A stretch of 64,000 bases of DNA, taken from Mytilus trossulus (lineage: Eukaryota). Numbering within the stretch: position 1 is the first letter of the stretch; each line of letters begins with the position of its first letter. Both the position numbers and the translations under genes were made by a program. The stretch spans positions 70,928,001 to 70,992,000 of the forward strand of contig NC_086373.1 in the NCBI RefSeq assembly GCF_036588685.1, written 5' to 3'. This document shows, piece after piece, positions 1 to 64,000 of this stretch. The notes beneath the pieces were generated by a model. That model saw nothing but the letters and a program-made list of their open reading frames with translations. It searched no databases and was not told the origin of the DNA.

Positions 1-899
1 GCTTCATACTTTGCCTAGTATAAATTGACTGTACCTCTGGTATCTTTCGTCCCTCTTTAAGTCTATAGATAAAGCTTCAGTTGATTTCACAGAAAATAGC
101 TTTTAAAATATAGCACGAGCAAAAATATAATGGGTATGAGTAAATGTAGCATACGTTCTTAACAGAACACTATCAATTATATAAAAATATTACAACAACT
201 ACACTGCTGTCGAGATTTAAAGCTGAAAGAAGGTTTATAACTTTACCTTCAAATTTTTTTTGGTGTTAGTTATAGCAAAACACGAGTACAAAAAGATGTG
301 CGAAATACATTAGTTAGACATATCAATGATCCATATGTGCCTTAAAAAAATCCGAAAAAGCTCTACCATAATGAGATTTGTTTTAAATTTTCATACTTTT
401 TGTCCTTCAAAAAATCAAATTAAAAAGTATTACATTTTCTGAGCCCAGCCGTAACTCAAAAAGAAAATCTGGGCAGCTAAAGAAGGACTGTAAAATGAGA
501 ACATTTATAATCTAAAAATTGAGAAGTTAGTTTTTGTCAAAAACACGCAATTGGTTATCGGCAAATTCACAAAAACACACGAAGAAATAAAATTGTGATT
601 GCTAACAAATCTTTAACTTCAAGACGGATAAAAACCTTAGGATTAAAACTGTTGTTAAAAATTTAAAAAACATGATATGCATATAGAATGCAAGTGTTTG
701 TTTAGATTTGCTGGTAATAATTCTAAGGTTAAAGGACGAAACATATGAAATACAAAGTAACACATTGACAATTTAATAACCACAACGGTCTAAACGATAC
801 ACCAATAGCTTTATCAGGCAGACCAATTCATAGATATAAGAAGATGTGGTATGAGTGCCAATGAGACAACTCAAATTCAGGTTGTTTACGTGTTACTAA

Positions 900-1275
900 T
901 GTACTATTGTATGGTTATTAATGTATTTCTTTGTCCTGAATGTTCTTGCATTTATTTGTACTGTATTCTTGTCATGTAATGGTGTCTTTTTAGTGGTATA
1001 TTTAACATTGCCATAAAAGCACGATGGTTTGACTAGCCACAAAACCAGGTTCAACCAAAATTTTGTTTAAATTTCCTGTACCAATCAGGAAAATGGTAGT
1101 TGTTATCTTTTAGTTCGTTTCTGTGTGTGATGCATTGTCGTTTGTCTTTGCTGCACTTTATTGTTTCTGTTGTTTCGTTGTTTTCCTCCGATAGTTGATG
1201 TGTTTACCTCGGTTTTAGTTTGTAACCCGGATTTGTTTTCTGTTAATCGATTTATAACTACTGTTGCCTTTATTT
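900..1275 (+). repeat. Interspersed SINE-like repeat, degenerate
   Basis: Contains a CTAGC..AAAACCAGGTTCAA core shared with 18590-18885 and 51005-51333. Its 3' part (CCTCGGTTTTAGTTTG..TACTGTTGCCTTTATT) recurs at 4200-4357. Confidence 0.55.
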
Positions 1276-1654
1276 AATGGTAAAAAGTAAACCATTATCG
1301 TGCAAAGTACGGCCTTCAACACTCTACGCGGACTCATAATTGAGGTAAGAATAGCAACAATCAGTAACTACACCATCAAAGCTATGTATATAAGAAAAAA
1401 GGTAATACTTTTGATATATGTTTTTTTCTGGTCACAATTACGCTTATTATTCTAATGTTTGTATATTTTCACTTCCAATAGTTACATTTAGAAAATATAA
1501 ATGATGATTGATATAGCTTTGATATTTAAAACGGTATATTTCCATGCCATAGCCACTATTTTATGTCAATACAATCAGATCAAAGGTGGTATTTAATATT
1601 TCTTGGATGAATAAACATATACTAAATGTTGATAGTTGCATCCTTTAGAGAACG

Positions 1655-1806
1655 AAATTCACATGTACATTGTCATTGCGTCAAAACATGATAAATGTAC
1701 TACAAGGTTAGGTAAATTTTAACGAATATATTATGTAATTAAAATGGGAATTTTAGAAATAATTTGTAGGTAATAACTGCATGTCATTTATCAGAATATA
1801 TATAAG
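1655..1806 (+). promoter_or_regulatory. Promoter of vWA paralogue 1: conserved block plus TATA-like box
   Basis: AAATTCACATGTACATTGTCATTGCGTCAAAA (1655-1686) is conserved upstream of all three paralogues. TATATAAG lies ~65 bp before the ATG. Confidence 0.55.
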
Positions 1807-1868
1807 TCGGTTACCATCTAGCACAATATCACTTGTTTTATACATGTGGATAAACATTGTATAAAAAT

Positions 1869-3110
1869 ATGATTAAGGCAAAACAACTATTTATCCTATT
1901 TTGGTTATTTAGCGTGCTGTTGGTAAAAGGATTTCACGCCATACTGCCAAATGTGCCTCTTAGCCAACATGGACAATTAGATTTGGCATTTTTAATAGAC
2001 ACAACAGGCAGCATGGGTTCGTATATCGAAAGTGCAAAGCAGAACATCAGAGGAATTGTAAACGAAATAGTTACTTCATCCGGCAGTGATGTACGATTAG
2101 CGTTGATAGAATATAGAGATCATTCACCACAAGATAGAACTTTTGTCACCCGCAAAAATGACTTCACATCTTCTGTATCCACTATGAAATCCTGGTTAAA
2201 TACTGCACGTGCTAGAGGAGGAGGTGATGGACCGGAAGCAGTAGCAGACGCTATGTTCGAATCAACTAAATTATCATGGCGACAGGATGCAACAAAAATA
2301 TGTGTCATGATATCTGATGCACCTCCCCATGGACTTGTGCCGTCCGAAGACAGTTCATTTCCACAGGGATCTCCAAACGGTCATGATCCGATGCAAATAG
2401 CTCGTGACTTGGCCCAGAAAGATATAACTTTATATGTCATTGGCGTGGAGCCACCAATTGTTTCTTATAAAGACTTTTTCATGGCTTTAGCTTATCTCAC
2501 AGGAGGCCAGTATGTCCCCTTGTCGATACCTCGTCTTTTGGTTAATGTTATAACAGGGGGAGCTCAGGAAGAACTTTCATTACAAAGGTATCAAACAGAC
2601 ATACAGCATGAAATCGACACATATTATGGAGGCGGTGGAGGTGGTGGAGGCGGAGGAGAAGGGGGAGGTGGTGGTTCCAAACCAATAAACAAACAAGAGA
2701 TTGCTAATTCTCTTTACCAGAAATTTAAAAAATTAGGTGCTAAATCCAAACATTTATCTAGGAACAATAAAGCTATAGAAGGCCCTTCAGCAAATGCTAA
2801 GTTAATAGCATTAAAATATTCGATGGCAGAAGTAAGGAAAGTATTTAAAAAAGGAACAACTCCAGGAACATTAGGAGGTGGCGGCAGTGGCAGTGGGAGA
2901 TTCAGTGGCGGAGGGAGCGGCAGTGGGAGCCATAGTGGCGGAGGGAGCCATAGCGGAGGAGGTGGCGGAGGTGGCGGTGGAGGCGGGGGTGGTGGTGGCG
3001 GTGGTGGCTCAAGTAGAAGTGACACATATTCAACAAAAGAATCTGGAATAACACTGGAACAAATTAACAGATTAGTCGAAAGGAAGACGGCAAGATTACC
3101 AAGGGGTTAA
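1869..3110 (+). CDS. Secreted vWA-domain protein with Gly-rich inserts (paralogue 1, 413 aa, no intron in CDS)
   Basis: First ATG at 1869 (the ORF track starts at TTG 1857). Hydrophobic signal-like N-terminus LFILFWLFSVLLVKG. vWA motifs DLAFLIDTTGSM (MIDAS variant), EYRD, GGGDGPEAV, ISDAPPHG. Poly-Gly tracts. C-terminal STKESGITLEQINRLV shared with both paralogues. Confidence 0.9.
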   Translation: MIKAKQLFILFWLFSVLLVKGFHAILPNVPLSQHGQLDLAFLIDTTGSMGSYIESAKQNIRGIVNEIVTSSGSDVRLALIEYRDHSPQDRTFVTRKNDFTSSVSTMKSWLNTARARGGGDGPEAVADAMFESTKLSWRQDATKICVMISDAPPHGLVPSEDSSFPQGSPNGHDPMQIARDLAQKDITLYVIGVEPPIVSYKDFFMALAYLTGGQYVPLSIPRLLVNVITGGAQEELSLQRYQTDIQHEIDTYYGGGGGGGGGGEGGGGGSKPINKQEIANSLYQKFKKLGAKSKHLSRNNKAIEGPSANAKLIALKYSMAEVRKVFKKGTTPGTLGGGGSGSGRFSGGGSGSGSHSGGGSHSGGGGGGGGGGGGGGGGGGSSRSDTYSTKESGITLEQINRLVERKTARLPRG

Positions 3111-3917
3111 AATGTAAAAAAAAACACAAAAAAACAATTATAAGCAGGTAATGTTTACGTGTTTTTGACTTCTTCTTTCTTTATTTGATCAGTTAAACCA
3201 TTACATGAAAGTATAGTTTGTTCCTTTACTTAATGATGTAAAGATTCATAAATAGAATTGAAGCATCTATTCTACACCCAAAAAAAAAGATAAGTGTTTA
3301 TTGATTTAACCGTTGTGATTAAACATGACACACCGGTAATAATAGAATTGGTTTCCCATGACTTGAAATGGAAAAAATTTGATTGTAAATAACCATGTTG
3401 TATAATACTGTCAAATTTTCTCACACAACTATATACAATTTTTTGTTTGCGGGTTGTTAGAATGTTAGAATTATTTATTTGTTCTTTTTCTTTTGTTATT
3501 TTTTTTAATCAGTTTAGTCGTATGTCTGTGTATGTAAACTAAACGTACTGGTATAAGACGGCCCTACATTTTTGTCTCTGAACCTGATTCAGATAATCCA
3601 GAAATTGATCTGTCACAAATATCAATACTTTTTACTTCTTTTCGGTCTTTACTGCAAGCGAAAGTTATATCACCTTTCATGGTGTCAATTAAGCCATTTA
3701 GGTTAATCTATAGTGCATTTTTTACATTATTTTTACATTAATTTACATTAACCAAAATATAAGACATACCGTTGATGCTTTTTAATTATATAGAAGGCAA
3801 TGCACTGTATTTTGTTTTCCTACCCTTTGTGAGTGCTCATATCAAAGTATAATCCAGAAACATCATGTGAGGCAGAACAGACTGTACGTTTTACTTTTGA
3901 TTAACAATCAATAGGTC

Positions 3918-4400
3918 AAAATAAACTCGTCATAGATACCAGTATTGAATTATTGTATTTACGCCAGGCGTGCGTTTTGTCTACAAAAGAATCATCAATG
4001 ACGCTCGAATGGAAAAAGGTAAAATGGCCAAACAAAGCACGAAGTAGAAGACCAAACATTCATAAAAGTTTTGCCAAAAACAGCTAAAGTAATATATTCC
4101 AGAGGTTGAAAAGCCTACGTGGCACGGTACTTGTTTATCCCAAATTCATGTATATTAGATGTTATATTTGTTATTCTCGTGGGATTTTGTCTGATGCTTG
4201 GTCCGTGTCTGTGTGTGTTGCGTTTCGGTGCTGTGTCGTTGTTCTCCTCTTATATTTAATGCGTTTCCCTCGGTTTTAGTTTGTTACCCCGATTTTGTTT
4301 TTTCTCCATGGATTTACGAGTTTTGAAGAGCGGTATATACTACTGTTGCCTTTATTTAGTATTTTAAAATTCAAAGTTTAGTTAACAGTAAATTTATAAG
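3918..4400 (-). mobile_element. Decayed retrozyme copy (family A) with mutated hammerhead, interrupted by a SINE-like repeat at ~4118-4357
   Basis: Colinear with 4505-4750. The core at 3961-4004 reads TTGATGA..AAAA instead of CTGATGA..GAAA. Homology resumes after ~4357. Confidence 0.6.
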
Positions 4401-4504
4401 CAATATCTATTTTACTATAAGTTTTTAAGTTCTTAAGTCAATTTTGATGAATGGTAATGAAGTTTAAAGATTCAGATTAGCCTTACCGATTGATTATATG
4501 TCGG

Positions 4505-4870
4505 TAAATAGTTATCAAAAGTACCAGGATTATAATTTTATACGCCAGACGCGCGTTTCGTCTACATAAGACTCATCAGTGACGCTCAGATCAAAATAGT
4601 TTGAAAGCCAAACAAATACAAAGTTGAAGAGCATTGAGGACCCAAAATTCCAAAAAGTTGTGCCAAATACGGCTAAGGTTATCTACTCCTGGGGTAAGAA
4701 CATCCTTAGTTTTTCGAAAAATTCAAAGTTTTGTACACAGAAAATTTATAAAAATGACCATATAATTGATATTCATGTCAACACCGTAGTGCTGACTACT
4801 GGGCTGGTGATACCCTCGGGGACGAAACGTCCACCAGCAGTGGCATCGACCCAGTGGTTTAAATAGTTAT
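4505..4870 (-). mobile_element. Non-LTR retrozyme monomer (family A, 355-nt unit)
   Basis: Bounded by direct repeat TAAATAGTTAT (4505-4515 and 4860-4870). Contains an intact minimal hammerhead and the structured motif shared with family B. Confidence 0.8.
4542..4585 (-). ncRNA. Minimal type I hammerhead ribozyme
   Basis: Minus strand reads GCGUCA-CUGAUGA-GUCU(UAUGU)AGAC-GAAA-CGCGCG-UC/UGGCGU: core boxes intact, stem I and stem II pair, palindromic stem III, GUC cleavage triplet. Confidence 0.9.
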
Positions 4871-5397
4871 AAACTATTTACAGGCTCAATAGATAAATGT
4901 AAGGCCATAGATCAGACATTTACAACAATGCAAATGACATTATTAACCAATATTTTAATTTGTTCGTTAATATTTCCTATGCAAGTTGAATCATAAAAAA
5001 CAAACACAGGACTAACAATCCTCATCTTGTAAAACATTTCCGTAGACACAAGGAAGGCTACTACTGGAATCGGGAGCACAGAATTGTGACACCATAAATT
5101 ATGGTTGCAATGAGAAAAAATGTTGAATAGGTATGATTCTTGTAGCTCGGCGAAAGTGAAGATCACTTTCAACTCTGAAACTTAAAGTAGACATCGTCAT
5201 GGTCATCGCCATTATGTATCACTTACTTAGCATGATGTCTCTTTTAATGAAATTGAAATTATTATAAATTAAGGAATGTATCTCCCTCATGCAAAGCTCT
5301 GATTCCTTTTAGGATTTGGCTATACTTTTTGGACCTTTTGGATTATAGCTCTTCATCTTTTTATATAAGCTTTGGGTTTCAAATATTTTGGCCACGA

Positions 5398-5441
5398 GCA
5401 TCACTGAAGAGACATGTATTGTCGAAATGCGCATCTGGTGC
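5398..5441 (+). ncRNA. Minimal type I hammerhead ribozyme
   Basis: GCAUCA-CUGAAGA-GACA(UGUAU)UGUC-GAAA-UGCGCA-UC/UGGUGC: core intact, palindromic stem III, predicted cleavage after C5435. Confidence 0.9.
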
Positions 5442-5748
5442 AGAAAAATTGGTACCGTTAATGTTATTACTACCACTGGGTCGATGCCTCTGCTGGTGGA
5501 CTGTTAGTCCCCGAGGGTATCACCAGCCCAGTAGCCAGTACTTCGGTACTGGCATGAAAATACGGATTTTTTTGTGTTATTAAAATTTGCTGTTACAAAA
5601 TGTTTGAAATTATTATAAATTAAGGAATGTATCTCCCTCATGCAAAGCTCTGATTCCTTTTAGGATTTGGCTATACTTTTTGGACCTTTTGGATTATAGC
5701 TTTTCATCTTTTTATATAAGCTTTGGATTTCAAATATTTTGGCCACGA

Positions 5749-5792
5749 GCATCACTGAAGAGACATGTATTGTCGAAATGCGCATCTGGTGC
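5749..5792 (+). ncRNA. Minimal type I hammerhead ribozyme (second copy)
   Basis: Identical to 5398-5441 and 351 nt downstream. Predicted cleavage after C5786. Confidence 0.9.
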
Positions 5793-6044
5793 AGAAAAAT
5801 TGGTACAGTTAATGTTATTAATGGACTTCTGCCATTTATAAATACATATTTATCACATTCGCTGGCAGCGTGATGCACCAACCCTTCCAAAACTTCATCC
5901 TCTGTGCAGCTTATGTTTGAAAAAACACTGTTACAAACCCTCATTCAAATTTTCAAATCTATATACATTTAACGCTTTCGTCTAGCATATTGTCAGTAAC
6001 ATATTGTTTCGGAGCGGTTCTAAGTAGACAAAAGATGTTTTCTA

Positions 6045-6480
6045 CATATCATTTTGCTAATCAAGGTATCGATGACATCGACTTAGGCAATCTTTTAAAA
6101 TCAATCAACTCACTCGAAAATACTTCCCTATTCAAAGATCAGTCAGAAGCTTTCTTGTCTTTTACCTAAACAAAAGCTTTTGGAACTATAATTTTCATTT
6201 ACTAACACGTGTTGCATGATCTCAATATTGAAGACTTCGTGTCTACCTCTCCCGCCTCCACCTATTGTAACTTCTCATTTATATAATCCAGCAGTTCACT
6301 TTATTACTAGTGTCATGCACATTGTCAAATACACTACTTTTTACAATGTATCCTTATACCCGATATGTCGTGAGCATTAATACATTAGTTCAAAAGGATA
6401 CATTGTAAAAATTAGTGAATTTGACAAAACTTCAAAATACTGATGGATTCAATCGATGAGTATGCCAATAAATAGGATCC
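6045..6480 (+). pseudogene. Highly decayed retroelement ORF remnant, possibly Penelope-like
   Basis: Frame-broken peptides FANQGIDDIDLGNLL, HVLHDLNIEDF, IYNPAVHFIT and FKILMDSIDEYA resemble, from recall only, the region upstream of RT in bivalve Penelope-like ORFs. Confidence 0.35.
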
Positions 6481-6913
6481 TCATTACTACGGATATGTTG
6501 TGTACCGAGCCCTGGATTTTGGACACGGTCCAAGTAAAATTGCTAATACTTTAAAAAAAAAAAAAAACTTAATCTAGGAAGATCAATTATTCAACACTGT
6601 GATTAATTCTTTGAAAATTGTTTTAATTTGTAGTAATATTGCTTTTGTTATCAGTAATGAAGACTAACTATTATTTTTATATATATATGCAAATGTACGG
6701 CTCTACAATCCTTCGATACCAGTATATTGGCATTGCACAAGGTCCTGTTTTTCTCTGACTGATTATAACGTCTTTGTTACTAAATCCAATTGACTTAGGA
6801 TGCGTTAAGATCGATATTTCAGTCTTTAATAGATGTAGGATTGTTTTTCATTAGTTGTTATTGACTTTGAACTATATGAAGCATTTGCGAGTACTTTCCG
6901 TTATCTTCAGACA

Positions 6914-9266
6914 GTCATTCCCAAAAAATGAGTACAATTACAAAATTAGTGTCGCCGGCAAATAACCACAAAATGCAAGCTTAACATATGTCACAGATAA
7001 TCTTTTTCGTGTTTTAAGTGATTAATATGTATACTAAAATAAAATTGTATTCTTTTGTGATGTAAATCGTAAATATATTTGTGTGATTTTCTATTCAATT
7101 TACGGAAATCACACGAATTACGAATGTCGCCAAGAAAAACTCCAAATATCGGTGTGAATTGAAATACTTTATTTCATCTAAATCATGATTAGATATGCAC
7201 TATTTTTTTGACACTGTATAGATTTTTATCCACAAAAATATTTTAGAATCAAGTTGTAATATACACTTTGATTTACTCATTAAACCAATGTCGCCGATAA
7301 ACGTATAACCTACCGTAACGTATCTTTAGGTACAGTCAAAACATATTTATATGATTGAAAATCATGCCCAAAGTGACTTTAAGCAAAGTTGGTACATCAA
7401 ATTTTAAAATCCTGCCTTTAACTTTTATTGCAATGAAACGAAAAATCAAAAAAAATCTTCTTTCTCTCTTTTTTGTTTATTGTCGCATATAAGAATCTAA
7501 CCTACGTAACGCGTATTTTGGAACGCACTAACCAAGAACAAATCAAAATGCTGATTATTTCATTGAAATCACCCATAAAGCGTCTTAATAATCAGTTTTG
7601 AGAAAGCAACTCAACAATATTATAACATATGTCCATGTATAATGTAAATAACACTCACCTCCGTTTAAATAACCTCCGTGACGCAGTTATTTACAGTTTA
7701 GTTGTCAGACATTTTTTTATCAGTGTCAGCGGCTGCTGACACTGCCGAAAGTAATTTTTGTAGCAGACAGCATTTATTATAAAGGAAACAGACAAACAAA
7801 ATACTGAAAAAATACCCAAAATGTTGTTTTGAGATAGGTAGGTTAACTTGTTTTTCCCTATTATGTGAGCAACATTATAACGTTTAATAAAAGTTATATC
7901 AGCCTTTTTCTTAGATTTGAAATAGTCTACAACACAACTTGTGTAATTACGACGACAATCATAACTTTAACAATGGTTTTTAGCAAACATTTTCAAGATT
8001 ATTTAGGACTCAACAATGTAACGGAGGTTGTGCAAATAAAAAAAATCTAAACATGCATGTAAACACGATCATACCAATTGAAATTCTTGTACATTGTTAT
8101 AGATACCAAATCTGTCCATCAATTATCACTAATAAATACCAAAAGGTGATGTCTATCATAGAGGACATCATTGATTTACGTTACGGAGGATAGAAAATTA
8201 AGGAATAAAAGATTTTTTCTCTAACAGGACTTTACTCTTCTTCGATAAGGATGTACTTAGAAAAATGTGTAATTCTGTTGTCTTGTTTGTCATTCAATTC
8301 CAATATTTACATTCATTTATATGTTGAACTGGAATTGTCCGTTATGGAGGTTTTAAATGTCGTTACGGAGGATAGAAATTTTCGAAATGAAACTATTTGA
8401 CTCCAAAACTTCATAGTTGAGTATAATGTATACATTATAGTGTGAAGGAAGATGACATTATCTGTAAAGAGCTAATAAAATTAAGTTGAACATTATTCGG
8501 TTTAGGTAAATAATATTTTTAGTGAAAGTTCATGAATCGTTGCGAAGATTTTGACAAGAACAAGTTCATTTGACTAAAAGAAACATACAACTTGATAGAA
8601 AACAGTTTTTTTAGTTTGTAATGTCAATAAATTGTTTAGAAAAGCTAGCATTAAAGAGTTAAGTGTTACTATGTATCAGCATTTAGATACTGGTTTGATA
8701 TTAACCTCCGTAACAAAGATGGGGGTGTGGATTGATACAAGCATAACAAATACATACAAGTGATTCAAAACATATATAATAGGGTTTTTCCTTGAAAGCT
8801 GTATTATGAAACTAAAATAATATACAGCATACCATTTCATAAGTTTAAATTCATTACTAAATAAGTTGTGAAAACTATTAATTTGAATTATTTTTTAAAC
8901 GCTATATAAATTCAGACCTTAAAATTGGTATTTGCTTTCAATATAAACAGAATAATACGTATAAATCAGTTTGCTATGGTGGTAAATGTTTCCCTTTTCA
9001 CATGAGCCTTGATTTAAATCTTGTGTTTTTCTCTAATGCAATTTTAAAGATGACTTTATACAACACTAACCTCCGATACGTTCATACTGACCTTGTCTTA
9101 CAAAAAAAGCTAAAACTTGAAAACAACTAAAATGGTGTAAGTAAAAATTTAAAAAATGACAGACTAGATATAGACACAGAAGAAAACAGCACTCTCTCTC
9201 TGCTCAGTTGAAATTTATTTTTTAACAGTGTCTACATTCGAATTGTACCCATTTTTTGGGAATGAC
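6914..9266. mobile_element. Non-autonomous TIR DNA transposon (~2.35 kb)
   Basis: GTCATTCCCAAAAAATGAGTACAATT and AATTGTACCCATTTTTTGGGAATGAC are inverted termini. Dispersed internal CCTCCGTAAC-type motifs occur in both orientations. TSD unclear. Confidence 0.7.
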
Positions 9267-10169
9267 AATCTGTAATTTGTGTCTTTCTATTGTTTGAATG
9301 TATAAATACCCGTCTACGTTCACTCTGTGTATTTCTATTTGTATCTATTTGATGAGTTTATCATATCGTACAAATTATATCATAAAAGATAACGAGTCTG
9401 ATAGCATACAGTGGGGTATCCAGTATGTCATGTTGTCCAACTTTTATTACCTTTATTTCTGGCTGTCAATAATACGAAATTATGTAACTGGTCTTTGTAT
9501 CAGATGAAAGTATGATCTCTGTTATGCTTCGAATTATAATACCATTGACTTCCATATGAGTTTGTTTGTGTGGCTGCACCATAGACGCAGAATTAGAACT
9601 AGAAATTGTGTCTACCATGCATATTTGAATACAGATAGTCTTTACAATTAAAATAAACAAATAAATTTAAACGTGCAGTTGTAGATCTTGAGAAATATGT
9701 TTCATCATTTATCCATGGGTTTACATAGTTTGAAAACGAAAATATTTCAATGATATAAAATGGTTACCCCCAAACTTAATAAAAACCCTGTTTCAACCTG
9801 TTGTCATATGTTCCTAAAATGTGATTGATATCCTGCTGTTATGATTATTTAAATGCTCATAAATGAGATCAGTCAACCTTTGACCATCAATAAGCACAAC
9901 GTTACGCTTAAGAAAACCCATGTTGTTTAACATAGTAAATTTAATTCAGATTATGGATAGGAACATCTTTGAGGTGAGGGAGTACAAACTGTATTGTATA
10001 TGATAGTTTTTAATGATTCAATAAATGTAAATGAGAAAACAGTCACTCATATAAACATACACAATAAGTCAGTTAATTCATCAAGAAAAGTCTAGATTCT
10101 TTGGTTCATTATTTTGCTCACCCATATAATTAGTCTATCACAAATACACAATGTCATGCTGATAAAATC

Positions 10170-11474
10170 TCAAACACTAGGTAATCTTGCAGTCTCTTTT
10201 TGAACTAGTCTGTTAATTTGTTCCAAGGTTATTCCAGATTCTTTTGTTGAAAGTTTGTCACTAACACTTGAACTCGGACTACTAGCTTTAGATAGTCCGA
10301 TTTTGGAAAACGAACTTGACATTCGCCGTGCACTTCCTCCTCCGCTTCTACGGAACCCACCCTTCGTTGCGAAATCTGGCATCAACCTACCCAATCTTTT
10401 ACGTGGTGAAAATGAAAATGATGTTCTCGGAGTATTTCCTTTTTTGAATATTTTTCTTACTTCTGCCATTGATTTTTTCGATGCTAATAATTTAGCATCA
10501 GCAGAAGGTCCATCTAGAGTTTTGTTGTTCTTAACCAGTTGTGTAGATTTTGCACCTGATTTCTTGAGCTTTCGGAATACAGTTTGTGCAATTTTCTGTC
10601 TATCTATTGACGTGCCTGACCCGGCCGCTGCAGAAGCTTGTTTAATTTCTCGTTGCACGTCTGCTTGAAACTTCCGTAAAGACAGTTCTTCCTGAGCTCC
10701 CCCTGTTATAGCATTAACTAAAAGACGAGGTACTGATAATGGGACATATTGACCTCCTGTGAGATAAGCTAAAGCCATGAAAAAATCCTTGTATGGAACA
10801 ATTGGAGGCTCCACGCCAATAACATATAAAGTAACACCCTTCTGAGCCAAGTCACGAGCTATTTGCATAGGATCGTGACCATTTGGAGATCCCTGTGGAA
10901 ACGACGTGTCTTCAGACGGCACAAGTCCATGAGGAGGGGCATCAGATATCAAGACACTTATTTTAGTTGCATCCTGTCGCCATGACAATCTAGTTGTTTC
11001 AAACATAGCGTCTGCAACGGCTTCCGGTCCATCACCTCCTCCTCTAGCACGTGCAGTATTTAACCATGATTTCATAGTAGATACAGAAGACGTAAAGTCA
11101 TTTTTTCGGGTGACAAAAGTCCTATCTTCAGGTGAATGGTCTCTATATTCTATCAATGCTAATCGTACATCACTGCCGGATGAAGTAACTATTTCCTCTA
11201 CAATTTCTCTGATGTTCTGCTTTGCACTATTTATATACGAACTCATACTGCCTGTTGTGTCCATTATGAATGCTAGATCTAATTTTCCATTTTGGGAAGA
11301 TGATGGTTTTATGAAGTCAACAATGGACTCCTGTTGTCCTTCAGGTTTAAAACGCGTGTCTGGAAGTTTAATGCTTTTTCCTTTCACAGATTTTATTATT
11401 CTAGTGTTGATCCCAGTTATTAATAACACACACAGAAGCCAAAATGATATACAAGATTGTGTTGCCTTGGTCAT
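10170..11474 (-). CDS. Secreted vWA-domain protein with basic Arg/Ser/Phe-rich tail (paralogue 2, 434 aa, no intron in CDS)
   Basis: ATG start, signal-like ISFWLLCVLLITG, same vWA motifs (DTTGSM, GGGDGPEAV, DAPPHG), conserved C-terminal peptide. Confidence 0.9.
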   Translation of the reverse strand: MTKATQSCISFWLLCVLLITGINTRIIKSVKGKSIKLPDTRFKPEGQQESIVDFIKPSSSQNGKLDLAFIMDTTGSMSSYINSAKQNIREIVEEIVTSSGSDVRLALIEYRDHSPEDRTFVTRKNDFTSSVSTMKSWLNTARARGGGDGPEAVADAMFETTRLSWRQDATKISVLISDAPPHGLVPSEDTSFPQGSPNGHDPMQIARDLAQKGVTLYVIGVEPPIVPYKDFFMALAYLTGGQYVPLSVPRLLVNAITGGAQEELSLRKFQADVQREIKQASAAAGSGTSIDRQKIAQTVFRKLKKSGAKSTQLVKNNKTLDGPSADAKLLASKKSMAEVRKIFKKGNTPRTSFSFSPRKRLGRLMPDFATKGGFRRSGGGSARRMSSSFSKIGLSKASSPSSSVSDKLSTKESGITLEQINRLVQKETARLPSV

Positions 11475-11522
11475 ATTGTCAGATACCTTATTGAATAATC
11501 TATGATGAAAGCTAGTAACGAG

Positions 11523-11770
11523 TTTTTATATGTTCTCAACAGTTCACTACTCGGGAAAATGACGTAAAGTTACTACTTACCTACGTCGTAAGAAAATCAC
11601 CATGTATATACAATACAAATTTGGTAAACATGTCGTAAATCCATCAAATTTTGACGCAATGACAATGTACAGGTGAAATTTGAATATTTTACAAATATCA
11701 ACGATAATGATAATGTATACCACTCCAAAGAAAAAGAAAATCCCAACCTCGAATCTGAATTTATTGACGT
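11523..11770 (-). promoter_or_regulatory. Promoter of vWA paralogue 2
   Basis: Minus-strand CATATAAAAA ~50 bp upstream of the ATG, conserved block at 11649-11680, ACGTCAAT at 11763-11770. Confidence 0.55.
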
Positions 11771-14700
11771 GATATGTTGGCTATTGCACACCCTTTTTTT
11801 TAATTAAGACTTCATTCTGCATGTATATCTACCACTCAATTAACATGAGTTGACAACGATTAAATATCTTAATCAAAATATGTAAACGTTTTCAAACAGA
11901 CTTTAAAATCGTTATTGAGAAAAAAGACACAAAATTAAAAGCAGTGCATCATTAAACTTCTTCTATATTTAAAGCTTATTTCCAATTTTCGAAATTTTGC
12001 AAAAAGGCTTATGAATTTATTGAGGTCTAAAAAATATAATCCGAAACTGTTAGTTATAGTTGTTTGCAGAAATGGCTATGGCTAGACAAAAAATGACAAA
12101 AAGCACATACCGAAAGAGTATTAATAATGAAATAGACATTTTTTTTTAATTTGAAATGCAGCTAGGAACTTATATGATATTATGTTATGAAAATAGATAA
12201 AACTCAAAGGTGGTTCCTTTTCAGCTTCATTTCAAACAGTCTTTCCACAAACATACACAGACTATTGTTTTTCACTGTATTTATAAATGAAATGAAATAC
12301 CACAAAACAATATCGAGTTGTCTTCATAGAAAGCTATGGATCAACATCAAATGCAATGTTTCATGAACTGTGTCTATAATATTCTCATTTGGTGGATTTG
12401 AATCAGATTGTTTTGTGCTTATACTTTGTAAAGTAATAAGAGCAAAAGGATTAGCAAAATATACAATATATTGTTCAGTAAAGCAGATTAATATTACAGA
12501 CGCTTAAGACCCAATTTACAAAGAAACACGTAACTAAATGCATGTATTACAATATCAAAAATACACTCAGTTACTAAAATAATTGTAATTGTAATGTAAC
12601 TGCTTTAATAGAAACTTTACCTTATACACTCTTAGTCTTATGTTGATCAGTATAGTTCTGAACATATTTAAAAGAGCAAATGGATATTGTAGCAAATTTA
12701 CAATCTTGTGCAATATTTATAAACGAATGTTTTGTAACTTTAGTTAAAATCGTCCATTTTACTACATTTACAAACTCTTATTTGACCAAATATGTACTCA
12801 ATTACAATCGTTATTTTCTCAAACGTTTTTATTTTATTCATGTCTCTGTAATTGTTATACTTTTGATCATGGTAAATAATACTATGATGTTATAACATTT
12901 GGTGTTTAATAAAACATCAGGGTGGTGCGATGCTTTTTGTTTTAGATGAATCAGTGAAACTGGCAGATTCTGTAAGGGACTAATTATAACTAAAAACATC
13001 TTTGAATTTTTGAATTTTTTAAGTTCTTCTTTGCCTCTTCTATATCTCTCTAATTTGTACTATATATCCAAAATTTGAGATAATCCTAACAAGATAGTAA
13101 ATTTAAAGAATAAAATAAGAAAAAGACCTTAAAAATAAATTTAAAGATTCTTTTATCTCGTTCACGCCTTTGTTTAAAGTTACATTCTTTATGTCGATTC
13201 AAATGATTGATAAGTTTAACTGCCTACGTCGGTTAAAAACGTAACATTTTTTCTAGATCAACTGAAGAATTGAGTATAGACTATACTACAAATGCATTTC
13301 GACAGGTAGGAAATAATGGGATTTGTTTTTTCGCCAGTGTCATGTTTATATCGCTTATTATTTAAATATCAAGAAGAAAAATTAAACTGTTTTTGTTTAC
13401 TTATTGACTTGCTTTGATAGAAATAACAAGTGTGTTTTCCCTAAGATACACATTATTGCTTAAGGCTAAGTCATGTCGTGTTTCATTATACCAAACAAGA
13501 CAATTACATTTACCACCTGGCGAAACAAAAATGTCATTTACAAGTAAATATGCACATGATGTATGAGAATGCATTGTTGTCCTAATGTTATATGCAAGTA
13601 TTTGATTTGTTGTAAGCAATATGGATCCTTGCGTTATAATGTATGCACATGATATAACTGCATCTAACTAAAAATATATGTCCGTGCGCATACGTATTAA
13701 CAAATGGGTATTCCGCGACAGACAAAAACCATACATAGTAGTTTTTCCAAACATGTCACGACAATTTTCATGTTGTCTTTTTTGGGGTCTTTTTTAAAAC
13801 ATTATTTCAAGCAGTGACGTGTATTTGATTATAAGTTTGTGCTGCTGGTAAGTAATTTATCAATTTGAACATGAAGGCAGCTATCTGATTTTTTTTGTTT
13901 TCTTTTGGAGTTCATTCAATTTCCCCATCCCTTGTTTGTAACCGTGATTTGTTTCTTGTTCATCGATTTACAAAATTTCAACATCGATTAACCAGCGTTC
14001 CCTAAATTCAACATTTCAGATTTTTTTCCAGTAGGATGATAAAAAAATCAGTTTTTTTCCATTGAAACTAGCAATTGGATGGCGTTTTGCTCACACAGCA
14101 GCGCCATATAGAAATAGTTAAAATACTGTCTTTTCTTTTTAAATGCAGATATTTTATTGGTAACCTAGAACTAGAAACATTTTTTTACACTTGGTTATAA
14201 ATGATTTCATTCAAAAAAAGAAAATAGGGTCAAAATATTTTGGGACATCCTTTTTGGTGAGGTGAAAATAATCTTGCATCTTTATCAACACGTACAAGCA
14301 AGTTTCCAACATAATTTATTTAATTATCTGAAATACAGTGTCAAATCGATAACTTTTCTTCAGAGACCAAAGGACGATGATTTATGCAACTACAGGTCTT
14401 AGAACAGTGAACAAAAGCAACACAGTAAAATACTATTATAAAGGCCAAATCATGACTATATGTGAAAAATATCAAAAAGAATACCAACTTCCTGTTTACG
14501 TACAAAACAATAAAAGTTAAAAACAACTAATATGAATAAAACCCATCAATTACTGCAAACTTTAAAAAAAAAAAAAAAAAAAAAAAATCAAAACAGGAGT
14601 ATGCTTCTGTATTTTTTAAATAGTTTTTCATTAGGAAAAAAATAAATACCGTTCAGAATACATTTTAAGTTACCTTAAAATAAATCCATGAAAAAGACGT

Positions 14701-15579
14701 AAAATTAATTTTATAAGATTCTTATTTGATGAAATTTTGATTATCCGTAATGAATAAATTGTTTTGTTTGGATAATTGAGTATGGAACCCCTGGAGTGAT
14801 ATGCAAAATAAAATTACAACTTCTGCGCGCTAGTTACTATCTTGTGCACAGAACTTGCGCGCACAAGTTACACGTGCTCCTATTGACATGCGCTCATTCT
14901 GTTTAGAAGGCTAATATATGACAAACCGTGACTGCCTCATGCGAACAATATATATGTTTATATATACACATCCTTTTCCTACATATACACAGAGTTTACT
15001 ATATATGCACATATTTGTTCTGCATATGCACATAGTTTACTTTATATGTAGATACTTTACCTATTATTTTTTGCACTTAGTTTACTTTATATGCATATAC
15101 TTTTTCTTTATATGCACATACTTATTCTATATATGAATTTAGTTCTTCATGTGCATACTTTTCTCAATATGAACAAAGTTTTTTAATGTGAGAATAACCA
15201 TTCATATGATGCTTTTCTGTTGTTTTTTTTTTTCAGTCTGAAATAAAGCTCCTGCTATCATAAGCAGAATGTTTAATAAGCATTTCTTAAGGATGTATGT
15301 TCTCAGTTTAAGAATAACGATTTTTTTGTATAACTGTAATTTTTTGGGGATTATATAATGGTATAGCGCTGTAGCCTTCATCTTTAGTCAGTCACTTGTT
15401 TTCAAGCCATAACGTTTAATTAGCCGATTTGCTTGAATGATATTTTAATATAAGGAATCCTTCCACAACAAATACAAAATAAATACATAATACAGTTATA
15501 TATAGCAGCTTACCTATTTAATAAAAACATATGCATTCAATATAAGGAGAAAAATACATTAGTTTCATGCATCTTTATT

Positions 15580-17960
15580 CTGTTCAGTTAGAAGATAGTT
15601 TGAACAGTTGGTCTTAAAAGTATCTAAATTATCTATTTCTTTAATATTTTTTGGTAAATTATTCCAGGTAATTAGACCAGAATATCTAAATGTTCTTTTT
15701 AAATAATCAGAATTAGGTCTTGGGACATGAAGAAGTCCTGATGTTGTCGACCTCAGACAATAATTTTAAAGATCAGTACAAGCAGTAAATTTCATAGATA
15801 GATAAGCAGGTGCTAGACCATTCATACATTTAAACATTAACACAGCTTGAAAATAGTGTATCCTCGTAAATATAGTATCCATGCAAGTTTTTTAAACATT
15901 AATGTTGATGGGGAATCAAAAGAAACAGATAAAATTCTTGCAACACGTTTTTGGAGCTTATGTATCCTCTCCAGATAACTGTTTGTCGTAGGACACCATA
16001 CTGTACAACAGTAGTCAATAATGGGTAATATGTAGCTATTGTAAAAAAAGAATAAGACCCTTTAATACCTTCATCAAGAACGCTCAAAGCCAAACATTGG
16101 AAATCCGAAGATATATAAGTACCGAAACCTTTTTAGCAAATATATTCTGGCTGAAATAGTTTTGCATATTTTATCAATTTGAATTGACCATGGTAGATGT
16201 TTATCAATATGAATTCCAAGAAGTTTTTCAAATTCAACATTATTTAAAGTGATATTATCTTGTGATAAAACACATAAACATTCATTGCAGTTTTCCAGTT
16301 TTCTGTCTGATTCATCAAGCATAAATTTGGATTTCTTGCTATTTATCGTCATATCATTTTCTTTACACCATTTAAGGTGGCTCGTGGGTACAAAAATTTT
16401 AGCAAAAAATTAAACCTTTATTTGTTCATTACACATTTTATTTATTACCCTATTAGTTGTTACTTTATGATATGGTACAAAAAACAACCCAAAAAAATGA
16501 TTTGGTTTGGCCCCAGATGACTTTAAAAATTGAAAAAGCTCCAAGTTATCTCCCTTTGGTGCAAAAATGCCATTTGAAATATCTTTTTTAACTCATCGGT
16601 GACCTATATTTTTTATTATTGCTTTCAAATAAGCTGTACATAAACTAAATAATTGTAAAATTTAAGCGATTTCTTATATTAGGTTATTTTTTTATTTCGA
16701 TATTTCCTCTTTTTCTTCTATTAGTTCAACAGAAAAAAAGGACATTAACAAAAATGCATGCTTCTTCCAGAGGCAGATTTTAGCTTAAATGAACGGTGAC
16801 CCCATTTTTTATTTCATTTTTCATTTAAGTATGTGATAAAGTTCATTTATGAAAAAATATAGCGAAATCCTATATTAGAAAAAAAAAACATTTATACCCA
16901 GGAGCCCCCTTAATAACATTGTCTAAGTCTTTATTTAAACATATATTTAAATTGACAATAGATTTAGATGACAAATACAAAGTTGCACCATCAGAATATA
17001 GATCAGATTCTGTATATTTGAAGGTTAATGGCAAGTCATTGATATAAATAAAAAACAATAAAGGTCCAAGTATAAAACCTTGAGGAACTCCAAAAGTTAC
17101 AGTTTCATATTCTGATTCAGTGGTTCCTAACTTATCTTTTTGCATTCTCTGAGAGAGGTATGATGAAAACCATTTTACAGAGTGGACATCACATTTGTAA
17201 AATTTTAGTTTTGATAATAAAAGTATATTGTGATTTACTGTATCAAATGCCTTCTTAAAATCTAAAAAGAGAATAGCGGTAAATTTTCCATTGTCAAATT
17301 CCTCTAAACAATTTATCAATTATTTTAATGAGTGCTGTATGACAAGAATGTTTTTCTCTAAATCCAGACTGCTGTTGTATTAATAATTTTTGTGTGGTTA
17401 AGAACAAATAAAGTTGTTTAAAGACAGTTTTTTCAAATAACTTGGACACAGTGGGTAAAATTGAAATTGGTCGATAATTGTTTGGGTCTGTTTTATTCCC
17501 TAGATTTTAATATATTAGGAAATATTCCTGTACATTAACTAAGGTTTGTTATGTGAGCAAGGGAGCTTGCTACAATCGACCTTGATAATTTTAAAATTCT
17601 TGGTCCAACTCCCTCAGTTCCGGTTGATTTAGTTATGTCTAGATTTTTTAGACCTTGTAGAACCTCATCATTTGTGACAGTAAATAATGAGAATTTAGTA
17701 TCATCAATTATTTTTGATTTGACACAGTTATTAATTTTCTCAGATTTAAAAGTTTTGTGAGGATTTGATATAAGCTTCTCACCTACTGTGCTAAAATGAT
17801 CATTTTAGCAGTTAGCAATATCATTTTTGTTTACAATTACTTTCCTTCGTGTGTTAAAATGTCAATTTCCTGTTTTGTTGTTGAATTCATATCCTTCAAA
17901 TGCCTCCAAAGAATTTTACAGTTTTTATCGTTTTCTACTGCATCCATTAAGTAACTAATT
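15580..17960 (-). mobile_element. Decayed CR1/L2-type LINE (RT and C-terminus)
   Basis: Minus-strand motifs NYRPISILPTVSKLFEK, QSGFR, FLDFKKAFDTVNH, GVPQG.ILGPLLF, YSDG (degenerate YADD), LGIHID..L.W, FRYSG...WNNLP, with frameshifts. Boundaries approximate. Confidence 0.85.
16376..16909. mobile_element. Kolobok-like non-autonomous element inserted in the LINE
   Basis: TIRs GGTGGCTCGTGGGTA / TACCCAGGAGCCCCC with TTAA TSD (16372-16375, 16910-16913). Removing it restores the LINE frame NVIKWCKENDM. Confidence 0.8.
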
Positions 17961-18349
17961 TTGACAATCAAATATTAGAAACTTGATACGTCTCTACCAA
18001 TTATGTAAATAAAAAGGAATTTCACTCCTTGGAAATTTTTATTCGGGGGAATAACCCTAAGTAATTGAAACAGTTACTTGCACCCTTATGTTGACCTAAC
18101 ATGTAACGTGAACAAGATATATCCGTATTTAAGAGAGAGGTTAATGATGTGGGTTTCACGTCCTCTTCTATAAATTTGTCTTTCAATGCACGTAATATCT
18201 AGCTATCTCGGAAGCTAATATATTTAACTATAGGTTAGTTCTTTGTTCAGGAGGAACTTTCATTATATCCTTGGTTATATATTGATGTGGTTCGTTGGCT
18301 AGATATTTCCACTACAAATCATACACGATGGTCTTTATGTATAGATTCT

Positions 18350-18885
18350 ATGTACTGACGTTGTTTATCATCTAAATTAAGTGTTGTAGTGTTTTTATAT
18401 TTGTCTTTCTAAATTGTTGTTAATAGTCTATTTTGTTGGTGTCCATTTGACCTGACTTTGTACTTATACATACCGTCATTGTATTATTGTGCTGTGGTAA
18501 ATTTGTGTATTCTTGTCCTTAGTTTTTGCTAATATGCTTTGTCTATATGCCATTTTGTTTTCCTTATTAGCATATGTGTTTGTTTGTATATTGATTCAGA
18601 TTTTAACACAATGTTGACTGCTGTAACCCTGTTTTGACATTTGTACCTATTATGTCTTTACGATTTGTTTACACATTGTTGTCAATAAAATGAAATTTTC
18701 TGCGACTGTCATACAAGTGAGAGATTTAGCTAGCTATCAAACCAGGTTCAATCCACCATTTATATAAGAAAATGTATGGTGTTATCAATATGTGATGTGT
18801 TCGAGCATTTGATTTCGTCATTTGATAAGGGACTTTTCGTTTATAATTTTTCTTGGAATTCGGTATTTTTGTTATTTTATTTTTT
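18350..18885 (+). repeat. Interspersed SINE-like repeat
   Basis: 3' part is clearly homologous to 51005-51333 (GCGACTGTCATACAAGTGAGA..TAGCTAGCTAT..AACCAGGTTCAATCCACCA). Confidence 0.65.
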
Positions 18886-19204
18886 AATGAATTTCCAATA
18901 GTGTTAAGAACTAATTATTTATAAAATGACTTTAAGTTAAAAAGATTTCATATCAAAGTAAGACCTTTTTAAACCAGTGCCTTATATTACAGTAGATGAT
19001 TACTCATTTTAATTTCATTACACAGGCATTAAGTACTGAAGTTGAATGGTAAGCATTATTTCTATATCACTGCACTCACTTCATGCTAACAACAACCACT
19101 GAAGCAATTTGCTAAGATCTCTTAACACTTGATCAGTGCGTGGCCGATGAATTTGGGGAGTTTGATACCACAAATTTTGTAGAACTTTTTAATTCTTACT
19201 GAGT

Positions 19205-19436
19205 GCACCAATGGCAGAGTGGTTTAAGTAGTCCAACTATTGTATCATTAGCCAATCAACACTGAGGTTGTGAGTTAGAATCCCGTACAGTTCAGATACA
19301 CTCCAATTTTAATTGACTAGGATTGTCAGTTTTCCTACCGAAGTTCGGGGGGTCTCTCCGAGCACTCCGGCTTCCTCAACCAATAAAACTGACAGCCACG
19401 AAATAGCACTAGTGTTGAAATGGCGTAAAACATAAA
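19205..19436 (+). mobile_element. tRNA-derived SINE (V/Meta-type central domain)
   Basis: A-box-like TGGCAGAGTGG, B-box-like GTTAGAATCC, central TCTCCGAGCACTCCGGCTTCCTC, A-rich tail. Confidence 0.6.
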
Positions 19437-20062
19437 AAAAAATAATTAATTGGATATTGTCATTCTATTTCGTGAGCACGTTACAATCAACGTTGACTAA
19501 TCACTAACACGATGATGAGATCTTTGAATATTATCTCTATTGGTATTAGCATCGATTTTGAGCTGAATGAATTAAAATATAAATAGATGTATTTTGCTAT
19601 ACAGTTATGAACACTGATTGATAACTTAAAAAAAAATAATTGATTAATTTCTTAGTCAGCAAGCTAATTTTCAGAAAACATGTTTTTATAAGGATGTTCC
19701 AATGTAGCCTTCAATTCAGTGGTTGAATTGTTTGATAGCTTGACATCTCGGGACCCTTTGATAGCTTACTATTTGGTATTGAGATTTAACTTGGATTCAC
19801 GCCATGTGGTATCTGATGGATAGTTGTGTCATTGACATTCATACCACATCTTCACTATTTGTATACTAAGCATTGGGTTTTTTAAATTATTTTGTATGAA
19901 ACAATTGTATGCAAAGTGAAATTATTAAGTAAGGGAACAAACAGTAATGTGGAAATTACATTTTTAATGATTCAAAATTAATAGAAAATGGAAGTAAGAT
20001 ACGATCAAACATACACATATACACACAAATAAACAATTTCATACAAAAGTTAAATTTGCATT

Positions 20063-21376
20063 TCAAACACTCGGTAATCTTGCCGTCCCCTTTTCAACTA
20101 GTCTGTTAATTTGTTCCAACGTAATTCCAGATTCTTTTGTTGAAAGTTTGTCACTAGCACTTGAACTCGGAATCATAGCTCCAGGTGACATGCTTCTCGA
20201 TGGGCCTCCACCGCCGACTCTTCCACGCATGCCTCCACCCATGCCTACACGCATGTCTCCACCCATGCCTACACGCATGTCTCCACCCATGCCTACACGC
20301 ATGTCTCCACCCATGCCTCCGACTCCTAAAAATGGTGTCGAAGTGGTCCCTTTTTTGAATACTTTTCTTACTTCTGCCATTGATTTTTTCGATGCTAATA
20401 ATTTAGCATCAACTGAAGGCACTTCTAAAGTTCTGTTGTTCCTGACTAATTGTTTAGATTTAGCACCTGATTTCTGTAGTCTCTGAAATACAGTTTGTGC
20501 AATTTGCTGTTTATTTAAGGAGTCACCTGCTGCAGAAGCTAGTTTAATTTCTCGTTGCACGTCTGCTTGAAACTGACGTAAAGACAATTCTTCCTGAGCT
20601 CCCCCAGTTATAGCATTAACTAAAAGACGAGGTACTGATAATGGGACATATTGACCTCCTGTAATATAAGCTAAAGCCATGAAAAAATCCTTGTATGGAA
20701 CAATTGGTGGCTCCACGCCAATAACATATAAAGTTACACCTTTCTGGGCAAAGTCACGAGCTATTTGCATAGGATCATGACCATTTGGAGATCCCTGTGG
20801 AAATGAACTATCTTCGGACGGCACAAGTCCATGGGGAGGTGCATCGGATATCATAACACTTATTTTAGTTGCATCCTGTCGCCATGACAATTTTGTTGCT
20901 TGATACATAGCTTCTGCAACGGCTTCCGGTGTATCACCTCCTCCATTTGCGCTTGCAGAATTTAACCAGGATTTCATAGTGGATATCGAAGACGTAAAGT
21001 CATTCTTTCGGGTGACAAAAGTTCTATCTTGTGGTGAATGGTCTCTATACTCTATCAATGCTAATCGTACATCACTGCCAGATGTAGCAACTATTTTGTC
21101 TACAATTCCTCTGATGTTCTGCTTTGCACTATCTATATACGAACCCATACTGCCTGTTGTGTCCATTATAAATGCCATGTCTAATTTTCCATTTAGCGAT
21201 GGGGGTCGTTTTATTATGTCAGCAATAGACTCTTGTTGTCCTTCTGGCCTTGTAGGCGTTTTTGATAGTTTAACATACTTTCCTTTCAAAGATTTTGGTG
21301 TTCTAGTGCTGATTTCACTGATTAACAACACACATAGAAGCCAAAATGATAAACACGATCGTGTTGCCTTTAACAT
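20063..21376 (-). CDS. Secreted vWA-domain protein with GMGGDMRV-repeat tail (paralogue 3, 437 aa, no intron in CDS)
   Basis: First ATG at 21376 aligns with the paralogue starts (the ORF track starts at GTG 21436). Signal-like LSFWLLCVLLIS, vWA motifs, conserved C-terminal peptide. Confidence 0.9.
   Translation of the reverse strand: MLKATRSCLSFWLLCVLLISEISTRTPKSLKGKYVKLSKTPTRPEGQQESIADIIKRPPSLNGKLDMAFIMDTTGSMGSYIDSAKQNIRGIVDKIVATSGSDVRLALIEYRDHSPQDRTFVTRKNDFTSSISTMKSWLNSASANGGGDTPEAVAEAMYQATKLSWRQDATKISVMISDAPPHGLVPSEDSSFPQGSPNGHDPMQIARDFAQKGVTLYVIGVEPPIVPYKDFFMALAYITGGQYVPLSVPRLLVNAITGGAQEELSLRQFQADVQREIKLASAAGDSLNKQQIAQTVFQRLQKSGAKSKQLVRNNRTLEVPSVDAKLLASKKSMAEVRKVFKKGTTSTPFLGVGGMGGDMRVGMGGDMRVGMGGDMRVGMGGGMRGRVGGGGPSRSMSPGAMIPSSSASDKLSTKESGITLEQINRLVEKGTARLPSV
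20225..20318 (-). repeat. Coding 24-bp tandem repeat (3 perfect copies plus 1 variant)
   Basis: ACACGCATGTCTCCACCCATGCCT at 20247, 20271 and 20295, encoding GMGGDMRV. Confidence 0.95.
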
Positions 21377-21438
21377 ATTTTCATACACTTTTAATTCACA
21401 TGTAATAAATAACTGATGTTGTATAAAGCTCGCCACAC

Positions 21439-21698
21439 ATTTTTATATTTTCGATTAGACGTGACATGATTACAAACTTACGTATTATTTTTTTCCAGAA
21501 ACCCCCCATGTTAATTTACAACAAAAAATCATAAACATCTTAAAACTATAAAACTTGGAATAAATTCATCACAAGTTGACACAATAACAATGTACAGGTA
21601 AACTTTTTTGGTTTTAAAAAGAAACCAGGATTTACGATAAGGATGTGTGTAAAATAGGATGAAGAATAAAACCTTCGTTAATCTTGTTTAATTGACGT
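21439..21698 (-). promoter_or_regulatory. Promoter of vWA paralogue 3
   Basis: Minus-strand TATAAAAA ~65 bp upstream of the ATG, conserved block at 21576-21603, ACGTCAAT at 21691-21698. Confidence 0.55.
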
Positions 21699-23275
21699 AT
21701 TTTGACTGTTTCATAAAAAGTGTTTATCCATTAGATCTACCCCTTTCTTTTATTGACCCCTCCATAAATATTGTTTTGTATGCAAGAAGTAAAGAGTCAA
21801 ATTCAAAATATACAAACATTAAAACGACAAATTAATGCCCACCAAATTGAATAAAGTTCTCGATTCAAAACCATATATCTTTAATTTGTTCAATAGGAAA
21901 CAAAGAACAACGACGGAATCGGTATAAGAGCTGCTTTGATTAGAAATAGTTGTATGATAGATAATGGGAATTGAGGGAGAATTTAGTTGCTGCTCTTTGC
22001 TCTTGCATGATCAGAGTTTTCTGTGAGGCAAAATGATTTTAAAAATGACTTTCAAGTCAATCAACACACCTCTTTATAGTATGTGTATTATTCATAAGAT
22101 ATCAGGAATTACAAAAAAAAATGGACATACAATAGACCAAACAAACCATCAACACCCCACTCCCCACACACATGTCACACATATTTTTCGGGGGAAAAAA
22201 AGCAAGCATTGGTATCTTCGACGTTCACATACAGATACAGATACAAACAAAGACAAACATAAACAAAGAACAGAACGTATGGAATTCAAAATTTAGATGT
22301 TATAGGACGATAAGAAAAATAACAGTTATCGAAAAAGTAAGTGAAAAGGAAAAAAAATAACTGTGAATTATACTCGTTTTATGTTTACCGTCGTTAGTAT
22401 CTTAAATGTCTAATGGTAAAAACAAAAACAAAAGCAAAAAATCATAGTCCACACTTGCTTCTCATACAAATAAACTCATCATAGATACCAGGATTATAAT
22501 TTTATATTTACGCCAGTGCTAGCAGAAAGAAAAAATTATTTTAATATGACATGAGGAATATAGGCGAGTGACATTTTCAGAAAAGACGCTTAGTTAGTGA
22601 CTTTAATGCACCGATCTAACACACAGCTGAACTTTTTATATGTTATAGTATAATATCTGAATTGTCGGTCGTAAAAAAACTCGTACAGTGCAATTTTTGT
22701 AAAAATTGAATTAAAATCGAGAAATAATTCCAAATTGAAAAATGACCAACAGTGTTGAAGCGTGAAAAATTAACATGTAGCTTTATTTTCTGTTGTCACA
22801 ATGCAAAATTCATGTGTGTTTAACATGTCAATGTATAAAAAAATACTTTTCAAAAATAAAAGAAGTAATTTACCAAAAAAATGGTGCCAATTTTCATATT
22901 TTTTTTCATTTCTTAGATATTTTCGACTTGAAACCCAAATTAATGATGTTCGTATTATTCAAAAATTCATTACTTGTTTAATACATATCGTTATCACTGT
23001 ATTATTCTGGATTTTATACACTTTTCTCTAATTCTATGGAAATTTATCCCTTTCCGAACCCATTGTATAAAAAAATTTAATCAACGTGTGGTTGCTAGTG
23101 ATCTCAAAAGATCATTGGATGATTTCAAAGGTCATGACCTTTTTAGCTAACTGAATGAATCAAAATATGATAACAGGTGTTAAGGAAATTGACAACTTCG
23201 TGCAATGTGAAAGGCACTCGAAGGGGATTTTTGGTTAACAAAAAAAGAAAATGTCTTATTAATCATTAGAGAAAC

Positions 23276-23438
23276 AGATTCTTACATAGTTACTCGTGGA
23301 TTATCGGATTTATCCAATCTCGATAGTTAAATTATAAATTTTAAAGTCCTCGCCGAGGCGACTCGGACTTTAAAATTGATAATTTAACTATCTCGATTGG
23401 ATAAATCCGATAATCCACTGGTATCAATGTAAGAATCT
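23276..23438. mobile_element. Hairpin MITE
   Basis: Near-perfect palindrome AGATTCTTACAT..GTGGATTATCGGATTTATCCAATC / GATTGGATAAATCCGATAATCCAC..ATGTAAGAATCT. Confidence 0.8.
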
Positions 23439-24140
23439 ATATTTACACACTCCCCCTTTTCAATCAAATTTCCGAAATCGCTTTCTCAGTTAATTTCCCT
23501 CAAGTTAACGGACATAAACGCTTCGAAAAAGAGTATAATATAAATAACCATGAAGGCAAATTTTTTGGTACGAATATTACACAAAGTATAAAATAAAAAA
23601 ATCAAAGGACCATAGAATCTGAGATGTCACCGTTAATTGTTTTCTTGGTAGAAACACAATATCTTATTATTCTTAGTCAATTTGCACTTACAAAAGGCAG
23701 AGATTATGAATAACTATTGAAAAATACTTCTTTCTCATTTGGATCAATGCACATTTTAGTTTTGCAACTAACAGTACGCAAAAATGTGTCAAATCTGATA
23801 TTTTTCCCATGAACTTGAACGTGAGATATATCCACCTTTTAAATTTCCTACCGTTTTAACCATCGCATACGGTAGACTTATTGATGGTGCAAATTTGGTC
23901 AGTATTTAAGAGGAAGCATACTAGTGTATGTGCTAGGGCCACGTCAAGAGCCTGTATTTTGACATGCTTTAAATACTTTAATATATGGGGATATCTATTC
24001 CTTCAGTTGACAAATTTTGAATTCTTCCTAGATATTTGAAATACAATAAATGTTCTACCTCAGGCGTATATATTACCTAAGCCGTATTTTAAATAGGATT
24101 ACGTGTTTTTAAATATTCTTCGATGTTTTACTTGGTTCGA

Positions 24141-24184
24141 GCGTCACCGATGAGTCTTATGTAGACGAAACGCATGTCTAACGT
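24141..24184 (+). pseudogene. Decayed hammerhead ribozyme (family A)
   Basis: GCGTCA-CCGATGA-GTCTTATGTAGAC-GAAA-CGCATG-TC-TAACGT: core U to C change, disrupted stem I and stem III. Confidence 0.7.
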
Positions 24185-25696
24185 AAACAATCGATCATAT
24201 GCCTGATATCTTTCAAATTGATTTGTTATTCATTAAGGTTGTCGTTGCATGGTTGCTTTTTTTGATTTTTGCTTTTGTTTGTAGTTTTGAGCATGCATCA
24301 AGCTTTTGGGTATCTAATTAAAATTGTTTTAGAACCTTAATAGCTTATTACACAGTGTTGGCTTTTGCTTCTTGTTTTAGGCCATACGATAAGCTATATG
24401 TGTTTACCTCAAAGCATTTAAGCTCTGGTATACAGAGATCATAGTGTCCTTTTAATCATACTTATCAAAGGTACCGGGCTTATAATATGATATCTTCAGG
24501 CTTCTTATTCTAAATACGGATTAACAATTTAAGAGGAGTAATGTCAGAGGGTCAACGATGACCTGACACTTCGTTGTATTCTAGACATGGAAAAACTGTG
24601 TGCTGTTTAAGAGTTCTATAACCAGTGAAATTATGGTTGGCGATGCACCATGTGTATTGTGCATGTATAGGTTTTTTTTATTAAATATACGTACCTTTAC
24701 CAGCAGTTCATGCTATTACAGGTTCTAACAGCTCATCATCTATCTTTGTTCTAAAAGAAAACTCTCTTTTAACGCTTTCAAAATCATCAATAGATAGCGG
24801 GTCTATTACAAATTAAACAAAATTCATATTGACACGTAGATCGGTGCTGCAAGAAAACTCTAAAGTGTCCGAAACCAAAAATAAGTATGTATAAGTCTAA
24901 TCACGACGATTTGAGCAAGCCACAGATCAGACTTCCAATCAAATAGATTGCCATCGTGTCACGTCTACCACCAAGTGCATCATCATTCAAACAACATGTT
25001 CTGAAAGCAAGCAAACAAAGACATGGCGTCATAACAAACAAATATGACAGTAGGTTTACCCAAGTATGAGTACGAATGTCAACAAGAGCCCGGTCCTGTT
25101 AAGTGGTCTTAAAACGTCATACTTTCTTCAGGATTTGATAAATTTGTTCTTGTGAAGGAAAAATATATGTATTAGGGAACTTGTGTATGTACTGAAATCA
25201 TTGTAAGCCTCTGTTACACAGCATCATGTTAATAACAGCGAAGTATCAGGAATTGTTCCAATGAAGCAAAAGCTTCACTGGGTCAGTTTTAAAATATGAA
25301 TTTCGACTGTTTTATATTGTTAAAAATCACAAAATTGAAAATTGCATTATTTGTAATAAATAAGATTTATTTCGTTTCTTTTAAAGAAATAGATTATTCA
25401 CAGAAACTCCTCCAGAATGACAAAAAAAACAATATATAGGTTTAGCCGAACTAACCCCCCCTCCCGCAAATTCATATTAGTTGATAAATATCTATATATA
25501 TATCTAAGTTTTGAACACTGGTAAGAAATTAATGCTTGCATTTTTAACTGCAAACCCTTTGACTGCACAAATGTGAGTGAAAATAAATGCAGTCGTCTTA
25601 AAAAAAATACTTTAAGAAATTAAAGTGTTTGTAAAGTATATAATCCCAAATGTCAAAATAAAGTTTGTAAATCACCGCATTCTAATTTTGCATCTG

Positions 25697-25803
25697 GGGT
25701 CAGTTTCACAACAAATCTTACGACTAAAGCTGGTCGTAAGTCATGAATAGTTCAGTTTACTTACGATTAATATTGTCTTAAGTTTTTTTGTGAAACCGAC
25801 TTC
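25697..25803. mobile_element. Small MITE
   Basis: GTCAGTTTCACAACAAATCTTA / TAAGTTTTTTTGTGAAACCGAC imperfect inverted ends. Confidence 0.5.
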
Positions 25804-27732
25804 GCTATCTGAAGTTTGGTAAACCTTAGTTTTGCAGCTATATATGTCGCGGGCAGGATTCCATGATGATTGGATCAATATCACAGTGACCGTATTTTAT
25901 GACCATCTCCTATGATATGATTTATATGCATATACTTAGTTTGGAAAACACAGGTTCAACGGTTCAAAAGATATGGACCGGACACAAACCAGACAAGCAC
26001 GAATCAAACAATGTTTGAAAACTTGACGGCTCAAATGTCAATGTCAATGTCAAAATGAACTGATTTAATATATGAAGAACCACGTGCCATCCCATAATAC
26101 ATTTCTGAACTAAGTGTGTTTAACATCAGTTCTATAGTTCAAAAGCAATGCATTTTCTATTTGAAATCATTGGTTTTGGATGAACTGTATATCTGTATAC
26201 ATGTATAAGTTACTTGATTTAATTCGACACGGGCCGAAAACAAGTGGGGACTGACGGACGGACAGACTTAAAATGTGATTCATATATCCTCTTTAACTTT
26301 GCTTGTGGTTGTATTAAACATGTAATATGGTGGTTTCCGATCTTGACACGGTTTGTAGGCTGTTAACAAACAGGAGACTATTGTCACTGTTGATGTGACA
26401 AAGACGTCTACGTTTTACTCTCTTTATTGCGTTGTTTTCTCTCCCTTTTTACTCGTCAAACTTACAAAATTTTCATCATTTCTCTTTATTTTGCATGGCA
26501 CACCATCAATTATAGTAAATATTTACACATTTAAGGTCAAATATTTTTTATTATACGTCGTTTTTTTTTTTTAGAAAGTACCGTTTTACCTATAGCAGAG
26601 TAAAAACGTCAAAATGACGTCAGTTATCGCCAAACCATGAACGATATGCAACTAAGAATCAGAGAGACGTTATCATAGTATCGTGTAAAGTAAAATTTAA
26701 ATTAACTATATTACCAGCTGCTTCAAATAAGTCAATAATACTACAAAAGTGTTATTCTTTCAATTTTTAATGAATGACCTTTGACCCCAATTAAAAAAAA
26801 AATGCATCATATTTCACTTTTACGACCGGGAAATGGAATCTACACATGTTTTCCTTTCCAATGATATATAATATAGCTGTGTTTTAGGTAGGTGCATTAA
26901 AAAAATTGTTTAGGTCTGAATGTCACTCGCCTAATAGAAGCGTACAAGTGTACAAAACTAGTGGCTCTAAAAGCCTTATTCGCTCACCTGAATTTACAAC
27001 AAAGCAACTTTTTGGTAAAATCATCATGAAAGGGCAATAAGTTTATAAAGAGTTAACTGATAGTTTTAGCCATGTTGACATATTTGTAAATTTTAACTTG
27101 CAGAATTATGTTTGTGATATAATGTTTTTATCCATCTATTTCTGTATTCAAAATAAATGGCAAAAATGCAAAAATATAGCACAAATCTTCATTTAAGGGC
27201 ATTAACTTCCAGAGGAGTCAACTGTGATTTGAGTCAAGTTTAATTGTTTGTAGATTTGGTCTTGTTTATCATTTTATTAAAAAAAATATGTCTTATAGTT
27301 TTCAAAATAATAGACGAAAATTTAAAAAAAATCACATCCTATTGGGGCTACTATGAGATAACGTCTGATAGTTTTGACGTAAATAGACATCAGGTAGATC
27401 TTAACATTTCATCATGTTTTACCCTGTCAGATTTTCTCTATTCTTTTTTTCAAGACAATAGACAAAACTTGCATATGTTCCCCTATTTTTATGTTTAGTA
27501 ATGTCGGCCATCTTGGTTGTTAGGCGGAGTCGTCGGACACACACACACACAATCGTTTTTCTTGCCGAGACAACGTTTTAAGTGAGAGTGACATTTACTC
27601 GATTCATTCATACAGAATCGATGGAATCGTTCTTACAAAAGAATGGAATAAATGTAACTTTTCATTCTTGTTTCAACTAAACATGAAATAATTAATAGAC
27701 AGAAATGAGTTTTAAAAGTGACCAAAACATAA

Positions 27733-28314
27733 AGGAGTAGGTCCGGTAAGGACGGATTTTGGCCTCAAATTTCATGTTCATCTGACGAAAGATTTTGACC
27801 ACTTTTTAAACACTTAAGTGTCTATTTCATTTGAATCAAGTACTTTATGTGGAAGATTTTAACTGATTTAGTCATTAAAAACGATCCGATTCAAGCTCAA
27901 ATATGACAAATCTACCAAATACGCCGAAAAATGTCACTTTTCAGATGGTTTTTGTCAAAAATGAAAGTGGCCGCATCCGTGTTCATCCTTAACCTTTATA
28001 TATGTTATGTATTATCATTAAATACAACTTACATTTCAATATTAAGGATGAACACGAATGCGGCCACTTCCGTTTTACACAAAAATCGTCTAAAATTTAA
28101 CTAAAATGATAGAAGATTTCAGTAATTTAGCATGACTTTATCAAGTTTATGGTGCTAGTACCCGATATATGTGCATTGTATTGTCAAAAACAGCCCATAT
28201 TTATGTAGCAGAAGCATTCTTCTGTCCAATAAATAACTAAAAATTTACAATTTAACAATTTTGTAAAACTGCATTATTTTGGGGCCAAAAAGGGGTCTTA
28301 CTGGACCTTCTCCT
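27733..28314. mobile_element. MITE (Kolobok-like termini) with internal inverted repeat
   Basis: AGGAGTAGGTCCGGTAAG / CTTACTGGACCTTCTCCT termini. Internal inverted repeat at ~27963-27990 versus ~28043-28071. Confidence 0.7.
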
Positions 28315-28996
28315 TTCTAAAATTACACATATTTTATACGTTCTAGAACACTTTTCTCCTAGAATGATGTTAAGTGCAGCATTTTACGTTTCTTTTGTAC
28401 CGAAAAAAAGTTATTTGACTCAGCATATGTAAATAATAATGATATTCTTTCTTTCAAATTTTATTTTATTGTACGTAATTACTACATGTTCGCCTTTATT
28501 CACAATGACAGAAGCCTCTAAATGAAGTGTGCCTCATATGAATGAAGGTATAACGCCAAGAAGAGGAGCACATTTGGTCCCAATATTGAAAATCACGTTC
28601 TTCCGACTTAACAAATAATTGTATTTAGTCAATAAAAAAATAACGGCAGCTTTTATACAGCTTTAAAGGGGTTCACGATACAGTAGCAATTGCAGATAAT
28701 AACGTTTCCAAGTTATAAACGTTATTTTCGTAGGCATCCAAAATTTGTTAAAAATTCACAAGCTAAATAAATCATTTTTCTGAATTTGATAGTGCTTTCA
28801 AATCAAAAAGCAAAAATATTTTATATTTACTAAATTCTACTGCTCAGAAGGGGTAAAAAATCCAGACAGAATGAAGACAATATATGTTTCCATCATCAAT
28901 AAGTTTCAATTTACGTGTACTCAAAAATAGGTGCAAGACGACATTGCATTAATAATAATTGAGTGTGCACTGCTTCAAAAAAGGTATAAAATTGTC

Positions 28997-29027
<31 letters not shown>

Positions 29028-29852
29028 AAAATCAAAAAAAAATCAGCGGTAGACTTTTAACTGTGTGCATTTGCAGTGGTATTAAAATTGTCTGCTGCTT
29101 ATTGTTACAATGGTAAATAATAAATAAAATCCATTTATAGTAGTATTTCAACTTTTGCTATATAGAATACCTTCATTTCTCTAACAAGGTAATTTTAAAA
29201 AAGTGTTTTGAATCTTTTCCCCGAAATGATATCCTTTTGCATTACAAATGCCTACAACGAAATTAAAAAAAATAATATTATTTTGCTAATTCATTATTCA
29301 ATTCGTTGATCGAAACAAATGATAACGGAAAAACTATAAACATGATAAAAATATGCTTATTTGATTCACATCTTCGTTATACACTTTCTAAAAAAAATTC
29401 ACAGTTGGAAATAATCAGCTGATGCCTTTATGTGCACAAAGGATGTTACCCCATGACACAATCGAACCAATTATCACATTGACAAATATATCTCAGCAAT
29501 TCTTTGTCTTTTGACAAGGTTTGTTGTTCTGTGTTCTGATAAGGAATAGATTGGTTTGTACGTTTCTACGAGTATTTCACGCCACTGAACAAAGTTAGAA
29601 TAACGTCAATAGTTCTGTCAAACAAAGCCATGTAATTACATCTTAAGCTATCTCATGCATAAATATGTCCGTTGCCATAGAATAGAGAATCTTTCATAAC
29701 AGATTGCTTCATGATTATTTTCGCATGAAATCTACCATATTTAAAAAAAAAAGTCAGAAGAGGAATTCAGTTGGGGTTATTGGAAAACATCTCTTGGTTA
29801 ACACGAGTGAGTATAATGTTTGCATCTTAAAGAGTCTTTATTTGCTAACAAC

Positions 29853-30512
29853 ATGTTCCACAAGCTTTTACTTTACATCTTTATTTCTGCAACACTTTCT
29901 AATGGATTAATTTTCAAAGGAAAAAAGTGTCATCCAACAAGTCATGATGTATACGGACCATATTATATTCCAAACCCGCCACCACTCTTACAGTTGTGTA
30001 CCGGTGACAACAAAATAAAAGAATCGGAAACTTTGCTAGTGCATGGTAAAATATTTGAAAGCGACTGTGAAACTCCGATGCCGTTTATTAGAATGGAAAT
30101 ATGGCAAGCAGATCACGATGGAAATTATCAAATATCAACGGACTGTAGGGGGTTCTTAAACACTGATCAACACGGATATTATGAATTTACTACTCTACAC
30201 CCTGGAAAGTATAAAACAGACCCGGAGAGTTATCTTTTCCGACCGGCTCATCTACATTTTAAGATATTCGGACAGCATAATCACAAGGACCTTGTTACAC
30301 AAATGTACTTTTATGGAGATAGTAACCTTGGATGGAATGATTCTTGTCATGTATGTGCATCAGACCGAAAAGATTTGATTGTCAAAACTGTTCTCTTTTG
30401 TGATGAAGACGACTTGGAAGAATGTACTGAAATTGCGGAATTTAATATTGTTTTAGAGAAGGGCAAAGGAACGTCAGTAACTTTTGCTGATTACGATTAC
30501 GAATATAGATAA
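29853..30512 (+). CDS. Secreted intradiol ring-cleavage dioxygenase (protocatechuate/catechol dioxygenase fold, 219 aa, no intron in CDS)
   Basis: Family motifs GPYY, EIWQADHDGNY, RG..TD..G.YEF.T..PGKY, RPAHLHF, LVTQMYF; Tyr/Tyr/His/His iron ligands present. First ATG 29853 begins signal-like MFHKLLLYIFISATLSNG. Confidence 0.9.
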   Translation: MFHKLLLYIFISATLSNGLIFKGKKCHPTSHDVYGPYYIPNPPPLLQLCTGDNKIKESETLLVHGKIFESDCETPMPFIRMEIWQADHDGNYQISTDCRGFLNTDQHGYYEFTTLHPGKYKTDPESYLFRPAHLHFKIFGQHNHKDLVTQMYFYGDSNLGWNDSCHVCASDRKDLIVKTVLFCDEDDLEECTEIAEFNIVLEKGKGTSVTFADYDYEYR

Positions 30513-31609
30513 GTGCATGTAAATAGATGTGAAATTTCTAATTTCTTAATTACTAGCTATATATATATTTTATGGTAATTTCATGAATGCTTTGTATAGG
30601 TTTGAGTTTACGTCACATGTATGCATGTATGAAAGTAAAACATTCTGAAGAATATGTAAAAATGAAATCTAAGAAGAAGAAAAAATATTATCACATGTAA
30701 AACTGTACCTCAACCTTTTTTATTAGCACATTCTAGAGAATGGATAATCGATAAAAAAAATTACGAACAGTGTAATTTCAAATCATAATTAAAATGAATC
30801 ATTATAAAATATTTGTCTGTTGAGTTTTGTCTGTTTGTGAAAATGTACCTTGTTAAAACACGGGGAAAAAATTATTCGGAATACGATAGTAATGCATAAA
30901 TGTAAAAATAGAAATATTTTCACATTCTGGCATTTGTTTTAGCAAACAAACATTAAAAATATGACATTTTTTTTTTTTAATTAAACACCATTGTACAAGT
31001 TTTAAAGTAAGAGAGAGAATTAAAAATTGAATAAATTTTATAACCAAACTGTTAAATTAATTATCATAAACATTTCAGAATTTAGTTTTTTCACTGACTG
31101 TCAAACCTGGGTCGCAAATGCAAAGTTCAGACAATATAAGGACTTAGATTAATGGGGAAAAAAAAGGTCGAACAGAAAATATTCCCTTTGAGTTGTTGCA
31201 GGAAATAATTCTACATTTCATTTCAGTAAAACAATTCAGTATTTGCAGAATTCCCTCATTTTAAATTTACCTTAAAATTCGGTATTTTTGTTATACCCTT
31301 TTCAAATCTGATACATCACATAAACCGTTGGTCGACATGGTAAGCATCTACTGCTATGCTAAACAAGGCATACGAATTCACAATTAGCCAACAAATTAAG
31401 ATATGTAATAGAGCTTTATTGGTTTATTTATAGATCAGTCGACAACTATGTGATCTGATGATACGAGACATAAGTGAAATTTGTCGCTTTTGTGTTGAGA
31501 CAAAACACATATATATCAACCTATTCGTGATGCCGACTGTAAAACGTATGTAGTGTCAAACAAACTCTGGAAAAATACAAAATGGACTTTGATTATATGG
31601 CAAAAAAAA

Positions 31610-31740
31610 AAGCTCAAAACCATCAAAAGAATGGATAACAACTGTCATATTCCCGACTTGGTATAGTACTTTTCCTATGTAGAAAACGGTGTGAAAACCC
31701 TGATTGTATAGCTAGCTAAACCTCTCACTTGTATGACTTG
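31610..31740 (-). repeat. Fragment of the SINE-like repeat family
   Basis: Reverse complement of part of 51125-51260. Confidence 0.65.
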
Positions 31741-33702
31741 TAGAAATTTGAAATGCACACGTTTATCATATATTATAGTTTAAAATTATCTATCTGTCGA
31801 GTGCAAGATCAATAAATGAAGCTGACCGTCTACTTTATCTAGTATCCTTAATATCAAATTTACTTAAATATATGTAATGCAATCGCTTTTTGAAATGTGG
31901 CTTATTGAGTAACTAGACCAATATACCTGAAGGTGAATTTAAAGAACTTGCAAGATGCTTTTTTTTCTTATTCTAAGAATACGGTTTTGAATGAATGCCG
32001 TTTCCTACGAGTACAAAAACGAGCAGAATAGTAGGTTTTCAAAATTAGTATCATTTGACTAACCAATGTTTTAAAATATCAATCCATGGACCTCAACTTA
32101 TATTTGTCAAACAAAAATTCCTTCATTTTTATGATATTATCTTCTTTCTTATATTAAGTTGTTGTTAAAATGAGTGTGGTTAAAATATCAATAGATATTT
32201 TGTGTCCTAAAAAGGGAATGTGCATTCTTTACCACTTTAATGAAACATTTCCCCTTACTACTGCCAATATAAATTATGTATGCAGGATGTATAATATGTC
32301 CTCCGGGAAGTATGCCATATTATATCTGGACACACAAGCAGTCTACACTTAAGAAAAAGCTACTCCTGCAGTTAACATGATCAGTTTAAAACCAATGCTG
32401 CAGGGGATCCTTGTTTTGAGTGGTTTGGGAATAACTGATACAAAAACAAATGGATTTACTAGAAGATAGATAGCTCAATTTAACAGGAAGATTAATATAC
32501 AAGTTGTGATGTTTGGCTGAAAAACTTGTTTCATTCCAATCTGTTCGTTTCCAACGTAAATGTACTTTGATGATTTTCCCTTACTACTCCCAACTATAAT
32601 TGAGTTTTTCAATAAACCTTGAGGGTTATTGTATTTGTTATTTTGGTCATAAATTGAATATAAACATGCATTTTCAAAATATTTATTCAAAACAAAACTG
32701 AAAATGTGAAATAACCTTGACTTGTTCATGAGATCAAGAGTCACTTAAAATATATAATATGAATTTGAACATACTATTCCATTTTATTATAACAATGTTT
32801 TCTCAATAGCAAAGTTTCTATAAAATAGCTTTTTGAACATACTGTTCCATCTTATCATAACAATGTGTTCTCATTAGCAAAGTTTCTATAAATTGCTTAA
32901 CTTTTCAGAACATCTACATTAGAAAGCTTGGCTTATACCTTGGAAAAAATTATCTTTTTAAATATCTTTTTGTTGTTATTGCACTTTGAAAAAATGCTTC
33001 AAAATGCTAGCAAGACATGTTTGTTTCAGTCTTACCGAAATTGTATATAAAAGATAGTTCAAATTATTTTATAATGTTTTTTTGCCGTCTGGTGCCAAGT
33101 GGTGGCAAAGCCTAAAAAAGTCTTCATAATTAAAGTCATCAGAAGCGATTACAAATATTTTCTTTATTCAACAACTGTAATTTTAAGCGTATCAAGACTT
33201 TCATAGTATATAACATTTGTATCTGATTAAATCATTAACAATAATAATAAATCAATTGCTAATTATAAAAAAATAACTACAACAACTGTAAGACCTGAAC
33301 AAGGGTAAAAATAAGCATCTCAATTAGTGCAAGTGGTGTTACTAGAATACCTTTATAAAATAGATCTCTGTTTTTGTTGCACTTTCTCCTTGTCCCTCCA
33401 TACACTCCTGTTCCTACCACCCATTTTGACCATCCATACTTATTTCAATTTCATTTCAGTTGATTCAATAGTTTATTGAAACTGTCATGATAAAAGAGAC
33501 AGAAGACACAAAAACGACAATCAAAGTGGAGAAAGATTGACTTTATCATAGAAAACAAAGGCACTAAGAGCCTAAATACCTCATTGGATATTATGTGCAT
33601 ATTCAACAATAGCCAACTTATTGTAGACTAAAATATAATGTATGACTTAAATCTCATTTTTTTATAATGAACAAATAAAAGGTTCACTCTAATATTATTT
33701 AA

Positions 33703-33974
33703 GGTGGTACCCAACACTTACACTAAAATTAATTTGGCTCTTTCATTTTCATAAAATTTTGACAAAGTATTTACTTTGACCCTTTAACAAAAATATAAAA
33801 ATTTCAAAAATTTTGAACCAACCATTTTCTCAGAAAAATTACACTGGTTATATTGCAGTTTGACAAACACCAATTTTGATCACTGAGAAGCTTAATATTA
33901 CCTTTACAACACAACGTTATTAAAACGTTTAGCAGACTTTACAGAGTTATCTTCCTGTAGTGTTAGGTACCACC
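33703..33974. mobile_element. Kolobok-like MITE (272 bp)
   Basis: GGTGGTACCCAACACT / AGTGTTAGGTACCACC TIRs with TTAA TSD on both sides. Confidence 0.85.
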
Positions 33975-35200
33975 TTAAGCTCTGAAAAGGTTAAAAATCA
34001 GACAGTCTAATCATTTATTTTTTAAAGTTGGTAAAAATTATCATTCACAGGCAATAAATCTTATTAGGAATGGACTGACAATTACGTTTTTTGTCAAATT
34101 GTAGATTGAGCCCTCAAAAAGAGGCATTTGATCAGATTTTTTTCTTTTCTATAATGGTTTTCAAAACAAAATGCAATACTTGCATTTTTCACTTATGTTC
34201 TTTTTTTAGCCTTGAAGGCTATGTTGGTTGGATTGTGGGATCAATCATACATATTTTTCAAACTAAACCCCTTGATTGATTATAAGTATGCTTTTATACT
34301 TTGGGCTTGTAGTTTCAGAAGAGTATTTTTTGGTAATTGTTAACAGACAACAAAGATGATAAGTGATGATTAAAGCTCACTGTCTAATCTAGGCCAGGTG
34401 CTTAAAAAACCCAACAAGGAATAGACAAAAAAAGTCCACATTACATAACATAGACAAATTAAGACTAAGCAATTTGAACTGACCAAAGACCAGGGAAGAT
34501 CTCTGGTGCTACAATAAGGTAGGCAGATCCTGCTCCACAAGATACATATAAATTGCATTCTAAACTTAATCTCATATGAAACTTATGCATGTAGATAATT
34601 ATGTACATGTATCATAGTAGACTTAATAAAAACAAAAAGTAAAATATATTCATATGCCATGATTTAAAGCAAATAAGCAAAATATCAAAATTACACAAAA
34701 TTACACAAAATAACTAATGTCATAATAAATATCAATACTGGTAAATAAAAACAACCAGATTGTTCCCATAATAAACTATCAACAGCATTTCTTAAAGATT
34801 AGAAAAAAAAACACATTTACAATAGTGTGAACAAATAAATATATAAATAAGCACTAATTTTAGGTAACAAAAATTTATAAATTTGAATGAAAGACTTACA
34901 TCAGTAGTACGAAAGACTAGTTTTTTTACATCAAATTTATCACTTCTAGGGCCCAATGTAAATAAATGTCTGTTTGTCACAAGTGATTTTCAAAAATCCT
35001 GTCTATTTATTACACAAAATGATTAGCATCACATCAAACAGGTTCATATCATCATATTTGAAAACCTTGTTTGCTGTAAATCACATAATCTCTTGTACAA
35101 TCAAATTTAAAAAAACAAACTTAACATGGTCAAGATTGTCTAATTATAGGAATAAACATGATCTCATTTCTCTCTAACAAACTGTAAAGAATTCATCAAA

Positions 35201-35656
35201 ACACTAATCAAATCATGATTATTACTTCTCACTGTGTATTATATCCACCTCTAAATAAATAACTTGTGTGTTCTGTGTAGCATCTACACATACACTAATC
35301 AAATCATGATTATTACTTCTCACTGTGTATTATATCCACCTCTAAATAAATAACTTGTGTGTTCTGTGTAGCATCTACACATACACTAATCAAATCATGA
35401 TTATTACTTCTCACTGTGTATTATATCCACCTCTAAATAAATAACTTGTGTGTTCTGTGTAGCATCTACACATACACTAATCAAATCATGATTATTACTT
35501 CTCACTGTGTATTATATCCACCTCTAAATAAATAACTTGTGTGTTCTGTGTAGCATCTACACATACACTAATCAAATCATGATTATTTCTTCTCACTGTG
35601 TATTATATCCACCTCTAAATAAATAACTTGTGTGTTCTGTGTAGCATCTACACATA
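35201..35656. repeat. 91-bp tandem repeat, 5 near-identical copies
   Basis: Units start at 35201, 35292, 35383, 35474 and 35565. Confidence 0.95.
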
Positions 35657-36345
35657 AGATCTTAGCTTTGCATTAATCCATTATTTCTTGTTTATACAAA
35701 CCCTTACACCTCTGATTTAATGTAACCTTGAAATCATGCCACTTAATTTTTTCCTTGTTTTTACTTCATTTTTTTTGTATTTGAAAAGTCTAACCCCTCA
35801 TATTAACTCCTTTCTTAAAATGGTCATATTTATTTACATGATTTTTTTCAATCAACCGAAGTTATTGCTTCTTCTACCATAATTATGAAGCCTGAGTAAT
35901 ATCTTAATACATTGTATTTATTTAACAGTGAACAAGGAACTGTGGATTTCATTTAGTTTGTTTGCTAAGTGACAGTGAAATCAGTATTAACAGTATTTGA
36001 GTTTACTACATATTTTATAAGTGAAAAATATTCGAATTACAAAATCTTTAAAAAAAATAAAAGGATAAAAAACTTGTTTGATCAATTTGGTTCTTTGTTT
36101 AATAATATATCTCTATTTAATTTCATTGTAATTTTTCAATAAATAATTGTAATACCTGATGAGAAAACATGTTTTCAGTGCTTTCAACACATACATAATT
36201 ATTAATATTTTACTTGTTTGTCTTTTAAAGCATCAAACCACATTAAATAAAAGATCATCAAATACAGCACCATGTATCTACAAATGCTACAGTTGAACAA
36301 AGATCATGTAAACCCTGAGTATAAAACAAAAAAACAGTTGTTCCT

Positions 36346-36459
36346 TTAACTTTGTTTCGGTTTGGAAAATTCAAAGCCTAACCTATCAACCAGAGCTTTA
36401 AGTATATTCCCTGGTATTCTTTGATGAGTATGTATCAGCTGCTGGACAGACTCCTTAAC
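36346..36459 (-). CDS. TMEM68: TMEM68 coding exon 8 (last)
   Basis: VKESVQQLIHTHQRIPGNILKALVDRLGFEFSKPKQS*. Confidence 0.95.
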   Translation of the reverse strand, partial: VKESVQQLIHTHQRIPGNILKALVDRLGFEFSKPKQS

Positions 36460-39400
36460 CTGTAATATAAAATGTCAATGTTAGTGACCAGAAAAATAGC
36501 AAATAAAACTTTAGTAGGTGGAATGAAACTGAACAGTAAATATTGTTCAGGCAACAGAAAGGTCTATTTACTGAATCCATTTGCATCCAGGAACTATTGA
36601 AAAGACTTCATATTGTTCTTACTGCTTTGCACACAGAAATTAGTATGAAACTTTTATAAAAATATAGCTAAATTAAAAAGTCTAAAAGATCAAGGTGGAG
36701 ATAGCATATATATCTTACAAAATATAATAGTTGACCTATTTCTTGTAGTATTCAATCGATGATCACTGATCCAAGAAATGGGGTCATAGTCTAATGAATA
36801 TTACCAGACAGAAAGTTACTTCTAACTATCATTTCTGTAAGCAAGCAAATACAGACCTTATCATGAAAAACTAAATATTCACAAATAAAACATAACAAAT
36901 GAAGCCATGGTCATATTAAACCTGGCTGATGTGCATATATACCTTACAATCATTCCATACACCACATATTGTTGACTTATAACCAAAAACACTTACACTC
37001 ATGTGTTGATCACTGATCTCATGATTAAGGTCAGATTAATCTTCCTTACTTTATGTTTACCTTGCAGTAATTCTATATACCAAATGCACTTGTCAATTAC
37101 TCTTAACTACTGAAATCAAAGTTCTAAAAGCACTTAAGGGTAAAGATTGAAGCCATTTACCATTGGAAATTAAAATTAAACATGGCATTGGTTTAAGTAT
37201 TGGAAGGCAACTTCATATATCCTCATTTGCCTATAATTGAAGTTGGTTTAATAACTACAATATGGATAAGGGAAGATAATTCCACCTTACATATTCCTTT
37301 AACAGTGACACCTATTTAGTGTTTAAAAAGATTGAATTCATGAACCATTCTATTCATTTTGTAACTTAAATATCTGTGTATATTTTTTAGTGATAAATGT
37401 TCCTAGATAGGACAAAATGAATGTACAGAGGGAGACTTCAGAATATAAGTCATGTGAAGCATCCAAAAGTTGTAGATAATGGTTTAAAAAATACACTTTT
37501 TATAAAGGTTCTTCAACTATTGCAAAATAAAGTAGTTTCTGCATTTCACTTCTATAAATTAATCATCTAAAAATACACACAATTAAAAGCTTTGAACTAC
37601 ATCTTTGTCCAGGTATAGTGGACAAAATGTTGAAAAAGAGAAGATTAAATGAGGATAGAGTAGACTTTTGTGTAGTATCTACCTGTTTTGCTAACTCATC
37701 AGGATTCATGTTTTCTTTTGGATAGATAGGATCTCCAATAAATGTTCTACAATAACAAACAAACAACAAGAAATTAACAAAATTCTGAACATAATTTATC
37801 ATAACTGAGGGAAATCATTAATCTTTTATCTTAATGTTTTAACCATTAACTCATTGATTGTTATAAAATTCAATGACAAATTAGTGTGAAAGCTTTAATT
37901 ACACGATTTGATTGTTTCCTTTTTTTTTTGGTTTAAAAATGTTAATCAATAAAAAAAATAACTGGTAAGTAATCTGTAATATTTAAGGCAAGCTTTTAGC
38001 CCTCCAGAGTCTATCACACATCTGCAATCAACACAAAATTCTTGAGACATAAAAAATCAAATATGAAGTTAGAAAAATACTGACAAGGTTCCTCATATGG
38101 GAAAATATTGCAGAGTTGGACTAGTTTCTGATACATCAAATATCTTTTGTTTTTATTTTGAATATCAATCAGTGTTGGTGTAAGTGAATATTTCACAAAT
38201 TGAAGGTGTGCTTACTTCATTTTTACAGGAAATATTCCATAAATAGGGACTATTGGTAATCTAGTTTTCTCATATAATCTTCTCAGCCAACCTGGAAATA
38301 AACAATAGGATTCATGAGAAAAATAATTTATCTTAATATTAGTATCATAACATTGAAATTTAATTAAAAATGAGTTATGAAAATGTTTTTTTCTCTAATT
38401 CTGTGGCAGTTTAACCCTTTCTGGACCCTTTGTTAAAAAAATAAAACAGACCACCATCCAGGAAATAAATAAAATAAGCTGTATGTCTTAAACAGATATA
38501 CTTACTTCTTCCAATTCTTGGCGTTCTGAAAGACTCACGTAAATTCTGAGTAAATACTGGATATATTGGCTGAAAATGTAGTACATTGATATAATAACAA
38601 CATAATCTGATTGCAATAATTCATATGATCAGAAATGTTTTCATTCTTCTGTGAGTATCAGACAATACATAACCAGACTTATTTTAGATGACATGTGTTA
38701 TATTTCTAAGGTTTTCCAACTATGTAGAATTAGAATTTGTATCTAAAATTGGTCATATGATAATGAAATTCACTTCTAACGTCATTCACAATTTAAAAAA
38801 CAACTTCTGTATATGCCTTAGTGTAAGAATGTAGAATCTGTTAGATATAAATCACAACCTCAAACAACATATTGGATGTTCATATCCAATACATCACTGA
38901 ACAATGCTTCCATGATAAAGACATCTACAGAGCTCCAGATAAGCTGCATAATTGCGTGATCACGCAGTACAAATAATAGAAAACCCAATGCAATTGTCCA
39001 TTGCATGGTTCTATAACCCAATTAATTCAAAGGAAAACCCAATTATATTCCAAAACCATGAGTTCTCAACCCTTTTGTTGGCTACCGTTTGCGTTATTTA
39101 CCCTTATCTGTTTTCACTTGTTGCGTAAATCTATTTTTATTATATTTATAATTGGAAATGTCCTTTCTTTCTAAAAATAGTTCCCTGCATCAAGTAGCTG
39201 AAATGGGTCCCTGTTGGAATTTTCCCTTGCTCAAAAGGTACATGTGTTGTTGAAATCATTTCCATCTTCTCTGTGTTTATCCAATTAGCATGTGTCATGT
39301 TGTCATATTTTTTTCGAATTGCTCGAGATTTATCATAACATACATTAAATTAAAACGAAAGTGAATGTCGGATAAATATATTGATTAGAAACATGTTTTC

Positions 39401-42400
39401 AGCTTCTTTTGAATAACAGTGAGGGAAAGATATGATGATAACAACACCATGAACACTCAGCCAGTGTTTGCGTACCTTAACAAGAGCATTGCTAATAAAC
39501 ACGGGACTTCGTCTAAAACTAAATCAGTTGCTGTTAGAAAATGTGAAAGGCCAAATGATATCAAATATGAAATGATATGTAATTGGAAACCAAAAGTTCT
39601 AATAAGGGATAACTTAACCCGGCTTATGTAAATTGAATAAAACAAAAACATTCAAGTATAATTAGAGTTTATATACTATTTTTTTTTTCGTTTTACGGTT
39701 AATGAGTGAATACACACACAGACATTCCTCTCAGAATTTTCATATAAAGGTATATAAGAGAAAAAAAGATCTGAGACGAGTGCCTTGGAATACATATGTC
39801 CGTTATTTACAGTTTACACAAGTTGTGAGAAAATGCAACTGGCAGAAGGTTTGAAACGGGACACAAATTAAACCTACAATTGCTCGTCAGTGAATGAAGA
39901 AAATAAAACAGCTATAGCACATATTATTCAAAGAAAGAAACATATTTAAAATGGAAAAACATCCGGTGTGATTATGCCTAAATATTCAATAGTGTGTTGA
40001 TGAAAAAACCCAATACATTAAGGAGCTTGGTGGTGAAAAACCCAATCTGATATTAACTTGAGGGGTGAATTGAAATTGATAATGCAATTAAAAATCTGTA
40101 TCACCCAATTAAATAAGAAAATGGTGGGTAAAAACCCCAATTTGTGAATTCTTATCTGGAGCTCTGCATCTATCTACAAACTTTGTAGCTTTCCTTGGGG
40201 AAAAGAAGACATTGCGGTATGATTGTTCCACTTGATGTTTTAATTTTGGATAAAATTAAGTAAATTTTAGATGTGATTCTCATTACAGAAAAAAACATAT
40301 TTCATAGATACATTCAAAAGAGCCCCCTACAAGTAAACAACCAAAGCTCCCTTATACCAGGTTGGACGTGTTAGATAGAAAATGAAGCTTTTCAAAAGTT
40401 TACAAAACTTTATAAAACACTAATTATTTGAATGTGGAATAATTTTGAATTCTTGAAAATTGACATGGTTCCAGTTTCTTTCACTGATATTTAGGTGTGA
40501 TCTAACTAACCCCCGCAGTCAAGCATGCATGTCTAAACCTCCATAATTGGTTTGTTTTCATTACACAATTTTTTTATCAATTTTCCAGGTTTTAATTAAT
40601 TCCTTGTGTGAATATAACAAAACTAATTAATAAAACAGCAAAATCTATGTACTTTTATCAATTTCTTAGTAATTTAGCACTGGAGTGGCAATAAAAGGAA
40701 TTTCGAGTTCTGAAACACAAATGATTTGCAACATATTAAAGCACTGCTGTGTAAACCTAGTATGTTCAAAAGACCATCTTTCCCCAAAAATATGTGATGT
40801 ACCTGAAAATTACAATTATAATGCTAATTGCCATTCAATAATACAGAGACTGATTCAATCTTACCACATTAGCTTGGATAGCTACTTTAGCAAATCCATT
40901 ACGATTACCCCACATTACTGGATAATATTCATCTCCGAATAAGGCTTCTCTTACACCACCTGAAAAATAGAAACAAAACAGAATAATTACCATTCTAATA
41001 TTCAAGTTCCTTTAATTTGGCTTTAAAGAGGTTTTAGCTAGCCAAGTTCATTTACACCTATTATCATAATAAATAATTTAAACTACATCGCTACACACAT
41101 ATAATAACAATCTGTCATCCACATAATGAAATGTAAGTATCATATACCTTTTACTATAGTTTTGACATGAACTTTCTCAATAAACAACAAGATTCTGTTG
41201 TGAACTCCCATCGTATTAGTGATACACATCATCTTTAAAGAATTGGATAAAATATTGATACATGAAATGGTATACATGAACAAAATGGTCATTTGGAAAA
41301 TATTGGAATGGCTCACATTGTTTTTGATTTTAATTGTTAATAATGGACTGAACAATCTTTCCAAACACAATGTATAGTTGACCTATTGCTTACAGTATCT
41401 GAGAAATTGACCCTGAAAACTTAATTTTGACCTTTGAACCATGCAGCTGAGGTCTAGCTGTCTAGGTCAGATGAACCCTGCAAAATGAACATGTGCACTT
41501 AGAGCATTCCTGTCATACACCAAATACCAATACAGTGGCGGATCCAGGGTTTTTGGGGTTTTTTTGGAGGGGGGGGTTTGAACCCCCCTTTTTTTGGACG
41601 ATCAATGCATTTGAATGGGAACATATAGTTTGAACCCCCACTTAACTCTTAAACAAAAAAGCCCAAAAACCCTTTTTAAAATGTCTGGATCTCACCCTGC
41701 TGTATAGTTTACCTATCCCTTACAGGATCGGAGAAACTGACTTGTCCATAAAAACTTAACATTGATCAATAAACCATGAAAGAGTTAAAAGTAAGTTCTA
41801 TCCCAGACCACTACCTAAAATGTGCTCAACTTTCAGAACATTTACAAAGGCTTGTACAGTATTAAGATCTATAAACACCCTTGTTACATACCTGGAGCAA
41901 TTCCTAAAAGATGTCCTCCCTTCAGAACATTAACACAACTCTGTATAGTCCCTGGTGTAACTCTCATTACTTCCATCAACAGTCTCCAACCTAAACCAAA
42001 TTCAACAAAAGATACAACATTATGTCATCCTGAAAATCTATACAATACGAAATCTCTTCTTTTAGCATTTAAAAATATGATACAATGTAGTAGGTTTCAA
42101 CAAATTAAGATACATATTATTTGCACATAAAAATTTAGTGCATTTTCCACCTTATATTCAAAGTATATACATGTAAGAGGAGATGATAAGGTGTCTGCAC
42201 AATGCTAGGCAGTGTTGTGTTAAAAGTTATAAATAAGTTATGAATAATAAGTTATGAATTAGATCTACTCTAACATTGTTAGGTTGATTTTTTAGGCACT
42301 ATATACATGTATAAATGCCAAAATGGTGATCGCCAGGGGAAACCCACTGTATATCCAATATTTATGTGTGTACAATGTATGAACTATAGAAGGCTCTAAA

Positions 42401-45400
42401 GTGTTATGTGGATGCTAAAAAGTTATGAGTTTGGCTAAGATATAAACATATGTGCTGCAGAATGAATACAAGTAAACTACAGTAGAGTGTGCAATATATC
42501 ATGTTTATGGAAAAGCTTTCTGTTTGTTGTACATTGTATATGTTGGCAAAATTATGTCATATCAACATTTTCTCCTCCTTATATTTTCCACTGGACAGTA
42601 GTTCCTAAACAATCAATTTATATTTGTACTAATGCATTTCATAATATATAATCAAAAACATTATACAAACACATTTGACTCATACCTGGAATGTGAAATA
42701 AGAAGTTATCCCCAACAGCTCGTATATGTCTATTTTTTTCCAACATACACCTAGCTATAATGTAGTAGAAATCTATTGGTATGGTACCATGGTAATATAT
42801 TAAGAGTGCTGGTCCTTCTTTTGGAATCTTGTCCAGGCCTTCAATTTCATAACCTATATTCAACAAAAGAAAATTGTATGTTATATTCTAAATTATAAAC
42901 CAGATGCTCCGCAGGGCGTAGCTTTATACGACCGCAGAGGTTGAACCCTGAACGGTTGGGGCAAGTATGGACACAACATTCAAGCTGGATTCCGTTCTAA
43001 ATTTGGATTGTGATTAAATAGTTGACACAGCATAGGTTTCTGACACAGAATGAATGTATTCAAATGAACTTAAAATTTTTGTTTTCTCTTAGAGCAATTC
43101 ACTATGCTGTTGAATATTAATCCTCTCAAAAAAATGTTTGAAGAAATTTTCTTTTTATTTATGAAATTTCAAATGATAAAAATTGAACCCAATTTTTTAA
43201 TCACATCCCCCATTCCCTTTATATTCCAAAACTAATTTCAATTAATATATTCTAATGGAGTTTGCAACAATTACTACTCATTTAAATACATCATAAAATA
43301 TTAAGATGTAAAAAAACTGCTTGTTATCACTGAATGGTAAAGATTATTTAAATTTATCAGTTGGTAGTAAAAAGTGAATATACATTGTATATTGTATATA
43401 ACAAAGATTTAAGTTGATTCTGGACAAAGAAAGATAACTCCAATTAAAAAAAAATCTTGCAGATATTTCTTGCTTACTATACTGGACAAAGAAAGATAAC
43501 TCTTAATTAAAAAAAAATTTGCTATTTCACAATATTGTGAAATTAGATATTTCTTGCCATTGCACAATACTGTGCAATTGAAAAGACTTGCTATTGCACA
43601 ATACTTAATATAATAATTTTAGATCCTGATTTGGACCAACTTGAAAACTGAGCCCATAATCAAAAATCTAAGTACATGTTTAGATTCAGCATATCAAAGA
43701 GGCCCAAGAATTTAATTTTTGTTAAAATCAAACTTAGTTTAATTTTGGACCCTTTGCACTTTAATTTAGACCAATTTTAAAACTGGACCAAAAATTAAGA
43801 ATCTACATACACAGTTAGATTTGGCATATCAAAGAACCCCAATTATTCAATTTTTGATGAAATCAAACAATGTTTAATTTTGGACCTCGATTTGGGCCAA
43901 CTTGAAAACTGGGCCAATAATCAAAAATCTAAGTACATTTTTAGATTCAGCATATCAAAGAACCCCAAGATTTCAATTTTTGTTAAAATCAAACTAAGTT
44001 TAATTTTGGACCCTTTGGACCTTAATGTAGACCAATTTAAAAACTGGACCAAAAATTAAGAATCTACATACACAGTTAGATTGGCATATTAAATAACCCC
44101 AATTATTCAATTTTGATGAAATCAAACAAAGTTTAATTTTGGACCCTTTGGGCCCCTTTTTCCTTAACTGTTGGGACCAAAACTCCCAAAATCAATACCA
44201 ACCTTCCTTTTATAGTCATAAACCTTGTGTTTAAATTTCATAGATTTCTATTTACTTATACTAACGCTATGGTGCGAAAACCAAGAAAAATGCTTATTTT
44301 GGTCCCTTTTTGGCCCCTAATTCCTAAACTGTTGGGACCGAAACTCCCAAAATCAATACCAACCTTCCTTTTGTGGTCATAAACCTTGTGTCAAAATTTC
44401 ATAGATTTCTATTAACTTAAACTAAAGTTATAGTGCGAAAACCAAGAAAATGCTTATTTGGGCCCTTTTTGGCCCCTAATTCCTAAAATGTTGGGACCAA
44501 AACTCCCAAAACCAATACCAGCCTTCTTTTTATGGTCATAAACCTTGTGTTAAAATTACATAGATTTCTATTCACTTTTACTTAAGTTAGAGTGCGAAAA
44601 CTAAAAGTATTCGGACGACGACGACGACGACGACGACAGACGACAGACGACGACGACGACGACGCCAACGTGATAGCAATATACGACGAAAATTTTTTCA
44701 AAATTTGCGGTCGTATAAAAATATATGAATTTTCAAATTACAGAAAACCCACTTTAACTCTTCCATATCTATGTATCTTAAGCCTGTAATCTAACATCAT
44801 GTCTGATGTAAGTCCACTCTTTATTTATTGTTTTAGAGTTGTTCTTTTTATAAGTTTTAGTAATCTATAAGACATGTAAGACCTGTCAACTCTGATGGTA
44901 AAAATTAATATGCCCCATTCAATCAGTAATGTTTATATCCATATGAAATATATTGCAAAACAATTTAGCTGATAAGATATCAAAATCAAAAATATCTAAA
45001 TGGACATGTCATAGAAATAAGAAGATATGGTATGAGTGCCAATGAGACAACTCTCCATCCAAATCACAAGGTGTAAGTAAAACCATATTAATGGCATTAT
45101 AGGTCAAAGCAAAACCTACAGTCTATTAAATCTATATATATATGAAATGAGCACCACTTATATGTATGAGCCACACCTACAAACAACCACCGCTGAACAG
45201 GCTCCTTACATGCATGCCCATTAAAAACATATAAAATATACATACCATGCCAAATTCTTGCCTGACCATCCCAAAAGGCTGACACCGTCTTTCTTGCTCC
45301 ATCCCAAAAGTCTTGACTATAAGCTTCCCGCAGACGATGTCGATAGTTATGGACATGTAGAAACAAAGCCATTCCATAGAAAAACAATAGAATGACCAAT

Positions 45401-45528
45401 GGCAACAGGAAGGATATGACAATTGGGTACAGTACCCATAATACCCATTTCCAGTAGTTGATGTCAAGGTTGTCAATAGATTCCCAAACATACATGTATG
45501 TTAGGTATGGTATGGTTCCATTCAACAT
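36346..45528 (-). CDS. TMEM68: Transmembrane protein 68 (DIESL-type acyltransferase), 8 coding exons, 320 aa
   Basis: Exons 45528-45246, 42853-42686, 41990-41892, 40959-40865, 38569-38506, 38291-38216, 37746-37683, 36459-36346. All introns are GT-AG and phase-consistent (963 nt). Motifs WDGARKT, YHGTIPID, PGGVREAL, FTQN.RE, HQRIPGNI. Confidence 0.95.
37683..37746 (-). CDS. TMEM68: TMEM68 coding exon 7
   Basis: TFIGDPIYPKENMNPDELAKQ, AG/GT borders. Confidence 0.95.
38216..38291 (-). CDS. TMEM68: TMEM68 coding exon 6
   Basis: WLRRLYEKTRLPIVPIYGIFPVKM, AG/GT borders. Confidence 0.95.
38506..38569 (-). CDS. TMEM68: TMEM68 coding exon 5
   Basis: PIYPVFTQNLRESFRTPRIGR, AG/GT borders. Confidence 0.95.
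38928..40166. mobile_element. Non-autonomous hAT-like element in a TMEM68 intron
   Basis: Perfect 16-bp TIR CAGAGCTCCAGATAAG, flanked by CATCTA on both sides (6-bp TSD). Confidence 0.85.
40865..40959 (-). CDS. TMEM68: TMEM68 coding exon 4
   Basis: GVREALFGDEYYPVMWGNRNGFAKVAIQANV, AG/GT borders. Confidence 0.95.
41533..41699. mobile_element. Short CAGTGGCGGATCCAG-type MITE
   Basis: Same 5' end as 49433-49586, with a degenerate inverted 3' end. Confidence 0.55.
41892..41990 (-). CDS. TMEM68: TMEM68 coding exon 3
   Basis: WRLLMEVMRVTPG..GHLLGIAP, AG/GT borders. Confidence 0.95.
42686..42853 (-). CDS. TMEM68: TMEM68 coding exon 2
   Basis: YEIEGLDKIP..YHGTIPID..FHIP, AG/GT borders. Confidence 0.95.
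42897..44720. mobile_element. Helentron/HINE-like non-autonomous element with internal tandem arrays
   Basis: Subterminal inverted repeat TTTATACGACCGCA (42923-42936) versus TGCGGTCGTATAAA (44706-44719). Two ~261-bp and three ~160-bp internal repeats, (GAC)n microsatellite at 44614-44663. Confidence 0.75.
45246..45528 (-). CDS. TMEM68: TMEM68 coding exon 1
   Basis: MLNGTIPY..RIWH(G), in-frame stop upstream, donor G|GTATG. Confidence 0.9.
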
Positions 45529-45543
45529 TGTGTGGCCAACTGA

Positions 45544-46086
45544 ACACCAAGACAGATAAACCAATCTTCCTTCATCAGTGTATTACAGGTACCCTAAAAG
45601 AAGAAAACAAAATCAACTGTACACCAAGACAGATAAACCAATCTTCCTTCATCAGTGTATTACAGGTACCCTAAAAGAAGAAAACAAAATCAACTGTACA
45701 CCAAGACAGATAAACCAATCTTCCTTCATCAGGGTATTACAGGTACCCTAAAAGAAGAAAACAAAATCAACTGTACACCAAGACAGATAAACCAATCTTC
45801 CTTCATCAGGGTATTACAGGTACCCTAAAAGAAGAATACAAAATCAACTGTACACCAAGACAGATAAACCAATCTTCCTTCATCAGGGTATTACAGGTAC
45901 CCTAAAAGAAGAATACAAAATCAACTGTACACCAAGACAGATAAACCAATCTTCCTTCATCAGGGTATTACAGGTACCCTAAAAGAAGAATACAAAATCA
46001 ACTGTACACCAAGACAGATAAACCAATCTTCCTTCATCAGGGTATTACAGGTACCCTAAAAGAAGAATACAAAATCAACTGTACAC
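45544..46086. repeat. 77-bp tandem repeat x7 spanning a TMEM68 splice acceptor
   Basis: Units start at 45544, 45621, 45698, 45775, 45852, 45929 and 46006. Confidence 0.95.
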
Positions 46087-46689
46087 TATACAATGAACAC
46101 ACAAGGCAAATGGAAAAAGTCACACATTTGATAAATGAAGGAAAAGTGGTCATAAATCTTGTAGGAAATAATAAATTAGAGAATGGGAATGCAGACAAGA
46201 GACAAAGTTTTCGAGTCACAACTGGAGATTTGGAAATTTTCAGCTGGAGTTGGTCTTTTTTAATTTGCTGCTGGGGTATTTGGTGATAACAGAGACGTTT
46301 AATACATTCAATATTTTTAATGTTTTAATATGTAACCAGGATTTGTTATTTTCTATTGATTTATGAGTTTCGAACAGTGGTATACTTCTGTTACCTCTAT
46401 TTAACAGCATCAAGTTAAAGTTGTTTTTTATACAACTTAATCCATTGTCAGAAGGTCACCTTTAATTATCCAGGCGTGTGTCTTAAACTTGCTAGTTGAT
46501 CACCAGGTAATTGCCAATAATCTTTTATTGCTGTATATACAGTCTAATCCAAAACACCTTCATTGATTACTTGACGCTAATTACCTACTTGCCTTTTGAC
46601 ACAAAAAACAATATCAGGCATGACAGGAAATGGTGACTTCCATTTTCCTTGGAGTTTAATGATATCAATTTCGAGTGTCTCAGACTTTA

Positions 46690-47262
46690 TCTATTATTTG
46701 TAAAAACAAGGATATATGATCAAGCAAAACAGACTTTAAATGATCAACTGAACGTTTCATCTAAGTGTTATTTATAAAAATATAGTGTCAATAATGTATG
46801 TTTACAGACTTATCTAACTAAACATATGAATTTTAGAGTGTATTTAACTCGCCTTAGATTGTCATCTCATAATTTGTTTGTTGAAGTAGGCCATAATCAT
46901 GAAGTAAATAGGTTAGATAGAAAGTGTACTCTTTGTACTTTGAATATCACTGAAGATTAATTCCATTTTGTTTTACAATGTGAATGTTATAGAGACTTAA
47001 GGAGACAGTTTATTTAACCTTATTATTATAGACGTCCATCGTCGTTCAAATTAGTGCAACTTCTCAGCACTGAAAATGTAAAAGATTTGCGTAATTTGTG
47101 CAAATTCTTGTTTAATGCACTTAATCATAGGACCAAACTGTTATTGGTCAATACTTGATATTTATTTGCTTCTCTGATGTATTATGTCATGTTGTGTTAT
47201 AGAAATGTTTTTGTATTTATTGCACTGATAAGCATAATGTGCTTAAAGTAATAAAGAATTGA
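46690..47262 (+). mobile_element. 3' remnant of a CR1-type LINE
   Basis: RLRLSSHNLFVEVG..RKCTLC..ED*FHFVLQC (CCHC finger) with in-frame stops, ending AATAAAGAATTGAA. Confidence 0.7.
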
Positions 47263-47619
47263 ACTATGTCAGTATAAATTTTGTAAACAAAAATGTCTAC
47301 TGAAATTTTTCTAGGTTGACAATTTCAAAAAGCAGAATATTTCAAATTTGAACAGGAGGGACAAAGGTCTGAAAAGCAGATTTTGACTCCTGCCAGAACT
47401 ATCACATGTATGGGAATGGGAAGAACACAGTCAAAGGCCACCAATAGGTCTTCAACACATTGAGAAAATCCTGCTCCCTGAGCACAGGGCCAGTTATCAT
47501 AGATGTTTTGGGGTGGAAATATATGCCAGTTGACTGGTATGCGTTATACATTGTTTTAATATGTGCCCATGAGCTATTAACACAATGAACAAGGCATACT
47601 AGTCACATGGCTTATATTT

Positions 47620-48439
47620 GAATTATAGTTATCCCGTACCAATGTAAACTCGTACCAACGTCAACTCGTACCACTTTACAAAAACTCGTACCAATGCAAA
47701 CTCGTACCACTGCTTACTCATACCAACTTATTTAAATGCATTTAAATGGTGTTTAATGATGTATGGAATTTACTTTCACTCAATACCTCTCAAGTCTGTA
47801 AAATGTATATAATTTGAATGTACAATGACCAATTTGCAGCTAATGTTCCCTGTCTATTGGATAGAAAATACCGTGGCAGATTTGCTTTGTTGTCTCCTTT
47901 GACTTTTTTAAACTTTTACCGATTATTATTGAATTTAATTTTTAGCAGTTAATCAAAATAATCAAAATGATTTCCAAAATGAAATTCTTACTTTTGATAA
48001 ATAACAAGTTACAATAAAATGTAACCGTTTCCTGTTCCCGAATTTTCCCGCCAAAAATCACATGGCTTTAACAATTGTAAACATAGCATTCATGGACTAC
48101 AGCATTCATTAATTTAATTTGGATAATTTGGATATAGATATTCAACTTAAGGTACAGTTAAAGTAATGTTTTTTTCTTTCTTCTGGATTATAACTACTTT
48201 GAAAGATCAGCTTAAAAAATAAAGCTTTTTAGAAAAACATTCGTATTTTTGTCTATAAAACTCAGTATAAAATTCAAGTAATTCAACATTAATTTTTTTA
48301 AGTTTACAACAAAATAGCATAAAATATTCGTAATTTTTAATATATTTTTGATGGTACGAGTTTGCAGTGGTACAAGTTAACTTTTTTGGTACGAGTTAAC
48401 ATGGGACGAGTTTCCGTTGGTACGAGTTAACTTGCTTCC
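47620..48439. mobile_element. MULE/foldback-like MITE nested in a smaller palindromic element (~47485-48478)
   Basis: Repeated AACTCGTACCA on the left and TGGTACGAGTT on the right, 9-bp TSD CTTATATTT. Outer inverted repeat TATCATAGATGTT / AACATCTATGATA. Confidence 0.75.
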
Positions 48440-49029
48440 CTTATATTTCCGCCCCATAACATCTATGATATGACCCCCCTAAAGAGGCCCCTATAGTTAT
48501 CTACATGTATACACCTTATTGCTATTTGTCTGCCATTGCTGGATATCACACAGGTTCCTGTATAATTTTGAGGTCATAAAACAAAATATCTGATATCTGA
48601 TAAACAATGGAAAAGTTATTGTCATGTGACGCCAAAGTTCAAGCGACCGGGTCAGCCAGGCATAGTGATACGGTGTATTGTTATCCCAGGTGGTTAAGTG
48701 GTTTCAAGCATAAGATAATCATATTTATGGGAAACAGTGGGGGAAAGTATTGTAATTGGCAGTTAAACACTAACTTCATTATATTTCTGAATTATATTCA
48801 AAAGTCAAAGTGAGAAGGTACCAAGTGAAAATGTACATGTATGAGGAACAGCACGAGATTTTTATTCTCAGTAAAAATAGCTACCAGGATGTAAATTATC
48901 CATACAATAGACACGATGATACTGTAGATAACAGTTAAAAAACAGATTCATTAATTCTGAAATTAAGTATCATAATGTTTTTAAATCATAAATTAAATGT
49001 TATTTTTAATTTTCGTGATTCCAAGTTAC

Positions 49030-49100
49030 CGCAAAGCCATCCGGATGTTGTCAGGACAGAATAATTTCAGACGCTAAACGGGTAAAAATCCGGAAACAAA
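49030..49100 (-). promoter_or_regulatory. Possible TMEM68 non-coding first exon / promoter
   Basis: Local CpG enrichment, ETS-like CCGGAA/CCGGAT, candidate donor GCG|GTAACT at 49030/49029. Inference only. Confidence 0.3.
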
Positions 49101-49299
49101 TAGGTTCAATTTTGTCAAAATAAGCTAAGAAACATCGATGATGAATTATTCACTTGCAGGTGAATAATTCGACCTCATTGAATTCGTATTCATATGAATT
49201 TAAGCCCTTAGCTTAAGATTGATAACACGTGATTTATGCGTGTTCGGTTTTTATAAGAAAAGAATGTCAACATTTAATGTGAAACCGTTGAAACTGAGC

Positions 49300-49414
49300 C
49301 ACAGGCACTTGTTTCTGTCAATATGGGGTTTACTATCCATACAAGTACAAACAAACTTTTTTTTTGTACTTGTATGGATAGTAAACCCCATATTGACAGA
49401 AACAAGTGCCTGTG
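49300..49414. mobile_element. Perfect-hairpin MITE (115 bp) with 8-bp TSD
   Basis: 52-bp perfect inverted arms CACAGG..CCTGTG, AACTGAGC on both sides. Confidence 0.92.
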
Positions 49415-49432
49415 AACTGAGCCGGTAAATCA

Positions 49433-49586
49433 CAGTGGCGGATCCAGAAATTTCCGTAAGTGGGGGCCCACTGGCTGCCTAAGAGGGGGGCCGATTTCGT
49501 CACCCTTCAGTAATTCCCTATATAAGCAACCACATTTTTTTCTCAAAGGGGGGGCTGAACCCCCCCCCCCCCTAAATCCGCCTCTG
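49433..49586. mobile_element. Short MITE
   Basis: CAGTGGCGGATCCAG / TAAATCCGCCTCTG inverted ends. Confidence 0.6.
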
Positions 49587-51004
49587 GATCATTAATTTTG
49601 ATTGACTGGTTCCGGAATCCACACACAAAAAATCATTCTTATACAAGTAAAATAGAGAATTAACTTAATTTTTAACCTATAACAAGAAAATGATAGACAT
49701 AGGAAAATCAATTTGTACGAGGACCATGTCTATTTATGTTTATGTTTATGTTTATGTTTATATCGTGTTTTGACGCAGGTAACCGTCGGTAGTTTTCCAC
49801 GGTCATCTCGCTGGATATTTGATAAGATGGTGTCAAGACTGAAAAACACAAAGTATCTTTTCTAGTATATGGACTTTTTACTCGGCCGGTTATTTAAAAC
49901 ATATTATAAGTTGGATATGTGTTAAAATTAGTATGTTATAAATCAAAATATGAGAATTTGAGTCAAATTGGTGGCTATGGTTTTGACACCTAGTGCCTCT
50001 TGTCGAGCTTTTGTTAAAAAAAAAATTTCTATCACTCTTGCTTCCAACTTGAAGTTTCCTTCTCTAATTTTCCGATATTACATTTTCTGTGTCAAAGTCG
50101 CTTTTACTTTTTTCGTGAGATTTACATTCACCATTTACTTTTACCAAATGCTGAAATGGTTTCTCTCACAAACTGTCCGACTGGACTGGTCAGTAGTGAA
50201 CAAAATGTAAAATTTGCAATAATTTCCGCCCTGTGAAGTTGAATAGACAATCCATGTGAAATAGTGCAGCCACGCGTATTTGAAGCATCTTTTAAACCCG
50301 CATTTTTCTCGTATGAAAAAGAAAGGAACTAGGTGGATTCCAGTTTTCATTTAGACTGCTAAACAATTGAGCATTATGCACTGTTGTGGAAATAAAGTTT
50401 GCAAGATCCTTAAATTAGATTCAGCAGCAGTCTTTGTAGTTGTAGAATTAAAAAAAAAAATCTTATGGATATTATAGGTGAAAAAGTATTGTTCTTTAAA
50501 TCAAATCTAAATTCTTCAGTTAAAAAAAACCGATGGTTTGATTATAAAACCTAAAAAGTAATACGATATAGAGATAACAGCCTTTGATTGTCTTAGATAA
50601 ATTCTTTGATTCTCTAGTTATTTATTTCCTCCCAGGTCAATTTAGTTATGGCATGTGTGTATTAATCGGATTGTACGTAAGTCACTTTATCAAATGCACA
50701 CTGGGTATTCAATTTAGTATAGTTAAAACAAGAAATAACTGATACTTAACGCATCTTTAACATCAAGTGTTTGTATGCTTTCTGCTTACACAAAAAAATA
50801 TTTTCAAGCTGGACCCCTCCCTTCTTAATACCTCCTTAAATCCGCTAGTGTACTGTTATACGTAATTATTTTCAAAGTTTGCAAAAGTGGTTGTTTTCAG
50901 GGAAAGACCCTGATAAACACTAAATTTCGTTCATTATTTTGTACATAAATCAAAACAATTAGTTTCTTCGTTTGAATTGTGATTCTTCGTTACATTTGTT
51001 GTTT

Positions 51005-51333
51005 TTATAGTGATATTAAGATGATAACACAATATTGACTGCTGTACCCCTATTTTTGACATTTTTACTCTTTGAGTATGTTTGTTTTGTTCATACATCG
51101 TTGACAATGTAATGGAATTTGATGCGACTGTCATACAAGTGAGAGGTTTAGCTAGCTATAAAACCAGGTTCAATCCACCATTTTCTACATTAGAAAATGC
51201 CTGTACCAAGTCAGGAATATGACAGTTGTTATCCATTCGTTTGATGTGTTTGGACTTTTGATTTTGCCTTTTGATTTTTGATTTTCCTTTTTGAATTTTC
51301 CTCGGAGTTCAGTATTTTTGTGTTTTTACTTTT
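51005..51333 (+). repeat. Interspersed SINE-like repeat, well preserved
   Basis: Homologous copies at 18590-18885 and 31610-31740, a related one at 900-1275. Confidence 0.7.
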
Positions 51334-53989
51334 AACATTTATCATTCCTGCTGGGTTTTTTTTTGGCTTTCTATGCAATATGGGTTTCGTTCATTGCTAA
51401 AAGCCGTAAGTTGATGTATGTTTTTTAAGTTTCTATGTCAGAGTTCTCCGGTGGAGAGTTGTCTCCGATGATTCGACAATTTTCAAAAATTAATTGTCTG
51501 TCTGTTAATTGTTTTATTGTTTGCTTGACACCAAGAAGGTACGGAACCACTATTCATAAAGTCATAAAGATTAATCAAGAAAGTAGTTAATATTCTAAAG
51601 AAAATACTTTCTACGCATAGCTGTAACTTTGAACAAATAGGTAATTTAGGTATCAAATGAAAGCTCCAACTCTTGGTCTCACTTTAGAACCCTTGAAGAA
51701 AGTTTGTCATGAATAATAATTAAAAATATATGAAATTATGATTGAGGCATATTTGCCCTGTTGCTCTCATCAGAAGTACATGTTGTGTCCTACACAACTT
51801 TCGGGAACCTGTTCGGTCTAATGTCACGGTGCAACTAAAGTTATAGTGAATTTTACAGCGCAATATAATCCGAATAAGGTATAGTTTTCTATGAAATTAC
51901 TACTTATGTATTTGAATTTGAGACAAAATAGTTATTAATGTTTAAAATTGCATGATTTAACATAGAAAGCAACGATGCTGCGCATCAGTAGTTTAATCAC
52001 AGGAAACACATTTGAAGCAAATACGTGTCTGCGTTACTGTGAAATTAATTCTTTCTTCACTCAGAAAATACAACAAAAAAGGAAGTTTTAAGTTAACCAG
52101 ATATGTGCAATATTTGTACGAGGTGATTTTCTGACACATTGACTTTAAAAAAACATGTCATATTTGCCACTGGACGTTGAACAGAAAGTAATCAAATTAA
52201 TCCGCTATCTTTAAAACAAAGCAAAACTGGATGTAATCAGATTCATCAGAGAAAAACAAAACAGTCATTTGACAGTACATTCGGAAAAGTAAGAGCTACG
52301 TTAACTAAAATGTAAGAATAAGACAGCAACCCAATTACAAAAATAACAGAAAGACATCAAGAAGGAGTTATCGCACCGCGGATAAACTATCACGTTGTGA
52401 TTGGTTTAAAGACGTCACGTGTTGACCCCCTATGAGACCGTAGTAGGTTAGTAACTTTGCTATCAGATTTGTATATGCGGATCATGCCGGCCTAGTGTAG
52501 ATGACATTGAAACATAGTTTTATAACTCTTTGTAATTATATTTCTTAATCCTTTTGACCGTCAGTCCTGTTCATATCTAAAAGAATTTTTATCAGTTTGT
52601 AGGAGTTATGCAATCTCCCATACAGACAAAATATTTTACTGATGATACGGCTAAGATCCTGAAAACAGTTTTATGTGGACAAACCAAAGTAAGAAATTAA
52701 CACCTCAAAGGAACATAAATATAACCTTACAAATATAAAATACTTGCAGTTTCTCAGATACCATTTCGCAAATTAAAATCACATCATGCAGAAAATGGTA
52801 ATGTATTCAAATAAAAGGTATTAAAAAAATCATCGAATTGAATGTAAGCAAGCTAGTATATACACGAAGCAAGCACTGATTTTAAATAGTGTCACCGCAA
52901 TGACTGTCTTGAAGATTAAAGCTAAAAATTAAATTAAACACTGCTTTTTTTAGTGTTTGGTAAGGTTGTCACTGTGCACCACAGTTCAACATAGAAACCA
53001 GAGAACTCTCAATGTCAGAAAACACTGTAAAATAGCCAAATATACTATCCACACCGATCTGTGTCCGCACTTGTATATTAGTCCAGCGGATATCAGAATA
53101 ATTGATCACTTTATGGTAAAAGCATGAAACTTGGCATAGTGAAAGATTAAGGGGTATAGACAAAATTCAGATATGGAGCCACGAAAAAAAATCCAATATG
53201 GCCGCCAAATTCAAGATGGCCGACATTAGTATAACATAATTCACTTGATGAAGTCTTCCAATTTCAATGTGTTCAGAAGATGTCACAAACTTATGGAAAT
53301 ACAATTAAGATATGTCAATTATTATTTTTTTTAAACCTTATAATACAGAAATCATCAAAATGGCGTCCAAATTCAAAATGGTGCATCAAAATGTCTAAGT
53401 TTGACAGTATTCGTATGTATACACCATCATTGTGTGATAGAAAGTTACCAAATCCGCGAAACTGATCATTTGATTTCGACAAAGGCCTACAATGTATCAT
53501 TAATGCCTGGGTGCATAGATAATATTTTCAAAATGGCGGCAATATTCAAAATGGCGCCGTTTAACATGTACAAATTTGACGTTTGTTTTTAAATATGGTA
53601 TACAAATGATTAAATAAATATAATGGATAATTTATTTCAATACAAGCACGTATATACAAACATATTATTATTTAATGTAACAGGTGACATTAACTATGAA
53701 ATAAAAATGGCCGATACAGTTCAAAATCGCGTCTTCGACGAGTTCTTATTTTTCACAGTTTCAGGTAATGACCTTAGAAAATTTCAAAATTTTCCTGAAA
53801 TGAAAAAAACCCAACATATGAAGTATTGAATCAGTACAGAGAGTATTTTTTTTTTAGAAATGAGATAAGAAATAAAAAAAAAAATCTCACAAGTAACTAT
53901 TTAACATAACAACAGATTAAAATTATAATTAAAATATGAAACAAATGCAGGGAAATCAAAAGAAAGCACAGTCACGTTCAGTTTCTCTT

Positions 53990-56214
53990 TCACAGTCCGG
54001 TAAGCAGTTGCATAATGCTGTGCATTTTAATGCTGCTTTCAAGAATTTACATGCTCATATACATCCTTTCTTACATCCACAGTGGATGAACTCTTGGCAT
54101 GACATTGAAGCTTCAGCAAGCACAGACCAGAATGGTACCCAAGTACCATCAAGTTTTTGCCAACCAAATAAATCTGGTGATGGCATACTTGAATTTGCAA
54201 CTAAACAATTGCGCCAAATAACACTACCTTGGTAAGCTGCACGTTTCGTATGTTCAATGAAGAAGTGCATCTCGTGATGGAGGAATATTGTCAATTGTTC
54301 TTGTCTTCTGCGTGAATAACTGTTTTCTAAACTCATTCACCATATTAGCTGTACTAGACCGATCATACAAAAGCACACTATATCGTTCTATTACTTCTAA
54401 CACTTTTAAAATTTCCACTTCATTTGGATTTTCAATTACCTGCAGAAATGCTTCTGACAACTCCTCATATACGAACCATGTATCCCAAGCTGATTTCGTA
54501 CCTTTCCCAGAAAAACCTGAGACTATGTCACAACCGGTAAATGAATGGAACAGTGGAAAGACTTTCAATTTCAATGGTCCTAGAGCAAGGCACAATCCAT
54601 GGAATATCTGGTTCGATGAATATTAGTACAGCTGGTGGAAGATTTGAATAACTCTCTGGTAAAAGAGACACTCTCTTTGACTGACATTTCAACATAGGTT
54701 CAGATTGGTCAATTGTTTGAAGAATGCCTTGAATATCCTCTGAAATATGTTGGAGTAAAGATATACCTGTACCATGGAATGAATCTTTTAACGAGATACT
54801 GCTATGTGATCAATGTTTTCTACAGCAGATGAAGTAAATACATTTTGTAGTGGATTGGTAGGGCAAACAATACCTTCTTTGACATAACGACGACAAGCAT
54901 CCTTGGCCATGGAAGTAGAAATTTCTAACACTCGGTCGTAGGAGACAGACAGTCCAAGATTGAGGAAAGTATCTACTAGATCACGTTTGCTAGTATTACA
55001 TGGATCATGATTCCCAAATAAGCACAAACTGGAGGTTCATGATCTTTCATGTGACGGTTGGATAGTTTCTTTGTACAACTATACATCATAAGATGTGCTA
55101 TTGTTAATGTCGACTGAGAATATGAACGATCCTGAATGTTGGGTCCAAATTGAATCATACTGACCAAAGTAAGCAATGCCTGGGGTACATAAGCTTCCTG
55201 ATATTCCTTTGGGAAGGTTCCTTTAAATTCTGAATTTGATGCGAAAATATCTTTACGAACAAACGTAGCTGCTTTTGATATGTTGACAAACTCATTATCA
55301 AAGTCTTCTAAGCAGACTCTCTTCAATGCAGGACCAATGTCATCTTTGAAAGCAAGAATGTTTTCAAGACCTTGTTTGTAAGCATCTAAGTTAGGGAAAT
55401 TACAATTCTGTTTTTTAGTCGTGTACTATTAACTCGAGATGAAACATCTGCACCTAGACATGTTATTCTTTCCATATTAAGTTTACATAGATCTGACAAT
55501 CTGAAAATGCAATACTATGGATTTGACTTTCCTTCTTAGATTTGACATTATCATTTTTTATTTCAATTTGAGATGTACGATTATATAAGGAAACAAAACA
55601 TTTAGAATGGTACTTTGCTTCCTTTGCAATCAGATCACCAGCACTTAACTTTGCAAGTAACAACGTGTCATTTAATTTTACTGCTCATTCTCTCACATGT
55701 GTATCCTGTCCAAACGTTGAGGACTCATGAAGGGGTCCTTGGCCATTTTCATTACAGAAAAAGCACACAGACGGGTTACTGGTGGACTGAACGGAAAAGC
55801 TATGTCTAGTTTTCTTTTAGATGTGGTTTCTTTATCATCTATTCTCTCATGTGAGGTTGGTTTTTCTGCTCTATCCAACTTTGTCCTGTTCAGTTTCAAG
55901 TTGCAAGATTTGTGCCAATATGCCTTTTGGTCAATGAAATACTGTGCTATTCCAGATCCCTCATCTAAATATAAGTTTTCAATGCACACATTAATGCCTT
56001 CAGGCATCAATCGTAATTCATGAAACTTCTAAATATTGTCAGCTAAAGATTGATAACCAGCACCATCATTGAGACGTTTAGAATCAAATGGGCATATACG
56101 TTTTTCATCTATTATTTCTTGGCATAGGATGCAATTTGCCCAATCAATATTATTTAACTTAGTTGGTTTGTCATATTCTACACTTGATACCCTGAACGTC
56201 TTTTCAGTAGCCAT
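53990..56214 (-). pseudogene. Fragmented Academ transposase ORF (XPG/FEN1-like nuclease plus Cys-rich finger)
   Basis: Successive frameshifted pieces: DWANCILCQ, WHKSC, GDLIAKEAKYHSKC, LGLSVSYDRVLEI, FHSFTGCDIVSGFSGKG (H3TH-like), IPPS..AL..HTKRAAYQG, CGCKKGC. Confidence 0.8.
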
Positions 56215-56270
56215 GTTGTAAGAAATATGATCGTAAATTAGTTTATATATTCCTTGTATATAACTTCTGT

Positions 56271-56314
56271 ATGCCAGACACGGGTTTCGTCTACAAATGA
56301 CGTATCAGTGACGC
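56271..56314 (-). pseudogene. Decayed hammerhead (family A) inside the Academ element
   Basis: Minus strand GCGTCA-CTGATAC-GTCATTTGTAGAC-GAAA-CCCGTG-TC-TGGCAT, followed by retrozyme-like flank up to ~56385. Confidence 0.6.
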
Positions 56315-57140
56315 TTGAATCGAAAAAGTTAAAAAGACAAACAATCTAATATTTGACGACCTGAAATCCTGAAAGTTTTGCAAAGCACAAATATTTGTTG
56401 ATTATTAATAGCTTTCTAGATATACACGATATAGTTTCTGATAATAAGACATTTGACGGCCATTTTGAATTTGTCGGCCATAAAGCAATTATTTTTGATT
56501 GTTCCATATTTAGAAAAGATTAATTAGCATCATAACTAGCAATACGCAATTTTTTTTGCTTTTATTTTCAAATGATCAATTATACCATTTTTTTTGTGAC
56601 TCTGCCTCATGACTGTTGGTTGCCATTTTGAATTTGTCGGCCATTATGGAATTATTTTGATTGTTACATATTCTGTAAAGATTAATAAGCACCATAAATA
56701 GCAATATGCAAAGTGTTGTGTTTTTATTTTCAATGATAAATTATACCATATTTTTGGACTCTGCCTCATGACTGTTGGTGGCCATTTTGAAATTGGCGGC
56801 CATTTTTGAATTATTTTTTTATTGTTCCATATTCAGAAAAGATTAATAATCATCATAATTAGCAATATGCAAAGTTTTGTGCTTTAATTTTCAAATGTAA
56901 AATTAAACTATATTTTTGGACTCTGCTTCATGACTGTTGGCGGCAATTTTGAAATTGGCGGCCATTGTGGAATTTTTTTGATGGCTCCATATCCAAAAAT
57001 GTTTATAAGCATCATAACTAACACTGTGCAAAGTTTCATGCTTTTACCATAAAGTGATCAATTGTCCCAAAATATTGGACTTAGCTGCTGGACTATATCT
57101 CGAATAAAAGATATTGGCAATGAGAAAACCTAAATTAATT

Positions 57141-60004
57141 CCCAGCAGGCACAAAACGTTGTATCAACGTTGATCCAAAGTCAGTCTTCAACGTTGTTAC
57201 AACGTTGAAACTTGGGTTAGTTTTGAAAGTTGTAATGACGTTGAAATTCTGACGTTGAATCAACGTTGCAGTTTAAACGTAGTATTGACGTTGATAACAT
57301 GTTGAAATCGGGTCCAGTGACGTTGAAATCAGGTCGGGATTAGGTTGAAATCAGATCTGGTTTAGGTTGATATCAGGTCGAGTTAGGTTGTAGTTGGGTC
57401 ATTTGTAGGTTGGTTGAAGTGATGGTTTTGGGATATACATTAATCCTTATTGGCACGTGTTCAAAAACAATATCAAGATACCTGATTTATGAAATGAAAA
57501 AGCCACTTTCAAGTTTTATTTCAAGTTAGTGTCCATCAACAGTTCCTTTCTCAACAGGGGACTCCAAAAGAGAAAAGTAGACAATAACAATCAGAAACAA
57601 AGTGAAGAGACAGTTACAATATCAAAATTTTATTTGAAACCAAATATATCAATATTAACAAAGCTTACTTTTCTAGCTCATCAATTTCTCAAAGCAAAGG
57701 AAAAAAGAAAAGCTTACTACAGCACACTGGTTTGATTCTGGTTGATCAAGTTTTCCAACTTATACAAAATTATGTAAATGCAGCAAATTTGACACAGTGA
57801 CACAAAATGCCTCCTTTGTTTTATGTGAATACATAGCAGGCAGGACCATAAAAAAGATGTTCTCATTTTAGGTTTTTGTAATCCGATATTTCATGTATTT
57901 ACTTCTTTTTAGTTGTCTTTTTTTCGTTTTTATTGATACTTGTTGATCTGAAATTTGACTTTTTGAGGGTATACCGTATGTTGGTTTTTTATTTATCTTG
58001 AAGGCATTTGGAACAAACCATACCATCAACAAGCTGTTTACTCATTCCATTCAATCATTATCTATACACCCGATACAATTGAGTAAACCGGAGAAAAAAA
58101 GATGCACTAAATAACGTATTTCTAAATTTCACTGCCTTTTTTAACTGCCACTAAATTAACTATAGAAATTAAAAAAAAGAGGTTTTTAAAATGAAAAATT
58201 TATTTTGTTTTAATGATTTATTCTTCTGGCCTAGAAACTCCTTCTGCTCTCTGTGGGGCACACTTCAAATGTCCTGATCACTGCTTGGATATTTTGGATT
58301 CTGGTGTCTCTTTGTGGCAAACTAGAACAGCATCTGAAAGCATGGAAAAGAAATAACATAAATTTGAATTACATAAATATAGTTGTGTACTTTTACAAGC
58401 CGGAAATGTTATCAAATTCTACCAATTATAAAACAATTATTTAAAATCATAGAAAACAACATGTTCATTTGAAACAATTGTACCAACTTGCATCAATAAC
58501 AAGACAAAGCATGAATCCTTTAAACCAGATCTGTGTTTGGCAATAACCATAATGTTCATATACAGATAAAACTATCAAAGATGAGAGGTATTTAACGAAA
58601 AAATCTAAAAGACCAAAATAGTGTTTAAGAGCAGACCATTTCTATGTGTGTCAGACACACCATATCGAGTTGTATTGGAACGAATGGCTAGTTTTCGATG
58701 ACACCCCCTCCCCCTTTTTCTGATATTACTGACTCTGTGCATGGCTAGATATGTTTTATGTTAGTTTGCTAATTAGAGGATATATGCAATCATGTTTTGA
58801 CATGAAACTGAATTAGACTCAGTAAGATAAGACCTTTTCATAATTTCTGTGAAGGTAAACATGCAGATAATCTGATAAATAATTTGAATGTGTTTGTTTA
58901 TATTATGATTCTTCGTTAATTTAACTGTAAAATAGACTTACGCTTATATCAAGAGGTTTATACAGAAAAGTCTTCTATCTTCTTTATATTCCTTAGACGC
59001 AGTTGTTCACTATTTGTTCATCAGTCTGGTGCGATAATTTCTCGAGGATGATTTTCAAATTTTTCTAAACGGATGTTAAAAAGAGGTGCGCGTGCTTGCG
59101 TGCGCATCCAAATGTAAATATTCGGAACTCCAGTTGAAAAACCGCGAAAATTTAAAAACTTCTCAATTATTATGTCTATTATGATTACATTGTACATCGA
59201 TGATATTTTAAGTTTATATATTAAATATCAATCGGTAAAAATAATTAAATAAATATACCGAATAATTTCACCTATTTATTTAATTGAATGAAAGCAATTA
59301 AAAAAATCGATTTGATTAAAAAAAATATAAACTAAGAATATATCATATTTATACAGATATACATCGAGATCTCCCAAAATATAGATAATTAATAAACCAA
59401 AATTAGATCTTCTTAATAATTGGTTAGAATTGATTTTTTTTAAGATACTTAAAAAATAAGCACAAAACAAAATTAATTTGAAAAAGCCAATTTGTTTTAT
59501 TGGTGATGTCTCCTGACCACTTGTTCTTGTCCAAAACTCCTTTCCATGCATAAACAATGCAATTCGGTCTACCCCCTTTTTTGTGGGATAATATGATTGA
59601 TTATAGGGATCATGGAAGCACGACAGGAGGAAACCCCCTCACGCTTATGGCAGTCAGTGGACCCCCTTATAAGTATTATAAATTCAAGATTAGACACTTA
59701 TTATCCAATCGTTTACAAATTCTGCAGCACTGCTCCTTGTTCGATCTGCTCATCCAATATATCTGTAACCTTCAATTTTGACAATAAGATTTTTCTGTCG
59801 CGATTGACTGACGTTAACCCAACGTTGAATTAACGTTGTTGTTTAAACGTTGATTTTAACGACGTAAATTCAACGTTGAAACAACGTTGTGAAGTCAACG
59901 TTGAATACCATAACGTTAGATCAACGTAGAATTTAGGTCGATCAACGTCACGACCATTTTTCAACCAAATTTCAACGTTGTCACAACGTTGAGTGCCCAC
60001 TGGG
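57141..60004. mobile_element. Non-autonomous TIR element with CAACGTTG subterminal arrays (EnSpm/CMC-like)
   Basis: CCCAGCAGGCAC / GTGCCCACTGGG ends. Many (A/G)ACGTT palindromic repeats at 57155-57330 and 59808-59992. TSD not evident. Confidence 0.75.
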
Positions 60005-61282
60005 AAGGGACATCATGAGAAAAATATACGGTCTTCAAAATTATTGAATGCTCTCAATCGTCACAAGTTAGGATTATATTCTGAAGAAACAATCGAAACT
60101 ATGTCATGTATATCCAATTCTCTAATTTATATTGAACAATTATGATACGAAGACGTTTCTGGTTGATAAAAGTTATGGATAGTCTATTTTATATTTTTAA
60201 GTAAAATTCAAGTACATCTGTCAAACTAGTATAGTTGAATTACAGGTTAAATGGTGAAAATGAAACCGTTTTTCAAGATAAAGCGGCGCAAAAGTGGTAT
60301 TGGCGCACATAGAATAAGATGCAAATAAAAAAAAATTTGTGTGGCTCAAACGGATATCAGCAAGACAATTTCTACGATGATACTGACTTAATATAAGCTG
60401 AAACAAGCTTGCAAATTTACAAAAGAATGTCTGGTGTGACAATCTGAAAATGTTATTAGTAAAACATAAAAGAGTTATAATTAATGTTTTCATTTTTAAA
60501 TAACATGTAATAAAAACAATCAAAAAAATCAAAACAATTCAACTAGATGCATTTAACAAATAATGTTTAATTTCACAGTTTGATCACATCAAAATGCATT
60601 TCCAAGCCCAAATGTATCCAATGATATTTATGTTATTTTAGAAGTTTCCCCCTTAACCAATCAATTACCTTGTTTTTACAGAAATTGTGTTATAAATAAT
60701 GTTGCATCCATGACAATAACCATATATCACTATACACCAATAGTTCCAGTATGTCTTATTTCCAGTCATTCCAAAGCTCTGTCCAGGACTACCTGACCAC
60801 TTTATCAGAGGGACTCAATTTTATTATCGTTTCTCGTGTTATATATATATATAGATTAGACTGTTGGTTTTCTATTAGTCATTGTTAGGGCCCTTTATAG
60901 CTTTTTGACCTATAATGGTTTACTATTCACAAATTGTGACTTGAATGGATAGTTGTCTAGTTGCCAGTAATACCAAATCTTTTATATCTATCCTGCAGAC
61001 ACACTTTGTTGAATCATCGTTGAATCTTTGTTGATTTTAGTTTAATCGTTGATCAACAAATATTCAACATTAAGTGTAATGGCCTGCCCATTAAGTTTAA
61101 CCGACGATTGGGCTCAAGCAACAAGACTATCAGGTGCTGATAATTTATTCTCAAACCAATCTAACAAATGGTAAAAAGCTGAAAAACAAATAAAATACAA
61201 TTTTACAATGTGTTGAATTAATGTTTCTAGTGCATGAAATGTCCAAAATAATTGATAGCACAGTCCGTTGAATCCGAGAAAA

Positions 61283-61615
61283 TGTTGTACTTTCAAGAAC
61301 GGTTACATATCCAGTATTTCACGGAGAAAAGGTTCAATTATACGGAAGGCAATTTGAAGGCTTTAATTACAATGTTTATAATAAACTCACTCTGTGGTTA
61401 GCCACGAATTGTGTCCAAGATGACGTCTCAACGAAATGTTCCTGGTGATCGTAATGACCTTGCAGTTTTCCTGTAACGGATACGTGAGAGTGAGGGAAAG
61501 GTAGCGACGGTACGATGTTTTAACGTTAAAGATGAATTATCCTCCTAGACTGGAACACATAAACAGATTAAGAATATAATCAAACGAACTATACAAATTA
61601 CGGAACGGTGTAACA
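61283..61615 (-). repeat. 3' LTR of the BEL/Pao element
   Basis: Minus strand TGTTAC..CAACA, preceded by PPT-like GACGGGGAG. Its first 81 nt match the copy at 63920-64000. Left boundary inferred. Confidence 0.7.
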
Positions 61616-61805
61616 GAATACTCCCCGTCTGATGTCTATCTGATATCACTATTCTATAAACTATTTGCGAATGAGAATAAGATCTAGATAAATGAATAAA
61701 TCCCAATATAAATTGAATATATACAGATGAAATAACCACTATAGGTCGTGTGAGAAATATCACGTCTCAACTTACGTCATTTCACTATAAAGTTTCCAGA
61801 ATAGA

Positions 61806-63668
61806 CTAATTCCACGGAAAACTGGGTTCGGCGCAGTTTCTTGTTCTTTGAAGAAGGATCTCTCTAATGCGGTTGCTGTGATTCGCAAAATGTTCCATAG
61901 TTGCTGTTGAGATAGTAGGAACTGTTTTTTTTTTTGTTTTTTTTTTTTTTCCCAACGTTGTTAGACGGCGACGACGGTTGAAGGGGGTCCTCCGATGGGT
62001 ATGACGAGAGCTAATACTTGATCCTATTCCAGTTTGGCGAAATGTCACATCTCTTTGAGTATCCGACGAAATTAAGCGTTTCGTCCTAACGTTCCATCTT
62101 GCTGATCCAGTTGTTCTATCTATGAAGTGGGGTCCTCTATGTTTGATTGTGTTGTAGTAATGTCCAAGAAAAGGTGTTACTTTCTGATGATGTCCAGATA
62201 AGACTACTGGTTCCTTTTCACTAAAATTCAAGTCAGATTTGGCAATTCTGCTTCCTCCTCGGAGTAGAGGTTGCTTGCTCAAAGGCATATTGATATTGGC
62301 AATAGGTCCTTCTATCGGAATATATTTGTGAATGCTACTGATTTCCTCACCATGAACTTCAGGTCCTGTTGATTTCGGAATGAAGTTTTCTTTATTTATA
62401 GATTTTTCTATCGAGGTCAAAGATTTTGCTTTTAGTGACACGAGTGCTGTCCCTTTAGAGGAATTTGTGCGTTTACCAGGCTTGGAACTAGGTTCTGTAC
62501 ATTCAATGAATTGTACGGAATACGACTTCGCAAGCTTGGCATTCGAATGAACGTATTGGTCGTTAGCCTGAACAACAATTGGATTATTGTCCTTGATGAT
62601 GGCTATTTCCGGTCTTGAGGCAGGACGTTGTTTTGATTCCGTAATTGAAACGTTGGTTATCTTTGTGTTGACTTCAATAGGAACAGTTTGCTTGTCAATG
62701 TATGTATTTCCAATTATGACCCAACCAAGTCTCAACTTTTGGGCAAATGGAGTTCGGGATGGTCCTAGGCGTTGTTCAAGGACGTGGTGTGCCTCTATAA
62801 GGTCCCTTCCAATTAGGAGTAGAATTTGACAACGTTCCTCTATTGGTAGAATGCTTCCTCCGAGTTCTTTCAGATGAGGATGATGCATTGCAACTTCAGG
62901 AATTTCGTCTCGATTATTGGGAATATTATTACATTCAATTAATGTAGGCAGATCAAACTGTACGTCACTATGTACAGATTTTATGACGAAATCTTTTCCT
63001 CTTTTCCCGGAGGTAGCTATTCTGCCGGAGCATGTCGTAAGAGAGTAGTTTTCAGGTTTTTCCCGAACGTTGAACAGACTGAAGAATTCAGGCGAGGCAA
63101 GAGACCGGTTGCTTTGGTCGTCAATAATGGCGTACATTCTGATAATTTTGTCTGTCTTGTTCTTGTGGTACACGTCCACAGGTAATATCTTGGCATAAGA
63201 TTTCTCGCTCTTATGATCTTTGTAGATCTCTGTGCAGATCGAACTCACAGAGGTTAACTTTGTTTCAGCGGACTCTGCCTGCTCCCCGCCGTAGACCTGT
63301 GTAAGCTCCCCGCCGTAGGCTGGTCTGGGTGAGCTAAACTGGGAACCTTCAGATTGTTGTGGTCTAGTGATGTGAAGTGCTGTGGTATGTCGTTCACTTC
63401 CACATTCGTTACAACTGATACTTGCGTTGCAGTTCCGACTTCTGTGTGTGGTTGACTCACAACACTTGTAGCACACATTGTTTTGTCTTAACAGTTCCTT
63501 GCGTTCCTCGATCGGTTTGGCTCGGAATGCTCGGCATTCATTCAAGGTATGCATTGTCTTGTGTAGGATACACAGATCTTGTTGTTTACTGCTGTCTTCA
63601 GTTTGCTGTTCAACAGCTGTCTTATGAACGTTGACTTTAGAGTACGTCTGAGATGTGAACCTTGGCAT
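61806..63668 (-). CDS. BEL/Pao Gag-protease ORF lacking RT
   Basis: CILH..H...C, CYKCC....H....C, CNEC....H...LH knuckles; YAIIDDQSNRSL protease; LLIGRD; A..LRLGWVIIG; no YxDD motif. Frame stays open upstream to the truncation point. Confidence 0.75.
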   Translation of the reverse strand: MPRFTSQTYSKVNVHKTAVEQQTEDSSKQQDLCILHKTMHTLNECRAFRAKPIEERKELLRQNNVCYKCCESTTHRSRNCNASISCNECGSERHTTALHITRPQQSEGSQFSSPRPAYGGELTQVYGGEQAESAETKLTSVSSICTEIYKDHKSEKSYAKILPVDVYHKNKTDKIIRMYAIIDDQSNRSLASPEFFSLFNVREKPENYSLTTCSGRIATSGKRGKDFVIKSVHSDVQFDLPTLIECNNIPNNRDEIPEVAMHHPHLKELGGSILPIEERCQILLLIGRDLIEAHHVLEQRLGPSRTPFAQKLRLGWVIIGNTYIDKQTVPIEVNTKITNVSITESKQRPASRPEIAIIKDNNPIVVQANDQYVHSNAKLAKSYSVQFIECTEPSSKPGKRTNSSKGTALVSLKAKSLTSIEKSINKENFIPKSTGPEVHGEEISSIHKYIPIEGPIANINMPLSKQPLLRGGSRIAKSDLNFSEKEPVVLSGHHQKVTPFLGHYYNTIKHRGPHFIDRTTGSARWNVRTKRLISSDTQRDVTFRQTGIGSSISSRHTHRRTPFNRRRRLTTLGKKKKTKKKTVPTISTATMEHFANHSNRIREILLQRTRNCAEPSFPWN

Positions 63669-63919
63669 AGATTCTTTTGTATTTGGTGTTACTTTTGAGC
63701 CAAAGATGAACCCAGGATCGTTCTTAATTTTGCTAATTTCCCTGATGAAGGCAGAGAATTCTGTGAAAGGTGGAAAGGCAACTTCATATTTAGACAGCTG
63801 TTGAACAGCAAACTGAAGACAGCAGTAAACATTTTTTCAACCAATAAATTAATTTGAATTCAGCGTTGAATCAAAGCACTAATTTCAACATTAAAATGTC
63901 ACCGTTTCACTTAATATTA

Positions 63920-64000
63920 TGTTACACCGTTCCGTAATTTGTATAGTTCGTTTGATTATATTCTTAATCTGTTTATGTGTTCCAGTCTAGGAGGATAATT
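63920..64000 (+). repeat. Second LTR copy in opposite orientation, running off the window
   Basis: Exact reverse complement of 61535-61615, starts with TGT. Confidence 0.85.

What the first reader, a model, noticed from the sequence alone, without database searches (positions are those of the whole stretch)
1869..21376. Three secreted vWA paralogues with an interchangeable low-complexity cassette
Seen: all three share a signal-like N-terminus, a highly similar vWA core and the C-terminal peptide STKESGITLEQINRLV..TARLP. Between 'FKKG' and that peptide each carries an unrelated segment: Gly/Ser with GSHSGGG; basic Arg/Ser/Phe; or (GMGGDMRV)n. Established: vWA domains mediate metal-dependent adhesion and occur in mollusc byssus and shell matrices. 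Inference: a family of extracellular scaffold or adhesive proteins in which a disordered loop, closed by the conserved C-terminal helix, tunes the material properties.
Basis: partly seen in the sequence, partly recalled or inferred. Interest (0 to 1): 0.75.

Follow-up and report, generated by a model that had tools for sequence, protein, structure and literature searches.

The report
Mussel secreted shell-field vWA protein trio
Three neighbouring mussel genes encode likely secreted proteins with an adhesion-type (vWA) domain and no kinase part; one matches a gene already shown to be active where the larval shell forms and to rise in acidified water, where it was taken for a kinase, so they are likely parts of the shell's organic scaffold, and their variable loop is an old family trait rather than a swappable cassette.

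Summary
The three intronless genes are real and built as described. The organism is a Mytilus mussel. All four primers of the published larval gene 'VwkA' (shell field; up at pH 7.4) fit gene 2 best, and the in situ pair spans its whole frame. That paper calls it a kinase; the frame holds no kinase domain. The vWA fold is closest to integrin beta I domains. The C-terminal peptide is predicted to fold back onto the core, making the low-complexity stretch a loop. That layout is ancient: fungi, rotifers and protists have it, mostly without signal peptides. All 45 signal-bearing rows of a 118-row tree lie on one branch whose named members are all bivalves; it is cysteine-poor and basic. The loops are not swapped cassettes: relatives bridge them and gene 2's loop is conserved across Mytilus. 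Best reading: secreted, metal-binding shell-matrix or extracellular-matrix proteins (0.6); secretion, binding and any material role are untested. A new variant of a known kind.

The parts
1869..3110 (+). Gene 1, intronless ORF, 413 aa (P0001): signal-like N-terminus, vWA, helical extension, Gly/Ser loop, closing peptide
2627..2674 (+). Gene 1 extra poly-Gly insert after the last vWA helix (also in the M. coruscus orthologue P0009)
2847..3029 (+). Gene 1 low-complexity loop, 61 aa, Gly/Ser
3030..3107 (+). Gene 1 conserved C-terminal strand-helix peptide
10170..11474 (-). Gene 2, intronless ORF, 434 aa (P0002); orthologue of the published shell-field gene 'VwkA' (CL7460.Contig2) of M. galloprovincialis
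11403..11474 (-). Gene 2 predicted signal peptide, aa 1-24 (cleavage site judged by eye)
   Evidence: inference
10677..11285 (-). Gene 2 vWA domain, aa 64-266, integrin beta-I-like, with D72-T-T74-G-S76, D112, D148-x-P150-E151, D178
10446..10676 (-). Gene 2 helical extension, aa 267-343, that is predicted to receive the C-terminal peptide
10251..10445 (-). Gene 2 loop, 65 aa, basic (net +13), Arg/Ser/Phe/Gly; low model confidence; length fixed across four Mytilus orthologues
10173..10250 (-). Gene 2 C-terminal strand (408-414) and helix (417-428) with Q419 and R422, each in 99% of 118 family rows
20063..21376 (-). Gene 3, intronless ORF, 437 aa (P0003)
20144..20356 (-). Gene 3 loop, 71 aa, Gly/Met; relatives in this subgroup have 47-71 aa
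20224..20318 (-). 24-nt tandem repeat encoding GMGGDMRV, 4.0 copies
20066..20143 (-). Gene 3 conserved C-terminal strand-helix peptide

Best explanation
These are three tandem copies of a vWA-only mussel gene whose products are likely secreted by shell-forming epithelium and likely serve as metal-dependent binding components of the shell's organic matrix, with the low-complexity stretch predicted to be a flexible surface loop that has diverged in place. Steps: (1) shown: intact single-exon frames, vWA domain, no kinase domain; (2) shown in print for the gene-2 orthologue: mRNA over the whole trochophore shell field, raised at low pH; (3) inferred: secretion, from the hydrophobic N-terminus and from the clean split of the family into a signal-bearing, cysteine-poor, basic bivalve branch and a signal-less, acidic rest; (4) predicted: the last 30 residues dock as a strand and helix on the extension and the last vWA helix, closing the loop; (5) inferred: a divalent cation at a beta-I-type MIDAS grips a carboxylate of a partner, while the basic, disordered loop and N-terminal stalk make weak contacts with acidic matrix proteins or polysaccharides; (6) inferred: copies differ in those weak contacts because their loops drifted by slippage and deletion.
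For: Primer mismatches to gene 2: 1, 0, 1, 0 of 20 nt; gene 3: 3, 1, 3, 2; gene 1: 1, 3, over 3, over 3 (0 of 100 shuffles reach these counts). The one mismatch at the start codon primer fits the M. galloprovincialis orthologue P0279, which has Ile at residue 2. PMC9283884: shell-field signal, logFC 1.247, adjusted p 0.022, qPCR p 0.019. PMC6641155 S3 Table: peptide LALIEYR in acid-soluble Perna nacre, assigned to Unigene12120, which reads like P0050 of the signal-bearing branch; that tryptic peptide is in 26 of 51 rows of that branch and 1 of 67 others. Tree: one branch, SH-aLRT 100, holds 45 of 45 signal-like rows. Core cysteines 1.1 against 6.3, median pI 9.0 against 5.5. AlphaFold2: loop blocks pLDDT 42-56, C-terminal blocks 97-98. 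Core with peptide: score 0.92, best of 3 controls 0.02, runs agree in at least 97% of contacts, partner pLDDT at least 83; the mark was reached by 51 of 78 solved and 2 of 108 mismatched pairs (eukaryotes 39 of 65 and 2 of 126; peptides untested), and two parts of one chain pass easily. Fold: integrin beta-6 I domain Z 18.1, rmsd 3.1, 202 aligned. Metal-site residues D72, T74, S76, D112, D148, E151, D178, H182 are kept in all or nearly all of 118 rows.
Against: No protein of these three genes has been shown outside a cell or in a shell. The Perna hit is one 7-residue peptide (score 2.43) in a list that also holds plainly cellular proteins. Family motifs were not found in the supplements of the M. 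galloprovincialis adult shell proteome (0 hits in 5 files) or the Tridacna shell proteome (0 in 1 file), and no vwkA row came up in the Dreissena trochophore shell-field tables; these files may lack sequences. A 1.3-kb probe could cross-hybridise with genes 1 and 3 (about 90% DNA identity in the vWA), and nothing published places genes 1 or 3. Shell-field expression also fits cell-surface or signalling roles; that paper finds many intracellular genes there. The signal call is my hydropathy rule; N-glycosylation sequons are no commoner in the branch (25 of 51 against 42 of 67). Metal and ligand binding are untested.
Confidence: 0.6

Rival explanations
1. Secreted epithelial or mucus proteins for adhesion to, or recognition of, microbes and particles; the shell field is only one of several secretory surfaces, and the loops vary because of binding diversity or relaxed constraint.
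For: The signal-bearing branch is multi-copy in clams and mussels, with very different loops; basic pI suits binding to microbial or mucin polyanions (inference); beta-I-type metal sites are ligand-recognition sites.
Against: The only localisation in print is the shell field. The vWA core is under purifying selection (dN/dS 0.09-0.44 among the three copies), and gene 2's loop is conserved rather than hypervariable.
Confidence: 0.17
2. Byssus matrix proteins working like PTMP1, cross-linking collagen threads, with loops tuning the material.
For: PTMP1 is a byssal vWA protein and shares the fold (Z 15.0, rmsd 2.8, 173 aligned). Gly-rich low-complexity stretches are common in byssus (recalled).
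Against: PTMP1 ranks 19th, below integrin beta chains. Loops hold 0-1 Tyr and 0-2 His, unlike DOPA- or His-rich foot proteins (recalled). The branch is expanded in Mercenaria and Mya, which have no adult byssus (recalled). Gene 2's orthologue is active in trochophores, before a foot exists (recalled timing). No motif hit in the quagga byssus supplement (0 in 1 file).
Confidence: 0.1
3. A secreted regulator or enzyme-like protein that keeps the unknown biochemical activity of the ancient cytosolic family and acts on matrix assembly without being a structural part.
For: Motifs YRDH, GGGDxPE and DAPPH are nearly invariant from fungi to mussels in both secreted and signal-less forms, more than a passive scaffold needs. 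R422 and Q419 of the closing helix touch the vWA domain, which may couple it to the metal site.
Against: The same motifs align with the metal-binding motifs of integrin beta-6 (DTPE, SDAxxH), which explains them without catalysis. No enzyme stands among the 50 rows.
Confidence: 0.1
4. Gene 2 is an alpha-kinase like Dictyostelium VwkA that phosphorylates vWA shell proteins (the reading in PMC9283884).
For: Database names 'alpha-protein kinase vwkA-like' on several relatives and the paper's statement.
Against: The frame ends 6 residues after the closing helix; Pfam finds only vWA-clan families; the model accounts for the whole chain; the paper's own in situ primers run from the start codon to the last codons of this 434-aa frame; four orthologues are also 434 aa. 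Dictyostelium VwkA has its kinase domain at aa 398-592.
Confidence: 0.01
5. The loops are modular cassettes exchanged between genes or taken from unrelated DNA.
For: Directly compared, gene 1's loop matches those of genes 2 and 3 no better than shuffles (230 and 173 of 1000 shuffles as high; gene 2 against gene 3, 26 of 1000).
Against: M. californianus P0006 matches both gene 2's and gene 3's loop (0 of 1000 each); M. coruscus P0009 matches gene 1's (0 of 1000) and gene 3's (4 of 1000) and shares the IPxSSxSD end. Loop type follows the tree of the core. The repeat is a simple 24-nt slippage array.
Confidence: 0.04

Closest known systems
'VwkA' (CL7460.Contig2) of Mytilus galloprovincialis larvae, PMC9283884
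   Same: It is the orthologue of gene 2 by all four primers; shell-field mRNA, up at pH 7.4.
   Different: The paper takes it for a kinase; it has a signal-like N-terminus and no kinase domain. The paper did not describe the protein, its paralogues or its loop in the sections I read.
Database family 'alpha-protein kinase vwkA-like' / 'VWFA domain-containing protein' (Pfam PF00092 plus PF25106 VWA_4), eukaryote-wide
   Same: Same vWA motifs, extension, low-complexity loop and closing peptide in molluscs, a hemichordate, rotifers, fungi, Rhodelphis and others.
   Different: Most relatives lack a signal peptide, are acidic and cysteine-richer, and have Pro/Ala-rich loops. I found no paper that characterises the family.
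Dictyostelium VwkA alpha-kinase (PMC2827801)
   Same: Source of the database name; has a vWA domain.
   Different: Carries an alpha-kinase domain (aa 398-592) and acts inside the cell; neither holds here. I did not align its sequence.
Integrin beta-subunit I-like domain
   Same: Best fold match (Z 18.1; all 44 rows Foldseek listed are integrin beta chains, best E 2e-10); DxPE and SDAxxH motifs align.
   Different: No PSI, hybrid, EGF or membrane parts; the Asp pair after the DxSxS motif (ADMIDAS, recalled) is absent; DTTGS in place of DLSAS; own extension and closing peptide.
Pif/BMSP shell matrix proteins (PMC11291548) and byssal PTMP1 (PDB 4cn8)
   Same: Secreted mussel proteins with vWA domains in shell or byssus; the likely kind of role.
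   Different: Pif/BMSP add chitin-binding and laminin-G domains, absent here; PTMP1 has no sequence match and only a general fold match. A M. coruscus vWA shell protein paper (PMID 32314940) was seen only as a reference entry; whether it is this family is unknown.

Membership tests
vWA domain superfamily with MIDAS | Rossmann-like vWA fold / Pfam VWA above cut-off | tested here: met
   PF00092 43-46 bits, cut-off 23.8, in 3 of 3; model and fold search
vWA domain superfamily with MIDAS | DxSxS motif plus two distant oxygen ligands | tested here: met
   D72-T-T74-G-S76 (Thr for the first Ser), E151, D178; kept in 50-51 of 51 and 64-67 of 67 rows; aligned to beta-6 motifs
vWA domain superfamily with MIDAS | Cation bound and used for ligand binding | not testable with these tools
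   needs biochemistry
VwkA alpha-kinase | vWA domain | tested here: met
VwkA alpha-kinase | Alpha-kinase catalytic domain | tested here: not met
   no such Pfam family in 3 of 3 window proteins or in 25 of 25 longer relatives scanned; frame fully accounted for
Integrin beta subunit | Beta-I-like fold with DxPE and DAxxH motifs | tested here: met
   PF00362 only below its cut-off
Integrin beta subunit | PSI, hybrid, EGF domains and a membrane anchor | tested here: not met
   434 aa, 0-1 Cys in the mature chain, no such Pfam hits, no C-terminal hydrophobic helix
Pif/BMSP | vWA together with chitin-binding and laminin-G domains | tested here: not met
   domain set from PMC11291548 passages; none
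PTMP1-type byssal vWA protein | Two tandem vWA domains (recalled) and sequence kinship | tested here: not met
   one vWA; no PDB sequence match of that kind at E up to 1
PTMP1-type byssal vWA protein | Presence in byssus or foot glands | tested here: inconclusive
   one quagga supplement searched, 0 hits; no Mytilus byssus proteome was reachable
Shell matrix protein (operational class) | Expressed in shell-secreting tissue | tested here: met
   gene-2 orthologue only, from PMC9283884
Shell matrix protein (operational class) | Secreted | tested here: inconclusive
   hydropathy rule and tree pattern; no SignalP, no experiment
Shell matrix protein (operational class) | Protein detected in shell | tested here: inconclusive
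   one peptide for a relative in Perna nacre; none in two other shell supplements
Eukaryote-wide 'vwkA-like' vWA-only family | YRDH, GGGDxPE, DAPPH motifs, extension, loop and closing QxxR helix | tested here: met
   the family is defined here from the alignment, not from a published definition

The most novel reading that the evidence does not exclude
Bivalves turned an ancient cytosolic integrin-beta-like domain into a self-polymerising matrix protein: the closing peptide, nearly identical in all three copies and hung on a 60-70 residue tether, docks into a neighbour's groove instead of its own, so the three proteins chain into networks with different spacers; and because the peptide clamps the last vWA helix, load on the chain would switch metal-site affinity as in integrins. 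This would be a force-sensing scaffold of the first larval shell and a handle on its acid sensitivity.
Probability: 0.08. Interest if true: 0.85.

Novelty: new variant of a known kind. Interest (0 to 1): 0.45.

Why it matters
It re-identifies one of the most strongly pH-responsive named genes of the mussel larval shell field: not a kinase acting on shell proteins, but itself a likely secreted vWA protein, one of three tandem copies. That makes a direct test possible (knockdown, antibody, matrix proteomics) of how low pH disturbs the first organic shell layer. It also shows an apparently single co-option in bivalves of an uncharacterised, eukaryote-wide, signal-less vWA family into the secretory route, with loss of cysteines and a shift from acidic to basic. 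Secreted vWA proteins with low-complexity stretches are already a common theme in shells and byssus, so the kind is known.

Tried and rejected
No genome is held for this window, so copy number outside it was seen only through protein databases. Expression in public runs: no RNA holder listed. Contigs of 4 runs from 4 studies, RNA only by guess, cover gene 2's frame, with loose ends that read like genes 1 and 3 and a signal-less paralogue, and no cover at 11622-12400; this is not used as evidence. Sequence search of solved structures gave nothing at E under 0.01. The extension plus closing peptide folded alone (pLDDT 77.6) had no clear fold match: best Z 6.7, rmsd 2.6, 76 aligned (Cdt1 C-terminal domain), no Foldseek hit at E 0.001; this does not show a new fold. 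NCBIfam gave nothing useful. The Atlas gave only vWA clusters. Motif search of paper texts: 0 papers. Supplements without a hit; not available; paper not held. Glycosylation sequons do not separate the branches. Gene conversion: same-residue codons differ at 40 of 178 sites in the vWA against 25 of 56 in the flanks for genes 1 and 2 (p 0.002), but not for the other two pairs (p 0.20, 0.24), and the vWA tree still groups gene 1 with its M. coruscus orthologue: a hint only. Retroposition as origin was considered, but the intron state of the signal-less relatives was not determined. Earlier scan notes held nothing on this family.


Full report
Observation. The window is AT-rich animal DNA. Three single-exon frames lie at 1869-3110 (+), 11474-10170 (-) and 21376-20063 (-), 70-78% identical as proteins. 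Each has a hydrophobic N-terminus, a vWA domain, a helical extension, a low-complexity stretch and a shared last peptide. No fourth copy is in the window. The closest named proteins are from Mytilus, and two of the window's proteins are recorded on a contig of the same length as a record named M. trossulus, so that species is likely. Similar neighbours occur in other Mytilus: adjacent accessions on one M. edulis contig, and the gene-1 orthologue and the nearby dioxygenase on M. coruscus contigs of one length.

Link to a published gene. A search for the database name 'vwkA' with 'mussel' gave one paper, PMC9283884. I read passages, sections 8 and 11 and its supplement in full; figures were not visible. 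It reports 'VwkA' as up-regulated in M. galloprovincialis trochophores at pH 7.4 (logFC 1.247, the highest among its named genes; qPCR p 0.019) and strongly expressed over the entire shell field. Its four primers match gene 2 with 1, 0, 1 and 0 mismatches, gene 3 with 3, 1, 3 and 2, and gene 1 with 1, 3 and twice more than 3. The in situ pair runs from gene 2's start codon to its last codons. The paper calls the product a kinase. The frame has no kinase domain, whereas Dictyostelium VwkA has one at aa 398-592 (passages of PMC2827801). The name is a transfer through the vWA domain (inference). Caveat: a full-length probe may also light up genes 1 and 3, about 90% identical in the vWA.

Protein-level evidence is thin. 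The Perna viridis shell proteome (PMC6641155; passages and supplement search hits) lists one peptide, LALIEYR, in acid-soluble nacre for a unigene that reads like P0050, a signal-bearing relative. The peptide is also in all three window proteins and in 26 of 51 rows of that branch against 1 of 67 others. Supplement searches of PMC4517812, PMC8217771, PMC6474901 and PMC9261976 found no family motif or name (of the last I also saw two passages); cells over 400 characters are cut and some files may hold no sequences. The supplement of PMC8194122 and the paper PMID 32314940 could not be seen and may bear on this.

Structure. AlphaFold2 on a 115-row alignment gives mean pLDDT 83.5: vWA 64-266, a long last helix running on to 284, a small extension, a low-confidence loop (blocks 351-400 at 42-56) and then a strand 408-414 and helix 417-428 in blocks at 97-98. 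Folding residues 62-348 with 403-434 as separate chains scored 0.92 against a best control of 0.02; the runs agree in at least 97% of contacts, partner pLDDT at least 83; the mark was reached by 51 of 78 solved and 2 of 108 mismatched pairs (eukaryotes: 39 of 65 and 2 of 126; peptides untested), and two parts of one natural chain pass easily, so this supports docking but not whether it is in cis or trans. The strand pairs with 307-317, the helix lies between helices 262-277 and 292-304, Q419 touches 262 and 266 and R422 touches 240-241; both residues are in 99% of 118 rows. The vWA's best fold matches are integrin beta I domains (Foldseek E 2e-10; Z 18.1, rmsd 3.1, 202 aligned), above PTMP1 (Z 15.0, rmsd 2.8, 173 aligned). 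The family profile aligns GGGDxPE with beta-6 NIDTPE and SDAPPH with SDADSH, at weak E-values of about 0.02. From recalled integrin numbering this implies a MIDAS and most of the neighbouring calcium site, without the ADMIDAS aspartates; that D112 belongs to that site is inference.

Family. One search found 294 relatives and listed 120; the profile search found 777 clusters at E under 1e-30 and listed 150. Of 10 looked up, named ones are rotifers (2), fungi (3), Rhodelphis and a foraminifer. In the 144 new hits, the closing-peptide profile scores 10 bits or more in 45 (42 within 40 residues of the end) against 0 of 144 shuffled; 8 of 130 scorable N-termini pass my hydropathy rule, of which 3 look like true signals by eye. 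The loop closed by a conserved peptide is thus an old, mostly intracellular feature. A quick tree of the core (118 rows; P0005, P0054, P0111, P0115 left out as gapped, shifted or cut; SH-aLRT only, midpoint root) has one branch at 100 with 45 signal-like rows, 4 rows without (all four look N-terminally truncated) and 2 unscorable, against 62 signal-less and 5 unscorable rows. Named members of the signal branch are Mytilus, Mercenaria, Ruditapes, Mya and Dreissena; named oysters, scallops, gastropods, a chiton and a hemichordate fall on the other side, but only the best 120 hits were seen. The branch has 1.1 core cysteines against 6.3, median pI 9.0 against 5.5, and net-positive loops in 37 of 51 against 22 of 67. 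A single gain of secretion in bivalves is the simplest reading; the distant relatives were not put in the tree, so the root is inferred.

The 'cassette'. Loop lengths run 21-147 in the signal branch and 15-116 in the rest. Among Mytilus, P0006 bridges the loops of genes 2 and 3 and P0009 bridges genes 1 and 3 (0, 0, 0 and 4 of 1000 shuffles as high), although direct comparisons with gene 1 are not significant. Gene 2's loop is 65 residues in 4 of 4 orthologues with 51-59 identities; gene-3-like loops vary from 47 to 71 and the window's copy has a fresh 24-nt array. This is divergence in place by slippage and deletion, with copy-specific conservation, not exchange. There is a weak hint that the vWA cores of genes 1 and 2 were partly homogenised.

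Verdict. Best reading, 0.6: likely secreted, metal-binding components of the shell-field or mantle matrix; rivals are mucus or recognition (0.17), byssus (0.10), a regulatory or enzyme-like role (0.10), cassette exchange (0.04) and kinase (0.01). I found no description of this family in ten literature searches (open-licence library only, listings read unless stated). It is a new variant of a known kind: worth following because it corrects and makes testable an ocean-acidification gene, not because the loop is a new mechanism.

Noticed in passing
window 29853-30512 (+): Intronless 219-aa intradiol ring-cleavage dioxygenase (PF00775, E 1e-24) with a signal-like N-terminus. Named relatives in M. 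coruscus (92%), Potamilus and Tegillarca among 11 hits. Passages of PMC9167512 call this activity unique to spider mites among animals and do not mention molluscs. A secreted catechol-cleaving enzyme in a DOPA-using animal deserves its own look; origin and activity untested.
   Followed up: partly
window 11285-10677 and 1977-2582: Synonymous divergence between genes 1 and 2 is lower in the vWA than in the flanking coding parts (40 of 178 against 25 of 56, p 0.002; other pairs not significant), a hint of gene conversion between the tail-to-tail copies.
   Followed up: partly
window 1799-1805 (+), 11530-11524 (-), 21447-21441 (-): A TATA-like word lies about 55-70 nt upstream of each start codon, in register in the DNA alignment; weak in such AT-rich DNA.
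   Followed up: no
window 16074-17804 (-): Broken reverse-transcriptase-like frames (LINE-type, recalled) between genes 2 and 3.
   Followed up: no
window 45097-45582 (-): Frame with membrane-helix-like sequence, probably one exon of a TMEM68-like gene (recalled); no Pfam hit.
   Followed up: no
window 61806-63836 (-): 676-aa frame with a Cys/His knuckle and protease-like motif, probably an LTR retrotransposon gag-protease (recalled); no Pfam hit.
   Followed up: no
window 53933-56304 (-): Cluster of short broken frames that look like a decayed DNA-transposon-like gene (impression only).
   Followed up: no
window 5257-5830: Two copies of a repeat of about 200 nt, about 350 nt apart, beside other common mussel repeats (seen).
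   Followed up: no
proteins P0023, P0025, P0035, P0315: Mytilus has at least two further signal-bearing subfamilies outside the window, with Thr/Pro/Tyr-rich or Arg/Ser/Tyr-rich loops; P0025 is recorded on a contig of the same length as the window's.
   Followed up: partly
proteins P0144, P0193, P0217, P0138, P0227: Distant family members are fused to an AIG1 GTPase, ankyrin repeats or an Hsp70 piece, or occur as 5-7 tandem vWA repeats behind a signal-like start.
   Followed up: no

What the first reader, a model, noticed from the sequence alone, without database searches (positions are those of the whole stretch)
5250..5817. Retrozyme with two intact hammerheads able to release a 351-nt monomer
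Seen: two identical minimal type I hammerheads (5398-5441, 5749-5792) exactly one repeat unit apart, each with a palindromic UGCGCA in place of a stable stem III. Established: such motifs self-cleave as dimers, and non-LTR retrozymes of this size produce circular RNAs in several animals including mussels. Inference: read-through transcription would excise 5436-5786 as a circularisable RNA. The ORF track does not show this feature.
Basis: partly seen in the sequence, partly recalled or inferred. Interest (0 to 1): 0.7.

Follow-up and report, generated by a model that had tools for sequence, protein, structure and literature searches.

The report
Mussel retrozyme carrying Naiad start signal
This is one copy of a known, abundant non-coding jumping element of mussels with two intact, predicted self-cutting RNA motifs, and its copies stop at one fixed point just before a stem-loop that also opens Naiad retrotransposons, which likely names the enzyme that copies these RNA circles back into DNA.

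Summary
Observation confirmed. A 568-bp element (5253-5820) holds 1.6 copies of a 351-bp unit, with identical type I hammerheads at 5398-5441 and 5749-5792, predicted to cut after C5435 and C5786. The host is a Mytilus mussel. The element is a sister family of the published mussel retrozyme, whose own type lies at 4504-4870; four hammerhead base pairs differ between them by compensatory changes. Two corrections: the hammerheads are canonical, not minimal, and dimer cleavage is favoured by modelling but not shown. Expression of this copy is not shown.

Added: copies end at one point, 33-34 nt past the cut site. That is 73-275 contigs per run in four DNA runs, and all 16 terminal copies examined. 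The point lies just before a conserved stem-loop (5475-5532) whose core opens published Naiad retrotransposon consensus sequences; the M. galloprovincialis Naiad begins at the matching position. Likely mechanism: the monomer is cut out, ligated into a circle, and copied by a Naiad enzyme that starts beside the stem-loop and runs round the circle. The scan noted this Naiad link before on other DNA of this genome; I checked it here. I did not find it in the papers searched.

The parts
5253..5820 (+). Whole retrozyme insertion, 568 bp = 1.62 units of 351 bp; ragged 5' end, fixed 3' end
   Evidence: Both junctions lie on contigs of run X10 (5000-5281, 0 differences; 5790-6100, 1 difference); X10 may be the window's source.
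5253..5469 (+). First direct repeat (5'-truncated unit)
   Evidence: 217 nt, 3 differences to the second repeat
5604..5820 (+). Second direct repeat
5398..5441 (+). Type I hammerhead 1, predicted cut after C5435 (AUC); 8-nt palindrome 5427-5434
5749..5792 (+). Type I hammerhead 2, predicted cut after C5786; palindrome 5778-5785
5436..5786 (+). Predicted 351-nt monomer / circular RNA; 38% GC, no conserved ORF
   Evidence: Fold z about -3, linear and circular; longest stop-free stretch on the circle 108 codons
5787..5820 (+). 34-nt tail from the cut site to the fixed 3' end of the family (same as 5436-5469)
   Evidence: Loose ends pile up at 5468/5469 in four DNA runs
5475..5532 (+). Conserved bulged stem-loop whose core opens Naiad consensus sequences; likely binding and start signal for the reverse transcriptase
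   Evidence: Fold z -4.2 for 5470-5560; 77 of 88 columns identical between the families against 125 of 194 in the AT-rich body; Naiad match read in the supplement of PMC8557442
5534..5553 (+). 8-bp hairpin with a UUCG tetraloop (UACG in the sister family)
   Evidence: Two pairs change on both sides between the families; same fold in L022
5244..5249 (+). Candidate target-site duplication TTAATG, left copy (right copy 5818-5823, whose first 3 bases overlap the element's end)
   Evidence: Chance of such a match 0.8% in 5000 random draws; not confirmed by the empty haplotype
4504..4870 (-). Separate insertion of the sister family (type of the published Rtz 375): one hammerhead at 4542-4585, about 1.03 units, same fixed end
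   Evidence: 72% identity to the unit; Rfam 33 bits; matches the text of Additional file 11 of PMC4918200 by eye

Best explanation
This is a 1.6-unit copy of a high-copy Mytilus non-LTR retrozyme whose two intact hammerheads are predicted to cut out a 351-nt RNA that would be ligated into a circle, and that circle is likely copied back into the genome by the enzyme of a Naiad (Penelope-like) retrotransposon. Steps: (1) Transcription across a copy with two hammerheads (inferred; promoter unknown; a gene on the same strand ends at 3110). (2) Cleavage after C5435 and C5786, probably as a double hammerhead with an 8-bp stem III formed from the two palindromes (predicted). (3) Ligation by an RtcB-type host ligase (shown in vitro for a mussel retrozyme in PMC7229834; inferred here); the circle is predicted to fold with stem I open, which would protect it from re-cutting. 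(4) A Naiad endonuclease-reverse transcriptase binds the stem-loop 5475-5532, nicks AT-rich DNA and starts 33-34 nt 3' of the junction, just before the stem-loop. It copies back through the junction and round the circle, 1.62 turns in this copy (inferred). Shown directly: the fixed 3' end, the variable 5' ends, the stem-loop shared with Naiad starts, and the covariation. Corollary (inferred): a cut linear monomer would give only 34 nt of cDNA, and an uncut transcript of this copy at most a 217-nt one-hammerhead copy, so circles would be needed to regenerate two-hammerhead copies.
For: Motifs: 3 observed against 0 in 100 shuffles. Four of 12 hammerhead pairs change on both sides between the two families, in all three stems; 97% of 108 cells pair, against 17-45% when partners are slid (this is in effect two families, so four events). 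In four DNA runs the only listed variants inside the hammerhead (5416, 5418) fall in loop II (8 rows not shown). Host: a neighbouring gene is 92% identical to a Mytilus coruscus protein, and the published M. galloprovincialis Rtz 375 has the sister hammerhead and the same stem-loop (by eye). High copy: 7,181-20,402 contigs per run were laid on 5000-6100, with depth concentrated on the element. Fixed end: loose ends at 5468+5469 number 97+121, 110+165, 87+102 and 73 (5469 only shown) contigs, the largest rows in each run, with flank agreement 0.38-0.42 against 0.52-0.98 in the other rows. Of 12 hammerheads in 7 metagenome loci and window 4400-6000, the 10 terminal ones stop about 33-47 nt past the cut, before the stem-loop; the other 2 are internal. 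Five older window fragments and one copy with a different hammerhead, from a contig of a SUP05 (mussel-symbiont group) genome record, stop there too: 16 of 16. The 5' ends vary. Naiad: the 12-mer CTGCTGGTGGAC occurs 6 times in 583,359 characters of the PMC8557442 supplement, each near the start of a Naiad consensus (about 0.04 expected); four more Naiads seen, including both Mytilus ones, open with the same core. Naiad_Mgal begins with ACTAC, which matches window 5469-5473, and its outer stem differs by three compensatory changes (by eye). Precedent: the Anolis Poseidon enzyme starts inside its RNA, 3' of the hammerhead, and nicks AT-rich DNA (PMC11167929).
Against: No cleavage, ligation or reverse transcription was measured. 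Expression of this copy is not shown: RNA-library contigs nearly all carry the family letter rather than this copy's letter at 5605 and 5702 (other individuals), and such libraries may hold DNA. In the only reconstituted Penelope-like system hammerhead cleavage was dispensable and uncut RNA was the main template. The Naiad match was read by eye, in a supplement that was cut when stored, and hammerhead-bearing Mytilus Penelope-like elements were not available for comparison. In Xenopus, retrozymes match the ends of annotated Penelope-like elements, and Naiads were found only in the coral among the species sampled. The two repeats differ at 3 sites, where a fresh circle copy would be identical. 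The hammerhead fold is not the minimum-energy fold of its local sequence. Rfam misses both motifs. The haplotype without the element also lacks 14 bp of the expected target, so it does not confirm the duplication. Covariation in the stem-loop rests on 2 distinct sequences and does not beat shuffles (55 of 500).
Confidence: 0.62

Rival explanations
1. Same element and same Naiad-type start, but the template is an uncut linear read-through transcript of multimeric copies; the circles are a by-product, and arrays are rebuilt by re-insertion or unequal crossing over.
For: For the Anolis Poseidon element, hammerhead mutants inserted as well as wild type and unprocessed RNA was the main substrate. 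Repeats within a copy are not identical (3 of 217 here; several in L005).
Against: Terminal units lack the stem-loop (16 of 16), so each linear round would lose a hammerhead. Hammerhead pairing is kept by compensatory change between families. Circles dominate over linear forms in mussel RNA blots (PMC7229834).
Confidence: 0.17
2. The mobilising enzyme is another Penelope-like clade that bears hammerheads (Neptune, Poseidon, Hydra) and shares the stem-loop; the retrozyme is its deleted pseudo-LTR.
For: Naiads lack canonical hammerheads, so the hammerhead came from elsewhere. In Xenopus 24 of 57 retrozyme families match annotated elements, nearly all Penelope-like, at their ends. A few RNA contigs match only the hammerhead (5750-5791) and go on into other sequence.
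Against: All 6 hits of the 12-mer core in the PMC8557442 supplement are in Naiad starts, none in the other sequences held there (file cut). The Naiad_Mgal start matches the fixed end to within a base.
Confidence: 0.13
3. The family works as described, but this copy is a silent passenger between two convergent genes and releases no RNA. This can hold together with the best explanation of the family.
For: RNA-library contigs rarely show this copy's private letters (5605, 5702). No promoter was identified. In Xenopus only 1 of 9 predicted dimers cleaved in vitro.
Against: Both hammerheads, the stem-loop and the hairpin are intact, and an upstream gene is on the same strand. The RNA runs come from other animals, which may lack the insertion (a haplotype without it exists).
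Confidence: 0.45
4. An ordinary satellite or chance duplication with hammerhead-like letters, or a viroid-like RNA that replicates from RNA to RNA.
For: Rfam does not call the motifs. PMC7229834 notes that cloned circles match no database entry exactly.
Against: Motif statistics and covariation; dispersed copies with a fixed end and unrelated flanks; no hammerhead on the minus strand of the unit.
Confidence: 0.03

Closest known systems
Mytilus galloprovincialis non-LTR retrozymes (PMC7229834, parts 1-4 of 6 read, supplement unreadable; Rtz 375 in Additional file 11 of PMC4918200, text read)
   Same: Host genus, unit of about 350 bp, type I hammerhead without the usual tertiary-contact letters, low GC, no ORF, the same stem-loop and hairpin, a predicted circle that hides the ribozyme.
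   Different: The published sequence is the sister type (CUGAUGA, C-G in stem III). This family has CUGAAGA, U-A in stem III (about 2.3 kcal/mol weaker as a hairpin) and 72% identity to the sister copy. It may be the paper's second ribozyme family (Suppl. Fig. S4, not seen). The text I read names no fixed end, no stem-loop function and no partner clade.
Naiad clade of Penelope-like elements, Naiad_Mgal and Naiad_Mcor (PMC8557442; passages, section 6 and supplement searches)
   Same: The stem-loop core at the start of the unit, the boundary position, 5' truncation, partial tandems, AT-rich targets.
   Different: Naiads are 3.4-4.4 kb, encode endonuclease and reverse transcriptase and lack canonical hammerheads; the Mytilus Naiads carry an extra hairpin inside the stem-loop. 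This element has no ORF and has hammerheads.
Poseidon_Ac of Anolis (PMC11167929, parts 1-2 of 4 read)
   Same: Order of parts: hammerhead, then internal start of reverse transcription, then RNA needed 3' of the start; AT-rich target.
   Different: Autonomous; starts about 85-92 nt past the cut, at two sites a tail's length apart; cleavage is protein-assisted and dispensable in vitro. No sequence likeness was tested.
Vertebrate non-LTR retrozymes as non-autonomous Penelope-like elements (bioRxiv 10.64898/2026.07.22.740005, parts 1-3 of 5 read)
   Same: Proposes mobilisation of retrozymes by Penelope-like enzymes.
   Different: Rests on co-occurrence and pseudo-LTR likeness in Xenopus; no molluscs, no insertion ends, no RNA signal, no link to a ribozyme-free clade.
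Newt and axolotl satellite hammerheads; minimal hammerheads of Penelope-like elements (PMC7229834; PMC4209133, passages)
   Same: Palindromic loop III that allows a double hammerhead.
   Different: Those have a 1-bp or no stem III; this one has 2 bp, like other invertebrate retrozymes and axolotl Amex2.

Membership tests
Type I hammerhead ribozyme | Core CUGANGA / GAAA / NUH with three stems, stem I open | tested here: met
Type I hammerhead ribozyme | Rfam Hammerhead_1 at its gathering score | tested here: not met
   Not listed at E<=10; the sister motif scores 33 of 34 bits. A model of 5 sister motifs finds both, so this reads as a limit of the library model.
Type I hammerhead ribozyme | Site-specific self-cleavage | not testable with these tools
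   Needs an in vitro assay
Minimal (PLE-type) hammerhead | No helix III; usually an extra base between positions 9 and 10.1 | tested here: not met
   A 2-bp helix III with a tetraloop is present, and there is no extra base (definition)
Metazoan non-LTR retrozyme | Tandem unit of 150-450 bp with one type I hammerhead per unit | tested here: met
   351-bp period, two motifs; L005 has a 350-bp period
Metazoan non-LTR retrozyme | Low GC, no protein coding, no separate internal region between LTRs | tested here: met
   38% GC; no long frame; the 134 bp between the repeats is the rest of the unit, as in L005 and the sister copy. No search for a primer-binding site was run.
Metazoan non-LTR retrozyme | Many dispersed copies; duplications longer than 4 bp when present | tested here: met
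   Candidates of 6 bp here and 9 bp in L001; none clear in L005, L007, L002 or the sister copy
Metazoan non-LTR retrozyme | Expressed as circular RNA | tested here: inconclusive
   Family sequence is in 4 RNA libraries of 3 studies, but contigs cannot tell circle, multimer and DNA apart
Published M. galloprovincialis retrozyme (Rtz 375 type) | Same hammerhead letters and body | tested here: not met
   The copy at 4504-4870 fits that type; the finding is the sister family. The paper's second family could not be seen.
Non-autonomous partner of Penelope-like elements | Fixed internal 3' end with variable 5' truncation | tested here: met
Non-autonomous partner of Naiad | Shares the terminal RNA signal of the autonomous element at the same boundary | tested here: met
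   By eye in the PMC8557442 supplement; not aligned by program
Non-autonomous partner of Naiad | Copied by Naiad protein | not testable with these tools
   Needs reconstitution
Naiad (autonomous) | ORF with N-terminal GIY-YIG endonuclease and reverse transcriptase; no hammerhead | tested here: not met
   No ORF; hammerheads present

The most novel reading that the evidence does not exclude
Mussel retrozymes are circular-RNA parasites of a ribozyme-free retrotransposon: they carry the Naiad start stem-loop 38 nt past their ligation junction, so the Naiad enzyme must copy through that junction, and circularisation is an obligatory step of their life cycle. Copies with two hammerheads, like this one, are then the smallest competent donors. 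The layout hammerhead - tail - fixed end - stem-loop persists across at least three families with different hammerheads.
Probability: 0.55. Interest if true: 0.75.

Novelty: new member of a known kind. Interest (0 to 1): 0.52.

Why it matters
The element kind is known, and this copy is one of thousands. What is open in print is which enzyme spreads animal retrozymes, and whether the circle is really the template: a 2020 review says the repeats show no conserved motif that points to a partner (PMC7761336), and a 2026 preprint argues for Penelope-like elements from co-occurrence and sequence likeness only. A named partner (Naiad), a defined 58-nt RNA signal and a start site fixed to a base or two make this testable with an existing in vitro assay (PMC11167929). 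If true, it would show reverse transcription of a circular RNA from an internal signal, and a ribozyme-bearing RNA exploiting a retrotransposon that has no ribozyme. The weaker stem III of this family also allows a direct monomer-versus-dimer comparison with its sister family.

Tried and rejected
Rfam at gathering score: 0 hits in the window; at E<=10 only the sister motif. No whole genome is held, so no genome-wide count of copies or ends. The supplement of PMC7229834 could not be read, so the identity of its second ribozyme family and its cloned circles remain unseen; bioRxiv supplements were closed; the 2016 dimer paper is not held. The hammerhead pattern found 0 loci in viral contigs and 0 in prokaryote genomes. 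The stem-loop pattern found 0 in viral contigs and 47 loci in prokaryote genome records; 44 are in DNA of 53-76% GC with no longer match and were dropped as chance, 3 were kept (L009, L022, L048). RNA contigs do not cover the flanks (5084-5254, 5825-5881): no evidence for or against read-through. Summed contig depths were not used as copy number or expression. One listed RNA contig bridges the cut site with 31+ letters on both sides, and two head-to-tail joints of the sister family appear, but circle, uncut multimer and DNA all give these. The bacterial promoter scan is not apt for an animal and showed nothing above shuffles; a crude A/B-box search found nothing. The short frame that starts in loop II (15 codons) is not kept in the sister family, so it was rejected as a coding remnant. 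The head-to-head layout of 4504-4870 and 5253-5820 was rejected as one two-armed insertion: different families, about 380 bp apart. The idea that 4200-4360 is a Naiad 3' end found no exact motif hit. L048 keeps the inner helix, but its fold is not better than shuffles (z -0.16), so it was not used as support. A sequence look-up among earlier findings returned nothing.

Full report
The observation. The region holds two 217-nt direct repeats, 5253-5469 and 5604-5820, 351 bp apart, with 3 differences, none in the ribozyme. Each carries a type I hammerhead with core CUGAAGA...GAAA, a 6-bp stem I, a 4-bp stem II and an AUC triplet; the predicted cuts follow C5435 and C5786 and bound 351 nt. A strict scan gave 3 motifs in the window and 0 in each of 100 shuffles. 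The third lies at 4542-4585 on the minus strand, in a 367-bp copy that is 72% identical to the unit. Rfam calls none at its cut-off and lists only the third at 33 of 34 bits. A model built from 5 hammerheads of the third's type finds both motifs of the finding at 49 bits, and three decayed ones elsewhere in the window.

The ribozymes are under structural constraint. Between the two families, 4 of 12 pairs change on both sides, in all three stems, and 97% of 108 cells pair (10 sequences, but in effect two families, chosen by a pattern that fixed the core and loop III). In four DNA runs the listed variants within the motif are confined to loop II (8 rows not shown). Stem III is 2 bp capped by GCGC, inside the palindrome AUGCGCAU. 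By the definition in PMC4209133 (passages) that is a canonical hammerhead, not a minimal one. Modelling favours the double hammerhead in the two-motif transcript (-112.7 against -98.2 kcal/mol; overall minimum -116.0), and this family's stem III is about 2.3 kcal/mol weaker than its sister's. Against a strict need for dimers, PMC7229834 (parts 1-4 of 6 read) reports about 0.1/min for a cloned mussel repeat; which family was cloned I could not see. The circle folds better than shuffles (z -2.95; 1 of 100 as good), with stem I open and the active fold 8.7 kcal/mol higher.

What it is. A neighbouring gene is 92% identical to a Mytilus coruscus protein, so the host is a Mytilus mussel. PMC7229834 describes about 5000 hammerheads in two families, in 350-390-bp repeats that are expressed as circles and ligated by RtcB in vitro. 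The published Rtz 375 (Additional file 11 of PMC4918200, text only) has, by eye, the hammerhead of the minus-strand copy and the same stem-loop and hairpin. The finding is therefore a sister family, perhaps the paper's second one. It is abundant: 7,181-20,402 contigs per run were laid on 5000-6100 in four DNA runs. Run X10 holds both junctions of this copy and may be its source; run X1 has one contig that skips the element on a divergent haplotype, which also lacks 14 bp of the expected target. A 6-bp duplication, TTAATG, is a candidate (0.8% by chance). Family sequence is in four RNA libraries of three studies, but those contigs mostly lack this copy's private letters and may come from DNA, so expression of this copy is open.

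The fixed end. In all four DNA runs the largest groups of loose ends fall at 5468/5469, the equivalent of 5819/5820: 97+121, 110+165, 87+102 and 73 contigs, running on into unrelated AT-rich flanks (agreement 0.38-0.42; 24 rows shown, 2221 not). A pattern scan of metagenomes gave 7 loci. Of 12 hammerheads in these and in window 4400-6000, the 10 terminal ones stop about 33-47 nt past the cut (read by eye), and the other 2 are internal. Five decayed window fragments stop at the same place, approximately. So does L022, a 1.07-unit copy with a different hammerhead, on an AT-rich contig in a SUP05 genome record and presumably from a mussel host. That is 16 of 16. The 5' ends vary. This is the pattern of target-primed reverse transcription from a defined internal site.

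The signal. Just past the end lies a bulged stem-loop (5475-5532) and a UNCG hairpin (5534-5553). This part is 77 of 88 columns identical between the families, against 125 of 194 in the body, and it folds the same way in three families (z -4.2 to -4.5). Three pairs change on both sides between the two window families, too few sequences to beat shuffles. Earlier notes of this scan on other DNA of the same genome said that this stem-loop also opens Naiad retrotransposons, and I checked it. In the supplement of PMC8557442 (cut when stored) a 12-mer of its core occurs 6 times in 583,359 characters, each near the start of a Naiad consensus (two oysters, a pearl oyster, two hemichordates and one other; species read from the abbreviations by recall); four more Naiads seen, including both Mytilus ones, open with the same core. 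I do not know how many Naiads in the file lack it; two starts seen in passing did not show it. Naiad_Mgal begins with ACTAC, the letters at 5469-5473, and its outer stem differs from the retrozyme's by three compensatory changes (by eye). Naiads form partial tandems with 5' truncation, prefer AT-rich targets and lack canonical hammerheads. The one reconstituted Penelope-like enzyme starts inside its RNA, 3' of the hammerhead, and needs RNA beyond the start (PMC11167929, parts 1-2 of 4).

How it most likely works. A transcript across two hammerheads is cut, probably as a double hammerhead, ligated by a host ligase, and the circle is bound by a Naiad enzyme at the stem-loop. Copying starts 33-34 nt past the junction, crosses it and runs round the circle, 1.62 turns here. 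Because every terminal unit lacks the stem-loop, a cut linear monomer would yield 34 nt and an uncut transcript of this copy at most 217 nt, so circles would be needed to keep making competent copies. All of these steps are inferred. The main results against are that cleavage was dispensable for the Anolis enzyme, that the two repeats differ at 3 sites, and that hammerhead-bearing Mytilus Penelope-like elements could not be compared.

Novelty. The element kind is published. Mobilisation by Penelope-like elements has been proposed and argued from Xenopus data (bioRxiv 10.64898/2026.07.22.740005, parts 1-3 of 5). I found no fixed end, shared stem-loop or Naiad partner in the texts I read, after seven searches; subscription papers, repeat databases and the unseen supplements of PMC7229834 and of the preprints may hold it. 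Other papers seen as passages only: 10.1101/721605, PMC7761336, PMC6765202, PMC4209133. The scan itself has noted a Penelope-type footprint in many findings and the Naiad link in this genome. Verdict: an ordinary copy of a known kind, with one testable clue to an open question. Interest 0.52.

Noticed in passing
window 4860-4880: At the 5' junction of the sister copy a perfect 9-bp inverted repeat with a 3-nt spacer ends in the family's terminal letters pointing outwards; it may be a miniature inverted arm of the kind known from Penelope-like insertions.
   Followed up: partly
window 3925-4106 (-), 24050-24250 (+), 56259-56344 (-), 22478-22506 (-), 24458-24492 (-): Older, decayed copies of the sister family; three keep a recognisable but mutated hammerhead (43-55 bits). 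All end near the fixed point.
   Followed up: yes
L009:2350-4160: A 74-bp tandem array (23 matches) made of the stem-loop alone, following a hammerhead-like motif, on a contig filed in a Bathymodiolus symbiont genome record and probably host DNA: a satellite born from the retrozyme signal.
   Followed up: partly
L022:689-1053: A third retrozyme family with a different hammerhead (extra base after the core, 1-bp stem III with a palindromic loop) but the same stem-loop, UUCG hairpin and end point.
   Followed up: partly
L048:460-572: Stem-loop core without the hairpin, in AT-rich DNA and followed by an ATG; it may be a Naiad 5' end. The contig is too short to tell.
   Followed up: no
window 5750-5791 (RNA runs X15, X16, X19): A few contigs match only the hammerhead and continue into other sequence on either side: further families or autonomous elements with a similar ribozyme.
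   Followed up: no
window 4906-4941 and 5926-5949 (RNA runs): Single contigs in three runs join these short stretches, and one joins 5535 to 4906, with short sides; possibly another repeat that carries the stem-loop, possibly chance.
   Followed up: no
window 1854-3110 (+), 10170-11525 (-), 20063-21442 (-): Three paralogous, uninterrupted VWA-domain reading frames with glycine-rich C-terminal parts.
   Followed up: no
window 29853-30512 (+): An uninterrupted intradiol dioxygenase frame (Pfam Dioxygenase_C) with relatives in other bivalves; an enzyme type better known from bacteria (recalled).
   Followed up: partly
window 16870-17319 (-) and 61806-63836 (-): A reverse transcriptase fragment (Pfam RVT_1) and a 676-codon frame without a Pfam hit that looks like the gag-protease part of an LTR retrotransposon (recalled likeness).
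   Followed up: no
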